Shown here one piece after another: positions 1 through 64,000 of a stretch of 64,000 nucleotides of DNA. Numbering within the stretch: position 1 is the stretch's first letter; each line of letters begins with the position of its first letter. The notes beneath the pieces were generated by a model. That model saw only the letters and a program-made list of their open reading frames with translations. It was not told where the DNA came from and searched no databases. A program made the translations under genes and the position numbers. This DNA is from Tubulanus polymorphus (lineage: Eukaryota > Animalia > Nemertea): assembly GCF_964204645.1 (NCBI RefSeq), contig NC_134026.1, positions 15,720,150 to 15,784,149 of the forward strand, given 5' to 3'.

Positions 1-178
1 TGCGTGGATTACCCTTATATAATGTGGCTGGGATCGAGGGGCTGGGTGGTGCGTGGATTACCCTAATATAAAGTGGCTGGGATCGAGGGGCTGTGTGGTG
101 CGTGGATTACCCTTATATAATGTGGCTAGGATCGACGGACAGGGTTTTTCCGTGGATTACCCGTGGCTGGATCGAGGG
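1..178. repeat. 49-bp minisatellite (about 3 copies plus a degenerate partial; may extend beyond the window)
   Basis: TGCGTGGATTACCC recurs at 1, 50 and 99, with a degenerate CGTGGATTACCC at ~151. Confidence 0.85.
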
Positions 179-185
179 CATACGA

Positions 186-256
186 GTTTGTCGGTTTAAC
201 GGTATGTCGGTTTGTCGGTTCGTCGGTATGTCGGTTCGTCGGTATGTCGGTTTGTC
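186..256. repeat. Degenerate 8-bp microsatellite (YGTCGGTW)n
   Basis: Run of tgtcggtt/cgtcggta units seen directly. Confidence 0.75.
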
Positions 257-339
257 TTGAAAAATACGCAGCCGATTACTCCTTTTCTAAAAATGTATCC
301 TTGAGCGGGAACTATTCCACGCTATACTGGACTTGAACC

Positions 340-718
340 CATAGTTAACCCTATATAGGCCAAATTTGTGTTTTGGGCCAAATTCGGTTTTCTTATCTAG
401 TCGACTTTTTTTCGGAACTAACAATAACCGAATATGCGCTTAAACTGTCACTAGGGAATGGGAAAAACACCATAGCTTCGTTCTTCTCGATGTTTTTTCC
501 CCCAAAACCCGGCACATTAGTACTTTGCGCGTAATAGTACATGCGCGTAGTAGCACATGTGGGTCAACATATCCATGTTGTGAGTTGACCCCTAGGTGGC
601 ACTCTTTCAAAAAAACGGAATGTAACGAACTGATTTCGGGTGAAATCTTTGCTCGCATCCCTGAACGACATTCTATCCAGAAAGGCAGAAACCCGTTATC
701 GCTGCTTGCAGCTATATT
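340..718 (+). mobile_element. 3' part of a Helentron-associated non-autonomous element (family 2)
   Basis: Colinear with 50640-51004. Ends GCAGAAACCC...GCTGC-TT-GCAGC-TATATT, the same end as at 50970, 52450 (minus), 56810 and 58311. Confidence 0.65.
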
Positions 719-734
719 TATTATTATTATTGTA

Positions 735-1068
735 ATTATCGTGAGATGTTTCAAGCGCATTCAACGGATGCATATGACGATTACATTCGTCGTAAAATTT
801 ACGCAGGGATGATCGTTCGTTGTAGGGCGGACTTAAATCAACAAGCGCGGAAAGGTAAGCCTGTGATATCTTGTGATTCTGTCCAAATCGCGTTTTCAAC
901 AAACTAACAGCTGCTGAATAATTGTCATTCGTCAATGGCAAACCGTCAATGCATGGTCTTGCATCGCCGATTAACACTCTTCAAATAGCTGAATCTTTCG
1001 ATTTCCGAAAATTGCGTGTTGAGATGAACTGACGTTTCGAATAAACCCCAGAACATTGGCCACTCTTA
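735..1068 (-). pseudogene. BEL/Pao LTR retrotransposon gag fragment (DUF1759-like)
   Basis: Translation EWPMFWGLFETSVH...ERFSYLKSVLIGDA..CIDGLPLTNDNYSAAVSLLKTRFG is a typical BEL/Pao gag pattern. Confidence 0.8.
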
Positions 1069-1736
1069 TGTGCATAAGAGCACGACCTTTTGACCCCGAA
1101 TATTGTGTCTGGTGCAGCTAACTGGCTGGATGTATTGCCCACTCGCTTCTTCGCACCTCTCCCTACGCCATAGTCCAGGAATCCCGGGATCAAAGTCCCT
1201 AATCCTGAGGATATCACCGACAGCAACAATCAAGGTAATCTGTAATGCAATCAACGTCCATCCCGAGTCAGCAGAAAAGTACACAGAAAAGGGATGGGAA
1301 ATTCCATACGACTTGTATTGCCAAGCAGCCAAAAATCCACAAGACCGCCTCTGCCAGAGTGTTCCTTTCTCAAGTCAAGCAGCCTTAATCGGCATAAGGT
1401 AATTCACAGGATCGGGCCTCACTTAGTTGGAAACAATGACAAGTCCTTTGCGTATGACGATATCCGTCTAGAACTTATCGATGACGATGAGCCTGAATGA
1501 GGAGACGATGATCCGGATTAAGGAGATATTACAGAATTTGAAGAGACATAAACTAATGTCCATGTCTACCGGAATGTATTTGATGCATTATTTACAGAAC
1601 CCATGAAGCATAGACAATTAAACAGAAAATAGGCCATACGTTGTTTTAAACCAATGGTTTATTATCTCAGTACAGTTAAATGTACCTAAAAAGATACATA
1701 ACCAATTGTGAAACTTAATAGTCAGACGCTATACGC

Positions 1737-1770
1737 TGTAATGGTTTCCTCTAGGTTATGATGAACACAA
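1737..1770 (-). mobile_element. Terminal 34 bp of the Gypsy 3' LTR
   Basis: TGTAATGGTTTCCTCTAGGTTATGATGAACACAA matches 22448-22481 with 2 mismatches. Confidence 0.85.
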
Positions 1771-2128
1771 GTAATAGGGGTAATGGGCTTTCAAGCCAAA
1801 GGTCGAACGGTCGAGCTCATTAAAAAACAAAACATTAAAAGTAATTTAAAACTATAATATATTTTCATAACCGTGTGCATTTTATATTATAACTAAATAT
1901 TTATTCTAAGATATCAATAATTTAAAAAGCATATTGTATAAATCAATTTATTTACAATACACAAATTCATATAATGAAATATATTTTAATAATAATAATT
2001 ATTCTATTATTCAACTGAAATACACACGGTTATGAAAATATATTATAGTTTTAAATTACTTTTAATATTTGTTTTTAATGAACTCGACCGTTCAAACTTT
2101 AACCTGAAAGCCCATTACCCCTATTACT
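1770..2128. repeat. Left terminal fold-back palindrome (~360 bp) of the viral block
   Basis: 1770-1882 is the reverse complement of 2018-2127 (8 substitutions, two 1-nt indels). The AT-rich core pairs imperfectly. Confidence 0.95.
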
Positions 2129-2334
2129 CTTAAAATAATCATATACATGAATAACATTTAAATTGACAGATTATTCAATATAAAAGTATATATTTACAAC
2201 ATTATTTCAATATTCATATTTGTGTGAGTTAGATTTTGAAACATTAAAAGTGTTAGTAAAGTGTGATTGATATAATGCATGATATAAATCATTGAACTTC
2301 TAAAATCAATTTTAACAAAAAATTTAGTATTAAA

Positions 2335-3707
2335 ATGGAAGCAAATAAGTACTACTGTCCAACATGTAATATCAATATAGATAAATCCCAAAAAGCAAGA
2401 CACAATAAAACTAAAACACATTTAGAGAATAAATTGAAATTAGAATATGAAGATGATATATTAGAAACTAAATCAGATAAATTAAAGAATGAAAAAGAAA
2501 CATACAAATGTGATACATGTAATCAATCATTCAGTGATAAAAGATATTATAATGAACATTTAAAATCTAAAAGTCATATAAGAAATAAGAATAATGATAT
2601 TTTAGGTGAAGATTATTTTGATAAAGATAATGATAAGAAACAGAAGACAATTAAAAGCATAAAAAATAAATTAAACAATAAAAGACCATACATGGAAGAT
2701 GTAAGAAATTATATTAATTCATTAGATAATAAAAAAGATATAGAGATAACCGAAGCATTTAAAAGTGATATTGGCCCAGCAGCTATCGAGTTTAAATTTC
2801 ATAAAGGAAAAACATTAGAAGAAAATAAAAAACATTTAGAAAATATGAAAGAAATAATAAAAATAATAACTGATGTTGAATATCCTAAAATTAGTATATC
2901 TTCTAAAGTTAAATTCATAAAATCTGAAGATAAACCAATATATAATATAAATTCTCATTCACAACGTATCATTTCAAAATAACATATAGATGATAAATTA
3001 GATAAATGTTATAATGAAGTAAAAACTAAAATAGAAGAGAAATATTTTGAAGGATCTGGTTTAATATTTGATGAAATAATATTTATGACTTTACATGTTT
3101 ATAACACAAAATATAATAAGTTAACTAAATCAAAACCAATTGATGAAAATAACGTATCATACTATAAAGAACCAGATATTGAAGCATCGAGTTATATTAA
3201 ACTACCATTTAAAACTAATGCTGTTATAAATGTACAAAATGAAGATGATAAATGTTTTCTATGGGCTATAATAAGTTGTTTACACCCAGTTGAAGATTAT
3301 AAACAACATAGTTTTAGATTAACTCATTATAAACCATTTGAAAATAATTATAAGATAGATAAGTATCCTGTTAGAATTAAAAATATCCCAAAAATAGAAA
3401 GAGATAATAATATAAAGATAAGTGTATTTGATTTAATCAAATTACCAAATACAAAAGGTAACAATATAAAACATTATACATTAGAACCTTTATACCTATC
3501 AAAAGATTATGATTCAAATGATGTTATAGATATACTATATTATGAGAATCATTATATGTGGATTAAACAAATCGATTTATTTTTTAAATCAGAAAGTGAT
3601 CACCATAAAATATATCTTTGTAGAAAATGTTTACATAGATTCAGTAATGAAAGTACATTATTTAATCATAAACAATTATGTGAAAATCATGATTATTGTA
3701 AATTAGT
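2335..3707 (+). pseudogene. Protein-primed-type family B DNA polymerase, N-terminal part (copy A), with one nonsense codon and a 3' truncation
   Basis: ORFs 2335-2982 and 3085- are in frame across a TAA, where copy B has Gln. Two C2H2 fingers and motifs EGSGLIF, SSYIKLP, INVQNEDDKCFLWAI, HYMWIK and CRKCL. Confidence 0.85.
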
Positions 3708-4529
3708 TGTTTCTGCGCATCGAATGAAGTGTTATCATTTCCAATTATTGGGGATCTTGTTTCAACTTGCGCACCTAGAATACATATCAAATAAGTTCTA
3801 ATAGATTGATTTATTCTTTGTATACCAGCTTTAGTAAAACCTTCACCATTTTCTAAAATGAAATTAACCCAACCATTATTGTTTTGTTGTTGTATATTAT
3901 TATAATATTTTGGTAATTCATTCCAATTTAGTGTTCTTATATCTGAATTTGTCATTATTTTTCCAAATTCTTTAGTATATGATGTTCCTAATCCACCCAT
4001 TGTTCCAACTTTTGCTCTAAAATCTTTATTTGAATTAATATTAAATTCATTACATATTTTATAAAATTTAGAAAAATTAATATTATTATTCAATTCTTTA
4101 AAATATTTTGAACCTGGTAAAGGACATTCTAATTCATCTAATATTAATTTTATTTGAAAATATGTATGAAATCTAAAAAGTGATAACATCAATGGTAAAC
4201 TTGGTTTGTTTAAATGATCATTCCAACTAATTCCACATCCTGTTGTTGCGCAATAAACAGCAAAATTTAATTGGTTCTCCCAATACTTTATTAGATTTTA
4301 ATAACCATTGTTTTGCCTCATTTAAATTTTTGAAATTAATTGTATACACATGAAATATATTTTCCATCTTTACATGAAAATTATTACTTTCAGTAACATA
4401 AATATATAAATCAATTAATGAATTTAAAACTTCATTTCTATATGTAATATCTTTATTAAAATCTATTGCTGGAATATAATATTTAATTGATTTATTATAT
4501 TGGAAAGCTTTTGGAAAACTATCTGCCAT
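3707..4529 (-). pseudogene. Conserved Polinton-like virus gene X (QLNFAVYCATTGCG motif), frameshifted and 3'-truncated; function unknown
   Basis: ORFs 4227-4529 and 3662-4192 are joined by the reading YWENQLNFAVYCATTGCGISWNDH. A paralogous stretch lies at 17868-18410. Confidence 0.65.
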
Positions 4530-4545
4530 TTATATAATTAAAAAA

Positions 4546-4980
4546 TTAATAATTTATTAATTCTTTTAATAATTTATCTTGTTCTTCAACTGTTATATGA
4601 CCATTTAAACTTATTATATAATCTAGTGTATTCTTTAATTTATTAATTTCTTTTATATTAGTTTTAATTTTTTCTTTATTACTTTTTATATTTAATTTTG
4701 AACTTATACCAGTTAAAACACTTGAACTTAATCCTAATACACCAATTGATATAGCTAAAGGTGTTAATGGACTGAATATTGCTAGAAATGTTATTACAGA
4801 ACTAATTGTAACCGAACCACTTATAATCATATAATATATAATTTTACTTTTTAAATATTTTTTCTTTTTTATCTTAAGGTCACTTTCAAATTCTAAAATT
4901 TGTTTTTCTAAATATATTTTTAATTTAGTTTTACTGATATCATGAGGAATAATATCAATATTATCAACTTTATCATCCAT
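4546..4980 (-). CDS. Viral 144-aa protein with two predicted transmembrane segments flanked by coiled-coil-like regions
   Basis: Intact ORF with hydrophobic IIYYMIISGSVTISSVITFLAIF and LAISIGVLGLSSSVL. Starts at TAAATG. Confidence 0.7.
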   Translation of the reverse strand: MDDKVDNIDIIPHDISKTKLKIYLEKQILEFESDLKIKKKKYLKSKIIYYMIISGSVTISSVITFLAIFSPLTPLAISIGVLGLSSSVLTGISSKLNIKSNKEKIKTNIKEINKLKNTLDYIISLNGHITVEEQDKLLKELINY

Positions 4981-5000
4981 TTATTTAGCAAAAAAAATTA

Positions 5001-5423
5001 TTAATTAGTAAATCTATATGCTACAAATATAACAATAACAGTTCCGCCTAAAATCCATATTATTTCATATTTCTGTTGTTCATTACTTGGGGTATAATAA
5101 TCTGATAAATTAGGTTTGTATAGATGTAATTTTTCTTTATTTGTAACCGCGTTATATAAACTCATTGCATCATCAACTGATTGAAAATCTCTGTGTGAAA
5201 TCTTCTGATCATATAATTCTTTATTGATGTAATTCATATAGTTTTGTCTCTTTTCTCTATATTATTCTGCTGCTTTATTGTATTTCTCTAATGCTAAGTT
5301 ATGTCTTTTTTGTTCTGTTAATGATCCATTTTTATCAATATGCTTAAATAAATAACCACCACCAGTAAATGCTAAAGCGTTAACAATTGCCGATCCTATA
5401 ATAGTTATAACTGCAGAAGCCAT
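5001..5423 (-). pseudogene. Viral ~140-aa protein with hydrophobic N-terminus and C-terminal TM anchor; one internal stop
   Basis: MASAVITIIGSAIVNALAFTGGGYLF...EQKRHNLALE is in frame with ORF 5001-5237, which ends IIWILGGTVIVIFVAY. Confidence 0.7.
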
Positions 5424-5552
5424 TTATTTAGTAAAATAATTACGCATTTATATAGGAGGAATATATTTTTGTTTTTCTAAATAATCAATAGTTAAATTAG
5501 ATAAAGTAACTGCTTATGTTAATTTTAAAATATCATTTATATCAAATCTATC

Positions 5553-5622
5553 ATGTAGAAGGTAAAACATTATCAGATGTAGAAGGTATAACATTATCAG
5601 ATGTAGAAGGAATAACATTATT
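5553..5622 (-). repeat. 24-bp tandem repeat x3 encoding NV(I/L)PSTSD
   Basis: ATGTAGAAGG at 5553, 5577 and 5601. Confidence 0.85.
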
Positions 5623-5972
5623 ATCAATTTCATTACTTTAAATATCAACAACACCACTTTTATTATTATCTATTTTACTTATTCTATATTTGAATTGATT
5701 AAAGTATTCTCCAAAATACTTACTATAATCATCATAAGGTATTATATAATATATAACTGATATCATTTCACTTGGACTTTGTATTTCATATATTCCTCCT
5801 TCCATTTATTATAGAATTTTTTATTAAAATTAAAATTTTAATACATAACACTATTCAATTGAGAATTTATAATATTTACGATAGGTAGAACACAATATCC
5901 GTGTTGACGCGATGAGGAGAGAATCCCACAATGATAATAAAAAGTCCGAAGATGAAACTTCGAGATAGTAGT

Positions 5973-6019
5973 TTATTTCAACGTTTCGACTATATCCTAA
6001 TAGTCATCTTCAGGAATAA
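5973..6019 (-). ncRNA. Minimal type I hammerhead ribozyme (Penelope unit 1)
   Basis: Reverse complement reads TTATTC-CTGAAGA-T-GACTAT-TAGGAT-ATAGTC-GAAA-CGTT-GAAATAA. Confidence 0.8.
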
Positions 6020-6328
6020 TGAGATACTACAGAAATTATGAGATATATATACAATCCAGAGACAAAGAGACTAATTCAAGTAATCAGAGATGATACAAAC
6101 TAAAGGAAAATTAACGTAGAAACAGTTACACGCTAAAATAGATTAAAGGGAAGCAAACTAAGGGGTGATTATAAACAACAATAGTGAGTATGAATATAAA
6201 TGAAACTTAAAGTCAGTAGTAAAAAGAAAGACAAACTAAGGGGCACTTAAATTAAAACAAAGGTGAATACAAGTTAAGTCAGAGACGAAATTGATGAGAG
6301 AACAAATAACAAATAATCAAAGGGGAAA

Positions 6329-8737
6329 TCAAGTGTTGAGTTTAACCAGTTTACAGAGGAATTTTGATATAAGTTTATTATGGGGTGAAAAACCATTGTT
6401 AAGGTTTACAACGTTGTTGGAATTTTCAATAATTAATGCAGATTCCAAAATATGTCTTCTAGTTTTATCGCTGCAAGGGTAAACTAATTCAGCATTAGCA
6501 AAATCAAAATTGTGTGAAGTCTGAAAAACATGACTAGCAACTCCGCTTTCAGGTTTAAAGTTTTTTACATCTAATTTATGCTCTTTTATGCGTTGATTAA
6601 GATTCCGACCTGTTTCTCCTATATATACTTTGTCGCAAACTTTACAAGGAATTTTATAAATTCCATAGTTTAGGGATTCGGTTTTCGGTTTGTTGTTAAT
6701 CAATATGTTACTAAGTTTATTATTGTATTTAAAGATAAGTTGTTTATTTAGTGACCGAAGAGAAACTTTAGAATTCTCGAGGAAAGGTACATACGGTACA
6801 ATGATAGGCTGTTTATCGGTAGCCAACGTAGGAGTTCTAAGGTTGTTATTTCTAAAATGCGTAGTACGAGCTTTAAGTAGAGCTTTTTTCAATAGGAAAT
6901 CGGGGTAGGCAAGTTTTTTGAGAGATTGGTTGATATGGTGAATTTCATCGGGTAGAAATGAGGGGTCGCAAATTCTCAAAGCGCGAAGAAATAATCCTTG
7001 AGCTAAACCGAGTTTAATATCCGGAGAAGTAAAAGAGAAGTAATGGAGGTAGGATTCAGCGTTGGTAGGTTTCCTATAAACCGCGAATTTCAAAAAGGAT
7101 CCACAGTTAAAAATCAAAACATCCAGAAAAGGTATTTTACTATTAGATTCCCATTCATACGTAAAAGCCAGAGACGGGTAAAGGGAGTTTAAATATATAA
7201 GAAAGTTATCAACATTGAAGTCAAAGGGAACCAAAGCCAGAACATCGTCAACATATCTGAGCCAGATTTTAGGGTGAATATCAGTGTAAAGAGGCAATAT
7301 TTCAGATTCAACATGTTCTAGGAATAAATTAGCTAGAATAGGACTAAGAGGATTTCCCATAGCGATACCGAATGTCTGTTCGTAAAAACAGTTGTTGAAT
7401 TCAAAAAAGGAGTCCGTCGTACAAATAGAGATAAGGTCGATGATACAATCCGTAGGAATGCCGAAGTTAATGTTAAGTGATGGTAATCTGCGTTTTAAGA
7501 AATCAAGAGTAGGTCCAAGAGGAACATTGGTAAAAAGGGAAGTAACATCAAATGATATAAATTTGTCGTTGCCAGGGATAATATTCTTAATACGTTCAAG
7601 TAAGTGTTGATTATGGCGAAGGTGCGACGGAGAGAACGAACCGAGCACCGGAGATAATTGTTTCGCGAGAAATTTAGATAACCGGTATGTAGGAGAATTA
7701 CAATTGGAGACTATAGGGCGCAGTGGAACATTATCTTTATGAATTTTAGGCAATCCATAGATATATGGTAAAGAGGGAAGACGTGAATGGAACTTATTCA
7801 GAGTTTCTTTAGCGCAGGGGAAACGTTTAATAATATCCGAAAGACTTCTGTTGAAATTAGCTTGCATACGAGGAAGAGGATTCGATTTAAGTTTCTTATA
7901 AACACCAGGATTATCCAAGAGAGATTGCATTTTAACATTATAATTATCCAAATCTAAAATCACAATCTTGCCACCTTTATCAGCCTTAGATATTTTAATA
8001 GTCTTTAACTTCCGTAGTTCTTGGAGGGCGAGCCGAAATCGACGAGGTAGATATTCAAAAAGGTTCCTGTTGAGTTGATCGCATATAGCCTGTAGATTCA
8101 TGAATATAAAGTTATAGTCCAAACTGTTCGGAGATGATTTGCGATATTCCAATTGGGTGACAAAGTCTAAAACATGTTTATCTTGATGAGGAAGAGAAAA
8201 ATTCAAACCGTAGCCGAGAAGTTGACACTGAGTAGAAGATAACGTGGTTGAAGACAAATTTACTATGTTTTCGGTGTTGCTAAATCTAGTCCAAGGGCTG
8301 GAATCAATGAGTTTATTCAGTTGGTTGGTAAGATCCACGGACTTTCTGTGCTGATGATATTTTCCAGAGCCTTGAACAATAGTGGAGAGCGATTTCCAGA
8401 GGAATAGGTCCGGTACGTGTGACTTCAAATAATTTTGAGATTGACGGAATTTGTAGAACTGATAGTTACAGTCTTCCTTAGCACGATCTATAGCGAATTT
8501 GAGTTGCTTGTTAGCTTCGGGTGGAAACGCAGAGCTGGAGTCGTATTTCCAAATCCAAGAAAGTGATCGCGGAACCACTTTTTCGGCATAACACTCCTGA
8601 AGGAACTTGACTTTACTTTTAGCAGTCCTGGATTTGATATAGCATTTCTCATAATTTCGGAAGCTAGCGACGAGGTACGGGAACGTGAAGAAGAAGAATT
8701 TTAATACGATATTTCGATCCGTGGGTAGCATGATCAC
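6329..8737 (-). CDS. Penelope-like reverse transcriptase with C-terminal GIY-YIG endonuclease (intact, ~800 aa)
   Basis: Motifs KADKG, YGLPKIHK, PLRPIVS, SFDVTSLFTNVP, GIAMGNPLSP, RYVDD, FLDV and GIYKIPCKVCDKVYIGET. No Neptune-type zinc-finger linker, so Penelope/Poseidon-type. Confidence 0.97.
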   Translation of the reverse strand: MIMLPTDRNIVLKFFFFTFPYLVASFRNYEKCYIKSRTAKSKVKFLQECYAEKVVPRSLSWIWKYDSSSAFPPEANKQLKFAIDRAKEDCNYQFYKFRQSQNYLKSHVPDLFLWKSLSTIVQGSGKYHQHRKSVDLTNQLNKLIDSSPWTRFSNTENIVNLSSTTLSSTQCQLLGYGLNFSLPHQDKHVLDFVTQLEYRKSSPNSLDYNFIFMNLQAICDQLNRNLFEYLPRRFRLALQELRKLKTIKISKADKGGKIVILDLDNYNVKMQSLLDNPGVYKKLKSNPLPRMQANFNRSLSDIIKRFPCAKETLNKFHSRLPSLPYIYGLPKIHKDNVPLRPIVSNCNSPTYRLSKFLAKQLSPVLGSFSPSHLRHNQHLLERIKNIIPGNDKFISFDVTSLFTNVPLGPTLDFLKRRLPSLNINFGIPTDCIIDLISICTTDSFFEFNNCFYEQTFGIAMGNPLSPILANLFLEHVESEILPLYTDIHPKIWLRYVDDVLALVPFDFNVDNFLIYLNSLYPSLAFTYEWESNSKIPFLDVLIFNCGSFLKFAVYRKPTNAESYLHYFSFTSPDIKLGLAQGLFLRALRICDPSFLPDEIHHINQSLKKLAYPDFLLKKALLKARTTHFRNNNLRTPTLATDKQPIIVPYVPFLENSKVSLRSLNKQLIFKYNNKLSNILINNKPKTESLNYGIYKIPCKVCDKVYIGETGRNLNQRIKEHKLDVKNFKPESGVASHVFQTSHNFDFANAELVYPCSDKTRRHILESALIIENSNNVVNLNNGFSPHNKLISKFLCKLVKLNT

Positions 8738-8830
8738 GATAGGTAGAACACAATATCCGTGTTGACGCGATGAGGAGAGAATCCCACAATGATAATAAAA
8801 AGTCCGAAGATGAAACTTCGAGATAGTAGT

Positions 8831-8877
8831 TTATTTCAACGTTTCGACTATATCCTAATAGTCATCTTCAGGAATAA
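8831..8877 (-). ncRNA. Minimal hammerhead ribozyme (Penelope unit 2)
   Basis: Same sequence as 5973-6019. Confidence 0.8.
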
Positions 8878-9190
8878 TGAGATACTACAGAAATTATGAG
8901 ATATATATACAATCCAGAGACAAAGAGACTAATTCAAGTAATCAGAGATGATACAAACTAAAGGAAAATTAACGTAGAAACAGTTACACGCTAAAATAGA
9001 TTAAAGGGAAGCAAACTAAGGGGTGATTATAAACAACAATAGTGAGTATGAATATAAATGAAACTTAAAGTCAGTAGTAAAAAGAAAGACAAACTAAGGG
9101 GCACTTAAATTAAAACAAAGGTGAATACAAGTTAAGTCAGAGACGAAATTGATGAGAGAACAAATAACAAATAAATAATCAAAGGGGAAA

Positions 9191-11600
9191 TCAAGTGTTG
9201 AGTTTAACCAGTTTACAGAGGAATTTTGATATAAGTTTATTTTGGGGTGAAAAACCATTGTTAAGGTTTACAACGTTGTTGGAATTTTCAATAATTAATG
9301 CAGATTCCAAAATATGTCTTCTAGTTTTATCGCTGCAAGGGTAAACTAATTCAGCATTAGCAAAATCAAAATTGTGTGAAGTCTGAAAAACATGACTAGC
9401 AACTCCGCTTTCAGGTTTAAAGTTTTTTACATCTAATTTATGCTCTTTTATGCGTTGATTAAGATTCCGACCTGTTTCTCCTATATATACTTTGTCGCAA
9501 ACTTTACAAGGTATTTTATAAATTCCACAGTTTAGGGATTCGGTTTTCGGTTTGTTGTTAATCAATATGTTACTAAGTTTATTATTGTATTTAAAGATAA
9601 GTTGTTTATTTAGTGACCGAAGAGAAACTTTAGAATTCTCGAGGAAAGGTACATACGGTACAATGATAGGCTGTTTATCGGTAGCCAACGTAGGAGTTCT
9701 AAGGTTGTTATTTCTAAAATGCGTAGTACGAGCTTTAAGTAGAGCTTTTTTTCAATAGGAAATCGGGGTAGGCAAGTTTTTTGAGAGATTGGTTAATATG
9801 GTGAATTTCATCGGGTAGAAATGAGGGGTCGCAAATTCTCAAAGCGCGAAGAAATAATCCTTGAGCTAAACCGAGTTTAATATCCGGAGAAGTAAAAGAG
9901 AAGTAATGGAGGTAGGATTCAGCGTTGGTAGGTTTCCTATAAACCGCGAATTTCAAAAAGGATCCACAGTTAAAAATCAAAACATCCAGAAAAGGTATTT
10001 TACTATTATATTCCCATTCATACGTAAAAGCCAGAGACGGGTAAAGGGAGTTTAAATATATAAGAAAGTTATCAACATTGAAGTCAAAGGGAACCAAAGC
10101 CAGAACATCGTCAACATATCTGAGCCAGATTTTAGGGTGAATATCAGTGTAAAGAGGCAATATTTCAGATTCAACATGTTCTAGGAATAAATTAGCTAGA
10201 ATAGGACTAAGAGGATTTCCCATAGCGATACCGAATGTCTGTTCGTAAAAACAATTGTTGAATTCAAAAAAGGAGTCCGTCGTACAAATAGAGATAAGGT
10301 CGATGATACAATCCGTAGGAATGCCGAAGTTAATGTTAAGTGATGGTAATCTGCGTTTTAAGAAATCAAGAGTAGGTCCAAGAGGAACATTGGTAAAAAG
10401 GGAAGTAACATCAAATGATATAAATTTGTCGTTGCCAGGGATAATATTCTTAATACGTTCAAGTAAGTGTTGATTATGGCGAAGGTGCGACGGAGAGAAC
10501 GAACCGAGCACCGGAGATAATTGTTTCGCGAGAAATTTAGATAACCGGTATGTAGGAGAATTACAATTGGAGACTATAGGGCGCAGTGGAACATTATCTT
10601 TATGAATTTTAGGCAATCCATAGATATATGGTAAAGAGGGAAGACGTGAATGGAACTTATTCAGAGTTTCTTTAGCGGAGGGGAAACGTTTAATAATATC
10701 CGAAAGACTTCTGTTGAAATTAGCTTGCATACGAGGAAGAGGATTCGATTTAAGTTTCTTATAAACACCAGGATTATCCAAGAGAGATTGCATTTTAACA
10801 TTATAATTATCCAGATCTAAAATCACAATCTTGCCACCTTTATCAGCCTTAGATATTTTAATAGTCTTTAACTTCCGTAGTTCTTGGAGGGCGAGCCGAA
10901 ATCGACGAGGTAGATATTCAAAAAGGTTCCTGTTGAGTTGATCGCATATAGCCTGTAGATTCATGAATATAAAGTTATAGTCCAAACTGTTCGGAGATGA
11001 TTTGCGATATTCCAATTGGGTGACAAAGTCTAAAACATGTTTATCTTGATGAGGAAGAGAAAAATTCAAACCGTAGCCGAGAAGTTGACACTGAGTAGAA
11101 GATAACGTGGTTGAAGACAAATTTACTATGTTTTCGGTGTTGCTAAATCTAGTCCAAGGGCTGGAATCAATGAGTTTATTCAGTTGGTTGATAAGATCCA
11201 CGGACTTTCTGTGCTGATGATATTTTCCAGAGCCTTGAACAATAGTGGAGAGCGATTTCCAGAGGAATAGGTCCGGTACGTGTGACTTCAAATAATTTTG
11301 AGATTGACGGAATTTGTAGAACTGATAGTTACAGTCTTCCTTAGCACGATCTATAGCGAATTTGAGTTGCTTGTTAGCTTCGGGTGGAAACGCAGAGCTG
11401 GAGTCGTATTTCCAAATCCAAGAAAGTGATCGCGGAACCACTTTTTCGGCATAACACTCCTGAAGGAACTTGACTTTACTTTTAGCAGTCCTGGATTTGA
11501 TATAGCATTTCTCATAATTTCGGAAGCTAGCGACGAGGTACGGGAACGTGAAGAAGAAGAATTTTAATACGATATTTCGATCCGTGGGTAGCATGATCAC
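9191..11600 (-). pseudogene. Penelope-like RT/GIY-YIG ORF, unit 2, with a +1 frameshift in a homopolymer near 9746-9752
   Basis: ORFs 9735-11600 and 9191-9688 are near-identical to unit 1. Confidence 0.92.
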
Positions 11601-11693
11601 GATAGGTAGAACACAATATCCGTGTTGACGCGATGAGGAGAGAATCCCACAATGATAATAAAAAGTCCGAAGATGAAACTTCGAGATAGTAGT

Positions 11694-11740
11694 TTATTTC
11701 AACGTTTCGACTATATCCTAATAGTCATCTTCAGGAATAA
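11694..11740 (-). ncRNA. Minimal hammerhead ribozyme (Penelope unit 3)
   Basis: Same sequence as 5973-6019. Confidence 0.8.
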
Positions 11741-12053
11741 TGAGATACTACAGAAATTATGAGATATATATACAATCCAGAGACAAAGAGACTAATTCAA
11801 GTAATCAGAGATGATACAAACTAAAGGAAAATTAACGTAGAAACAGTTACACGCTAAAATAGATTAAAGGGAAGCAAACTAAGGGGTGATTATAAACAAC
11901 AATAGTGAGTATGAATATAAATGAAACTTAAAGTCAGTAGTAAAAAGAAAGACAAACTAAGGGGCACTTAAATTAAAACAAAGGTGAATACAAGTTAAGT
12001 CAGAGACGAAATTGATGAGAGAACAAATAACAAATAAATAATCAAAGGGGAAA

Positions 12054-13845
12054 TCAAGTGTTGAGTTTAACCAGTTTACAGAGGAATTTTGATATAAGTT
12101 TATTTTGGGGTGAAAAACCATTGTTAAGGTTTACAACGTTGTTGGAATTTTCAATAATTAATGCAGATTCCAAAATATGTCTTCTAGTTTTATCGCTGCA
12201 AGGGTAAACTAATTCAGCATTAGCAAAATCAAAATTGTGTGAAGTCTGAAAAACATGACTAGCAACTCCGCTTTCAGGTTTAAAGTTTTTTTACATCTAA
12301 TTTATGCTCTTTTATGCGTTGATTAAGATTCCGACCTGTTTCTCCTATATATACTTTGTCGCAAACTTTACAAGGTATTTTATAAATTCCACAGTTTAGG
12401 GATTCGGTTTTCGGTTTGTTGTTAATCAATATGTTACTAAGTTTATTATTGTATTTAAAGATAAGTTGTTTATTTAGTGACCGAAGAGAAACTTTAGAAT
12501 TCTCGAGGAAAGGTACATACGGTACAATGATAGGCTGTTTATCGGTAGCCAACGTAGGAGTTCTAAGGTTGTTATTTCTAAAATGCGTAGTACGAGCTTT
12601 AAGTAGAGCTTTTTTTCAATAGGAAATCGGGGTAGGCAAGTTTTTTGAGAGATTGGTTAATATGGTGAATTTCATCGGGTAGAAATGAGGGGTCGCAAAT
12701 TCTCAAAGCGCGAAGAAATAATCCTTGAGCTAAACCGAGTTTAATATCCGGAGAAGTAAAAGAGAAGTAATGGAGGTAGGATTCAGCGTTGGTAGGTTTC
12801 CTATAAACCGCGAATTTCAAAAAGGATCCACAGTTAAAAATCAAAACATCCAGAAAAGGTATTTTACTATTATATTCCCATTCATACGTAAAAGCCAGAG
12901 ACGGGTAAAGGGAGTTTAAATATATAAGAAAGTTATCAACATTGAAGTCAAAGGGAACCAAAGCCAGAACATCGTCAACATATCTGAGCCAGATTTTAGG
13001 GTGAATATCAGTGTAAAGAGGCAATATTTCAGATTCAACATGTTCTAGGAATAAATTAGCTAGAATAGGACTAAGAGGATTTCCCATAGCGATACCGAAT
13101 GTCTGTTCGTAAAAACAATTGTTGAATTCAAAAAAGGAGTCCGTCGTACAAATAGAGATAAGGTCGATGATACAATCCGTAGGAATGCCGAAGTTAATGT
13201 TAAGTGATGGTAATCTGCGTTTTAAGAAATCAAGAGTAGGTCCAAGAGGAACATTGGTAAAAAGGGAAGTAACATCAAATGATATAAATTTGTCGTTGCC
13301 AGGGATAATATTCTTAATACGTTCAAGTAAGTGTTGATTATGGCGAAGGTGCGACGGAGAGAACGAACCGAGCACCGGAGATAATTGTTTCGCGAGAAAT
13401 TTAGATAACCGGTATGTAGGAGAATTACAATTGGAGACTATAGGGCGCAGTGGAACATTATCTTTATGAATTTTAGGCAATCCATAGATATATGGTAAAG
13501 AGGGAAGACGTGAATGGAACTTATTCAGAGTTTCTTTAGCGGAGGGGAAACGTTTAATAATATCCGAAAGACTTCTGTTGAAATTAGCTTGCATACGAGG
13601 AAGAGGATTCGATTTAAGTTTCTTATAAACACCAGGATTATCCAAGAGAGATTGCATTTTAACATTATAATTATCCAGATCTAAAATCACAATCTTGCCA
13701 CCTTTATCAGCCTTAGATATTTTAATAGTCTTTAACTTCCGTAGTTCTTGGAGGGCGAGCCGAAATCGACGAGGTAGATATTCAAAAAGGTTCCTGTTGA
13801 GTTGATCGCATATAGCCTGTAGATTCATGAATATAAAGTTATAGT
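12054..13845 (-). pseudogene. Penelope-like ORF, unit 3, 5'-truncated, with two homopolymer frameshifts
   Basis: ORFs 12599-13828 and 12280-12552. Confidence 0.92.
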
Positions 13846-14548
13846 TACTTTTCCGGATATTAAACTCGGTTTAGCTCAAGGATTATTTCTTCGCGCTTTG
13901 AGAATTTGCGACCCCTCATTTCTACCCGATGAAATTCACCATATTAACCAATCTCTCAAAAAACTTGCCTACCCCGATTTCCTATTGAAAAAAGCTCTAC
14001 TTAAAGCTCGTACTACGCATTTTAGAAATAACAACCTTAGAACTCCTACGTTGGCTACCGATAAACAGCCTATCATTGTACCGTATGTACCTTTCCTCGA
14101 GAATTCTAAAGTTTCTCTTCGGTCACTAAATAAACAACTTATCTTTAAATACAATAATAAACTTAGTAACATATTGATTAACAACAAACCGAAAACCGAA
14201 TCCCTAAACTGTGGAATTTATAAAATACCTTGTAAAGTTTGCGACAAAGTATATATAGGAGAAACAGGTCGGAATCTTAATCAACGCATAAAAGAGCATA
14301 AATTAGATGTAAAAAACTTTAAACCTGAAAGCGGAGTTGCTAGTCATGTTTTTCAGACTTCACACAATTTTGATTTTGCTAATGCTGAATTAGTTTACCC
14401 TTGCAGCGATAAAACTAGAAGACATATTTTGGAATCTGCATTAATTATTGAAAATTCCAACAACGTTGTAAACCTTAACAATGGTTTTTCACCCCATAAT
14501 AAACTTATATCAAAATTCCTCTGTAAACTGGTTAAACTCAACACTTGA
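13846..14548 (+). pseudogene. Inverted 3' Penelope segment (RT C-terminus plus GIY-YIG)
   Basis: ORF 13898-14548 equals the C-terminal 216 aa of unit 1. The 3' UTR continues to 14966. Confidence 0.92.
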
Positions 14549-14857
14549 TTTCCCCTTTGATTATTTGTTATTTGTTCTCTCATCAATTTCGTCTCTGACT
14601 TAACTTGTATTCACCTTTGTTTTAATTTAAGTGCCCCTTAGTTTGTCTTTCTTTTTACTACTGACTTTAAGTTTCATTTATATTTATACTCACTATTGTT
14701 GTTTATAATCACCCCTTAGTTTGCTTCCCTTTAATCTATTTTAGCGTGTAACTGTTTCTACGTTAATTTTCCTTTAGTTTGTATCATCTCTGATTACTTG
14801 AATTAGTCTCTTTGTCTCTGGATTGTATATATATCTCATAATTTCTGTAGTATCTCA

Positions 14858-14904
14858 TTATTCCTGAAGATGACTATTAGGATATAGTCGAAACGTTGAA
14901 ATAA
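14858..14904 (+). ncRNA. Minimal hammerhead ribozyme (inverted segment)
   Basis: CTGAAGA at 14864-14870, stem II GACTAT/ATAGTC, GAAA at 14890-14893, palindromic AACGTT and stem I TTATTC/GAAATAA. Confidence 0.82.
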
Positions 14905-16212
14905 ACTACTATCTCGAAGTTTCATCTTCGGACTTTTTATTATCATTGTGGGATTCTCTCCTCATCCTTATAATATTTAATTGCGCGTCAGATATAATAT
15001 AAATGTGCATTTTGTAATTTAAACCTCCTTTTTTCTTTTTCATGAATAATTGTATCCCATCTCTAGTGTTCCGTAGTTTTTTTCCCAGAACCATGTAATA
15101 AGTTATCTTCAGTTGTTCTAAAATCTAACCATAATGCATATTCATTACCGATATAATAATCTATTTGATTAATATTACAATCTTCAGATGATTTTACTTT
15201 TTCATTCATAAATTGTTTTCTAATTTCTGGCCACTGATCTATCATTCTCATTCCTTGACAGAATATTTTATTTGCTATACCTTCGATAGTTATTTCTACT
15301 TTTGATATTTCCGGATTATAATAATTAACAACATTTATTGCACCATTAGACTATGTAGCAATGGTAAAAAATATTAATATACCTTTAATAGATCTTCTTG
15401 GGAAGTTAATATTCTCATTGATTATTTCATCATTTGCATTAATAGTTACAATTTTAAATTTTTCGATATAATCATATAATAATGAAAATCCTTGATTATA
15501 TTGAGTTTGAATTGTGCTAGCAATATTTTCATCAGTTACTGTATCATATTCAAAACATATATTCGATAATTTATAACCCATACTTTTAACAACGCTTGAC
15601 AATAAAATTTCATTAACAGGAGCAAATGTTATTTCATATATAATATCTTCTTGTATAACATATTTATATAAAGGCGCATTATTATTTATCAATTCAAAGT
15701 CTAATGGAATTTTATATTTACTACCATAAATCTTTTTTTATCAAATTATCTGTAGCATTAGTTACTACTGCATTATTAGCTTCTGATCTTAATTTATTTT
15801 GGTTTTCTGATTGGATGCCTTGAAATATCATATCATTTCTATTTTCTTTTGTTAACCATAAATCTTTGTAATGCATAAATAAATTATAATCATCTAATGA
15901 GAAAACTGTTTCTGGTCCAATCTTTATAGATAATTTTTTAATCAAATATCTCCCAACATTATCTATAACATAATTATTATTATTGCCAGTTACATTTATA
16001 TCAGCCGATAAATGAATACTATTTGGAACATAAAAAGTATTTGTATTTAATCTCGGGATTCTAACATATAAAGTTTGATTGGGACTAATATTTGAAGGAT
16101 TATGAGTAATTATATGATGAGATCTCTCTGCTTTAATAGCATTAGATATTCTAGAACTCTTAGAAGGATTGATATAACTCCCACTCATTTATTTCAGAGA
16201 AAAAAAATAATT

Positions 16213-17626
16213 ATTTATTTTTTATCATATTAACTAATCCAAAAATAATAGCACTTACAACTGTAATAAAGAATAAAATAATATGTTCAGCAGCAAAGTT
16301 AAGAATATTCCCAGCAGATTTTAAAACAAAACCAACAATTGACGCTATAACTCCGGGTAATGCTGCAGCAGATTATTTAGATAGTTCCCATAGATATTTT
16401 GCTAATTTTTCTAAAACTATCTTTATCTTTATACTGTATAGAATTATTATGACTTGGGGGTTTATCTGGTTTATTAGGAGTAGGTGTAGATTTTTATGAA
16501 TTTTATATAGCTAAACCTATTGTTGTAAATATCATAGTTACCGCTGTTAGAATTGAGAGAATTGTTATACCTTCTAACTTAAACAATTTATTCTATCTTT
16601 TAATGATATTTCAGAATTTGGTTTTATCAACAAATATTTAAAAATAACTTTTAATCTATTAATATTATAATCATATGATTTTGATAATAATTTAATTTCT
16701 TCTTTCTGTAATTCTATGTTATATTCTAAATCCTCTTTTCCTTTTTTTAAATTCAATTTCTTCAATTACTTTATTATCTCTTTTTATCAGTTCTATTTTT
16801 TTCTAAAGTTCTTATTTTAAAATCTCTTATACTTTTATCATGCGCAAATTTGTCAGCTTTATTTCATATACTAATAATTTCTCGAATTGCTTTATCAGAA
16901 AATATATTTAAATCTTCTAATTGTTGATCTGTTGCATCTATTAATCCTTTCGGTAAAAGTTTTTCAATTCGAACTTTATTTGATTTAAGTTTACTAGTTT
17001 TGGAAGTTATATTCTGTTCAGAGGTTGTTTCTGTTTCTAAATTATTATTGATTATTTCAAATAATTCATTAATTCTTTGTTTAAATACTCTTTTATTTTG
17101 ATTTATTTCTGTGTCGGTAACATTTTCTATTTCATTACTATTACTTATTCTTTTAATTCTAGATGGTTCTAAATAACTCAAAGTTGATTCTGCTAATATT
17201 TTTTTTTGATTCTTATAAGTGATATTAATATAATAATCATCTTTCAAATGATAATAATATTCACCATCTAAAGATTTTAATTCTCTTACTTAATATCTGG
17301 CACCTCTATCATTTATATTATATCCAGATCTTTCAAATATAGGTTTGAAATTATAATATATTCATTATATTCTAAATTTTGTTTTACTAAATCTGGATTT
17401 TCATTTTCAGCATTTATTCTCGATCTAGTTTTTTTAAAATCAAACTCGTCTGTTGAAGGGGCTTTAGAACCACTACAGTATCTGCTAAATTAGAATTATA
17501 TGCTGGTCCATCATCATTATCAATATTAGTTTCATTGAAATCAGGTTGCGGTTCATCAGGTATAAATCCTTCATTATTATTTCCCATTTCTCCCATTTCA
17601 TAAGCTTCTCCACCTTCTACATCCGT
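16213..17626 (-). pseudogene. Long viral protein with coiled-coil middle and hydrophobic multi-helix C-terminus, disrupted
   Basis: ORF pieces 17414-17596, 16864-17247 and 16574-16765. C-terminal readings ITILSILTAVTMIFTTIGLAI and AAALPGVIASIVGFVLKSAGNILNFAAEHIILFFITVV. The start appears mutated (TAAACG). Confidence 0.55.
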
Positions 17627-17867
17627 TTATATCTTATAAAAATTAGAATTTAAAATATAATATTCCTCCTATTACAATTCCTATACAAGTTATGGCTAAT
17701 TTAGTATTTTCATGGGATTTATTATCATTATTATTTTTAATTATATCATGTTGGATAATATCAGTTTTATATATTCTAAAGTATTGTAATCTTTTATTTT
17801 AGAATCATAAAACAATTTAATAATCTTAGTTTAAGTTTCTGTTGATTGTATATGTTTTTTAATTTTT

Positions 17868-18410
17868 TCACCTTCCATTAATTAATAAATTGGGTCCTAT
17901 ACAATAATTTAATCTTACATGAGATTTATCTAAATAATTTTGGTACCTGACTATATTTTCTGGAATCGATCTATTTTTATCATTATGAATTGAATCTTCA
18001 AATAATACTTTAAATTGTTTTTGTGTATCAAATGATGTATTTAAATTTCCAATTATTGGGGATCTTGTTTCAACCTGTGATCCTAATATACATATCAAAT
18101 AAGTTCTAATTGATTGATTTATTCTTTGTATACCTGATTTAGTAAAACCTTCACTATTATCTAAAATTAAATAAACCCAACCATTATTGTTTTCTTGTTT
18201 TAAATGATCATAAAATTTCGGTAATTTATTAAAATTTAATGTTTCTAAATCCTTAGTTTCTATTTTACCAAAACCTAAATTAATTATTATAGATATTGTA
18301 ATAACTATTAGATGGTATGGGAAGTGCACAATATTGTAAAATATTTTCAGGACAAGGAATTGATCTTATTGTTCCAATTTTTGTTCTAAAATCAGAATTA
18401 TTTAGGATAC
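17868..18410 (-). pseudogene. Second, diverged copy of viral gene X (3' part)
   Basis: Shares NNGWV...EGFTK.GIQRINQSIRTYLICILG.QVETRSPIIGN with 3707-4192. Confidence 0.75.
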
Positions 18411-18413
18411 TAT

Positions 18414-20767
18414 TCATATTACCCGAATAGATGAACATACATCTTTAACATATTCATTTTTTAATTCATCATAGAATTGTTCTTTTAATAATTCAGTTAT
18501 ATTGAAATCATTATGCGATTTATAAAAACTATATGGAATTGCTCCTTTATATCTCATTAATTGAAAATCATCATTATTTGGATAGTGCTGTTTTAATATT
18601 TTTAATTCATCATCAACTAATGATTTTGATAAATTATCTAATGAACTACTTAAAAATCTATATGAGTCTATAAATCTTAGACACCCAAATTGGAAAGATA
18701 TATGTGTTTTAGCTAACATTTTGAATTTATAAGTTGTTATTTAATCTTTTGATCTATTTGAATTTAATCTTTCTATTTCATTATTGATTTCTTCTATTTT
18801 ATGACATAGCTGTTTGATAAATAAATGAGCATCATACCCCGATAAATTATGAAATATAACTGCAACAAAATTAATTTACTTAGCTTGTAAGTTACAATTC
18901 TCATGTGCTGCACCTCTAAACTTTCCATTCAAATGATCATGGTCTCTAACTTTTTTATCTTTATAATTAAATAGTAATTCACAATATTAACATTTATCTG
19001 AAAACTCAAATTCTTCTTTATCTTCTTCTGTCATTATAATTTCTTTATTTTTATTTAACAATTTATTAAATTTTATTTCATATTCAATTAATAAGTCACA
19101 AAAATGATTGATAACATTTTCATTTCTATAATGATAATATTCACTTTCAATTAGTTCTGGATAATCAGATTTTATATATAATCCAAAAGCTGCAGCACTT
19201 TGATGAATCTTTTTAATAGTATTTGTTATTAGAGGATCTGAATAATCAATTACATCATTTTCATTAGAATTTAATTTCTTTCTTTTATGATATATTTCTT
19301 TTCTATCTTGATCAGTTAATTCCTTATTTAGTGATTCAAAATCACCATATATATTATAAATGGTACTATATTCTTGTAATCATATTTTTGGAATTCTAAT
19401 ACTTTATCCTTTTCATTTGGTAAAACTATTTTACAATAATCATGATTATCACATAATTGTTTATGATTTAATAATGTACTTTCGTTGCTGAATCTATGTA
19501 AACATTTTCTACATAGATATATTTTATTGTGGTTATTTTCTGTTCTAAAAAATAAATCGATTTGTTTAATCCACATATAATGATTTATAATATAATATAT
19601 CTATAACACCATTTGAATCATAAACTTTTGATAGGTATAAAGGCTCTAATGTAAAATGTTCAATTTAATTGCCTTTTGTTTTTGGTAATTTGATTAAATC
19701 GAATACATTTATTTTTACATTATTATCTCTTTCTATTTTTGGAATATCTTTAATTCTAACTGGATAATTATCTATCTTATAATTATTTTCAAATTGTTAA
19801 TCTAAAACTATGTGTTATATCTTCTGTTGGATGTAAGCAACTAATTATTGACCATAGAAAACATTTATCATCAGAATTTTGTACATTTATAACAGCATTA
19901 GTTTTAAATGGTAATTTGATATAACTTGATCCATTTATATTACCATCTTTATAATATGATAAATTATTTTCATCTATTGGTTTTGATTTAGTTAACGTAT
20001 TATATTTTGTGTTATAAACATGTAAAGTCATAAATATTATTTCATCAAATATTAAACCAGATCCTTCAGAATATTTCTCTTCCATTTTATTTTTTATTTC
20101 ATTATAACATATATCTAATCTATCATCTATATGCTGTTTAGATATAATATGTTGTGAATGGGAATTTATATTATATATTGGTTTATCTTCAGATTTTAAA
20201 AATTTAACTTTAGCCGATATACTAATCTTAGGATATTCTACGTCTGTAATCATTTTTATAATATTGTTCATATTTTCTAAATGTTTTTTATTTTCTTCTA
20301 ATGTTTTGCCTTTATGAAATTTGAATTCAATAGCAGCTGGTCCAATATCACTTTTGAATGCTTCGGTTATTTCTATTTATTTTTTATTATCTAATGAATG
20401 AAAATAATTTCTAACATCTTCCATTTATGTTTAATTTATTTCTTATTCTTTTAATTGTCTTCTGTTTCTTATCATTATCAAAATAATCTTCACCTAAAAT
20501 ATCATTATTCATATTTCTAATATGACTTTTAGATTTTAAATGTTGTTCATAATATCTTTTTTCACTGAATGATTGATTACATGTATCACATTTGTATGTT
20601 TCTTTTTCATTCTTCAATTCCTCTAATTTATTTTCTAATATATCATCTTTATATTCTAAGTTTAATTTATTTTCTAAATGTGTTTTAGTTTTATTATGTC
20701 TTGCTTTTTGAGATTTATCTATATTAGCTTTACATGTTGAACAGTAGTACTTCTTATTTGCTTCCAT
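18414..20767 (-). pseudogene. Protein-primed-type family B DNA polymerase (copy B): C2H2 fingers, endonuclease-VII-like motif and exonuclease part; polymerase core deleted
   Basis: Fragments with YGDFES, VRDHDHLNGKFRGAAHENCNL, FHNLSGYDAHLFI, RFIDSYRFLSSSLDNL and KGAIPY. Several frameshifts. Confidence 0.9.
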
Positions 20768-20838
20768 TTTAATATCAAATTTTTTTTTTAAATTGATTTT
20801 AGAAGTTGTTCATATTCATATATATATGAATATCTTAA

Positions 20839-20950
20839 GAGTAATAGGGATATTAGGGGTTCATAACAAAGGTCGAAAAATAAATTCGAGTGTGCGAGTG
20901 TTTTTCGACCCTTCGACCTTTGGTATGAACCCCTATTATCCCTATTACTC
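20839..20950. repeat. Right terminal fold-back palindrome (112 bp) of the viral block
   Basis: GAGTAATAGGGATATTAGGGGTTCATAACAAAGGTCGAA pairs with TTCGACCTTTGGTATGAACCCCTATTATCCCTATTACTC (2 mismatches). Confidence 0.95.
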
Positions 20951-22420
20951 GCATCGAGACCCTTCATTGAGGCATCTACTCGTAAGACTGTTTCCTTATG
21001 CGGATCAAAGTAAGCTAGGCTCGTTGAGCTGCAAATCGCTTCCTTGATCTTGTTCGTGGCTTGTAATCCACTCGAACTTTGAGTCTTTTTTTAGCAGCTC
21101 CCTCAAGGCGGATGTCTGGGCGGACATATTGGCAACGAATGGGCCCATATATGTGACCATGCCAAGAAAGGATTGCAGCTGTTGTACGTCGGTGGGCGAC
21201 TTCGTGGATTTTATGGCCTTGACCTTTCCTGGGTCTGGGGTTGCACCGTTCTCATCAAAAATGACACCAAAAATATCGATGCTGTCCCTGCCGATATTGC
21301 ATTTGTCCTAATTGAAAACGAGACCTTCCATGCGTGCGACCTTCATCAGAGTCAGCAGGCTTTTGTCATGCTCTTGCCTGGTTTTCTTAGGACTACGACG
21401 ACATCTGCGATGCCTTCACATCCGTCGCATCTCTCGAGGATCTGATCCATTCTATGCTGAAAGACATCTTGTGACATCCGTAAGCCGAAGGGCATCCGTT
21501 TAAAATTATATCTCCCGAAAGGGCTGTTGAAACTGGACTGCTCATCCATCTTTACGGGCCAGTATCCGTGTTTAGCATCCAGTTTGGAAAAGTATTTGCT
21601 CCCTGCCAGTCTAGGCTTGATCTCCTCAATCGTTGGGGTCATATGATGACATCTCTTGACTGCACGGTTGAGGTCCTTCGTGTCAAGGCATATTCGTAAC
21701 TTCCCATTGGATTTTCTACTGTATGCAAGGGAATTGACCCAATCTGTGGGTTCAGTAACTGAGGTTATGATGTCACTCTGCTCCATGGAGTCTAAGGCAT
21801 GCTTTATCTCGTCCCTGAGTAGGATTGGCTCTCACCTCGGAGGGTGTATAGTGGGTTGTATGCGCTCATCTAGGACGATGTGATATTCTCCCTTGAATTC
21901 TCTGATTCATTCGAACCAGTCCGGAAATAGGACTTTTAGGTCATGCTTCGCCGATGGCCTGTCCATGGGGACTGTCGTCTTCTCGGCCTGACCGCTTGTT
22001 GGGGTCAGTGTTGTTTCCTGAATCTCACAGTGCAATGTTACTAGCCGCAATTCTCTGCTCGTCGGTAGCCCTATTATGACTCAGTCACATGGAATATTGT
22101 CTTACAGACGTTTCGTCCATACGTACACTCAATCTCGCATATTCTGTGTTGTCCGATCTCTGCTCCACCGTACGCTGTTAATTTTGTGTTACTGTGTTTT
22201 GTTACTCCCGGCAACGGGTATCCATCTGGTGACACATTTGTGGGAAACATGTTCCTGTACAGGCGGAGTGGTAGCAGGTTGCCTTGCCGCCAGCGTTGCA
22301 TTTCACTTTCTACCGATGTCAATATTGACAGTCGCAAAAATTTCGTCTCTACCGTCTTTTGTGCTGACTGTATCAAGGGCCAGTGTCTCGAACTTCAAGG
22401 ATTCGATCTCTTCATCACTT
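20950..22420 (-). pseudogene. Gypsy pol remnant: protease region, RT and start of RNase H; gag largely deleted
   Basis: EPTDWVNSL, GKLRICLD.KDLN, FSKLDAKHGYW, RMPFGL, LQSFLGMVTY and LAYFDPHKETVLRVDASMKGL (cut at the viral terminus). Confidence 0.92.
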
Positions 22421-22434
22421 CGTCATAGGGTTTT

Positions 22435-22447
22435 ACTTCTGACACCA
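22435..22447 (-). promoter_or_regulatory. Primer-binding site complementary to the tRNA-Leu 3' end
   Basis: TGGTGTCAGAAGT directly follows the LTR end ...TTACA on the minus strand. Confidence 0.85.
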
Positions 22448-22681
22448 TGTAATGGTTTCCTCCACGTTATGATGAACACAAGAAAACGCTGTCTTGATAT
22501 TATTATCAACTGATATATTTGTGTCTACGTGTCATGTCTACGTGTCGTGTGGTTGCAGCATAAGAGAGCGAAAAAGAAGCTGTACTACATAATATGACAC
22601 AATAAATATAGGTTACAATAGATGATCCTAATGGGATGACATGAGACAGCTAATGGGAGTGTGCTAATGGGATATGTTACA
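22448..22681 (-). mobile_element. Gypsy 5' LTR (~234 bp)
   Basis: TGTAA...TTACA termini and adjacent PBS. Flank CACGC (22682-22686) versus TACGC (1732-1736) as TSD. Confidence 0.85.
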
Positions 22682-23681
22682 CACGCGGTACTGGAAATGT
22701 GCCACCTACGATACCGGAGTTAAAAATAATATCATAATGCTGCAGTACCTCACTTGGATAATGTAATATTTTCTTTAATAATTATTCAACCTACTCAAAT
22801 GATCCTTTTTATTTTTCACATACGTTAGGGAGGAGCACAAAACAGATTCCTACGTCATGCATACAAAAGGTAGGACATCTAAACTTTTGTCATCTTTGCG
22901 TCCCGGACCAACATTACCACCAGGAAGCTTTTTTCAACGCGATTCGCACGTTCGCAGTTCGCAGGCACTGGCGCCAAGTATAATTCTTGGCCGATTTTTG
23001 TTGGAGAAAATGGGTATGCAAATACTTACCATTATTACAGTAAAAGACAGAAATTGCTCAACACTCGAAGGCGATATCGATCTTATAAAAAATAATGAGT
23101 CGCATCGATCATCTCCGCCTTTAGGTATTGAGACTTATGCTGGAAGTGATGGTTTGATTTGAAGGGTTAAGCTTAAGTTCGACCAGTGAACAAGTGTGTT
23201 CATCTTGAATGTATCACTTAGACTTAGTATTTACCGATATCTTGAACATTAATGGAGCTGTTTTACCTATCCGAATATTTGGCTTTCATACTATTATATA
23301 CTTGTCAAGGTGTTTAACAGTGCAGAGAAATGTTGACGCCACATTTCGGCCTTTACCTATATAGATCGTTTTGTATAGTTCTATCATTTCGAAGTTTATA
23401 ATTCCATTTACCTTTTCAATCAAAAATTGTGCTGCCACCATCATTCTTGTAATTAACCGGCTTAATTATGTCATTTTGTGGTAGCCATATTGGAACAAAG
23501 TTGGTTTTGGTTGGTGCAATATCTTGTAAAAAAGCTCAATTGTTATGTTAGTTTAATCCAAATTAATTCGTATATTTTAACAGTTGCTCATTAGAAATCA
23601 GTTATCTGTATACTGTATGACAAATTTGTTGAGGTTAAATTGAGGAACCATGAATAGTTAGTAAGTGTCCTCAAACACTTG

Positions 23682-23961
23682 CAAGGGTGGACTTAGGGGA
23701 TGGAACGGGTGGACTGGTCCAACCCTTCAAAAAGTCTGAAAAAAATTTTTGCAAAGAAAATTTAGAAAAAAAATCCAAATAGGTCCCAATAAGGACAAGA
23801 AAAGCCCCTCTGATTGTCCTAAATGTTCTGTGGGAGTGCCACCAGAACCCCCCCACCAATTTTTCGCTTGCAGCCCTCGCATTGCCAAATTTGCCCTTTC
23901 AAATTAAGTTCCCATGCGAATTTCAAGGTCCACACCTTTCAAGAATCCTAGATCCGCACTT
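23682..23961. mobile_element. Degenerate hAT-like MITE
   Basis: CAAGGGTGGACTTAGG at the left and CCTAGATCCGCACTT at the right form imperfect TIRs. Confidence 0.4.
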
Positions 23962-25086
23962 TCTAACACAAGTTTTGACAGATCGATGACACATTCTCAA
24001 ATAAAGGACCATGGGATCAACTGACTACATTTTCCTCTTGATATTAAGTCTTGGATTTGCAATTTATAAACAGCTGATAATGATGAAATCATGGTGCACT
24101 GTGTAGTATGTTCAACTTCGATGATATGCATAGTAATGGGTTTTCCCTCTGACTCACTAGCACGTGCTCAATCAATACTATGTTCTTAATGCATGTTCTT
24201 GGTGTCACTAGTGTCGTAGTGTTGATTTTGCCGGAGTCGACATATAACTCCGACTTCCCTGCTGCAGTCATTTTATAGGTCTGGCAAGTGGCGCCACCAA
24301 ATGGAGTTTGCATCCTTGGAGACCAGTAGCGTCAGTCGTCTTCATAGTAATATGGAATGAAGAACGTTTGTTAATAAACTGTGGCATAATATTCAAATCT
24401 ATGCGTTGATTGCTCTGCAGGCTCGAACGAGGATTCCTTTTACTTCCTGGCTTGAGGAAAAGACTCGGAGCAGAAAGTTGCGGCAGCATCCTGCTGAACC
24501 GGAACGTAGATGAGGAGTTGAGTGCAGAATTTGTTTCGTCGGCTCTCCCTATTATTGATTAGAGGATAATTTCGAAATAATATCAATTTCAACACCTATT
24601 TCCCTCCTAATGCCAAAATATCTGCTGTGTATATCCAGTGGTTACAATCTGTGCCACTAAGAGCTCTCTCAGGACCATTCTATAAGGATCAATGCAGTTG
24701 ATACGAAAATAACATATTACGATTGTACACCTTTGTGATATATATGTTACTTTGCAACTAGTATCATTTCAGGAGCATTACTTCACAGCAGACTAACAAA
24801 TAAAGAAAATACTAAGATATAAAACGTAGTGTACAAACTATCGTTTAATTCGTAAAGTATAGTTCATTATTAAGAATGTTGATAAGGATAACTTAATGAT
24901 GAAATATTAGTGTAACAAACATTGATACGCTTTTTCAACACCATCATTAAGTGGCCTATCAGGCATATCAGGTAAAAAATAAACATACCTTCTTTCTCAT
25001 TCCCAAGTCTTCTGAGATAGAATAATGGTAAAATCATAAAAATAAAATCCTGACAGCCAGATCTAGGGTTAGTTATCACATTTTCA

Positions 25087-25624
25087 ATGTTTCAATTAAA
25101 AGACATTAATTCTTTTCGTAACGTGGTACACGTTCCCCGGTGACTTTCGTACTGCTACTTCAGCTACGTTGTACAAACAGTCATTTCAAAATACATTTAG
25201 TGGATCAATATTGATTAATATATTTCTCTAATTGTGCAAACTACCTTGCTACACTGAAACGGCCATATTTTTTTTTATTTTTAATGCAAAGGAAATTTAC
25301 CATCGAATTCTCAGATTATCATCAAAACATACTTCAGAATCGAAAAGCCGATTTTGTTTAGCAATTGGTCGGATATCCGAATTTTATTTGACATTTTTCT
25401 TAAGAACTATTTAGATTATTAGGTCACGTGATGCACATAATAAGAATAAAAATTAATTATTTATCACCAAAATGTTTAGCCACTACGTTGCCCTCTGTGG
25501 GTACAGTACCCCTTTCATAACACTTACGGTATCATTATACACTGGGTTTTAGTATAATCACCACAAATTTCGATTTCTGTCTCAGTACAGTGGGTGGGTA
25601 TATGGCCAGTACTGAAAGGGTTAA
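25087..25624. mobile_element. piggyBac-type MITE
   Basis: TTAA-flanked, ends GAAAGGG-TTAA. Colinear with 33287-33803 and (reverse, partial) 49801-49997. Confidence 0.75.
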
Positions 25625-28078
25625 GTAACGGAAAATGTGGCTATATTTGTACTAAGTTCTTCATGCGTCGATAACTGTAACTGTAGGAAAAGAAGCAATT
25701 GAAAGTAAAGGTTGACTACGGTTATCCTTCTAGACCATCAGATCCACTAACCTTTGGTTACAACAGTGTTAATTAAAAGCAGGCCAGCCTGATGAGAAGA
25801 TTTACACTTTGAATAGAAATAAAAAAGACAAAAAATAAAACCTGTCTGCCTGTTCACATTTTGAACCTAAAATCTAGTCAAAACATGAGGAACCTGGTAT
25901 CTTTTTGCCATACCTTCTTATTCCAAAAGTGTCTACAGAACATCAACATTTATGACAAATATTCTGTACCTACAATACCAACGATATGTGATATTTATGC
26001 ATATATGACTTAAGGCTTATTTTAGGCCTTATTTTTATTAGTTGGAGTATGGATTTTTTTTTGGGGGGGGGGGTAAGTGGAGGGGCAAGGGGGGAAAAAT
26101 TATTTTAATTGACAACCCAGTGCCAGGATCTTGACGGGCAAAGGACAAAAAAATAAGAAATAAAATTCTTTATTTTTGTCATGTTTTTGCATTAATTTTC
26201 TGAAAGATTAGAAATAAAAAAATAATTTTCTTACATTTCAAGCGCCTATTGATTTTCCTATATAAAGGATTGTTTGAAAGAAATTAAGTTATTAAAGAAA
26301 TAATTTAAACAGAATATTCTATAGGCCTATAGGTGGCATTGAAGACAGATGTCTAAGTAAAAAGAGAGATATATATCTAATAAAGGACCATGGGTCCAGT
26401 AGGATCAACTGAGTACGTTTAAGTTTTGAGCACAAAAATCAATTTTTTCTTGGATTTACAATGACGTATAAACTGCTGATAAAGACGAAATCATCATGGT
26501 GCACTGTGAAGTAAGTAACTTAGTTGATATACGTGGTAATGGGTTTCCCTATGAGTCACAAGTACGTGGTAGAACAGTTCTCTATAATGATGTCACTGGG
26601 AAAGCCTTTCTAGAGGGATTTCCAAGTGATGCCCTTCTGAAGGGCTTTCCCTGTGACGTCATAAAACTAGGTCAAGCATCGATTCGTAGAATGGGAAAAG
26701 ATTCATTGAAATTTTGCACATTTTCTCCCAGAACTTCCAAGGGCTTCCTAGGGCTGATGGATCCATCTATTTTCTATTTTCCACCTATTGGCAAAATATC
26801 AGCTGTGTATATCCAGTGGTTACAATTTGTGCCACCAAGAGCTAACAGAAAGTTACTCTCAGGACCATTCTATAAGGATCAACGCAGTTGATCCTAAAAA
26901 CTCTTTATTTGTAGTTTCAAACACAAGAAATCATTTTCAGAAATCAGACACATTTTAATTTTTTTCCAAGCCGGACAACAGGCAGACCGTCTTCCAGGCA
27001 GACCATACAATCTCAATTTTTACCACCTCCTCCTCGCCACATATCATTGACGGAACCTGCGATATCGGAAGATGAAGTGAAAGCTTCGCTAATCGCCGTT
27101 CGGTCTCACAAGAACCCTTTTTGGTTATTAACAAAAAGGACGCCGCTGGCGGAGTAGGCGGCGCCATCTTGACTGTTGTAATAAGTACCGAGAACTACCA
27201 ACATGAAACATACGCAAACTGTTATTTTTCTATAATGTAACTTCTTTTGTACAACGGCTGCCAAGAAAATAAACTTTTATTTCTTTTTAATAGCAAGTTC
27301 GTTTTAAACGGGCGGGCGCAGAAATAAGAAATTTGTTTTTTCATCTTATGATATCTTTTTGGTGATGGCCCTTATTCAAGAAATTAAGATATCATTCAAA
27401 AATTGGAAAGGCTGTTAACTGCCGTTTTTGAATTGTCAAAAGTCAAAAAAGTCAACAATGGAAGTATAAAACTAAAATATTTAAAAAAAGCAGGGATAAG
27501 TGGAGAATAATGCGCAGGTTAAAATTCAAATCATCTTTTATATCCTTAAATCATCAATTGATTTTATTTATTCATGGATTAAGTCATTTTTATGAAACTG
27601 GGCATGAACATATACTGCATTTACTTAAAATGGCAACTTAAAAAGGCATATTTTAGCTTAGAAAGAATATATTTGAATGGACATGCGGCAGCTGAATCTA
27701 CATAATTCTTACTCCAATTTATACTCCAATGCAAATGGTGGTCCACCAGAGTCTACGAGACAGATGGCTATTAATATCAGTACCTTTGTCGATCATATCA
27801 ATTCAATATTTGCAGAACCTATTTTAAGAGTGAAAATATAAAATGATAGTTAAAATGTAAATATAATACAAATAATGATGATAATAATAGAGTGAATAAC
27901 AATAGGGAATAAAAGACCCTTATTACAGGCATCTTAACAAAAATAACAATTATATAAATTATAAACCTGTAAGGGATTCATAATATTTGAAGTATATTCA
28001 CTTAAAATACGTAGACAAAATGCAGCAAGTCAAGCGTACATTACAACAAAAATCTTTTTAAGGTTTGGCAACCTAAAA

Positions 28079-29281
28079 CTAGGGGTCCGGGGACGACATG
28101 CCCACTTTGGAAGTGGTTTCAAATGCTCAACAATTTAACAATATTCAATGCCCCTGGTGACCATATACAAAAACCAATGACCTTGAAACTCACCACAATC
28201 ATAGAACATGTCAGCAGCTACGATTTTGTAATCGATTATGACAACAAAATACGCCTCGTTATCTATTTAATATGGAAATACTAAGTTATTCAACTATTCA
28301 ACGCCCCCTGGCGACCATATTCTAAACCCAATGACCTTGATACTCACCACAATCATAGAACATGTCATGAGCTACAACTTTGCAATTGTCCATGGTAACA
28401 AAATATGGCTAGGTATCAGTATGATAAGGAAATACTAAGTTATTCTACTATTCAACACCCCTGGTGACCATATTGAATAACCTATGACCTTGAAACTCAC
28501 CACAATCATCGACTCATATCTCATGAGCTACACCTTTGCAATCGATTGTGGTAACAAAACATGGGTAGGTAAAAATATATAATATAGAAATACAAAATCA
28601 TTGTATTATTCAATGCCCCCTGGTGGCCATATATACGAAAACCAATGACCTTGAAACTCACCACAATCATAGAACACGTTATGCGCTGCAACTTTCCAAT
28701 TGATTGTGGTAACAAAATATGGTTAGGTATCAATATAATGTGGAAAAACTTTTTTCAACCCACAAATGAGTACACCACCTACTGATGACACCACGATGGT
28801 TGCCAGTTGCATTATAATTGGCTGATCAAAAATACCTGTCTGAGGTATTAAAGATCTCTTTCCATAGAATATCCACCAAAAATTTCAATGAAAAATGGCA
28901 CACCAGTAAGCAGCTACAGGACACAGAATTCGGGCCAAAATTGACATTTGTGGGCACAAAAAAGGCCATCTTGAGTCTTATCAACCCAATTTTCTTATGC
29001 TGATGGGCCCTTGGGGATTCAAATATATACGAAATATATACGAAAGATCAAGGTAATTGATCGAAAATTTCCCTTCAAAAATGTGTAAAAGGTGCTGATC
29101 TTGGCCAACAACAATTCTGCCAGTCGGTCATCCTGATGCTGACAGGGGCCAGCTTTTGGGCTGAAGATGTGTCTAGGGTAGATACATGTGTAACCCAAAT
29201 ATCAAGACATTACAGAAGTGTCTTTAAATCTTCCCAAGAAACTGGATTCCGTCTGGATTCCGAAAAGTCCCAAGTGGGCTA
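28079..29281 (-). mobile_element. Helentron-associated non-autonomous element, family 1, with ~154-bp internal tandem repeats
   Basis: CTAGGGGTCC end, subterminal inverted repeats GCCCACTTTGGA/TCCCAAGTGGGC and four internal repeat units. Colinear with 58398-59635. Confidence 0.8.
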
Positions 29282-29693
29282 AAAACAGTAGCTCTGAAAG
29301 TGTTTTATACAGTCAATTCCTTTTACTTCCCTCGTCCAGTCAAATCTTTTACTTTAATTGGAAGGGGACTGGTAGATTTAACTAACTAGTGGTCCTGTGA
29401 CACCGACACCATGCCCATCACTTGGAGAAATGCTTAACAATCTGAAAATTTCAATATTTGTTTAAGTTTCTTAAACTTAGTTTCAATTTCTTTACTTGAA
29501 ATTTAAAACTTGACCTTTAAATTTAGTAAAAATGAGATAAACAACCTTATCAATTACTATCGTATCTGGTAAGTTAGTCAAAAGAGTTGTACCTTTTGAA
29601 TCAATGTCCTTAAACTATTCACATTATAAATACATTTTTTCCATGAGAATATGGATTTCTCTCCCTCCCAGTCTGTTGTTATGTTTCTATGAA

Positions 29694-30262
29694 CAGAGTC
29701 GGCACTTATGTGAAGCTAAAAATCCGGATTTTGAAAATTTTTGAAATTAGAACGCCAGGAGATGCGTTCTGGCGCGATACGCGTTATAGGCCTCACTTTC
29801 TTTACCGGAAGTGTGTATCAATTTTCACGTCTGTCAATTACAATCCAATGAAAATCTGTCGCTTCAAACTTTCAGTAAGCATTTTCTCAAAGGTTATACA
29901 CTCACTCACTCCAAGATATGTCAATAATGTGTATAGATCATTTTTCCAAATAGCGATTGGTTCCTTCAAATACACCTCATATATAAACCAGAGCCAAAAA
30001 CAAACGAAGCGTCACTCGATTTCGATCGTCACGTCATCTTGGTTTAATCGTGTTCTGCGGGGTTGTTGCCACCATGTGGCAGCACAATACGGCTTTTTCG
30101 AACCCTACGGAGCCGTTACGTTTTGATGTTTAGGGTCAAATCCCGAATTGATTCTATTTTTTTCGCAATGTTTTCTTTTTTGGTTATTTGACTTCTCCCG
30201 AAAATCCGGAAATGAAATTGGATTTTTTTTAAATCCGGAATTCTGGAGAAGTGGCAACTCTG
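29694..30262. mobile_element. hAT-like MITE with 6-bp TSD
   Basis: TIRs CAGAGTCGGCACTT/AAGTGGCAACTCTG, with TATGAA on both sides. Confidence 0.8.
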
Positions 30263-30859
30263 TATGAAATATTATTCCGTACAAACATATTGCTCTTTAA
30301 AGGAGCAATACATAATATAGGATATACTTTTGGGCAGGAGCAAGGAGGCAGCCTTTAATGCAAATTCTATGCCTATCGATAGGTTTGAAAAAATCCTGGG
30401 CGTATTACATGTCATGGTGCAGACAATAGGCCGATGAAAGAATTTAAATGAGCCTGGTCATGACTGGCATCATAAAGCCTGTCCTGATCATTGTAAATAA
30501 AATTTTCCTAGAAAGTGCAGAATTTGAGAAAAGTTTCTACTTTGAATAGGAAATTGTTCTTTGCAAGGATCTCTGTAGTTTGAAAATTAACAATGATAAA
30601 AAAAGTGGCGCTGGAAATGCAGCGAGCACAGCCGCTAAATTAACTGAAATTTACTGGCAATAATTCAATGACTGTTTTATTCTTTGAAATTCGCCATGGA
30701 AACCACATGTACAAAATCAGCAATTGGCCATGGCATTCGAAAATTGTTCAAAATGCACCTGAAAAAGCCTAACATATGGAGCTATAATATGGGGGCTCCA
30801 AAAATCGAAGTATTCATATCACTAATCAGTTAATGATTTGCAATGAAATTGGATTCCAG

Positions 30860-31345
30860 TGCCATGCCCACTTGGGAAGTGGTTTGAAATGCTCAACAAA
30901 CTGAAAATTCCCATACTCAACACCCCTGGTGAACATATTAAGATAGCAATGACCTTGAAACTCATCACATTCATAGACCATGTTCACATTCATAGACCAT
31001 GTCACTAGATATAGCTACAATTTAGCACTTCATTGTGGTTACAAAATATGCGTAGAGTCCATAACAATATGAAAATACTAAGTTATGCAGCTATTAAACG
31101 TGACCTTTGAACTCACCACAATAATAGAAAATGTCACTAGCTATAATTAGCAATTGATTGTGGTTACGAAATATGCCTAGCGACCAATACAATATACAAA
31201 TACCAAGTTATTCAGCTATTCAACGCCCCCTGGTGACCATATACAACAATTGGTGACCCCGAAACTCTTCACAAGCAGAAAACATGTCATGAGCTACAAT
31301 TTTGCAATATTTTGTGGTAGCAAAATATGTATAGGTACCAAAAGT
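30860..31345 (-). mobile_element. Partial family-1 Helentron-associated element
   Basis: GCCATGCCCACTTGGGAAGTGG followed by ~3 diverged repeat units. Confidence 0.75.
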
Positions 31346-32234
31346 ATATGAGAAGAAACAAAATTCTTAATATGGACTTTCCTAAATATACATGATGGTG
31401 TATGTTTAATCCTGTATCAAAATTAAACATCAGTAAATATGGAGTTAAACCCTTTTGCTACGTATGACGTTTTAGAAACGTCATATGAGTAACACCTGCT
31501 GTGCGTATGAAGTAATGAAAAGTCATTTACCTATCGACTATTGCATGAATGCGCATGAGAGCAAACATTATAAAGTCTATCCCAGTCGATATGATCGTGG
31601 TATTTCACTCTCAAAGAGCCAGTATCAATATCAATTTAATTGATACTGACAGCTGTAAGTGGTCAAACTGACCATGAGCATCACTGGCTCGCAGGCCCCA
31701 GCTGCTTGTTACTATGGTTACAAGCAAGAGTGAATAAAGAGCAAAACTTTTCCAAACTTACCCGAAGAATATGAAGAAATAACCAATGAAAATCAGTTAT
31801 GAAGTCTTGTTGCATTCAAGAGTGAATATTTTCAAAGGCTACTGAAGTCAACATTTACATTACTAAGTGTCTGAACTAATTTCCAAGTTGAAACATATAT
31901 GATATTTAGAGGGATTTTCAAGCAAAATAACGGGACACGACTCGTGAGAGATATTTATACGCCGATCAAATCTATGTTTGACACATGATCATTCTTAAAA
32001 TGACATTAAAAATTCAAGAATGGATAAGAATAAGATAATATTGGTTTTTTTAAATATGGACTCGTATGGAGGAGTATGGCTTTATCCCTTCATGAATGAC
32101 CATGCAGTTGATGGGATATTATGCACCCATGAATTCAGTAGTCGCCTGACCTCAGTTAAATGTAGAGTTGAGTGGTAGAAACCACAGGGATCCAGATGTG
32201 TAGTGATAACAACTGATACACCGCGATCATATCC

Positions 32235-32563
32235 CATGGTTCCTACAGTTATATGAATTCAAAATTCCAAAGTATTTCCCAAGTATTTCATGGGTGAGTT
32301 TTCAATTTTCCCAAATGGAAATCATCAGATATCGTCATGCTACAGTGAACATTTAAGCGGTGACTGGTTGATAAATAGGATTTTCAAGGGGAATTGCTGA
32401 AAAAAGTTGCCTTTGGCAAATGCAATATGTGAAATGTAATGAATTTCCAGATATTTCCCTGATTTGAGGAAAATTTTTCAAATTCCCAAATATTTCCAAA
32501 CTGGGAATTATAATTTCAAAATTCCCAAGTTTTTCCCAATTTCCCTGTTCTGTGGGAACCATG
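32235..32563. mobile_element. MITE with CATGGTTCC TIRs and 6-bp TSD
   Basis: CATGGTTCCTACAG...CTGTGGGAACCATG, with ATATCC on both sides. Confidence 0.85.
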
Positions 32564-33286
32564 ATATCCACTGGGATAGACTTTAGAAATGCATGCGAGA
32601 CTGTTTAGAGCTATTTTATTTCCTTTATAAATGGCAGATGGCGTCTGTGGCTGGTAGTTGTTGCTGTCTTGTATGGCCTCCTTGTTTTTCAGTAAATAGA
32701 TTTTAGTTTGTTCTACACTGCATGACCCCCCTTCCCCAACACAGACCTCACACAGTGGTTGGAGGGTCAGTATCGGTGAACACATAAGTTATACTCAAAT
32801 TACATCACATTCATCCAAATGGTGACATTCATTGTAAATGAATGGAAGAACAACGCCCACCCTTCCCCCTACTTAATCCAGCCCCATGGACAATGTGAAG
32901 GCTTTTTGACGAAAAATTGTTCTGGTATTCATGTTAAAATATCATACTCTTTGATAAGAATGTGAATAATCACAAAATATTGATACAGTAGATCTGGTGT
33001 AAATTGCCTAAATTCCAAGGTCTCGATATTTTCAGTTCATTTTCCTATCAGAATCTGTCTCGAAGTCGGACTCTAAAAGTCGGAAAGTCAGCTAAAATAT
33101 ACGTCCCGAAAGTTTCAAAACAATGAATTTTTCAATCGCTAAGTCAGTCAGCTAATTTCAGTTCTTTTTAAAATGATTGTTATTTGCACACAGCATCTAT
33201 TATTAATCTTTTTTTCTTTCGACGCACACATGTTAAGCACATGCATACAATTACAGTGCAGTCAACTCCACCTAATCCGGATCCCA

Positions 33287-33803
33287 TTAACCCTTTCGTT
33301 ACGTGGTACATGGTCACCAGTGACTTTCGTAACACAGCTTCGCTATGTGGTACACGGTCAGCAGTGACTCACATTTTCATAGTGGATATTCATAATACCA
33401 ATGCGCCATCTATCGCATAGTATAGTATTTCAGCTATTTTGTACAAACAGCCGCAGATCGGTATTTATCAATATGTCTAATAATATTTAATTTTGCGAAC
33501 TACCTTGCTGCACTAAAACAGCCATAATTTTTCATCCATGGGAATTTTACCATTAAATTCTCAGATAATCATCAGTACATACTGCAGAATAGAAAAGCAG
33601 ACATTGTATAGCAATTGGTGATGCACATATTAGTATAAAAATAAATTTCTTTATCACCAAAATGTTTGGCCACTATGTTGCCCTCTGTGGGTACAGAACC
33701 CTTTTCATGACACTTACAGTATTTTTATACCAGAGGTTGTAGTAAAATAACCGAAAATTTCTAGTACAGTGGGTGGGTATATGGCCAGTACTGAAAGAGT
33801 TAA
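33287..33803. mobile_element. piggyBac-type MITE
   Basis: TTAA-CCCTTTC...GAAAGAG-TTAA. Same family as 25087-25624. Confidence 0.8.
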
Positions 33804-34266
33804 TCCGGATTGCTAATTATTCAGTGGTTTTCTCAAAGTCCCGTTTTTTCTTGTTCAAATCCTTGATAAATATTTCAGTTAATCCGTATTTTCAATTTAT
33901 CCGTACAAACATTCTGGTCCATTCATGCATAATCAATGGTTGCCTTGTTTCTTTATCCGTATTGCAAAAAAGGTTGAAATTATACTACTTTGAGGCCTAG
34001 TTCTTATCTAAAACTTCGTTTTGCTAACTTTTTATTCTTTGGGAATTCCCCATTTCTCCAACCAATCATTATACCAATTATACCAACCAATCATTCTGTC
34101 AGGCCTACGCGCATGCGTAGATCCTACATATGTAGATTTTATTTTTCATTTTAAAGCTGTTAGCATTCGTCTGAGCAGGCAGCTTTATAAACCAGAGTTT
34201 TCATTTGAGTTTTTCCATCATTAATGAAACTGGAATTTTATTTTAAATCCTGATGACTTTAGTTAC

Positions 34267-34620
34267 TACGGAGCCCAAGATGAAAAAGATCCTTTCTTCG
34301 TTTGAACATCTTTTCTGTCAAACAAATGTTTTTCGTTCGAACCAAAAACATTTTGTTCGCAGAACAAAATTGATTTCGTTCGAACAAACCTTTTTTTCAA
34401 TTCATTGGAACGAAATTGTTTTTGCTCATAATTTCTTTGTCAGAACAAAAAGTTTTTCTATCGTACAAAGAGTATATTGCTCGATCGAACAGAATTGTTT
34501 TCATTCGAACTAAATTTTCTTTCGGGAACATAAGATTTTCATTCGAACAAGTATGTTGTTCGATTGAAGTGGAACTGAATAGTCTTTTCATAGTAAGGGG
34601 TAATCTTCATTCGAACATGT
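34267..34620. repeat. TTCGAAC-rich degenerate repeat element
   Basis: Recurring TTCGAAC motifs after TACGGAGCCC. A related array in opposite orientation lies at 52580-52980. Confidence 0.55.
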
Positions 34621-35367
34621 TCTACCATGTTTCTGATCATGTACGGAACACAGCTTGTTAAGGTCGTTTCTGAAATTCACTGGTCCTGTATATTTTGGAT
34701 TATTCTGTATATCATGTGATAGTGAAGAGAATGCGACTTAGGATACTACCTTGCGTTACTCCACTGGTTATAGATCTTATTTCCTCCAAGATGAAACAGT
34801 TCCGTTGATTTCCTTTCTAAAGACATTATAGTGTTTTTGCTTATTTCAATGTAACAATCTGTTTCAATAATAAAATGCTTGGCTGAATGTAGTGTAATAT
34901 AGTATAGTGCATAGGCCATATCTACCTTCCCTACAAAGCATAGTGTATTTATGGAAATTCATTTTGTTATCACATATGAGACTTTCTTCCTTTGGTACAA
35001 AATAACTTCCGAGCAAGGCTTAGTTTCTCTTTGGAACTTTCAAATCCTTCAATGCGGTTATAAAATCTCTAACCCCATTGAATTTCATCAGAATGTGTTG
35101 CTTATTTATTGATTTAGTTATTTATTTTTTGTTGGAACTACTTTTTATTTCAGAAGAATGCATGCGCTGTCACCTATATTCAGCCGTATATTCATGCTTT
35201 GTACACTCTCTGCTATGTGGTGAATTGATCTGTGCATATATGTGAAAGGCGCGCTTTGCGTGTGGCCTAGTTAAGTTTTCCAGGAAACTACAAGGGGCAG
35301 TCAATTTTGGAAATTGTTCAATTTACAAAAATAAATTGTTTTTCAAACTTCATACCATTTCGGTGTT

Positions 35368-37187
35368 CAGTATAACCTCTCTATAGTGAATGCGTGGAGT
35401 TCCGGAAAAATGTTCACTATAGAGGTGTTCACTAAATGCAAGTAGCACATATCTGTGCAGGGGCGTAGCCACCTAAAATTCAATGGTGCGACAATCCGGA
35501 GCGCACATCCAAACGAGCGTCGAAGGTGCGATGTCTAGAAGGGGGGCTTGGGGGCCCTCCCCCAAGTAAATTTTGAACATTAAATTGTCTGTGAGATGCG
35601 TTCTGATGGCTATGAGAGCTCATATTTGAATAACTTTTCTGTAGATAACATAATGCCTCAAGGTTATCTTTGGTCTAGGGACAGATCTTGATGTTTCACC
35701 ATCCCAGAGCGGTTTCTGAGTCCTGCTGAACTGGAAGGGAAACTATATCATAGCACAAAACGGGGGACCTGGGGGCACTCCCCCAGAAAATTTTGATTTT
35801 TCAAGGCTCTGAGATGCCATCTTTAAGCATATTTTGGGCATAAAATCTATCCCCCTTGAAGTTAATTATTTTAGTTTAGATTCATTTAGACCATTTTCTA
35901 TACTACTTCCAGAATACTTGCCCGGAATAAAACATTCATGTTAGTAAAGAGCCTGTCAAAATCACGAACTAGAAAAATAGAAGGGCAAACCTGAGTACCC
36001 CTCGATACAAGTGGTAGGCTGGATCTGCCCTTGACCATTTATTGATGAATACGTAAACTAATGTTAGCTTATTGTACATCAATACCGGTACTCTTCGATT
36101 TTCTCGGTTTCCATGTGTCGGCACTTGAGCAGAGTTTTTTTTGGTCAAATCCCTTATTTTTGTCCATTTTTCATGAACAAAAAACACCTACAGGATAAGT
36201 GAAATATAACCAGAAGAATACCGGTTTGAGTCGCTCTGAAGTAATATGAAATAGTCTTCTGAATTCGGCAACTTTGATACTGTGAGATCATGTGCATGGT
36301 CCAGATATGATACCGTAAACACTATATACAAAACTCGCTGGAGTCACTGGGTTGGATGTGGCCCAAAACACTGAAAATCTCAAGTGCTTAACCAACTCCT
36401 CCGTATTAGCACCACTGACATCTTCAAAAGAACTTGATACCCCCCCGATGTAAATACAGAATAACGTTTATACGTTTATTATGACGTTTTAGCATAATGG
36501 GTTTTTCAATTATTGTGTGACATATGTCGCAGTTGTCGCACCGGTGGCTACGCCCCTGCTGTGTCATGCCACCTACCTTCAGTTTGATTAACTACTCCCT
36601 GAGCTATTCACTCAGAAAAATTTATCAATACATAGCTAATTCTAAATGATCAAAGATTAGTGATTACTTAATTTAGCTTAAATTGAAATTTTGTAAATCC
36701 TCCCGATTTAAGAAAATTTAGTCAATGCATTGCATTTCTACTTCAATATGATCCAAGGATTATTATCATGATTCAGATAAACAAACATTCAGATTAAAGT
36801 ATTCATTGAACGATAACAACTGTTCATTCATAATCATAGTCGCCAATTAACCTAATTAGTACTGCCTAAGGACTTTTCAAGACAATTAGCCATTGAATGC
36901 CCATGAGTTATATTCATATGGTATATGAAGAACACCTGTACTGATAACAAACAAATATTTAATAGCAAATGTTTACTGTCTAGACATTCTGGGATTGGAC
37001 CATTGTTCACTACAGAGGGGTAAAATGCTCATTTGGTACCAGAATGTGTTCACTATAGAGAGGTTTTCACGAAATGGAGGTTCTGTTTACTTGAAAATTA
37101 GTAGGGAAAATTTGGTTCCGGCCAAAAAGTGTTCACTAAATAGAGGTGTTCACTAAATATAGGTGTTTACTAAGAGAGGTTTACTGT
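35368..37187. mobile_element. Tc1/mariner-pogo-type MITE carrying a nested insertion
   Basis: CAGTATAACCTCTC...GAGAGGTTTACTG-TA with subterminal GTTCACTA repeats. Confidence 0.7.
35458..36558. mobile_element. hAT-like non-autonomous element with 5-bp TSD
   Basis: Perfect 16-bp TIR CAGGGGCGTAGCCACC, with CTGTG on both sides. Confidence 0.88.
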
Positions 37188-37892
37188 ACTTATGAAATCA
37201 TTCAGCATCCAAGGTTCACACCACGAACGGGGAAAATGTCTATTTGAACCATTAGGGGGAAACCCTGTACCATGTGTATTCATGATGAATCATCATTATG
37301 CAGTTGTGTGTGATTACTACGGAGTCTCATAAAAATTTTTGATTCAACAAAGAGTAGACATGTTAGGCTTTTTTAATTACTTTGAGCATGGATCCTCTGA
37401 AATTCTGCCAAAAACCTCATGCTGGAGATAGGTATACGTTACCATTCATAATTTGAAGAAAACAACAAATTGTTTTCTTTTGTATTTGCTGTTCTTATTT
37501 TTGATCTAATTATCTGCAAAAAGTCAAAGAGGTTCAATTTTGGTACTGTATTAAACATACATCATCATATAAATTTAGGAAAGTCCATATTAAAGATTGT
37601 GTTTCTTGCTCATAATGGTATAGTTCACATGATAGCCAATGAAACTGTATATAGGCAGTGTTCTCTGTGTTTGCTGCTTCAATGAATGAATGAAGTTCAT
37701 GTGACAGGCACTATACTCCACGGCAAAGACCACATGAGATAACATTAGAAAGCACTTAAAATGGCTCCAAAATCCTCAAAACTTCCTCCTTTGGGCTACA
37801 CGCCTGATCTGAATCGGCCTGTGTTTACACGAGGCGGGATGCAGCTACTTATCTGGCTGTGTGTAAACAGCACTGCTGTCTCGAGTCTACTA

Positions 37893-38462
37893 CAGAGCTG
37901 CCAACCCCTGAAAATTGTTTTGAGGGACAGTGATCCCCATTTTTGGGACAGCCATCAATTTTCAGGGACATCCAAAAATTTTAGCATCTCAGCTTTTTAA
38001 CTTAAAATCAAGCACTTATCTTGTGCCCTGGTGAGGAGAGCTACATCATGAATGAATGCTTCTTAAAATTCAAGGACAGGAAATCTAACTCAATGCGTGG
38101 GAAAGTTACTTACTGACTGCTAGCTTCAGTGTTCACTTGCCATATTAACCCATTCCTGAGTACCATCTGCTAGCGCCACAATGTTCACTTTCCATATTAT
38201 ATCATACCGAGAACAATGACTGCTAGTGCCTAAGTGAACACTTGCCTTAAATTATATACATTCGCGATGTATACCGATTACTTAGTCGTGTACTAATGAA
38301 AAATAATTTTATTGTAAACTTGAAATTAATAAAATCCACAACATTTTCCGTGACAACAGTTAATTGTTTAAAATCCGTGATATTTAATGCTTCCCGGGAC
38401 AGCAGGACAAACAATGAAATTCTGTGACTGTCCCCCAAAATGCGGGATGGTTGGCAGCTCTG
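37893..38462. mobile_element. hAT-like MITE
   Basis: Perfect TIR CAGAGCTGCCAACC. Flanks CTACTA/CAACTA (5 of 6 match). Confidence 0.8.
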
Positions 38463-39049
38463 CAACTACATGTATTAACTCATTGTGGGTATTTCCCGAC
38501 AGTACTGCATCTTCAAATGGAGTAGTTTGCGTATAAACAAACGTATGTGATACCAGCTGGCATTACTGTTAATTTTCCATGAAGAAAATACCTCTCTCAG
38601 TGCTTTCTAGATTACATAAAATCCCGGCTAGCGACTGATAAACCCTGCAGGGACAACCCTACCGATCCTCTCCCAGTCAGTGTAAACCACGAACTGCGCA
38701 GTTTCTATGAACTACCTACCAATGTATCAGTGCGCAAGCAAATGTGATGATAGCGATGGGGATAACACTTCCTTGCCGGGAAAAACCAATGTTTACAATT
38801 CACTGACAGGTAGGCCCTCAAAACTTTCCATAATTCATTATGATTTTGGGAACCTAAAAACAACAGGCTATAATAGTCGTAGCTAGGTTCATGGATACAG
38901 GCAAATGACGGACATTTTTTCATCGGATTATCAGTTCTATATGATACAGCATTTTGGGACTATATCAATGGCAGTAGAGATATTACGGGTGTTGTTTGGT
39001 GAATGGCAGGATTTTTAATAGACGATGCCTATATGGTCTTTGACCATAA

Positions 39050-40010
39050 AAAATTCTTTCTACAGATGAGGACTGGTTACACTAAGATGACTACTGACGT
39101 CATCACGCTGGACTGATCAAAGAATATGTCTGATATTATTAAGAGCCCTTCTCAAAGAATAATCATCACAAATTTCAATTATAAATGGCCAACCATTTGG
39201 GAGCTACAGGTCTAGAAATTCAGGGCAAAAATAACCTTCTTTGGCACAAAAAAGGCCATGTGTTTGATCTACCCGATTTTTGTAAAGCTGTGCACACCAT
39301 TTGGAGACACAAACATATGTGAAAGATCAAGATAATTGATCAAAGCGTTTTCAAAATTTCCCTAGAAAACTTAACAAATGTATACTAAGTGCTGTTTTGG
39401 GGAATAACAGTGGCTGCCAGTCAACCATCATTATTATGATTGGGCAGAAGATGTATCTAGGTTAGATATGCGTATAGACCAAAAATCAAGACACTCCATT
39501 GAAGCATCTTCAGAACTTTCCAAAATAACTGATTCCAGCTGTGGAAAGTGAACGCAATAGCCTGCTTAGTCTCAAGTGGGCTAGATAAGTACTACATTAA
39601 TCTAATTCTCCAAGGCCAGGGAAAGCGGCTGGCTTGCGGCACGTTCCACTTGAGCTCATTGGATTATTTTGCATCTGTCGTTGGAAATCAGTTTGTTGAT
39701 GACAATATGGTCTTTACGAATATGTTAAAAAACGTAACATGTGTTTTACAGAATATCTACAGTCCTTGATGCTTCCATAGGTGGCCACCAGTCATTTATC
39801 TTGAATCTGATTGGGCCAGTTATTGAGATGTAGGTATGTCTAGGGTAAATACATAAAAAACCAAATATCAAGAGAACTCATTTTCCAAACTTACCAAAAT
39901 AAATGGATTCCATCTGCTTAAGGTTATGCAAATGAATGAAGAATGAAAAGACAGAAGTAAAGCGAAAACAATAGCCCGCTGGGACTTAAGAAGTTCCAAA
40001 TGGGCTGAAA
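39050..40010 (-). mobile_element. Two old, diverged family-1 Helentron-associated fragments
   Basis: Ends AAGTGAACGCAATAGC...CAAGTGGGCTA (~39583) and AATAGCCCGCTGGGAC...TGGGCT (~40006) resemble 59590-59635. Confidence 0.65.
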
Positions 40011-40751
40011 ATGAAATGCAAAATAACTGATACTGGCAAAATAGTCATACAAAATTCCTAGTAAATCCACCACCTAGTTATTTGAATATTTTATCACCCA
40101 GGAAGAGATTGATGATTTGAGATGAAACTAAGTATTTCTCTAACAGCTATATATCAGATGGCACCTTTCAAATTTGTAAAACCTAATAACCATCAGTTAT
40201 CAGTACAAATCAACTAACTTCTGGAAATAATTTGACACTTCATAAGTGGAATAAAAGCATAATTAAGTGAAAATGAATTTTGTCTAATGGAAACAATTCA
40301 AAATGAACAAAATATGTGTGCACTTTTGAAAGTATAAGGCAACACCATATAACACGTCATCTGTGGCATTAGGCAAAATAACAGGAGTCTGGTTACTTTT
40401 GGCTATTAAGACTCCAGATAACAAAAAATTTCAAGCACATGTACATTAAAGACACTGTATGAATAACTAGTAATAGCTCACTAGTCCTCTTTATTATCCC
40501 ATATGGCTCCATGACTATGAATGTTTTGAGAAGAGAAATAAAAATCAGCTAATGAAGCTTTTCAAATCAATCACTCACATCTAATGTGGAGTCACTGCAC
40601 TGAATAACTTGGTGGTCATACACCAAAATGTCTTTTTTTCAGAATCCAATGTATCCAAATTTCCATTGTGTAATAGTCAACCTAGGATTTCGACGCTTTT
40701 GTTTATGTACTGTAAGTTTATATGCTACGTTACTTCTGTTTTCTGTTCATT

Positions 40752-40793
40752 CCACCTGATGATGGCTGTTAGTCAACAGCCGAAACGTTGTGG
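40752..40793 (+). ncRNA. Solo minimal type I hammerhead ribozyme, probably a 3' remnant of a different Penelope-like family
   Basis: CCAC-CTGATGA-T-GGCTGTT-AGTC-AACAGCC-GAAA-CGTT-GTGG, followed by AATAAA. Confidence 0.85.
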
Positions 40794-41365
40794 TTTCGTT
40801 TCAATAAATTATTTCATATAAAATTGGAATTGTGAGACTTCTTCGATTATCTACAGTGTACACGGATTAGAGTGTTACATTTGATTACTAGATCATAGAT
40901 AACAAAGTCAAAAAGTCAAGAAAATGTCACTGAACAGATCCGGTTGGCCAGATTTTATTTTCATTTTATGCCAATTGATATTGCTTCATTATTCATTAAT
41001 TAAAGGACCTGGCTGGCTATGAGAAACAAGGTACCTTTTTGAGCCTCAATCAGTCACCTTCACTTGCCATATGAGACTGATGACTCATACACCGAATGGG
41101 ATGGACAGCCACTAGATACACAAAACTATAATAACCCTAACACATTGCGATGGGTAACAACAAAGTGTAAATAACTGAATGAAGCGATTCCAATATTTTG
41201 CATGATGAATATAATGGTATCATCATATGATATATGGTAACATACTTCATGATCTATAAATTCATGCATATCTCAAGGGAATTGGTTGTTTCATTCAAAT
41301 TGCACTTGAAAGTGTAGATAAAATGTCCCAAAGTTTTCTAAAAAACTAACACTATTAAAGTGTCA

Positions 41366-41560
<195 letters not shown>

Positions 41561-44399
41561 TCAAAGTAATGAATGACATTCAAACAAACAATGATCGCAT
41601 CAAATTATTACAAAAACTATAGAGTAAACTGAACGCGTTTGACACTCGTTAGGGATGAATATCCGTTTCAGAATCACACGTTTCGCTACACGCTTATGAG
41701 TGCAACGAAACTTCTAACGCTCCCATTAGACGTTTATAATGTAACTGCATGTATTTTACCATGTAGTCATCCAAATACAAGAAGTTGCACTCGAAAAGAA
41801 GGGAGCTGCTATTACTACATATGTGCATTTGATGTACGCGCGCCAGACGTGTTGAATTTGAACTGAGGTAGTAACTAGTTGATTCGCGTTTCTATTTCGC
41901 TTTATCAAAAACCAAAACGCAACGATCTCCAACGATCGCCGGACGCGTTATGAGTTATGTTACTTCTAGGCTGTATTGTAAGGCCCATAATCAAGCAGCT
42001 GATAAGTTATGATATCCAAGTGTTCGAAGATGTTTAAAGATCTGAATTTTCAGCTTTCCACTGAAAACAAGTTTTAATGACCAAAATACAAAGTATCACA
42101 GAAAGAACTCAATATACGATTGCACACATTACTTGGTGACATTGACAAGAGAAGAAATGAACAGGGACAAGAGCTGATAATGGAAACCTAGGTTTTCATT
42201 GAGAAAAGAATTGATGCTTGAAGGCCAATTCAACAATGTGGCATTGTGGTGTTGGAAGGAAAAATTATATTTTTTCGCTAATGCGAACTTTAATAAAATG
42301 ACTTCAATTAATGATGATAAAACAAGTATTCCAGTCGTGTAAATATCAGACTCATCTCTAAAAAAATTCGATGCTGTCAGTGAATCAGCCATGTGGCGAA
42401 CACAGAAGTAAAATTCCGCATTTTGAAACCACATTTTTTCATTTGAAACCACATTTCACAATAAATCGTTATATCATACGCCTTGAATATCAGTATTCGC
42501 GCTAGAAATGATGAATATCAACCTAATCAATCGTGCCGCCATTTTGTTTGTGAAATAAGGCGCACCAGCTGATCCACCTCGTTTGATGTTATGACGTAAT
42601 GATGAATGTCAAAACCAGGTCAACACAAATTTTATAGAACCAAGATTTTGAGGGGTTTCGAAATCGGTTTGAAAGCCCATAACTACCGAAACCAAGCCTC
42701 GGATGTTGGCGATGTAAAGTTCTTCCGACGCAAATAGCATTGAATTTTCACATGTGTTATTTTGGACAATTAAAGATGCTGCATTAAAAAACATGCTCAA
42801 ATAAATCCAATTTTTGAAACTTTTTGGTAAATTTAAAAAAAAAATGAAACCCATGGCTTTCTACTTTGCAGGGTTCATAGCCTCCAGGCCCAACTTAATT
42901 CAAGTACTTTCAAGGACCTATTTCAGCAAAATTCAAGTACTATTTTCTGAAAAATACCATATAAACACTAGTATTTAAGGCGAATTTATTGCAATGAAAA
43001 TTCCTTTATTGCAGAAATTTAAAAGAAGTACAAACGCAAATCATCATAAAGAAACATCCACGCGTAGCAGAGCACTTGATAACTTTGGAATCTTTCAGCT
43101 TTATTTTAAGAAAGATTTACTACATGTATCAGAAATAAATAACTTTAAAACAAGAAATCTGTGAGCCTTTCAACGGAACTACAGGTAGACCTCGCCATCA
43201 AAAAGCCATACTATCGAATGCAAAAATAACAAAATTATACAAAATTAAATTACAGCTCATCGACCTATTTACAATCGATTAATTTGCTCCTTTTGAGTTT
43301 CGATGGCTGAAATTACATCGGCCAACTCATGTGACTTGTCTTTAGCCAAATTTCTCATGGTCACAGATTTTAAAATGAGCTCACGAGTTTCACTTTGTTT
43401 GCGAGATTTCACCTAGCTTCTGTTGAAATTGGTCTGCGTTGAATCCAACTTTTGTATGATTCATGCACCAACCAGGCGTCAGAGAAATGGCACTTTCCCA
43501 TACTGGCCTATCTAATTTTGAATCCAACAAATTTCGATGACCGGCTTAAACGTCTAAATGATAACAGCTTAACGCTTAATCATGATCAGCTCGGGATACC
43601 CTGACATAAAAAATCACTTTTCGATAGTAAATGCTCCAAAGATCGTCAAAATCAAGAACGGTCTTTATATTAATTTGAGGTCATTATCTACTACCAATAA
43701 TCTATTAAGAATTATTTTTAAGTATTTTGTTTGTTTATTTCATCACAACGGCATTTGTATATACGCGGCGCGCGGTAGCGGTAGTGCCGCCACGTGTCTA
43801 CTAATAGATTTGTATACGCATTGTCAGCAGTGAGCCACGTGCCTAATACATTTGTACTGTATATATACACAAGTCAGCAGTGTATACGAGTCTATAGCAC
43901 GCTGACAGTACAGAGTCACAGCACTCTCACACGTGGTTGGCAGTGCGCAATAACGAAATATAATTTTGCATAATCCGTTCAATTCGCCCATTAATAGTGA
44001 AATTAGAGGCTAATGAAATTGTGTTTGAGTGTGCTAAAAATAGCTTCGAGCATAGTGTATTCAGCATACGAATGATCATCGATCGGCCAGACCTTTGACA
44101 TAGGCTCGCGATAAAAATTGCTTCAAAAGGCGGAACTCCTCCAAACGACGGAAAATTACCATCCCTGAGTTAATTTTGAACCATTTCCAAACTTTTAAGA
44201 AACTATTTCATCAACATTCTAAATTCTAATTGGTATACGAGCGTAGCCTAACACAAATCAATATTTCATTTCATCATGGCAACCTTGAACTCTTTAACAT
44301 CGTCAGAAAGTGTATTCTGTGTATAAGTTGACCTACATTTTTTGGACATGATTTTTGGTCTCAAAAACTCGCCTTATCCACCGGAAAATACGGTAGTGC

Positions 44400-45615
44400 A
44401 AAGTAAGAAATTCATCATCTAACAAGCAGGCAATTTTGAAAAGTAGCAAAATATTGAAGTTAAATCCTAGATTGGATGCTGAAGGAATTTTACGGGTTGA
44501 TGGATGATTGCAATTTGCCAACGAAATAGCTTCGAGCGTAGTGTAATGAGCATACGAATGATTAATGATCGAAACTTGCTGTCCCATAATTCTAGCTTGA
44601 AGTAACCACGTCACCCGACTAGTAATCGAAAGGTAGGACAATGAAGGACACCACGCCATCGAAGAAAATCACCTGCTGAATAATATCAGAGCCAGATTCT
44701 TGATACCTAGTTGCAGAGAAGCAGTCAAGGGTTACAAGCACAAATGCTTTGGCTGTAAAAGGCGACGATCAAAAGCTTCCGAACAGATTATGGCACCACT
44801 GCCAAATTATCATTTAGATATACCACTGTGGACTACGAAGGGCCATTCATAACTAAACAAGGAAGAGGGCGCTTTAGGCTAAAGAGATATCTTTGTTTAT
44901 TTACATGTCTGTCGTTGAGAGCTGTACATCTAGAAATAGCTTCTGATATGGAAACAGACACCTTTCTACCAGCGTTCTTTCGATTTTGTCATCGTCACGA
45001 CAAGCCTGAATTAGTGATATCTGACAACGGTACGAATTTTGTCGGCGCTGATAGGGAATTAAGAGAATTATTTGATCGTCTACAAAAAACGAAAATTATC
45101 GACACAGCTGCGACAAAAGGCATCGAATGGAAATTCAACGCTCCACAGGCCCCACACTTAAGTGGAGTTTTTGAGTCGATGGTGAAAGCAGCAAAGCAAG
45201 CTATAAAATCTGTGTTGACCAATGCCTAGATAACAGTTGAAGAATTACTAACCGCCACGACATGTGCAGAAGGAATTCTGAATTCTCGGCCATTACCAGA
45301 ACTTAAAGCCAATTCAGATAACATAAATGTTCTAACTCCGAATCATTTCATAATTGGTCAGTGTGGGGGTCAAATTTCCCCTGTATTTCCAATCTGTAGT
45401 AAATAATCCGAGAGATGGAGAAGCGTTAAAGAACTAGTTTTACATTTTTGGCGCCGTTGGCAAACGATGTAGTTATTATCGATGGCGATTTGTCACGTAG
45501 AAATTGGCTCTAGGTCTTGTTACAGAAGTATATATCGGGAAAGATGGTAATATACGCGTCGCTCAGGTGAAGGTCAACGGTAAATTGTAAAAACGATCAA
45601 TCAGTAGACTATACC
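44400..45615 (+). pseudogene. BEL/Pao integrase region remnant
   Basis: DYEGPF, YLCLFTCLSLRAVHLE, SDNGTNFVGA, WKFNAPQAPHLSGVFESMVK, LNSRPL and LTPNHF. Confidence 0.9.
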
Positions 45616-47543
45616 CATGGTTCCCACACTTCCTTGTTAATAAAATTCCCACATTTTTCCCAAATCATTTCTCATTACTCCCAAATGCAAATGTCAGGAG
45701 ATCCTAGGTGGACTCGGCATTTTGCAATTGACGTTATGCAGGGAGAGCTAGATCTTCAGTGTGCTATTCACCAAAACAGGATTTCCTCCATGACCTGGGG
45801 CAAGTCCTTCTTGTTACCTTTGTTGTAGAAAAAAGTTAACAATGAGGTAGGTCGGACAGCAAGATTTTAAAGAAACTTTCATGGAAAAGAATTCAAAAAC
45901 AGCCTATTGGAATTCTGATCTATCATGTACTTGACTAGAGAATAGATTTATGATTATCATTTTTTATTACAAAAAATAGAAAAACCAAAATTGAATTAAT
46001 TTTTGCTCATTCCAGCTGATGTAGTCTTACAGACTTTGCATTTAGCAAAACTTTTGTCAGCTTGATCTTCTTGCAATCAGTCCTTGAAATCATCGATTGT
46101 TTGCCATGTCAGCTGAAACGTGCAAGGCATTGTCGCTGAAATTAGAAAAAATATGGAACAATGTTGAGCAAATGTATGAGAATGCGATCCACTGGATACA
46201 GTCTACTCTCAAAGTTGCAGAGAACCCACATGATAAATAAATGGGGAGCACCATAACAAATCCAATTAAAACTAACCAAATGACCTAGAAAGGGCAATGT
46301 GATTAATTATAACTAGTTTGAAAGAGTTCACAGACTGATCATAAAAGCCAACTGCTAGCTGTACCAAAATCTGGGCCTGGGCTAGTCTGACGGATGGCCA
46401 AGTGGAACAGCGAAAAGATTTAGCCGCCTGTTATCCATTCTGAAACTGTATAAAACATATAATCTAAGAAAGCAAGAATTCAACTATTTTGAAATGAACT
46501 ATACTTTTAATTGAGAAGAAAGGCAGCTGAGACACAAATTTGCAAGATCGATTTCAACAGGTTTTCAAAAATGCGATTTACACAGTTATGTTTCAATATC
46601 ATTAGTAAAAATGAAATGACAATTATGGGCCACCGTACTTTGCGGTTAATTCAATATTTTACCGCCAAACCATCAACATGTGTTATTTGTGTCAAGCACC
46701 TCCACTGAATATTTAGGCAGAAAAAATATATAATTTCCCTGGAAATATTGGGTTTGAGCAATGCCTAAGTGTCTGCAACTAGCTGGTTTCAAATAAGCTG
46801 GGCCCTGCCTAATTGGTGTCGAGAAATGTTACCAGTGACAACAATAAAAAAATGAAACTAAATTGTAGGCCAGGAATTTTCTTGTTTGGAATATTAATAC
46901 ACATGTTAATATGGACGCAGCATGTATATCAGTTATCAGTTATATCAGCATGTATATCAGTGTGAAGACGTAGTCTATATCTTCACACAAAAAATCAATA
47001 CTGTGCCATTCATTCATCATTACACTCGCAGTACAGGGATTGTATTCACAGGCGCACGACGATGTTTCTTATGAACGAACGCATTTTTGAAAATGCCTAC
47101 AAGTGGAGAGAAGTGCTTGATTGAAACTTCAATCTTTCATCATAATATTACTATTGGAATGTAAATAAATTTGATCATCTATTTTGAATGAGAAGATTGT
47201 ATTTACCACTAACTTGACGCTGTTTTCCTTCTATTTTCACCTGGATATCTTTCAACTTCTCTCGCCGATGAACAGACACGCACACAGTACAGAGGTGAAC
47301 AAAAGCACGTGGAACATCGTTAGTTCAAGCCGCAAAACATATACTCGTGAAAATACAAACCCTGGCTGGAATCGGTCTCTTGGAATCATTGAATATCTTT
47401 TCATTTTTAAACGACTGGCCATTTTTCCCAACTTTTCCCTAATTTGGTGGGATTTTAAAAAATTCCCTTTTATTTCCCAACCGGGAAATCTGATTAGAAA
47501 ATTCCCAAGTTTTTCCTGTTTTCCCGGTAGTGTATGAACCATG
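45616..47543. mobile_element. Non-autonomous DNA transposon with CATGGTTC TIRs and 6-bp TSD
   Basis: CATGGTTCCCACACT...AGTGTATGAACCATG, with TATACC on both sides. Ends are related to 32235-32563. Confidence 0.85.
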
Positions 47544-47841
47544 TATACCAACTGGTAGAAGCTTAATAGTATGTGTTCGGTTGGTAGTGGCTTGAGTCCA
47601 GTTTACCGCACTCAGGAAAAGAATAGTAAGACTCTCCTTCCCTCCACTGGTCTTGGGGTCACAGTTTAGGCAACCGGGAGTAACCCCTGTAGCCTACCAT
47701 ATGTATGGGTTACTACAGTGCTGGCCTGGCGACCAGGGTGAAGAAAGTTAATGGTTGTGCTGGCCCGGCGACCGGGGCGAAGTGGATCTCTACTCGAACT
47801 ATAATTTATAATTAATGAAATTCATTATATTACAAGGTTAA

Positions 47842-48173
47842 AGGCCTTTTTATGAACCAGCAAAATCGAAATAGATTAGCTATTTAGATTATATAGCCGA
47901 TTAGTGTCAATTAGCATAACCGGGTATGTTGGTTGATAAAAACGCCAGGTAGAAATTATTCAATTATGGCCTACTCAGCAGCGACTTCTACCGAGAACAC
48001 CATATCGGTTGGATTAGATAATCGGCATACTTGCTCGCCGAGCGAGTATGCTGAGTATGCTAATCGATTATGATAACCAATGTTCATAAAAATGACGGAT
48101 TATGACATAATCCATGCTCATAAAAACATTTTGCATACTCGAATATACTAATCGAGTGTTCATAAAAAGGCCT
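47842..48173. mobile_element. PIF/Harbinger-type MITE
   Basis: Perfect TIR AGGCCTTTTTATGAAC and TAA TSD. Confidence 0.85.
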
Positions 48174-49800
48174 TAAGTTGAGTTAAATTTAGTTTAGGCG
48201 TTAAAGGACATTTTAGTTCCAAGATATATAATTTAGTAGTTAATTTAGTAGTTTCTATCGTGCTCAGCTTAAATTTCAATGTAATGTACTTGTTTATTCT
48301 TTTTCTGATTTAGCGCTCGTAAATCATTGAAGTAAGTGTAATCAAGTTAGCTTTCATTTTGTTTACTATGCATCTCGTTGCAAATTTATTTCATAGTAAA
48401 CAATTACTTGCGATAGATGCATTTTAGGCAGCTAGTGCAGAAATACAGATAATGTGTTAGTTCATGAATGACTCACTGCTGATTTTACATTCATATATTA
48501 GTAGTACAATGTACTTATAGACATAGTAGTACATTTGCTTAATAATTTATTATCATATAGATCGGATACTTTATTTAATACCCTTCTTTAAATTTGTCCA
48601 TTGCCAGTTATTACAGCAATTTTCATTAATTAGATTGATTTAATTTCTGATATTCCCTCTGGATATATCAGGGAGGGAGGTGTTCCCAAGATTATTCACA
48701 TATTTTGCACATTACGGCTCTGCGGCCTTCTGACCCATATAGTTTTTCTTGTTAGTCACGTGTTATAAAAAGAGTCATCATCGTAGCATCGGACAAAACA
48801 CATCGTTTTCTTTCGTTATTTGTCTTTTGTATCTAATTCAATCCTATCGGATAGGATATCGTTGTGGTGGACAATCGCCCCCACACAACACCATAGCTTA
48901 ATTTTCTTTTATCCAAATTCGAACTATGGACAAACAGATGAACAGATGGACACATATAGGCCTAGAATGCATATGACCAGTCCCTTATCCATATCACATC
49001 GCATAATTTTCTTTGAACAACGTCATTCATTTTATTCTGTGGACATTCGAACTGGAAAACCAATATGTCAGGACATTTGATGAATGAAAGCACCGATTAC
49101 CTTGCCACTTGAAGTACAAATAGGTTCCTGCAAAGCTTCAATATCATCTATGCTAGATCCAACAGGTATATATGTATAAGCCCCACGGGAATAAGGATGA
49201 TGGTACCAAGCAGTTCTGGAATAGAAAATATTTTTTAAATTGAGACACCCTACAGTTATAGATCAAGTGTAGTGTATTCATCAAAATTGTAATTATGATC
49301 TCATTCAATTGATAACCAACCCATATACCAATAATAAATGTTATTCTTTCAATTAAAACTGAACTTGAATAAATACACACGTTTGAAAAATGAATTACAG
49401 GTGCGCAAATTTTCTGAACACGCAGCATCGACTATTTGCTATACATATGACGTCAAACGAGCTATAAAGTGAATACAATGTGCACTGTTCACACATAGCA
49501 GTTTTAGTTTTATTGATTTTTTCCTACTCGATGCCAACTGAATTCATGATTAAGCATTGGTACCAGTGGTATTATCATTATTTACATCAGAACTGTAATT
49601 CAAATATAATCAAAATATGACACAATTCTCTTACCTTCAATCGGCACAGTAGCGCCGACAAAGTAAACACAACTACTAAGACGCTCATTAGTGTTTCCTA
49701 TGCCTCTAAAGAGACATACCCAATGCTGATGAATTTTCTACCCAATAAAGCCGGTCATATAAGACAAATGGGGATAACTAGGTTCCAAATTCCATGAATA

Positions 49801-49997
49801 TTAACCCTTTCAGCTCTGGCCATATAGCAACACACTGTACTGAGACAGAAATCGAAATTGTTGGTGATTTTACTAGAACCCCTGGTATAAAGATACCGTT
49901 AGTGTTATGAAAGGTGTAGTGCACCCACAGAGGGCAAACATTTTGGTGATTAAAAAAAATTAAGTTTTATACTAATCAAGTGCGTCACGTAACCTAA
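49801..49997. mobile_element. Partial piggyBac-type MITE (reverse orientation)
   Basis: Reverse complement of ~25420-25624. Confidence 0.7.
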
Positions 49998-50169
49998 TAG
50001 AGCATAACCTAGCATAAGTTTATTCATACTGTTATAAATTCATACTGTTATATTTTTATAGAAATTTATTGTATGAAATTAAGGACCATGATGGTCTATT
50101 TCAATAACTTAAACTTAAACTTATAAAAAGCAGTTCCTTTTAAACATTCTATGATAATATTTGTTTTGT

Positions 50170-51870
50170 TCGCGGATATCAATACCACGAAAATTCAACA
50201 GGGCTTATTTATTTATTGTACCGGTACACATTTTTTTATATTGTATTGAATTGGTCCGGTCCATTAGGCCACATCGGCGGTCATACAAGTTAGCGTCAGA
50301 AGGTGTCAGCGTCGGTGTTATCTAGTTGTCGCCGATATCAAACGGTCTCAAGTGCAGTTTGTACATCACATACATTACAAATTGGAGGTCCCTTGTACAT
50401 CACATCGTGACGGAGCAGCGTTGGTGATGTCATAGAAGAAGACAGTCAGTTGAAAATACCTACCCACTGCACCGATAAAAATTGTCAGCAGCAGTGACAG
50501 TAAGGGGGAGTGATGGTACCGTCGCAATTATGTTTTATAATGGTTATTAGATGTCAATTTCATATGTGAATTGTAGTCCCCATCTGATCTCATGACTCGC
50601 CAGACAGATTTGTCACTCCTCTACTAGGCCTTCCCTCCTGCACAGTTAACCCTATAGGCCTAGGCCTAACTTGTGTATTGGTTATTTCACGGAGATGCCA
50701 TCTTGAATCGGTCGAGCACCTTGGGCCTTATACGGTTTTTGTATCTAGTCGACTACTTGTCGGAACTGATAATAACCGAATGCGCTTAAACTGCCAATAG
50801 GGAATGGTAAAAACACTGTATCTTCGTTATTCTCGATGTTATTTCGACAAAAACTTGGCACATTAGTACTTTGCACGTAGTAACACATGTGGGTCAACAT
50901 ATTCATGTTGTGAGTTGATTTCAGGTGAAATCTTTGCACACATTCCTTGTACGACATTCTATCCAGAAAGGCAGAAACCCGTTACCGCTGGTTGCAGCTA
51001 TATTAAGGGTTTCTGACACTTTTGCAGAGACCTTATTGTAATTGTACTGATTATCATTAGGGTTTCTGCTGCCTTCGCAGAAACCGTATAGTAATTGAAC
51101 TGCTTATTAGGGTTTTCTGACTTTCGTCGAAAACCCTCTTGTAATTCTGTTGATTATTATAATTATTTACATATTTTCCACTATTTTTCATGACATAAAA
51201 TTCATCTTCTCTCGCATTCGACAACTAACAGCTACTAAGCAGAATGTAGAATATCACTGATAGAAATATCACGCTCCGAATCTGCACGTGGATTCTATGT
51301 ATATACTGTACATCATATTTTAAACTTCAAATTGCTTACTGCAAGGCAACACCGGTTGTTTTGTACGCGGATATTAATATTACATATATTCAATAGGTTT
51401 TTATCTATTATTGTTTATCTATTATTTATTTATTGTATGCATTTTTATATTGAATTGAATTGGTCCGGTCCATTAGGCCGTAGATATTCCACTTATGTTC
51501 CGCATTTGTAGTCTTCAGCTTTCTGATTAGCGTCAGAAAATATCAGCGTTGTGTTACCTTGTTGTCACCTATATTAACAGGCTTTAAGTCAGTTGTAAAT
51601 ACCTACCCACTGCACCGATAAAGACGATTGCATTATAGCAGCAGTGATAGTAAGTGATGGTATCCTTCGTGATTTTATTTTTACGATAGTTATTGGACGT
51701 CAAATTCATTGAATTGGAATGAAGTTTCCATTTCGACTTGTCACTCATTGGCCTTCTTTCCTCCTGCATAGTTAGCGCTGTTAGTTCGGATTGTTTATTT
51801 CACGGAGATGCCATTCTGAATCTGTTGATTCCCAACAGCGCCTTAACTGTTTTTGAATGCCTACCCCACC
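50170..51870 (+). mobile_element. Cluster of family-2 Helentron-associated elements
   Basis: 50170-50710 is a direct repeat of 51365-51825. 3' stem-loop end at 50970-51004 and three 5' ends at 51005-51160. Confidence 0.65.
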
Positions 51871-52449
51871 CGGAATTCTGTTCTGACTCAAATTAGACTA
51901 ATAAGATATACGTAGATTCAAATACGATAGCCAAATTATGCTGTCATTGTAAAATTTTTTCGCTCACTTGTGCACTGTTCCCTAAATTAAAGCATGCTTG
52001 CTTGCAGGAGTTAAATCGCCTCCTGCCGAAGCTCACACCAACACAAACCCTGCTGCAGACCTTATTGCTGTATTACTCCGGTCTAAGATTTCCTGGGTGG
52101 ACATGTTGCCACTATAGCCTTTATCTAGTGAATCAGATGTTTAGTATTGATAGAGCGAACCTGCCAGCGAAAAACAACGCATCTGATGTGATTGGCTTAA
52201 TACATAGACAGGTAGCTTCTCAGCGGCAAACTGTCCACTAAAGAAATCTTGGGAAGTGTAATAATAGACTAATGAAGGGTCTGCGGCCAGGCTTTGTTTA
52301 GGCGTGAGCTTCAGCAGGAGGCAATAAAACCCGGGCAAGCCAGGATGTTCAAGACAATTCAAATTTAAATAAAAAATACCTTTATTGCTCCTTCATGACT
52401 TTAAACATTGTTGAACAATAAAAAATGAGATATAAATGATAAATATGAA

Positions 52450-54643
52450 ATATAGCTGCAAAGCAGCGATAACGGGTTTTCTGCACAGTCTTTGAATCCT
52501 GTTCAATGGTTAACACAGTTTTATAAGAGGAAGCTCGACAAACAGTCAATTAGACCTTCTTGAAACCATGGACAACTGGACTTAAGTGTCCCGGCAAAAA
52601 ATTTGGTTGAGCGAAAACAATTTTTTCGAACGAATGTTTGAATGAAAACAATTCTGTTCGATTGAACAAAATACTTAATACTTTTGGTTCGGAGAAAAAA
52701 CTTTTTACAATATACTTGTTCGAACGAAAAACTTAATGTTCTGACAAGAAAATTCTGTTCAAATTTAAACGATTCTGTTAGATCGGACGATTGTTCGAAC
52801 GAAAAAACCTTTTGTTTCAACAGAAAAGTTTGTTCAACTTTGTTCTAACGATTTTTTCAAATTGGTTCAATCGAACAGAATATTATTGCTTCGAACGAAA
52901 TAAATTTTGTTCCGTAGAAACAATTTACAAGCGAAAGGTCTTTTCAACGAGAAAAAAGATATTTCTGGGGCTCCGCAGTAACTCAAAGCCGGACGTAGGT
53001 TGGCCTTGTGACGCGATGCGATCCTCGCGTTGCATCGCAAGTTTCGGTGCAAATCAGTTGCGATACGATTGTCAGCGACTGTGTGCGACTAGTTTCTGCC
53101 AGTCGCAAGAGCACGTAGGTCGGTTGTGACAGTCGTGTCGCATTGCAGAAAGTAGAACACGTGCGACTCCTTGTCACTGGCGTTGCTGACAGTCACAACC
53201 TGTCGCAAGGGAGCGTAGGTCGATGAGTCGTTGCGACACAATCATCGCTGGCGGTCACAGTGAGTCACAAGCCATCGCAAGGCCGACCCACCCCCAGCTT
53301 AAGTCATAGGAATTAAAGAAATACCAGTTTCATTTATGACGAAAAGTCTGGCTTATAAAGCTGTCTGCTCAGACGAAATTTTCAAAAAAATCTTCATTTT
53401 TGTCAATAAAATTGATAATTGTGATTGATCGTTACAAGTCAGAACCAGTAAGTCACTAATTAACATGCACTTTAAAAAATCTGATTCCTCCTTAACAGTG
53501 AACTTAGCTTTAACCTAGTAAAGGCTACAAGCCTATGTAGGCCTATGTATATGCGTAGGCCTAACATCCGGACAGATTGGTCGTGGGCCTATTGAATAAC
53601 AACCCTCCTAAATGTCGAAAATTTTGTTTTGAAGTTCAATCCAATGAGTCCGTTAATAAACGCAACAATTATACTGTGTTTGTTTGAGACAGTAAAGCTC
53701 AATACCGGTAGGCCTAAAGCCACGTAAAACTCGATAAACACTTCAAGCGACAAAGCGAACGATCTCCTTTCCCCCACAGCGAACGCTTACTCCAAATTTC
53801 AAGTGTGACTCCAGCATACGGAAGGGAGTGTTATATACTTGTATTTAGTAAATAACTTGTGCATTTGACAATGATCGGTATGTACTGTAGGAAATTTAGA
53901 GTATTGATGGTATTGATATAGAGGTTGAAGCCCGCGGCCGAATAAAGAAATATATTATTTTATTTTGATACCTCGTCGACATAACAGCTTTTCTCCGCTA
54001 TATCTCTTCGGCGTGTTTACTTTAGGCCTACGACTCCCCGGTACACTCATGATTTATCTTAGTAAATACACGGTTAATTTGGTAAAGAAAAATAGGTATT
54101 GCTAAATTAACTGCTTAACGCCCGCAGCCAAATCACTGGTAGTAATAAATTAATTTGTACTCGATTTGATTCTCAGCCCCGGAACGACGATGTAGTGACA
54201 CACGTCGATTTGTCGATGTTTACGGCTCGACAGTGCTTTTAAAATCTAAAGTAGTAAATTTCCTGTGTATCAGTAATATAATTTGATGAGGAAAATGGGT
54301 TACTGTTAAAATTAGTTTTTAAAAACCGCGACAGAATGTGCAATCTTTCGGTAATAAATTTGTTAATTTATGCTTGAATTGATAATCGATGTGACAAGAA
54401 ACGTGCGGTAGATTTCGGAAAGACGACTTAGAAAAACATGTCGGCTCTTTGAATGGGGCTCAATTTTCGATGTTTACGGCCCGACAGTGCTTTTGTAATG
54501 TTGATTCTTCAAAATTTGCATGGAGTATTTGTAGATCGAACTGAGCTGAATGATATCAGACGGATTGTATCGGCAACAGCGGTAATGTAAAAAAGCCTAT
54601 GTACTTTTGACAAAAAATGTGTGGAAAAAAATAATAATAATAA
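52450..54643 (-). mobile_element. Family-2 Helentron-associated element with nested insertions
   Basis: ATATAGCTGCAAAGCAGCGATAACGGGTTTTCTGC end. 53380-54610 is the reverse complement of 56930-58245. (AAT)n at 54630. Confidence 0.7.
52986..53299. mobile_element. Harbinger-like GC-rich MITE
   Basis: Imperfect TIRs AGCCGGACGTAGGTTGGCCTTGTGA / TCGCAAGGCCGACCCACCCCCAGCT. Confidence 0.55.
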
Positions 54644-55362
54644 TTTGACATGATAATTAAACTTCTGATACCCTATTTAGAATTACAAAGTATTTCCTGT
54701 TCCTATCACTTGCGCAGTATCACAAATTAAGCCTGTGTTCTTCGACGGATTCAATATGGTGTCTCTATGGGCAACAATCCCCACCAAAAAGATGATGTTT
54801 TGTTTCACGTAGCAAAATAAGACAATTCCATGCCTCAAAGACCTTTTCGTACCACGGCTCATGCGCCCAAATGTCGGTAGATGTGCCACGAATGTTTAAA
54901 TTGTCATCCTGGTTACCCAGAAATAATTCTTTCAGCGTTATCATTTTAGCTGTTTCGCCCGCAGTTTCGGCGTTTCGACTACCAGTTTGTGCGATCTTCT
55001 TAAAATGACGGATATTTGGGAAACCCGGAAATAGTTTGCCTTTTAACTGCTGGGAGATCATTGTTTTCTATCGGCCACAGCAGGTCTCAGAGCGCACGCA
55101 TAGCGGAAGTAAACAAACACACGTGTCTGCTGTGGTGGATAGAAAACATGAGGTGGTGTCGATTTTCTATCCACCAGAGCAGGATCGTTCAATGTTGAGA
55201 TGGATAGGAATTTGATTTCCTTTCGATTATTTAACCGTCCAGAGCAGGAACTAATGCAGCCGGTTGGTTTTCGTTCCACAAACATATTCCAATTATTTCA
55301 AGATTATTTTTTGTGCGTATTAACAGGCAAAACTCATTTATTTTCTTTTGAAGGATTTTAAG

Positions 55363-56341
55363 CCGTCCGTTCGTTCGTCCATTGGTAGACGGAATCCAGT
55401 TATTTTGGAAAGTTTTAAAGACGCTTCAATGAAATGTCTTGATATTTGGGTTACACATGTATCTACCCTACACACATCTTCAGGCCAAAAACTGGCCCTG
55501 TCAGTATCAAGATGGCCGACTGGCAGCCATTGTTGTTCACCAAAATCAGCACTTTTTACACATTTTTGAAGTTTTAGAGGGAAATTATGAAGATGCTTTG
55601 ATCAATTACCTTGAACTTTGATATATATTTGATTCCCCTAAGGGCCAATCAGTATAATAAAAATAAGGTCGATCAAACTCAAGATGGCCGCCCTATGACC
55701 TTTTTTGTACCCAATTTTGGCCGAATTCTGAGTCTTGTAGCTTCCTACTGGTTTGCTATTTTTCATTGCAATTTGTAGTGGCTATTCTATGGAAATGGAT
55801 CTTTAATACCTGAGACAGGTATTTTTGATCAGCCAATTATCACGCGATTGGCGACCATCTTGGTGTACTCAGCACTCATTAGGTGGAAAAAAGTTTTTCC
55901 ACATTATATTGATACTAAGCATATTTTGTGACCACAATCAATTGAAAAGTTGTAGCTCATACCATGATCTATGATTGTGGTGAGTTTCAAGGTTGTTGGT
56001 GTTTGTACATGGCCACCAAGGGGCATTGAATTGTGTAATAACTTAGCATTTACTAATTATATTGGTACCTAGGCATATTTTGTTACCATGATCAATTGCA
56101 AAGTAGCTCATGACATGTTCTATGATTGAAGTGAGTTTCAAGGTCATTGGGTTTTGCATATGGTCACCAGGGGGCTTTGAATAGAAGAATAACTGTATTA
56201 TTTCCATATTATATTGGTATCTTGGCATATTCTATATTTTGTTATCACAATCAATAACAGAATTGTAGCTGCTGACATGTTCTATAGTTGTGGTCAGTTT
56301 CAAGGTCATTTGTCTTTGTATTTGGTCACCAGGGGGCGTTT
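55363..56341 (+). mobile_element. Truncated family-1 Helentron-associated element (opposite orientation to 58398-59635)
   Basis: (GTYC)n microsatellite, then the reverse complement of the core and ~3 repeat units. Confidence 0.8.
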
Positions 56342-56843
56342 ATTTCTGGGCATGACTTCATGGCGCAGATTTGTCTTTATCACAGCTTTATTACTATGTC
56401 TAACTAAACACAGTCTTTTTGGCTGGGATTGTCACCAATACTCTCCATATGATTGTGCGACAAAACTATGTTCAGCCACTGATCTACGCTAGTACATCCT
56501 CAGGCACCGATGCCAACCTTATGGCATCAAGACTCGCCACGGTACGAAACCCTGCCACATAAAACCGAATGCTGGCTTACATAATGGCATCATGAATCCA
56601 TTTATAGTTCTTCCGTGAAATCTACCTCAGCACTTATACAATGAGCAATCTGATTGGTGCCGCTAGTTTTCGTGCAGCAAAGCTGCGCATGTACCTGCGC
56701 ATCCGGTCTACTGTGGCAGGGGTTCGTGTTGTGGCTGAGTAAAGCGATGCCATCAGGTTCGAATCCCTGCCGAGGGAGGATGATGGTAGTAGGAATGCAG
56801 TAACAGCTCAGAAAACCCGTCATCGCTGCTTTGCAGCTATATT

Positions 56844-58345
56844 TAGGGTTTTCGGTTACTTCACAGAAAACTCTATTGAGATTCGCAAGTTTCTTATTAT
56901 TATTATTTTATGTCACTTTTTTCACTAAAAGAACATAGGCTTTGTTACCTTGCCACTGTTGCCGATACAATCCGTATGATATCCTTCAGCTCACTTCCAT
57001 CTACAAATACTCCTTGCGTATTTTGATAAATCAACGTAACAAAAGCACTGTCTGGCCGTAAACATCAAAAATTGTGTCCCATTCAATGAGGCGACATGTT
57101 TTTCTGAGTCATCATCCGAAATCCACAGGATGTTGCTCATCACTTCGATTATCAATTCAAGTGTAAACAAACATATTTATTGCCGCAAGACTTCACAGTC
57201 AGCCGCAGTTTTCAAACAGTAATTTCTAACTCATACCCATTTTCCTCATCAAATCATATTACCGATACACAGGAAATTTAGTGCTCTAGATTTTAAAAGC
57301 ACTGTCGAGCCGTAAACATCGACGAATCGAAGTGTGTCTCTTCATCGTCATTCCGGGGATCAGATGTGAATTTCTTCCTCATCATGACAATGAAATAAGG
57401 TACAAATAAATGTATTACTACCAGTGATATGGCCACGGGCTTCAAACAGTTAGTTTAACAATACCTAATTTTCTTTACCAAATTTACCATGCATTTACTA
57501 GGATAAATCATTAGAGTTCCGGTGAGTCGTAGGCCTAAACTAAACATGCTGAAGAGATGTAGCGGAGAAAAGCGGGCTTCAACCCAATCAATGCTCTATA
57601 TTTCCTACAGTACATACCGATCATTGTCAAATACACAAGGTATTTACTAAATACAAGTATAAAACATACTCTTATCCGTACGCTGGACTCATGCTTGATA
57701 TTCGGAGTAGGTGTTCGCCGCAGGGGAAAGGAGATCGTTCGCTGTGTCGCATGAAGTGTTTATCGAGTTGTACGCGACCTTTGGGCCTACCGGTACTAAG
57801 CTTTACTGTCTCAAACAAACGCAGTATAATTCCTGCGTTTATTAACGGACTCATTGCATTGAACTTCAAAACAAAATGGAAATAAAAATCCGGCAACATT
57901 GCTATGATTTACAAAAGATTTCTTTCTTCATAATCGGAAAATGAAATCGATTTTACGAATTGAATACGGTACCCCAGAGACCTATCCCTGTTGAATAAGG
58001 TGTAGGATTACGATGGTAAGGAAGGTTGAAATTCAATGGCCTAAGACCAATCTGTACGGATGCTAGGCCTACGCATATGCATAGGCCTACATAGGTAAGT
58101 AGCCTCTACTAGATTAAAGCTAAGTTCCCTGTTAAGGAGGAATCATATTATTTAGAAGGCATGTATTAGTTATTAACTGGTTCTGACTTCCAATGATCAA
58201 TGTATCAACGATATTTTATTGGCAAAAATGAAGATTTTCATTGAAATTGCATTTTGTCGACCTTCCTTTTATAAAACTGTGTTGACTATTGAAAATGATT
58301 TTAAGACTATGCAGAAAACCCATTATCGCTGCTTTGCAGCTATAT
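56844..58345 (+). mobile_element. Apparently complete family-2 Helentron-associated element
   Basis: 5' TAGGGTTTTC...GAAAACTCTA hairpin, (TTA)n, 3' GCAGAAAACCC and stem-loop GCTGCTTTGCAGC-TATAT. Confidence 0.7.
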
Positions 58346-58397
58346 CTATTATTATCCTATATATTTTTCACCTTTTCACACTGGATCTTACTGAAAA

Positions 58398-59635
58398 CTA
58401 GGGGTCCAGGGACGCCATGCCCACTTGGGAAGTGGTTTCAAATGCTCAACAATCTAACAATTTCAACATTCAACGCCCCCTGGTGACCATTTACAAAAAC
58501 CAATGACCTTGAAACTCACCACAATCATAGAACATGTCAGCAGCTACGATTTTGTAATTGATTGTGATAACAAAATATGCCTCGTTACCAATTCAATATG
58601 GAAATACTAAGTCATTCTACTATTCAACGCCACCTGGTGACCATATTCAAAACCCAATGACTCGAAACTCACCACACTCATAGAACATGTCATGAACTAC
58701 AACTTTGCAATTGATCATGGTAACAAAATATGCCTAGGTACCAATATAATAAGGAAATACTAAGTTATTCTACTATTCAACGCCCCCTGGTGACTATATA
58801 GAAAAACTTATGTCCTTCAAACTCGCAACAATCATAGATGATGTCATGAGCTACAACTTTCCAATTGATTGTGGTTACAAAATATGCATAGGTAAGAATA
58901 TAATAAAGAAATGCTAAGATATTGTATTATTCAACGCCCCCTGGTGGCCATATATGAAATCCAATTACCTTGAAACTCACCACAATCATAGAACACGTTA
59001 TGAGCTACAACTTTCTAATTGATTGTGGTACCAAAATACGCTTAGGTATCAATATAATGTGGAAAAACTTTTTCCCACTTACGAATGAGTACTGGTGACA
59101 CCAAGATGGCCGCCAATTGCGTCATAATTGGCTGATGGAAAATACCTGTCTCAGGTATAAAACATCCCTTTCCAAAGAATACCCATCACAAATTGTAATG
59201 AGAAATGGCAAACCAGTAGGAAGCTACAGGACTCAGAATTCGGGCCAAAATTAACATTTTTGGGCACTAAAAAGGTCATAGTACGGCCATCTTGAGTCCG
59301 ACCGACCCAATTTTTGATATGCTGATGGGCCCTGGAGGGATTCACATATAACCGAAAGATCAAGGTAATTGATCAAAGTGTCTTCAAAATTTCCCTCAAA
59401 AAGTTCAAAAACGTGTAAAAAGTGCTGATTTTGGCGAACAACAATGGCTGCCAGTCGGCCATCTTGATTCTGACAGGGCCAGTTTTTGGGCTGAAGATGT
59501 GTCTAGGGTAGATACATGTGTAACCCAAATATCAAGACGTTACCTTGAAGCGTAACGGACGGACGGATGAACGGACGGACGACGGACGAAAAGTGAACGC
59601 AATAGCCCGCTGGGACTAAAGTCCCAAGTGGGCTA
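58398..59635 (-). mobile_element. Complete family-1 Helentron-associated element (HINE/pearl-like)
   Basis: On the minus strand: 5' subTIR with inverted repeat, (GTCC)n, core, four ~154-bp repeats (starts 58469, 58623, 58776, 58930), 3' subTIR, small GTCC-CT-GGAC hairpin and CTAG-T end. Confidence 0.85.
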
Positions 59636-60486
59636 AAAACATAGTGCAGTTTGAGTAGATAATGTGATACAGGCATTACTGGTTATTTCTACAGAGAAAA
59701 TCGCTCACTCGCACTGTCAAGAAATAAAATCTGGGCTAGTGGTGAATCCGCATTAGAGACAATAATCTACCGATTCTTTCCCAGCAGTATAAACCAGTAG
59801 CGCAGTTCCTTATCAACTACTTTTGAATGTATCAGTGCACGAGCACCTGCGAGGATAGTGATGGGGATAACGATTCATTGCTGAATAAAACAGATAGAAA
59901 CGATTCACTGGCATGTAATTCATTGTGTCACTGCTGACAAAAATTCACAGCAAATCACTGCCAATGATAAGTCAAATTCACTGCCAATGTGCTACCTAGT
60001 AAAGACATGATACCAAAAGACTACGGATAGAGCCAAAAACATCAAACACCTGCTGAAGAACCAAAAAGCACCAACTAGGTATATCAATACTTCATATTAA
60101 TAATTAATATGAATTAATATTTTAATTCATTTATTAAATATGAACTGCTTCTCATCATAAGACTTAAAAAGCCTATTAAAATCTAAAGGCCCATCTACAC
60201 TACAAACTAATGCCTTATTATCTGTCTACACTATTGACAAAATACCGCATTAACGATACCGCCTTATCTAACGACGGTATCGCCACCCATGTTACGATAA
60301 ACCGCCTTATAATAATGCGGCATTAAGCGTAGTTTAGAGGCGATGCCGCATTAGAATAAGTCAGTAATTGTATATATCTTGTTTCAAGCCAAAGGTCGGG
60401 AGGTCGGGTGAGTAGAAAAACAAATTCAAGTCGGTGCAAGATGTCGCCCCGGTGTTTTACTAAATAAAGTAAATTTTGATTTGAAT

Positions 60487-61255
60487 TTACCAACATCCGG
60501 TTGGCCGTCCGGAATCTTCGTTTTGCTTTCTATTTTTATCAATAAAAGCTTTGTAACGACTATGTGCAGAGCCAAAACTTGATATGAGTTCAGTATTAAT
60601 TTCAACATTCCTTACACCATCAACACTTTTCACATAATCACAAATGAATTGCAAAGCACGGTATGACAGTTCAGATAAGTTATCTTCCTCAATTTGGCGG
60701 TTAACAGAAAAGCCTAGTTCAACAGCAGCTTGGCCATGACATAAGTTATAAGATAACATAAGTAAGTTATTCACTACCGGCTACAAATTACTAAAGTCAC
60801 CAGAACCCATCTCATAATACAGACAATCAAGTCTGTCCTTTTTCCAATCAAAATCCATTATATTGTGGTACTTTCATATCTACAAATTTTTCAAATTCAT
60901 TTCTCAAATCATTGCAATCTTTATCGGAAACAATTCTACAGTGATTTAGTGATGCAAGCATTATTTTGAATTTTGATTTACAAATGTCTGGATGGGTAGC
61001 TAGGTATACAGGGTCTAAACACTTCATATTTTGCACTACAGATCTCACTCGCATTCTTAAGTCCATTGCCATTCTTTCTGAAATCTTCTTCAAAGCAAGT
61101 AATTCTTTCAGTTTTTTCTCTGCAATGTGCCCTACATCTATAACAGTATGGATACGTTAATTGTTAGAGCTCTCAACATCAATTGCCAAAAGCATTGACA
61201 GATTATCAGAGTCTTTCATTAGATCACCTTAAATAAACCCTTTTCATTAAACTTC
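60487..61255 (-). pseudogene. hAT-like transposase C-terminal remnant
   Basis: HGQAAVELGFSVNRQ...NLSELS resembles the hAT dimerisation-region pattern (S/Q)A.VERGFS. Fragmented ORFs 60848-61093 and 60487-60774. Confidence 0.6.
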
Positions 61256-61264
61256 TTAATATAA

Positions 61265-61512
61265 CTAGGGGTCCAGGGACACCATGCCCACTTGGGAAGT
61301 GGTTTCAAATGCTCAACAATCTAACAATTCAATATTCATTGCCCCCTGGTGATCATATACAAAAACCAATGACCTTGAAACTCATCACAATCATAGAACA
61401 TGTCAGCAGCTATGATTTTGTAATTGATTGTGATCACAAAATATGCCTCGTTGCCAATTTAATATGGAAATACTAAGTTATTCTACAATCCAATGCCCCC
61501 TGGTGACCATAT
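61265..61512 (-). mobile_element. Terminal fragment of a family-1 element
   Basis: CTAGGGGTCCAGGGACACCATGCCCACTTGGGAAGTGG plus about one repeat unit. Confidence 0.8.
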
Positions 61513-62052
61513 TAAATAAATTGCCCATGGGCAGTGTGGTTTACCTTGAAAGCTAGAGCTAAAAACAAACTTTTCACCTTTGGGCTTTTTTACATGGAAA
61601 CAATATCGCAAAAAAATCATCTACGTTGTGCACGGGAAATTTGTCAGCGTAGATTTCAAGAATTATTCTAAAATTTTAACTTCGTCCAGAGCGTCATCTC
61701 TGTGTTAAAATTGAAACAGTACATTGAATATGTGCGCGCTTTTACGTCATCAGCTTTAATACAGTCACTATTAGAATGAATGGCAGCTTATTGGAACACT
61801 GCCAGTTTCTTGGAAACTTAAACTAGGCCACATGTCAAGGCATGTTTTCACACGATGCACACTAGAATTCAAACGTAGGTAGCTCATAGTCGGTCGGCCG
61901 TTTTTATCAAAAATAAAATTTATTTCAATGAATCCCAGAAAAAAGTTTTCACTCGGTACCTCTGAAGTCGGGTTGGTCGGGTTACGACAAACAGACGATT
62001 ATTTTGGGATGGCCTAAAATTCATATGATGTCACATATCAGAGGGTGGCTTA

Positions 62053-62677
62053 CCGTATTTTCCAGCCAATAAGCCGACTCGGCCAATAAGCCGAGGGCAG
62101 TTTTTTAGCCTAAAATACATGGATTTCATAAAGCTTGGCCCAATAAGCCGAGGCCCTTCATCAGAGATTTTAATTCACTGATTTGTCAATTAGTTCGTCT
62201 TAATTGACGATTTAAGAGGCTGACAGTAGCGCCCGCCGATGTGTAAGAGTGCTGTGTATACTATCATCGCCGAGTGACTGTGCTATATATAGACTCACTC
62301 AGCTGATTACTATACACACAGCCATACACGCAGTACGCGGCTCACTGCTGATTTGCATATATACTAATGTATGAACTGACACGTGGTAGTACGATGAACT
62401 CGCGCGTTATATAAATGTATACCATTGCCGCTGTGCGGTGATGGAACAATCAAAGTAAAAATAAAATCGTTCAAAATAGATTACAATTGGTAGTAAATAA
62501 TGACCTCAAATAAATATCGACCACTTTTCTTGATTTTGACGATCATTGAGAGCATTAGAGTGGCATAGATCAGGAAGTGATTTTTTATGTCAGATCGTAT
62601 CCGCCCAATAAGCCGATCACGATATTTTGGGTAAAAATCTGAGGCTAGAAAATCGGCTTATTGGCCGGAAAATACGG
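62053..62677. mobile_element. pogo/Tigger-type MITE with TA TSD
   Basis: TA-CCGTATTTTCCAGCCAATAAGCCGA...TCGGCTTATTGGCCGGAAAATACGG-TA. Internal part is related (inverted) to 43600-43900. Confidence 0.88.
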
Positions 62678-63514
62678 TAATATTGGGTCTTGGAAACCTC
62701 TTCCAATGTTGGCCACGGAAGCTAAAATACCGGTACAGAAGAAATCGGCTATTAGATCGTTTTAAATCCTGGAATTTACCACTGCAATATTCAGACCTCG
62801 ACAGACCTTATAGTTTGCTGCTTAGTATTTTCAGGTCACAAGAAATAACAATTTGATTACAAATTCTATCGAACAGGAAACACAGTGCTCATCTTCTGCT
62901 ACGATTATTCAGCCTATTTTCAAGTCAAACGTTCACGCGTTACAGCATCACCGGTAGTGTACTGAACGAGCTTGTGTGTGTGTGGTGTAGCACTCCGCGT
63001 GCATGTGGAGGCCTAGTGTAAGTGAATATCGCTTACACCTCAATGTCAATCAAAACAATCACCGGGTATTAAAATGAAACAATACCTATGGCAGATGAGT
63101 GAAATAATTACATCCTCACCAGCAATGAGCATTTGAAATCGGCACGTATACGGCACCTAGTACAATGAAACGTACGCCATTCTATAGCTTTCCCATAATT
63201 ATTTTAGTAGCGCCGGAATTCCCTGTATATCCCAAAAACAGCCTCCCATTCGCTCGTAGAGACGACGCCCCCCAATCGAGGTCATTACAATTTTATACGC
63301 TAGAGCTAAGAATTTTCCCGCCAAAAACAGTTTTTCGTAGAATTTTAACTCAGTTGACCATGTCATCAACGAAGGTTCGCCATGTCTTCAATAGCATCGA
63401 TTATACGTCGTTTAAGCTGAGAACCAATGAAACAAATGCTCACATAAAAAATCGTACCGTGATTTTACATGAATTGGCTCAATGCCAACATCATATCGCT
63501 GACAAAGGTAAACC

Positions 63515-64000
63515 AAAAACCCAATAACCTTGTAACTCAACACAATCATAGAACATGTCATGAACTACAACTTTGCAATTGATCATGGTAACAAAATATG
63601 CCTAGGTACCAATATAATAAGGAAATACTAAGTTAGTCTACCATTCAACGCCCCCTGGTGACCATATAGAATAACTTATTTCCTTAAAACTCACCACAAT
63701 CATAGACGATGTTATGAGCTACAACTTTGCAATTGATTGTGGTAACAAAATATGTATTGGTACAAATATAATATAGAAATACTAAGATATTGCATTATTC
63801 AACGCCCCCTGGTGGCCATACACAAAAACCAATGAACTTGAAACTCACCACAATCATAGAACACGTTATAAGCTGTCTTTTATACCTGTCTCAGGTATAA
63901 AACATCCCTTTCCAAAGAATACCCATCAGCAATTGCAATGAGAAATGGCAAACCAGTAGGAAGCTACAGAACTCAGAATTCGGGCCAACATTGACACTTT
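63515..64000 (-). mobile_element. Family-1 element fragment running off the window
   Basis: ~154-bp units and core matching 58650-59260. Confidence 0.8.

Follow-up and report, generated by a model that had tools for sequence, protein, structure and literature searches.

Introduction

Poxvirus-associated Polinton-like viruses (PLVs), promoters shared between an element and its helper, and terminal palindromes each have precedents. PLVs recovered from entomopoxvirus occlusion bodies are the precedent for the first (PMC11296320). For the second, virophages such as mavirus share a promoter with their helper. The late promoter of vaccinia consists of TAAAT(G) and a conserved T ten bases upstream (PMC11980589), and the core of the viral polymerase recognizes its TAAA (PMC12917281); the late initiator of African swine fever virus (ASFV) is TATA (PMC7163114). 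Terminal palindromes of Halocafeteria elements have been proposed to prime replication, although they favour elements lacking a protein-primed polymerase (pPolB) and may be accidents (preprint 10.64898/2026.07.28.741278). Animal PLVs whose capsids lie outside Maverick-Polinton groups 1 and 2 have also been described (PMC10120064; PMC11296320; preprint 10.64898/2026.06.19.733378), and the word "promoter" is absent from the main text of these three reports; PMC10881513 likewise gives no promoter detail, and we found no comparable promoter evidence for such elements in print. At stake is the nature of animal Polintons, which could be viruses in their own right or satellites; with a promoter signature countable in DNA by itself, they could be sorted by helper, and hidden pox-like viruses would be indicated in their hosts.

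Composition of the locus

The window analyzed here is a 64,000-nucleotide stretch of the Tubulanus polymorphus genome, in which an earlier note had described positions 1770 to 20949 as a single, extremely AT-rich element with hairpins at both termini. The AT bias was borne out (21-24% GC in the element segments vs 35% in an internal Penelope block and about 37% outside), but the interval consists of remains, joined by deletions, from two or more diverged Polinton-like elements, here termed A and B, lying inside one Gypsy retrotransposon. The 5' part of the PolB gene and a second gene, gene X, are each present twice, and 9.1 of the 19.2 kb (5868-14979) are foreign Penelope sequence. Since the 5' part of PolB occurs twice, both hairpins represent the polymerase-side end, of different elements. 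At the deletion junction (5553), 740 reads continue into another common sequence, and the junction is not theirs. No tRNA genes were found.

Both element ends sit within the same Gypsy, on the reverse strand. The outer 33 bp of its 3' LTR, cut by the Polinton insertion, remain at 1737-1769 and match the LTR at 22448 with 92% identity over 38 nt. The rest, recognized by translation and LTR ends, occupies 20950-22681 with a protease-RT region cut near the RNase H start, a primer-binding site and a 234-bp LTR; the 5-bp sequences on either side of the whole Gypsy are alike but for one base. The Penelope-type array, also on the reverse strand and identified by RVT_1 and GIY-YIG, is made up of three tandem copies (99.2-99.7% identical) and an inverted piece, shows a 12-bp duplication at both edges and splits the major capsid gene with its 9 kb.

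Gene content of the element family

Element B retains a truncated 5' fragment of a protein-primed PolB (2335-3707, forward strand) with zinc fingers, the N-terminal region and one stop, 69% identical to residues 1-466 of the full-length protein P0029. The broken fragment of element A (18430-20767, reverse strand) ends near residue 805 of 1365 and is 60-75% identical to P0029. Both genes start with TAAAATG, and the two copies share 88% nucleotide identity, with dS of 0.29, dN of 0.06 and dN/dS of 0.21; the gene X copies give a dN/dS of 0.31. The duplicated sequences have diverged under purifying selection. The endonuclease-VII-like CxxC..DHDH..HxxCN motif reported earlier in PolB was confirmed in element A (about 18885-18992), with PF02945 matches in seven of nine PolB search hits. 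Its reading as a hint of hairpin processing is not sustained, because the domain is shared with other Polinton PolBs (three of five). A related protein, P0036, matches DNA_pol_B_2 (E 1.8e-18), and one distant PolB locus was present in IMG/VR.

The 5' part of gene X (3707-4529, reverse strand) is broken and is 79% identical to its L001 counterpart over 210 aa; in relatives the product has about 440 aa and a C-terminal hydrophobic segment. The second copy is a 3' part (17646-18420, reverse strand) with 83% nucleotide identity to 3707-3967. None of eight members of the gene X family has a Pfam match, and a predicted model (pLDDT 47.8) gave single-helix structural matches only (Z at most 5.7). The remaining genes likewise lie on the reverse strand: a 144-aa membrane-type protein (4546-4980) with a homologue in L001 and a weak SLATT-like match below the cut-off (SLATT_fungal, E 0.004); a conserved 139-aa protein with two hydrophobic segments and one stop (5001-5423), 77% identical to L001:2014-2430 and of a family present in 10 loci; the 3' remnant of a conserved 75-aa gene reaching the deletion junction (5427-5553; 83% to L001); and a 5' remnant (5554-5805) of a gene that in L002-L004 comes next after the capsid gene, with an N-terminus judged by eye to resemble L003:2461 and L004:2287. 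The double jelly-roll major capsid gene (14968-16188) is broken by frameshifts and stops and is 71-74% identical to P0001; its last codons, cut off by the Penelope array, lie at 5838-5879 (matched by eye to the C-terminus of P0005). The predicted model of P0001 matches PBCV-1 and iridovirus capsids (E 1.8e-14). No sequence in the PDB was matched by the capsid profile, and no capsid relative was found in IMG/VR. Finally, 16211-17640 holds a broken homologue of a conserved protein that has 485 aa and, at its C-terminus, two hydrophobic segments; the start of the homologue is decayed, and it is 44-61% identical, in pieces, to L001:4328-5782, within a family found in 15 loci. The name GasderminX, known from the adintovirus literature, was not given to this protein. 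The abundance of membrane-type genes is supported by a hydrophobic 19-mer in five of nine L001 proteins tested.

As previously noted, the window contains no integrase, packaging ATPase or protease, and deletion had been offered as a possible cause. This explanation holds for the first two, because the closest relatives encode both: rve integrases were found in L001 (E 1.5e-10) and L003, and Pox_A32 ATPases in L001 (E 4.6e-11), L003, L004 and L013, while among 40 capsid-bearing loci 12 have integrase and 20 have ATPase matches. Judged by these relatives, the family has an rve integrase and an A32 ATPase, and an rve integrase is among the findings that the earlier note had listed as speaking against its reading. 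For the protease, a profile of four Polinton adenain-type proteases found nothing in the 40 partial loci or the window (best E 0.24). The longest relative locus spans 11.5 kb without PolB, and no complete relatives were recovered. Together, the relatives encode a jelly-roll capsid, an A32 ATPase, an rve integrase and an EndoVII-bearing PolB, and the family belongs to the PLVs in the broad sense by its double jelly-roll capsid, A32 ATPase and integrated genome.

TAAATG as a probable promoter signature

Within the window, TAAATG marks five of six structural-gene starts (gene X, 4529; the 144-aa protein, 4980; the 139-aa protein, 5423; the 5' remnant, 5805; and the capsid, 16188), the sixth being decayed, in agreement with the earlier observation. 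Its conservation in relatives, a check that had been called for, was assessed on the first ATGs of ORFs of at least 100 aa, leaving out beforehand the near-copies L002, L014, L023, L028 and L038 and the short PolB loci L054-L056 and L061. In the capsid clade (L001, L003-L011) the motif is present at 43 of 48 first ATGs, against 67 of 1065 in the control. It is independent of AT content, occurring at 16 of 18 starts in six loci of 31-44% GC and at 0 of 12 starts in equally AT-rich sister lineages, and on the capsid tree it requires two changes. Six other Polinton loci have it at 1 of 45 starts, but the classical, protease-bearing Polinton L053 (cut at 13,100, flank excluded) has it at 5 of 13, and the motif is thus not unique to the clade.

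Upstream positions are also constrained. T is found at -12 in 45 of 48 TAAATG starts (vs 33/87 other TAAATG) and at -13 in 38 of 48 (vs 34/87), and A at -18 in 38 of 48 (vs 23/87), which defines a clade-wide two-part motif, an A/T block ending in T at -12 followed by TAAATG. Many starts read TATAAATG, and the integrase, ATPase and deoxynucleoside kinase genes of relatives carry the TAAATG motif as well. By its sequence the motif matches the late promoter of a large DNA virus, vaccinia, except that the T peak lies nine bases upstream of TAAAT, a single position away from that described for vaccinia. A purine at -3 is present at only 5 of 48 capsid-clade starts, in contrast to 39 of 45 other Polinton starts.

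The sister lineages have TATA within 12 nt of the ATG at all 12 starts (control 46/341), with a count of 7 of 12 for L013 (control 5/176), and they seem to bear an asfarvirus-like TATA in place of TAAATG. TATA near the ATG is, however, somewhat enriched in other Polinton loci (13/45 vs 88/1183), which weakens the asfarvirus reading.

Stop-start coupling was discarded, as the TAA of TAAATG serves as stop codon of the upstream gene in only 1 of 55 cases, and AT bias as the source is contradicted by the AT-rich sisters. The raw density of TAAATG (19/171 and 20/240 ATGs vs 37/1809 outside) was not relied on, since AT content confounds it.

Terminal palindromes

The terminus of element B (1770-2128) has arms of about 113 bp, a loop of about 135 nt and the tip AGT, and folds back with a z of -19.8 (0/100 shuffles as good); that of element A (20840-20949) has 38-bp arms and a loop of about 34 nt (z -11.5 for 20839-20950; 0/200 shuffles). 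Their energies, -99.2 and -36.1 kcal/mol, compare with best values of -30.6 and -10.8 in equal-length windows inside the element. Both reported fold-backs are therefore real, although they are ends of two elements and not of one, and with the interval composite, palindromicity is shown for the polymerase-side end only. Among reads carrying the same species label, 1829 leave the element at 1770 into mixed flanks, and depth is about 1400-1550 over arm, loop and arm vs 5-7.5 in the flank, which suggests that some 200-300 copies are integrated, with the terminus at 1770 fixed and the inner arm conserved. The polymerase-side terminus is thus fixed and palindromic at many insertion sites, and the inner arm is a family trait. 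Closed, pox-like telomeres are not what integrated copies show: these stop at the tip of the outer arm, so that the duplex contains the loop and the two arms, as open palindromes ending at a Polinton-type AGT tip that is fixed, at this polymerase-side end, across many flanks. An 18-nt terminal pattern matches 10 IMG/VR contigs, none with a fold-back at the match, and none of the capsid-bearing relative loci contains the PolB start or an element terminus.

It is quite possible, if somewhat short of an even chance, that the hairpins have no role in replication and are fold-back errors or short derivatives bounded by terminal repeats, fixed once in an ancestor, with replication primed purely by a terminal protein. 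The very unequal arm and loop lengths of the two ends (113/135 vs 38/34), the 543 reads that diverge at 1826 and so reveal other end types, and the accidental origin offered as an alternative for Halocafeteria (preprint 10.64898/2026.07.28.741278) agree with this. Against it, the inner arm is kept at a read depth close to that of the PolB start, and arms co-vary within each end (5 diagnostic columns vs 0), having changed as a pair since the separation of the two lineages. In element A, whose arms are identical at 36 of 38 positions, each arm varies with its partner and not with element B. This alternative concerns the self-priming step alone and is compatible with helper dependence.

A proposed helper dependence

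The earlier note had proposed a virophage-like satellite of a pox-like virus. The clade-wide, AT-independent, two-part, vaccinia-late-like promoter favors that proposal, and no helper was seen. We consider it likely that the family consists of high-copy integrated PLVs with promoters of the poxvirus late type that need a co-infecting pox-like cytoplasmic virus for the transcription of their genes. Integration by rve at the AGT tip would bring copies into chromosomes, where they would remain silent, presumably because their promoters suit a pox-type and not a host polymerase. Upon helper infection, the post-replicative RNA polymerase of the helper would start within TAAAT and add a poly(A) leader at the 5' end, thereby providing the A at -3 missing from the DNA. 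PolB would replicate the genome and the ATPase package it; the capsid probably contains a membrane, and its maturation would proceed without adenain. In the least certain step, which is less likely than not, the 3' end of a displaced strand would fold onto the inner arm and prime synthesis of the complementary strand, and nicking, possibly by the EndoVII domain, would reopen the self-primed end. Against the helper reading, no helper virus, transcript start or poly(A) leader was observed, the element must reach the nucleus and the germ line in order to integrate, and the relatives, all of them partial, leave room for a polymerase encoded by the element.

An unlikely alternative is an autonomous Polinton that replicates in the nucleus and is transcribed by host RNA polymerase II, the motif being a core promoter or a signal for translation particular to the lineage, perhaps recognized with the help of a factor that the element encodes. 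Hundreds of chromosomal insertions do require nuclear access, the integrase and PolB are of ordinary Polinton type, and both the motif in L053 and the recurrent TATAAATG would fit. Nevertheless, the motif overlaps the start codon and leaves no space for a TATA box about 24 bp upstream of a start site (spacing: PMC7163114), T at -3 is the opposite of the purine of other Polintons, and the two-part layout resembles that of pox post-replicative promoters. It is distinctly improbable that pox-type promoters are combined with a polymerase supplied by the element itself or by a cytoplasmic partner that is no true poxvirus (a yeast pGKL-like linear element, an egovirus or an asfarvirus relative). Yeast linear elements combine a TAAAN initiator, poly(A) leaders and their own polymerase (PMC6211774), basal egovirus genes are present in marine sediments, the sister L013 has a VLTF3-like gene (E 6e-4, below the cut-off), and the genomes seen are partial; yet Pfam scans of 24 window ORFs and 26 + 39 proteins of these partial relatives found no RNA polymerase subunit, and the motif here is an exact TAAAT rather than TAAAN. 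The first layout proposed, one element whose 2-kb terminal inverted repeats, with the PolB start inside them, have decayed, accounts for the inverted 88% nucleotide match of 2295-3708 to 19424-20807 and for the AGTAATAGGG that opens both ends, but is hardly tenable and largely refuted, given that neutral decay after insertion predicts a dN/dS near 1 instead of 0.21, that PolB differences by codon position are 31/23/74, that gene X is duplicated as well and that a target duplication is absent, the flanks being non-adjacent parts of one Gypsy.

Returning to pox-type helper dependence, the chances are close to balanced that the members of a widespread, integrase-bearing, protease-less clade of animal PLVs are endogenous satellites that exploit cytoplasmic large DNA viruses, with the helper promoter as signature and ends that may self-prime. 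If so, sub-lineages would display the late promoter of their helper (TAAATG, pox-like; TATA, asfarvirus-like), undiscovered pox-like viruses would be predicted in their hosts, and the elements could give animals an inherited protection in the style of mavirus; with copies integrated by the hundreds, it would be plausible for animals to have their own version of the mavirus system.

Comparison with known systems

The family resembles Maverick-Polintons (Polintoviricetes; "adintoviruses") in its protein-primed PolB (33-41% identical to those of L051, L053 and L057), rve-chromo integrase, A32 ATPase and jelly-roll capsid, and it shares the AGT of their AGT...ACT tip (PMC8097293). Its ATPase, however, matches theirs weakly, and its capsid barely aligns with four of theirs (hhalign probability 8.8) and lacks PF21738 in three of three relatives, whereas L051 and L053 match at E 3e-47 and 2e-44; the capsid falls outside groups 1 and 2. 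Maverick-Polintons further differ in having adenain, none of which was found in the partial loci of the family, Kozak-type instead of pox-type starts and no palindromic end. Polinton-3_NV, Polinton-N1A_NV and Aquintovirus-related elements of corals, hydrozoans and bivalves are likewise animal elements with capsids outside both groups, and the family is set beside Polinton-3_NV and the Aquintovirus-related PLVs by their published descriptions.

The entomopoxvirus PLVs (AHEV_PLV1/2, CBEV_PLV1 and Ca_PLV1; PMC11296320) are, like the family, proposed poxvirus hyperparasites, with a replicase adjoining the terminal repeat and end sequences tied to pox termini. They differ in encoding adenain and either a tyrosine recombinase or no known integrase, and they were found inside occlusion bodies, their promoters not being analyzed, whereas promoters alone link the family to poxviruses. 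Mavirus and the endogenous virophages and PLVs of Cafeteria and Halocafeteria share with it rve integration, a promoter in common with a helper (a putative one for the family) and terminal palindromes, but have protist hosts, a CroV-type late motif and short palindromes in mostly non-pPolB elements, as against a presumed animal host, a pox-type motif and a pPolB. The yeast cytoplasmic linear elements pGKL1/2 replicate by protein priming, as would be expected of the family with its pPolB; they have their own RNA polymerase and are not known to carry a capsid or an integrase. In common with the family, they possess a pox-like initiator, in their case TAAAN with poly(A) leaders (PMC6211774).

Organization of the interval

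The interval 1770-20949 derives from a clade of Polinton-like viruses that has a palindromic end and a pox-type promoter signature, the latter strong and well controlled. Reading the minus strand from the right, a hairpin (20840-20949) is followed by a 5' fragment of PolB, the 3' part of a conserved gene called X (about 440 aa in relatives), a conserved gene of the 485-aa type and the capsid gene, and then by the start of the next gene. A junction at 5553 leads into three small genes and another gene X, represented by its 5' part, and a junction at 3707 into another PolB 5' fragment, this one inverted, and the other hairpin (1770-2128). An earlier note had described a single element with a hairpin at each terminus, a layout largely refuted by the duplicated and diverged PolB 5' part and gene X. 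The PolB fragments share 88% identity and have a dS of 0.29, a dN of 0.06 and 31/23/74 differences by codon position; the gene X copies in the window show a dN/dS of 0.31. These substitution patterns imply that the copies diverged as functional genes and did not arise by repeat decay within a single element, and hence that both hairpins represent the polymerase-side end.

On the left, the interval is bordered by the outermost 33 bp of a Gypsy LTR; on the right it abuts a Gypsy of the same type, truncated near RNase H, whose full LTR lies at 22448-22681. The 5-bp sequences flanking the entire Gypsy mismatch at one base. We infer that at least two insertions within one Gypsy were joined by a deletion, which would also account for the missing target duplication. 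Since 740 reads continue past 5553, that junction is restricted to the copy in the window.

The extreme AT content formerly attributed to the whole interval is limited to its outer parts (21-24% GC), the centre (5868-14979) being a Penelope-type array of three tandem copies and one inverted piece, 99.2-99.7% alike, with RT and GIY-YIG domains. The array is flanked at its edges by a 12-bp duplication and cuts off the last codons of the capsid gene from the rest. It is young, copy 1 retaining an 800-aa RT and GIY-YIG ORF and the other copies being frameshifted; endonuclease-bearing Penelope elements are, by description, animal elements (PMC8557442), which makes an animal host probable. Elsewhere in the window, 1-256 holds tandem repeats of 49 nt and 8 nt, 28075-29254, 55387-56340, 58386-59553 and 63516-64000 belong to a dispersed repeat family whose internal period is about 153 bp, and 44759-45229 was identified by eye as a fragment of an integrase-like ORF from another retroelement.

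A pox-type promoter signature

The first ATGs of ORFs of at least 100 aa were compared with those of ORFs shorter than 40 aa. TAAATG at the starts of structural genes, a feature observed in the earlier note, is present at 5/6 such starts in the window and is conserved in the surrounding capsid clade (L001 and L003-L011), where it occurs at 43/48 starts against 67/1065 in the control. The six clade loci of 31-44% GC show 16/18. TAAATG is also found at 5/6 starts in L019, L034 and L035 and at 4/5 in L017-L018. The count is 0/12 in sister loci of about 30% GC and 0/12 in L013; for 15 capsid loci at a greater distance it is 1/37, and for six other Polinton loci 1/45. In L053:408-13000, a classical Polinton that bears a protease and was binned in a bacterial MAG, TAAATG stands at 5/13 starts, and pox-type starts may recur across Polinton groups. 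On an 18-row capsid tree, which omits 22 loci whose capsids were short or broken, the TAAATG label requires two changes, one for an 11-row clade (100/100) and one for L017-L018.

The TAA of TAAATG doubles as the stop of the upstream gene in only 1/55 cases. Compared with 87 other TAAATG sites, 48 TAAATG starts from 13 loci are enriched in T at -12 (45/48 versus 33/87), T at -13 (38/48 versus 34/87) and A at -18 (38/48 versus 23/87); in the window, four of the five TAAATG structural starts have the T at -12. The resulting two-part pattern occurs seven times in the 64 kb (2.4 in shuffles), four times at these structural starts, twice elsewhere in the element and once outside. Vaccinia late promoters, described as TAAAT(G) preceded at ten bases by a conserved T (PMC11980589), share this layout, the T peak of these starts falling on the ninth base, one off. 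Vaccinia intermediate promoters combine TAAA with an AT-rich block 15-19 bases upstream (PMC11980589), and TAAA is recognised by the polymerase core (PMC12917281). A purine at -3 is present at 5/48 clade starts versus 39/45 other Polinton starts, which fits a poly(A) leader made by slippage (a mechanism described in PMC6211774) rather than host-type initiation.

In the sister loci L012, L015, L020 and L021, TATA lies within 12 nt of the ATG at 12/12 starts (control 46/341), and in L013 at 7/12. This resembles the late initiator of ASFV, TATA with a median leader of 9 nt (PMC7163114), and these lineages possibly use a different helper. Given that TATA near the ATG is also seen at 13/45 starts in other Polintons (control 88/1183), the asfarvirus-like reading is weaker than the pox-type one. 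L013 also encodes a member of the Bcl-2 family (E 2e-18), together with a gene weakly resembling poxvirus VLTF3 (E 6e-4); the two lie at L013:2448-2858 and L013:6543-7049.

Copy number and the palindromic terminus

About 12% of one genomic run labelled as the same species, possibly not independent of the assembly, was mapped onto 1400-5870, yielding 26,915 reads, mostly 90-99% alike. Depth rises from 5-7.5 in the flank to about 1400-1550 over the two arms and the loop between them, and reaches about 1650 where PolB starts, which suggests roughly 200-300 copies of the family. Reads depart into mixed sequence at 1770 (1829 reads) and 1769 (448), with agreements of 0.33 and 0.36, revealing a fixed tip with many different flanks. 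A second end type exists, as 543 reads diverge at 1826. In 520 reads, at five listed joints, shorter spacers connect the PolB start with sequence immediately internal to the inner arm. About 540 reads of other copies contain an additional GC-rich stretch at the loop centre (1939-1946), missing in the window copy.

Both fold-backs are far stronger than shuffles and than other element DNA, so that the hairpins first reported stand, as polymerase-side ends of different elements. Among 38 terminal columns, five are common to both arms of one end and unlike the other end and none shows the opposite, indicating that arms are kept alike within each lineage. The end is not a closed pox-type telomere in the integrated copies, because these terminate at the outer arm tip.

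Gene set and relatives

The window capsid, whose nearest relatives are 70-74% identical, clusters with L001-L005 (support 0.999) among forty metagenome loci. The predicted structure of a related capsid, P0001 (pLDDT 68.4), matches double jelly-roll capsids (E 1.8e-14), and the family is broad, counting 224 representatives with E values of 1e-30 or below. L001 encodes an rve-chromo integrase, an A32 ATPase and a deoxynucleoside kinase, and integrase and ATPase matches were obtained in 12 and 20 of the 40 loci, respectively. The lack of both genes in the window is therefore due to deletion, as the earlier note had allowed. A profile search for a protease gave no match in the 40 partial loci. Deoxynucleoside kinase genes lie in two loci of the TAAATG clade, at L001:10343-10981 and L008:2898-3380.

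An EndoVII motif, previously noted in PolB, was recovered in 7/9 PolB search matches, two of them above the cut-off. It is also present in 3/5 other Polinton PolBs, in which homing-type nuclease insertions are already known (PMC11161782), and hence does not point specifically to hairpin processing. The abundance of membrane proteins is borne out by L001, in which 5/9 proteins tested are hydrophobic. Short near-perfect intergenic palindromes occur at L002:3143-3178, L003:3787-3822, L004:3183-3255 and L051:13350-13381, the first three between convergent genes; these palindromes may act as transcript-end signals. The Polinton sequences found in bacterial or archaeal genome bins or under bacterial protein names (L051-L061, P0032, P0070) are probably host contamination.

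Proposed mechanism and comparison with known systems

The most likely course of events, which we moderately favour, is that the family would integrate through rve at its AGT tip, and that integrated copies would stay silent until a pox-like cytoplasmic virus provides post-replicative transcription, whereupon PolB, ATPase and capsid would produce particles. The many hydrophobic proteins of L001 and the failure to find an adenain suggest that the particle may contain a membrane. More tentatively, the 3' end of the displaced strand might self-prime through the terminal palindrome. Overall, the original observation is partly confirmed and its helper-dependent interpretation partly supported, the one-element layout being lost.

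Pox-associated PLVs are known and carry an adenain (PMC11296320); the word "promoter" is absent from the main text of that report. Among the papers listed by a literature search that covered few subscription papers, none joined a Polinton term with TAAAT(G). Terminal palindromes and helper-like promoters have been described for virophages and PLVs of protists (preprint 10.64898/2026.07.28.741278), and animal capsids outside the Maverick-Polinton groups in PMC10120064 and preprint 10.64898/2026.06.19.733378. Polinton tips and 6-bp duplications are treated in PMC8097293, with further background in PMC8502044, PMC11131425 and preprints 10.64898/2026.10.13.758929 and 10.1101/2024.03.23.586382. With respect to Polintons, the family capsid barely aligns with four of their capsids (probability 8.8), whereas its PolB is 33-41% identical to those of L051, L053 and L057, so that the family is a mosaic.

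Follow-up and report, generated by a model that had tools for sequence, protein, structure and literature searches.

The closest described relatives of the element reported here are the animal Polintons, Mavericks and adintoviruses, with which it shares a pPolB, an rve integrase (seen in a relative, L002), a capsid-like gene and an AG...CT-type end, as far as the accessible parts of PMC8097293, PMC8502044, PMC10748475 and PMC11131425 describe them. Ends of animal Polintons are given as (AGT)2 or (AG)3, the former in the accessible text of PMC8097293, whereas the element described here ends in AGTAAT, and neither "hairpin" nor "palindrom" occurs in the main text of the four papers. According to the available portion of PMC11161782, the details of Polinton replication and terminal-protein removal remain unclear. 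Palindromes in terminal repeats have been described for virophages and PLVs of Halocafeteria seosinensis in a 2026 preprint whose accessible text proposes hairpin priming (bioRxiv 10.64898/2026.07.28.741278); there, as here, the palindrome lies within the terminal repeat, beside the host junction of an integrating Polinton-related element. However, in the subtype shown in a figure those palindromes are 52 nt long, and they preferentially accompany non-pPolB replication genes, whereas the fold-backs described here span 110-360 bp, are imperfect and have a spacer, occur with a pPolB that carries a predicted terminal protein (TP) domain and a viral OTU protease (vOTU) domain, and have arms that covary between elements.

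Further parallels come from parvoviruses and Streptomyces. The ITR of AAV is a terminal palindrome whose 3' end can fold flush and prime, in the parts of PMC11575299 available, but here no Rep/HUH nickase was seen among the 20 window ORFs scanned and no sign of flip/flop in the read tables, and the element is double-stranded and integrating, with a terminal protein domain. The TP-capped telomeres of Streptomyces likewise combine terminal palindromes with protein priming and use fold-back for end repair, though they are an unrelated system with several short palindromes, Tpg/Tap proteins and an internal origin (both points from the accessible text of PMC5449611). In the literature searched, hairpin or palindromic Polinton ends turned up only as the 2026 protist preprint; Repbase, supplements and the 2006 founding paper could mention them. 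What is new here is the pairing of a terminal fold-back with a TP-bearing pPolB, terminal palindromes with a proposed priming role being already known (2026).

The window, i.e., the whole stretch of 64,000 nucleotides analysed here, contains an incomplete element of this kind between 1770 and 20949, together with its flanks and one related arm further away:

1737..1769, minus strand: left flank, formed by the final 33 bp of a Gypsy-type LTR (94% identity with 22448-22480)
1770..1883, plus strand: outer arm of the left fold-back, the element terminus; starts AGTAAT, with two GGTCGA-like boxes at about 1801-1815
1884..2016, no strand: AT-rich core with the remnant of a central stem (about 1932-1957), without the tip sequence carried by other copies
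2017..2128, minus strand: inner arm, which repeats the terminus imperfectly in inverted orientation and ends in ATTACT
2129..2334, plus strand: spacer to the pPolB, of a length that varies among copies; its first bases are common to the right-hand end
2335..3708, plus strand: 5' part of the left pPolB (zinc fingers, predicted TP domain, predicted vOTU), interrupted by an in-frame stop (2980-2982) and ending abruptly at about 3708
3707..5878, minus strand: internal small ORFs of the element, on the strand opposite to the left pPolB
5879..14967, no strand: Penelope-type retroelement array (RT and GIY-YIG) inside the element, with a 12-bp duplication (5867-5878 and 14968-14979)
15063..16188, minus strand: putative major capsid protein gene in three pieces (Pfam Capsid_N E 0.004, below cut-off)
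18414..20767, minus strand: second pPolB, represented only by a frameshifted 5' part that shares 88% identity with the left copy across 1.4 kb
20840..20949, minus strand: second, shorter homologous terminal fold-back of 110 bp, with the element end at 20949
20950..22681, minus strand: right flank, a Gypsy-type element with RNase H, RT, protease and 5' LTR, within whose RNase H region the Polinton ends
60363..60425, plus strand: lone outer-type terminal arm of a related element, with no matching inner arm and no linked genes seen

An earlier note, made from the letters alone, had described a fold-back at 1770-2132 with nearly perfect arms of about 113 bp. Folding of the plus strand gives one long stem of 359 bp from 1770 to 2128, with z values of -21.7 on the plus and -23.1 on the minus strand and none of 100 shuffles as stable, so that the fold-back itself is real but ends four bases earlier than proposed. 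Of the 114 columns in the alignment of its arms (1770-1883 and 2017-2128), 102 match, 10 are mismatched and 2 contain a gap. The doubling of the terminus motif was likewise seen correctly apart from a shift by one position, as AGTAATAGGGG stands at 1770 and, inverted, at 2118-2128, and the pPolB does begin about 200 bp inward (ATG at 2335, 206 bp away). Across the 64 kb, the terminal 18-mer pattern occurs with zero mismatches at 1770, 2111-2128, 20840 and 20932-20949, plus one further match at three mismatches, where 0.31 matches are expected by chance; Rfam has no match within 1600-2500. In all three complete fold-backs, i.e., those at the left and right ends in the window and that of the relative L005, the terminal base pairs flush with the inner arm. 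The 133-bp core (1884-2016, 88% AT) behaves differently from the arms: its self-complementarity score was reached by 430 of 1000 dinucleotide shuffles and its folding energy was equalled by 96 of 200 shuffles on the plus and 110 of 200 on the minus strand. Because this self-complementarity is at chance level, the looser pairing that had been described toward a tip near 1944 is not seen in the window copy.

Raw reads of one run (X4, about 12 in 100 read) and contigs of three others (X1-X3) place this fold-back in the wider population of copies. Depth in X4 rises from about 1-11 in the flank to about 3,600 just inside 1770, and 1,966 and 481 reads (2,447 in total) leave the sequence at 1770 and 1769 with an agreement of 0.33-0.36, as expected for unrelated flanks. 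Position 1770 is therefore the integration end of a multicopy family, for which we infer at least hundreds of copies. At the centre of the fold-back, 557 X4 reads break off at 1939 and 566 resume at 1946 (agreement 0.94), 381 reads contain the joint 1939-1946, and the X1-X3 contigs behave likewise. By eye, the loose ends at these two positions could pair with one another along some 16 letters, and they are richer in GC than the core. Most copies therefore have a tip hairpin that the window copy is without; the small stem near 1944 is its remnant, so that the axis of symmetry had been placed correctly even though the pairing around it had not. Apart from this, 597 X4 reads exit the outer arm at 1826 with an agreement of 0.71, which marks either another type of fold-back or the far end of the element.

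The element is of Polinton type because its pPolB has full-length homologues and its relative L002 encodes an rve integrase; a broken capsid-like gene is also present. The pPolB pieces in the window, both truncated, are 60-77% identical to full-length polymerases of 1,365 aa, and the best three of nine matches among full-length homologues reach 68-71%. The capsid-like gene at 15063-16188 is in pieces, and its match to Capsid_N (E 0.004) stays under the Pfam cut-off. No rve integrase matched in the window, which holds a deleted copy, whereas L002 has one downstream of its pPolB with a Pfam rve match above cut-off. A second end of the same family lies at 20949 in opposite orientation, again with a fold-back ahead of a truncated pPolB; this fold-back (20840-20949, folding z -9.9) had been overlooked. 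The starts of both pPolBs share 88% identity across 1,417 columns, and both ends begin with AGTAATAGGG, inverted to each other as AG...CT-type terminal inverted repeats with read-supported junctions. The reads at 20949 do not form an independent test, as most of the 1,822 junction reads there are family reads seen already at the left end, which match the initial 45 bases common to both ends.

A 6-bp target site duplication is missing at the locus (AACACA vs CGCATC), and the locus is rearranged because its two flanks derive from separate parts of a single Gypsy copy that lacks its middle (the RNase H and LTR ends of this copy were read by eye). The locus represents either two copies that a deletion has fused or a composite unit that is non-autonomous. 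Between 1770 and 20949, two pPolB-proximal ends with different types of fold-back face outward, and two partial copies of one internal gene are present (76% aa identity over 87 residues). The Penelope-type array (5879-14967) consists of three near-identical tandem units of about 2.86 kb and a 1.1-kb inverted piece, and with an identity of 99% or more it is very young relative to the surrounding Polinton. Elsewhere in the window, the lone arm at 60363-60425 directly follows an unrelated, GC-richer, imperfect 110-bp hairpin (60257-60366), a family of 154-bp repeats occupies 28136-28792, 58462-59111 and 61328-63866 inside dispersed elements, and a DUF1759 (BEL/Pao gag-like) fragment lies at 696-980, left of the Gypsy copy. 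The repeat content suggests an animal host.

Relatives were collected in a metagenome scan in which at least 80 of 88 confirmed loci were kept, giving 81 together with one locus from viral contigs. Of these, 57 have at least 400 bp ahead of the pPolB frame, though many may not reach an element end. A long fold-back far above shuffles was present in two of the 57: L005 (229 vs at most 48) and the unrelated L062. The L005 fold-back (190-446, AGT...ACT, z -11.7) has a GC-rich tip and lies ahead of a pPolB that is about 65-77% identical to the window pieces. L003 likely carries a homologous fold-back that is cut off, its contig starting within a 16-bp stem and an inverted AGTAAT arm following at 75-120. 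This arm was the best match outside the training arms among 767,302 scanned windows (25.8 vs 23.8 for the next), a modest margin that its position and orientation back. Positions 1-330 of L003 as a whole do not fold better than shuffles (z 0.77) because the contig includes no more of the fold-back than its inner arm and tip. The contigs of L002 and L004 end too close upstream to include the terminus, and among the more distant loci listed a homologous arm was not found. In viral contigs, the window pPolB piece, the terminus pattern, the L002 integrase and alignment A4 had no match, and alignment A2 yielded one distant locus, L001, without a long fold-back.

Several other fold-backs were set aside. 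That of L062 is at the contig start and has no AGT end; those of L006 (370 bp) and L075 (42 bp) have unrelated ends; those of L061, L064 and L065/L066 look like separate insertions in broken copies; and that of L018 is an inverted duplicate of the gene start. In L018, this duplicate (168-1339) consists of pPolB N-terminal coding sequence transcribed away from the pPolB, with a 25-bp stem in between. An ORF of 121-128 aa of no known family lies between fold-back and pPolB in L003 (338-724) and L005 (571-936) and is not present at the window ends.

Comparison of the three complete fold-backs over their first 47 columns revealed 11 joint changes of both arms between the left end and L005, 5 between the left and right ends and 9 between the right end and L005, vs 1, 0 and 0 arm-specific shared changes in the same comparisons. 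Joint changes thus far outnumber arm-specific ones, which means that the arms are kept alike within each element, in a count that rests on three elements. Outer arms are more conserved between elements than inner arms, with 38, 30 and 31 vs 29, 25 and 25 matches of 46-47. The fold-backs themselves differ in length (110, 257 and 359 bp) and in their core. Among transition mismatches within arms, 10 of 12 leave a G-T pair on the strand whose 3' end is at the terminus (two-sided p 0.039; 7 of 8 at the left end and 3 of 4 in L005, with no transition mismatches in the right-hand fold-back). This bias is what one would expect if that strand were single-stranded or folded, though the count is small and deamination alone could explain it.

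Such alike arms could also be a functionless by-product, in which copy-back or template switching made the inverted copy of the terminus and pairing-driven conversion has kept its arms similar ever since. Free variation of fold-back length and core, the faster divergence of inner than outer arms between elements and the loss of the tip in the window copy all sit well with this idea, and accidental annealing is offered as an alternative for the protist palindromes in the accessible text of bioRxiv 10.64898/2026.07.28.741278. However, it would leave unexplained why the fold-back is kept end-flush at the same place in elements whose pPolBs differ by about 30%, and why a GC-rich tip stem is present in L005 and, by reads, in the window's own family; we therefore consider it fairly unlikely.

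The polymerase bears on whether a hairpin has taken over from protein priming. Residues 121-480 of the intact L003 polymerase were modelled (41-row alignment, pLDDT 79.9), and the model contains two domains: the first resembles the little-finger/PAD fold known from Y-family polymerases (Z 8.0, rmsd 2.9, 104 aligned), the second viral OTU proteases (Z 7.8, rmsd 3.3, 101 aligned). These Z values are middling, yet the modelled domain pair is exactly the TP-vOTU layout of PMC11161782, the available text of which puts the linking residue in the loop that joins the second helix of the TP to its final strand. The predicted linking residue here is a Gly-flanked Ser of the alpha2-beta4 loop that at least 90% of the rows share, and the vOTU Cys and His are invariant across the alignment. 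The left window copy keeps Ser, Cys and His, and the piece of the right copy compared keeps Ser and Cys, which points to a predicted intact TP-vOTU module in the family's pPolB. Since TP fold, predicted linking Ser and vOTU Cys and His are all there, the hairpin appears not to have replaced the terminal protein, and the view that the polymerase is only nominally protein-primed finds no support in these predicted features. Pfam PF02945 (endonuclease-VII-like) matches three of six pPolB homologues, one of them above cut-off. This domain is a candidate for reopening a hairpin-closed product, but inserted HNH domains occur in other Polinton polymerases as well, according to the accessible text of PMC10748475.

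What lies behind the inner arm separates further alternatives, as a free MITE or a flipped palindrome would place host DNA there. In X4, depth is unbroken across 2128 (1,858 at 2118, 2,028 at 2138 and about 1,760 in the pPolB), and joints tie 2133-2163 to 2282-2295, just ahead of the pPolB. No loose end at 2128 was among the six best-supported X4 rows (smallest 309 reads; 361 further rows), vs 2,447 reads at the outer end; if rows are ranked by support, as we assume, any single further junction at 2128 makes up at most about 11% of the end junctions. A MITE, i.e., a mini-Polinton, nested at the end of the element would have the shape observed, with terminal repeats around an AT-rich spacer and both arms beginning with the integration motif, and it would account for the lone related arm at 60363. 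Yet behind the inner arm there is neither a Polinton end motif nor a duplicated target, depth runs on into spacer and pPolB, the same arrangement recurs in L005 and likely in L003, and neither of the two window fold-backs is free-standing, which makes a nested MITE very improbable. A widespread MITE unlinked to the pPolB, which the earlier note had named as the observation that would speak against its interpretation, leaves no sign in the reads, an indirect test that a minority of free copies could escape. The place of the fold-back at the element terminus is borne out by the reads at 1769/1770, and fold-back and pPolB are linked in the window as in L005.

The reads also speak to the polarity of the arms. 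Positions 1796, 1797, 1804 and 1816, at which the arms differ, are absent from the 40 variable sites listed (137 further), a fifth difference at 2096 is private to the window copy (1,800 of 1,806 reads differ), and the orientation of the tip relative to the core is uniform (agreement 0.94). This suggests that outer and inner arm types are fixed, with the proviso that 150-base reads inside an arm fit both arms. Opposite-strand joints at the right end have at most 16 reads each, fit differences in arm length and were not counted as flips.

Such fixed polarity is hard to reconcile with an end that has replaced protein priming and flips between two orientations, whether as an opened hairpin telomere or as a rolling hairpin of the AAV type. 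The geometry invites this comparison, with an end palindrome followed by unique sequence as in AAV (available text of PMC11575299), a flush 3' end and an imperfect, AT-rich interior. However, the read tables point, indirectly, to one polarity, without any sizeable group of reads that pass from the inner arm into host DNA; the element ends at the base of the stem; arm roles are fixed in three elements; and the predicted TP and vOTU are intact. No Rep/NS1 HUH nickase was found in a Pfam scan of 20 window ORFs of this incomplete element. A poxvirus-type arrangement, in which both arms lead into the genome, does not apply either, as one arm ends at host DNA (2,447 reads) and the other leads to the pPolB in the integrated form seen here. 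Replacement of protein priming by a rolling hairpin is accordingly a far-fetched reading of this end, and of the parvovirus-like interpretation it is the flush 3' geometry that stands.

In the reading that we prefer, though we see the evidence on it as evenly balanced, the co-evolving fold-back in the terminal 110-360 bases of this high-copy Polinton folds on the displaced strand, so that its 3' end primes copying beside protein priming. TP-primed strand displacement would free a single strand whose 3' end is the terminus; its terminal 3' bases would pair flush with the inner arm and form a local primer-template junction that needs no distant inverted repeat; extension of the folded 3' end would turn the strand into a duplex without pairing to the far end; and the outer arm would remain the fixed end for integration. 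Homologous fold-backs at the same position before the pPolB at the right end of the window, in L005 and likely in L003 favour this reading, as do the position at a true, high-copy end, the covariation of the arms, the flush terminal base, the G-T bias and the predicted TP-vOTU module. Protein priming with ordinary terminal repeats is thought to be sufficient, and the joint changes of the arms can stem from gene conversion or copy-back errors free of function. Among the 57 loci, many of which may not reach an end, no more distant relative shows a homologous fold-back, and length and core vary widely among the elements with one. The product of self-priming would moreover be a duplex closed by a hairpin, which would have to be nicked or resolved, and no Rep/HUH gene was seen among the window ORFs scanned. 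The same priming idea has been put forward for other elements in the accessible part of bioRxiv 10.64898/2026.07.28.741278.

The fold might instead serve the care of the end, protecting or repairing a single-stranded 3' end or presenting it to the TP-pPolB or integrase without priming a whole strand, in the manner of Streptomyces overhangs. The predicted intact TP module and the fixed roles of outer and inner arm agree with this, and fold-back repair of truncated TP-capped ends has been shown in Streptomyces (available text of PMC5449611). The Streptomyces case, however, involves short clustered palindromes and unrelated proteins. Any family B polymerase could directly extend a 3' end that is paired flush across 40-110 bp, which counts against a role in end care alone, and we rate such a role as quite unlikely. 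Self-priming beside protein priming could also take the specific form of a hybrid route, in which TP primes the first strand, a snap-back hairpin primes the displaced strand and the endonuclease-VII-like domain of the pPolB resolves the resulting hairpin or cruciform; this more detailed proposal is doubtful.

Fold-backs of this kind split short-read contigs and can pass for MITEs, so that they are easily missed in repeat annotation. The tie between terminal palindromes and pPolB loss that the accessible text of the 2026 protist preprint suggests is broken here. For the question of how Polintons exit, are copied and shed their terminal protein before integration, a conserved, covarying hairpin next to a predicted intact TP-vOTU module offers a concrete and testable substrate. 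If the hybrid route were true, a single element would link the adenovirus mode of end replication with the hairpin mode.
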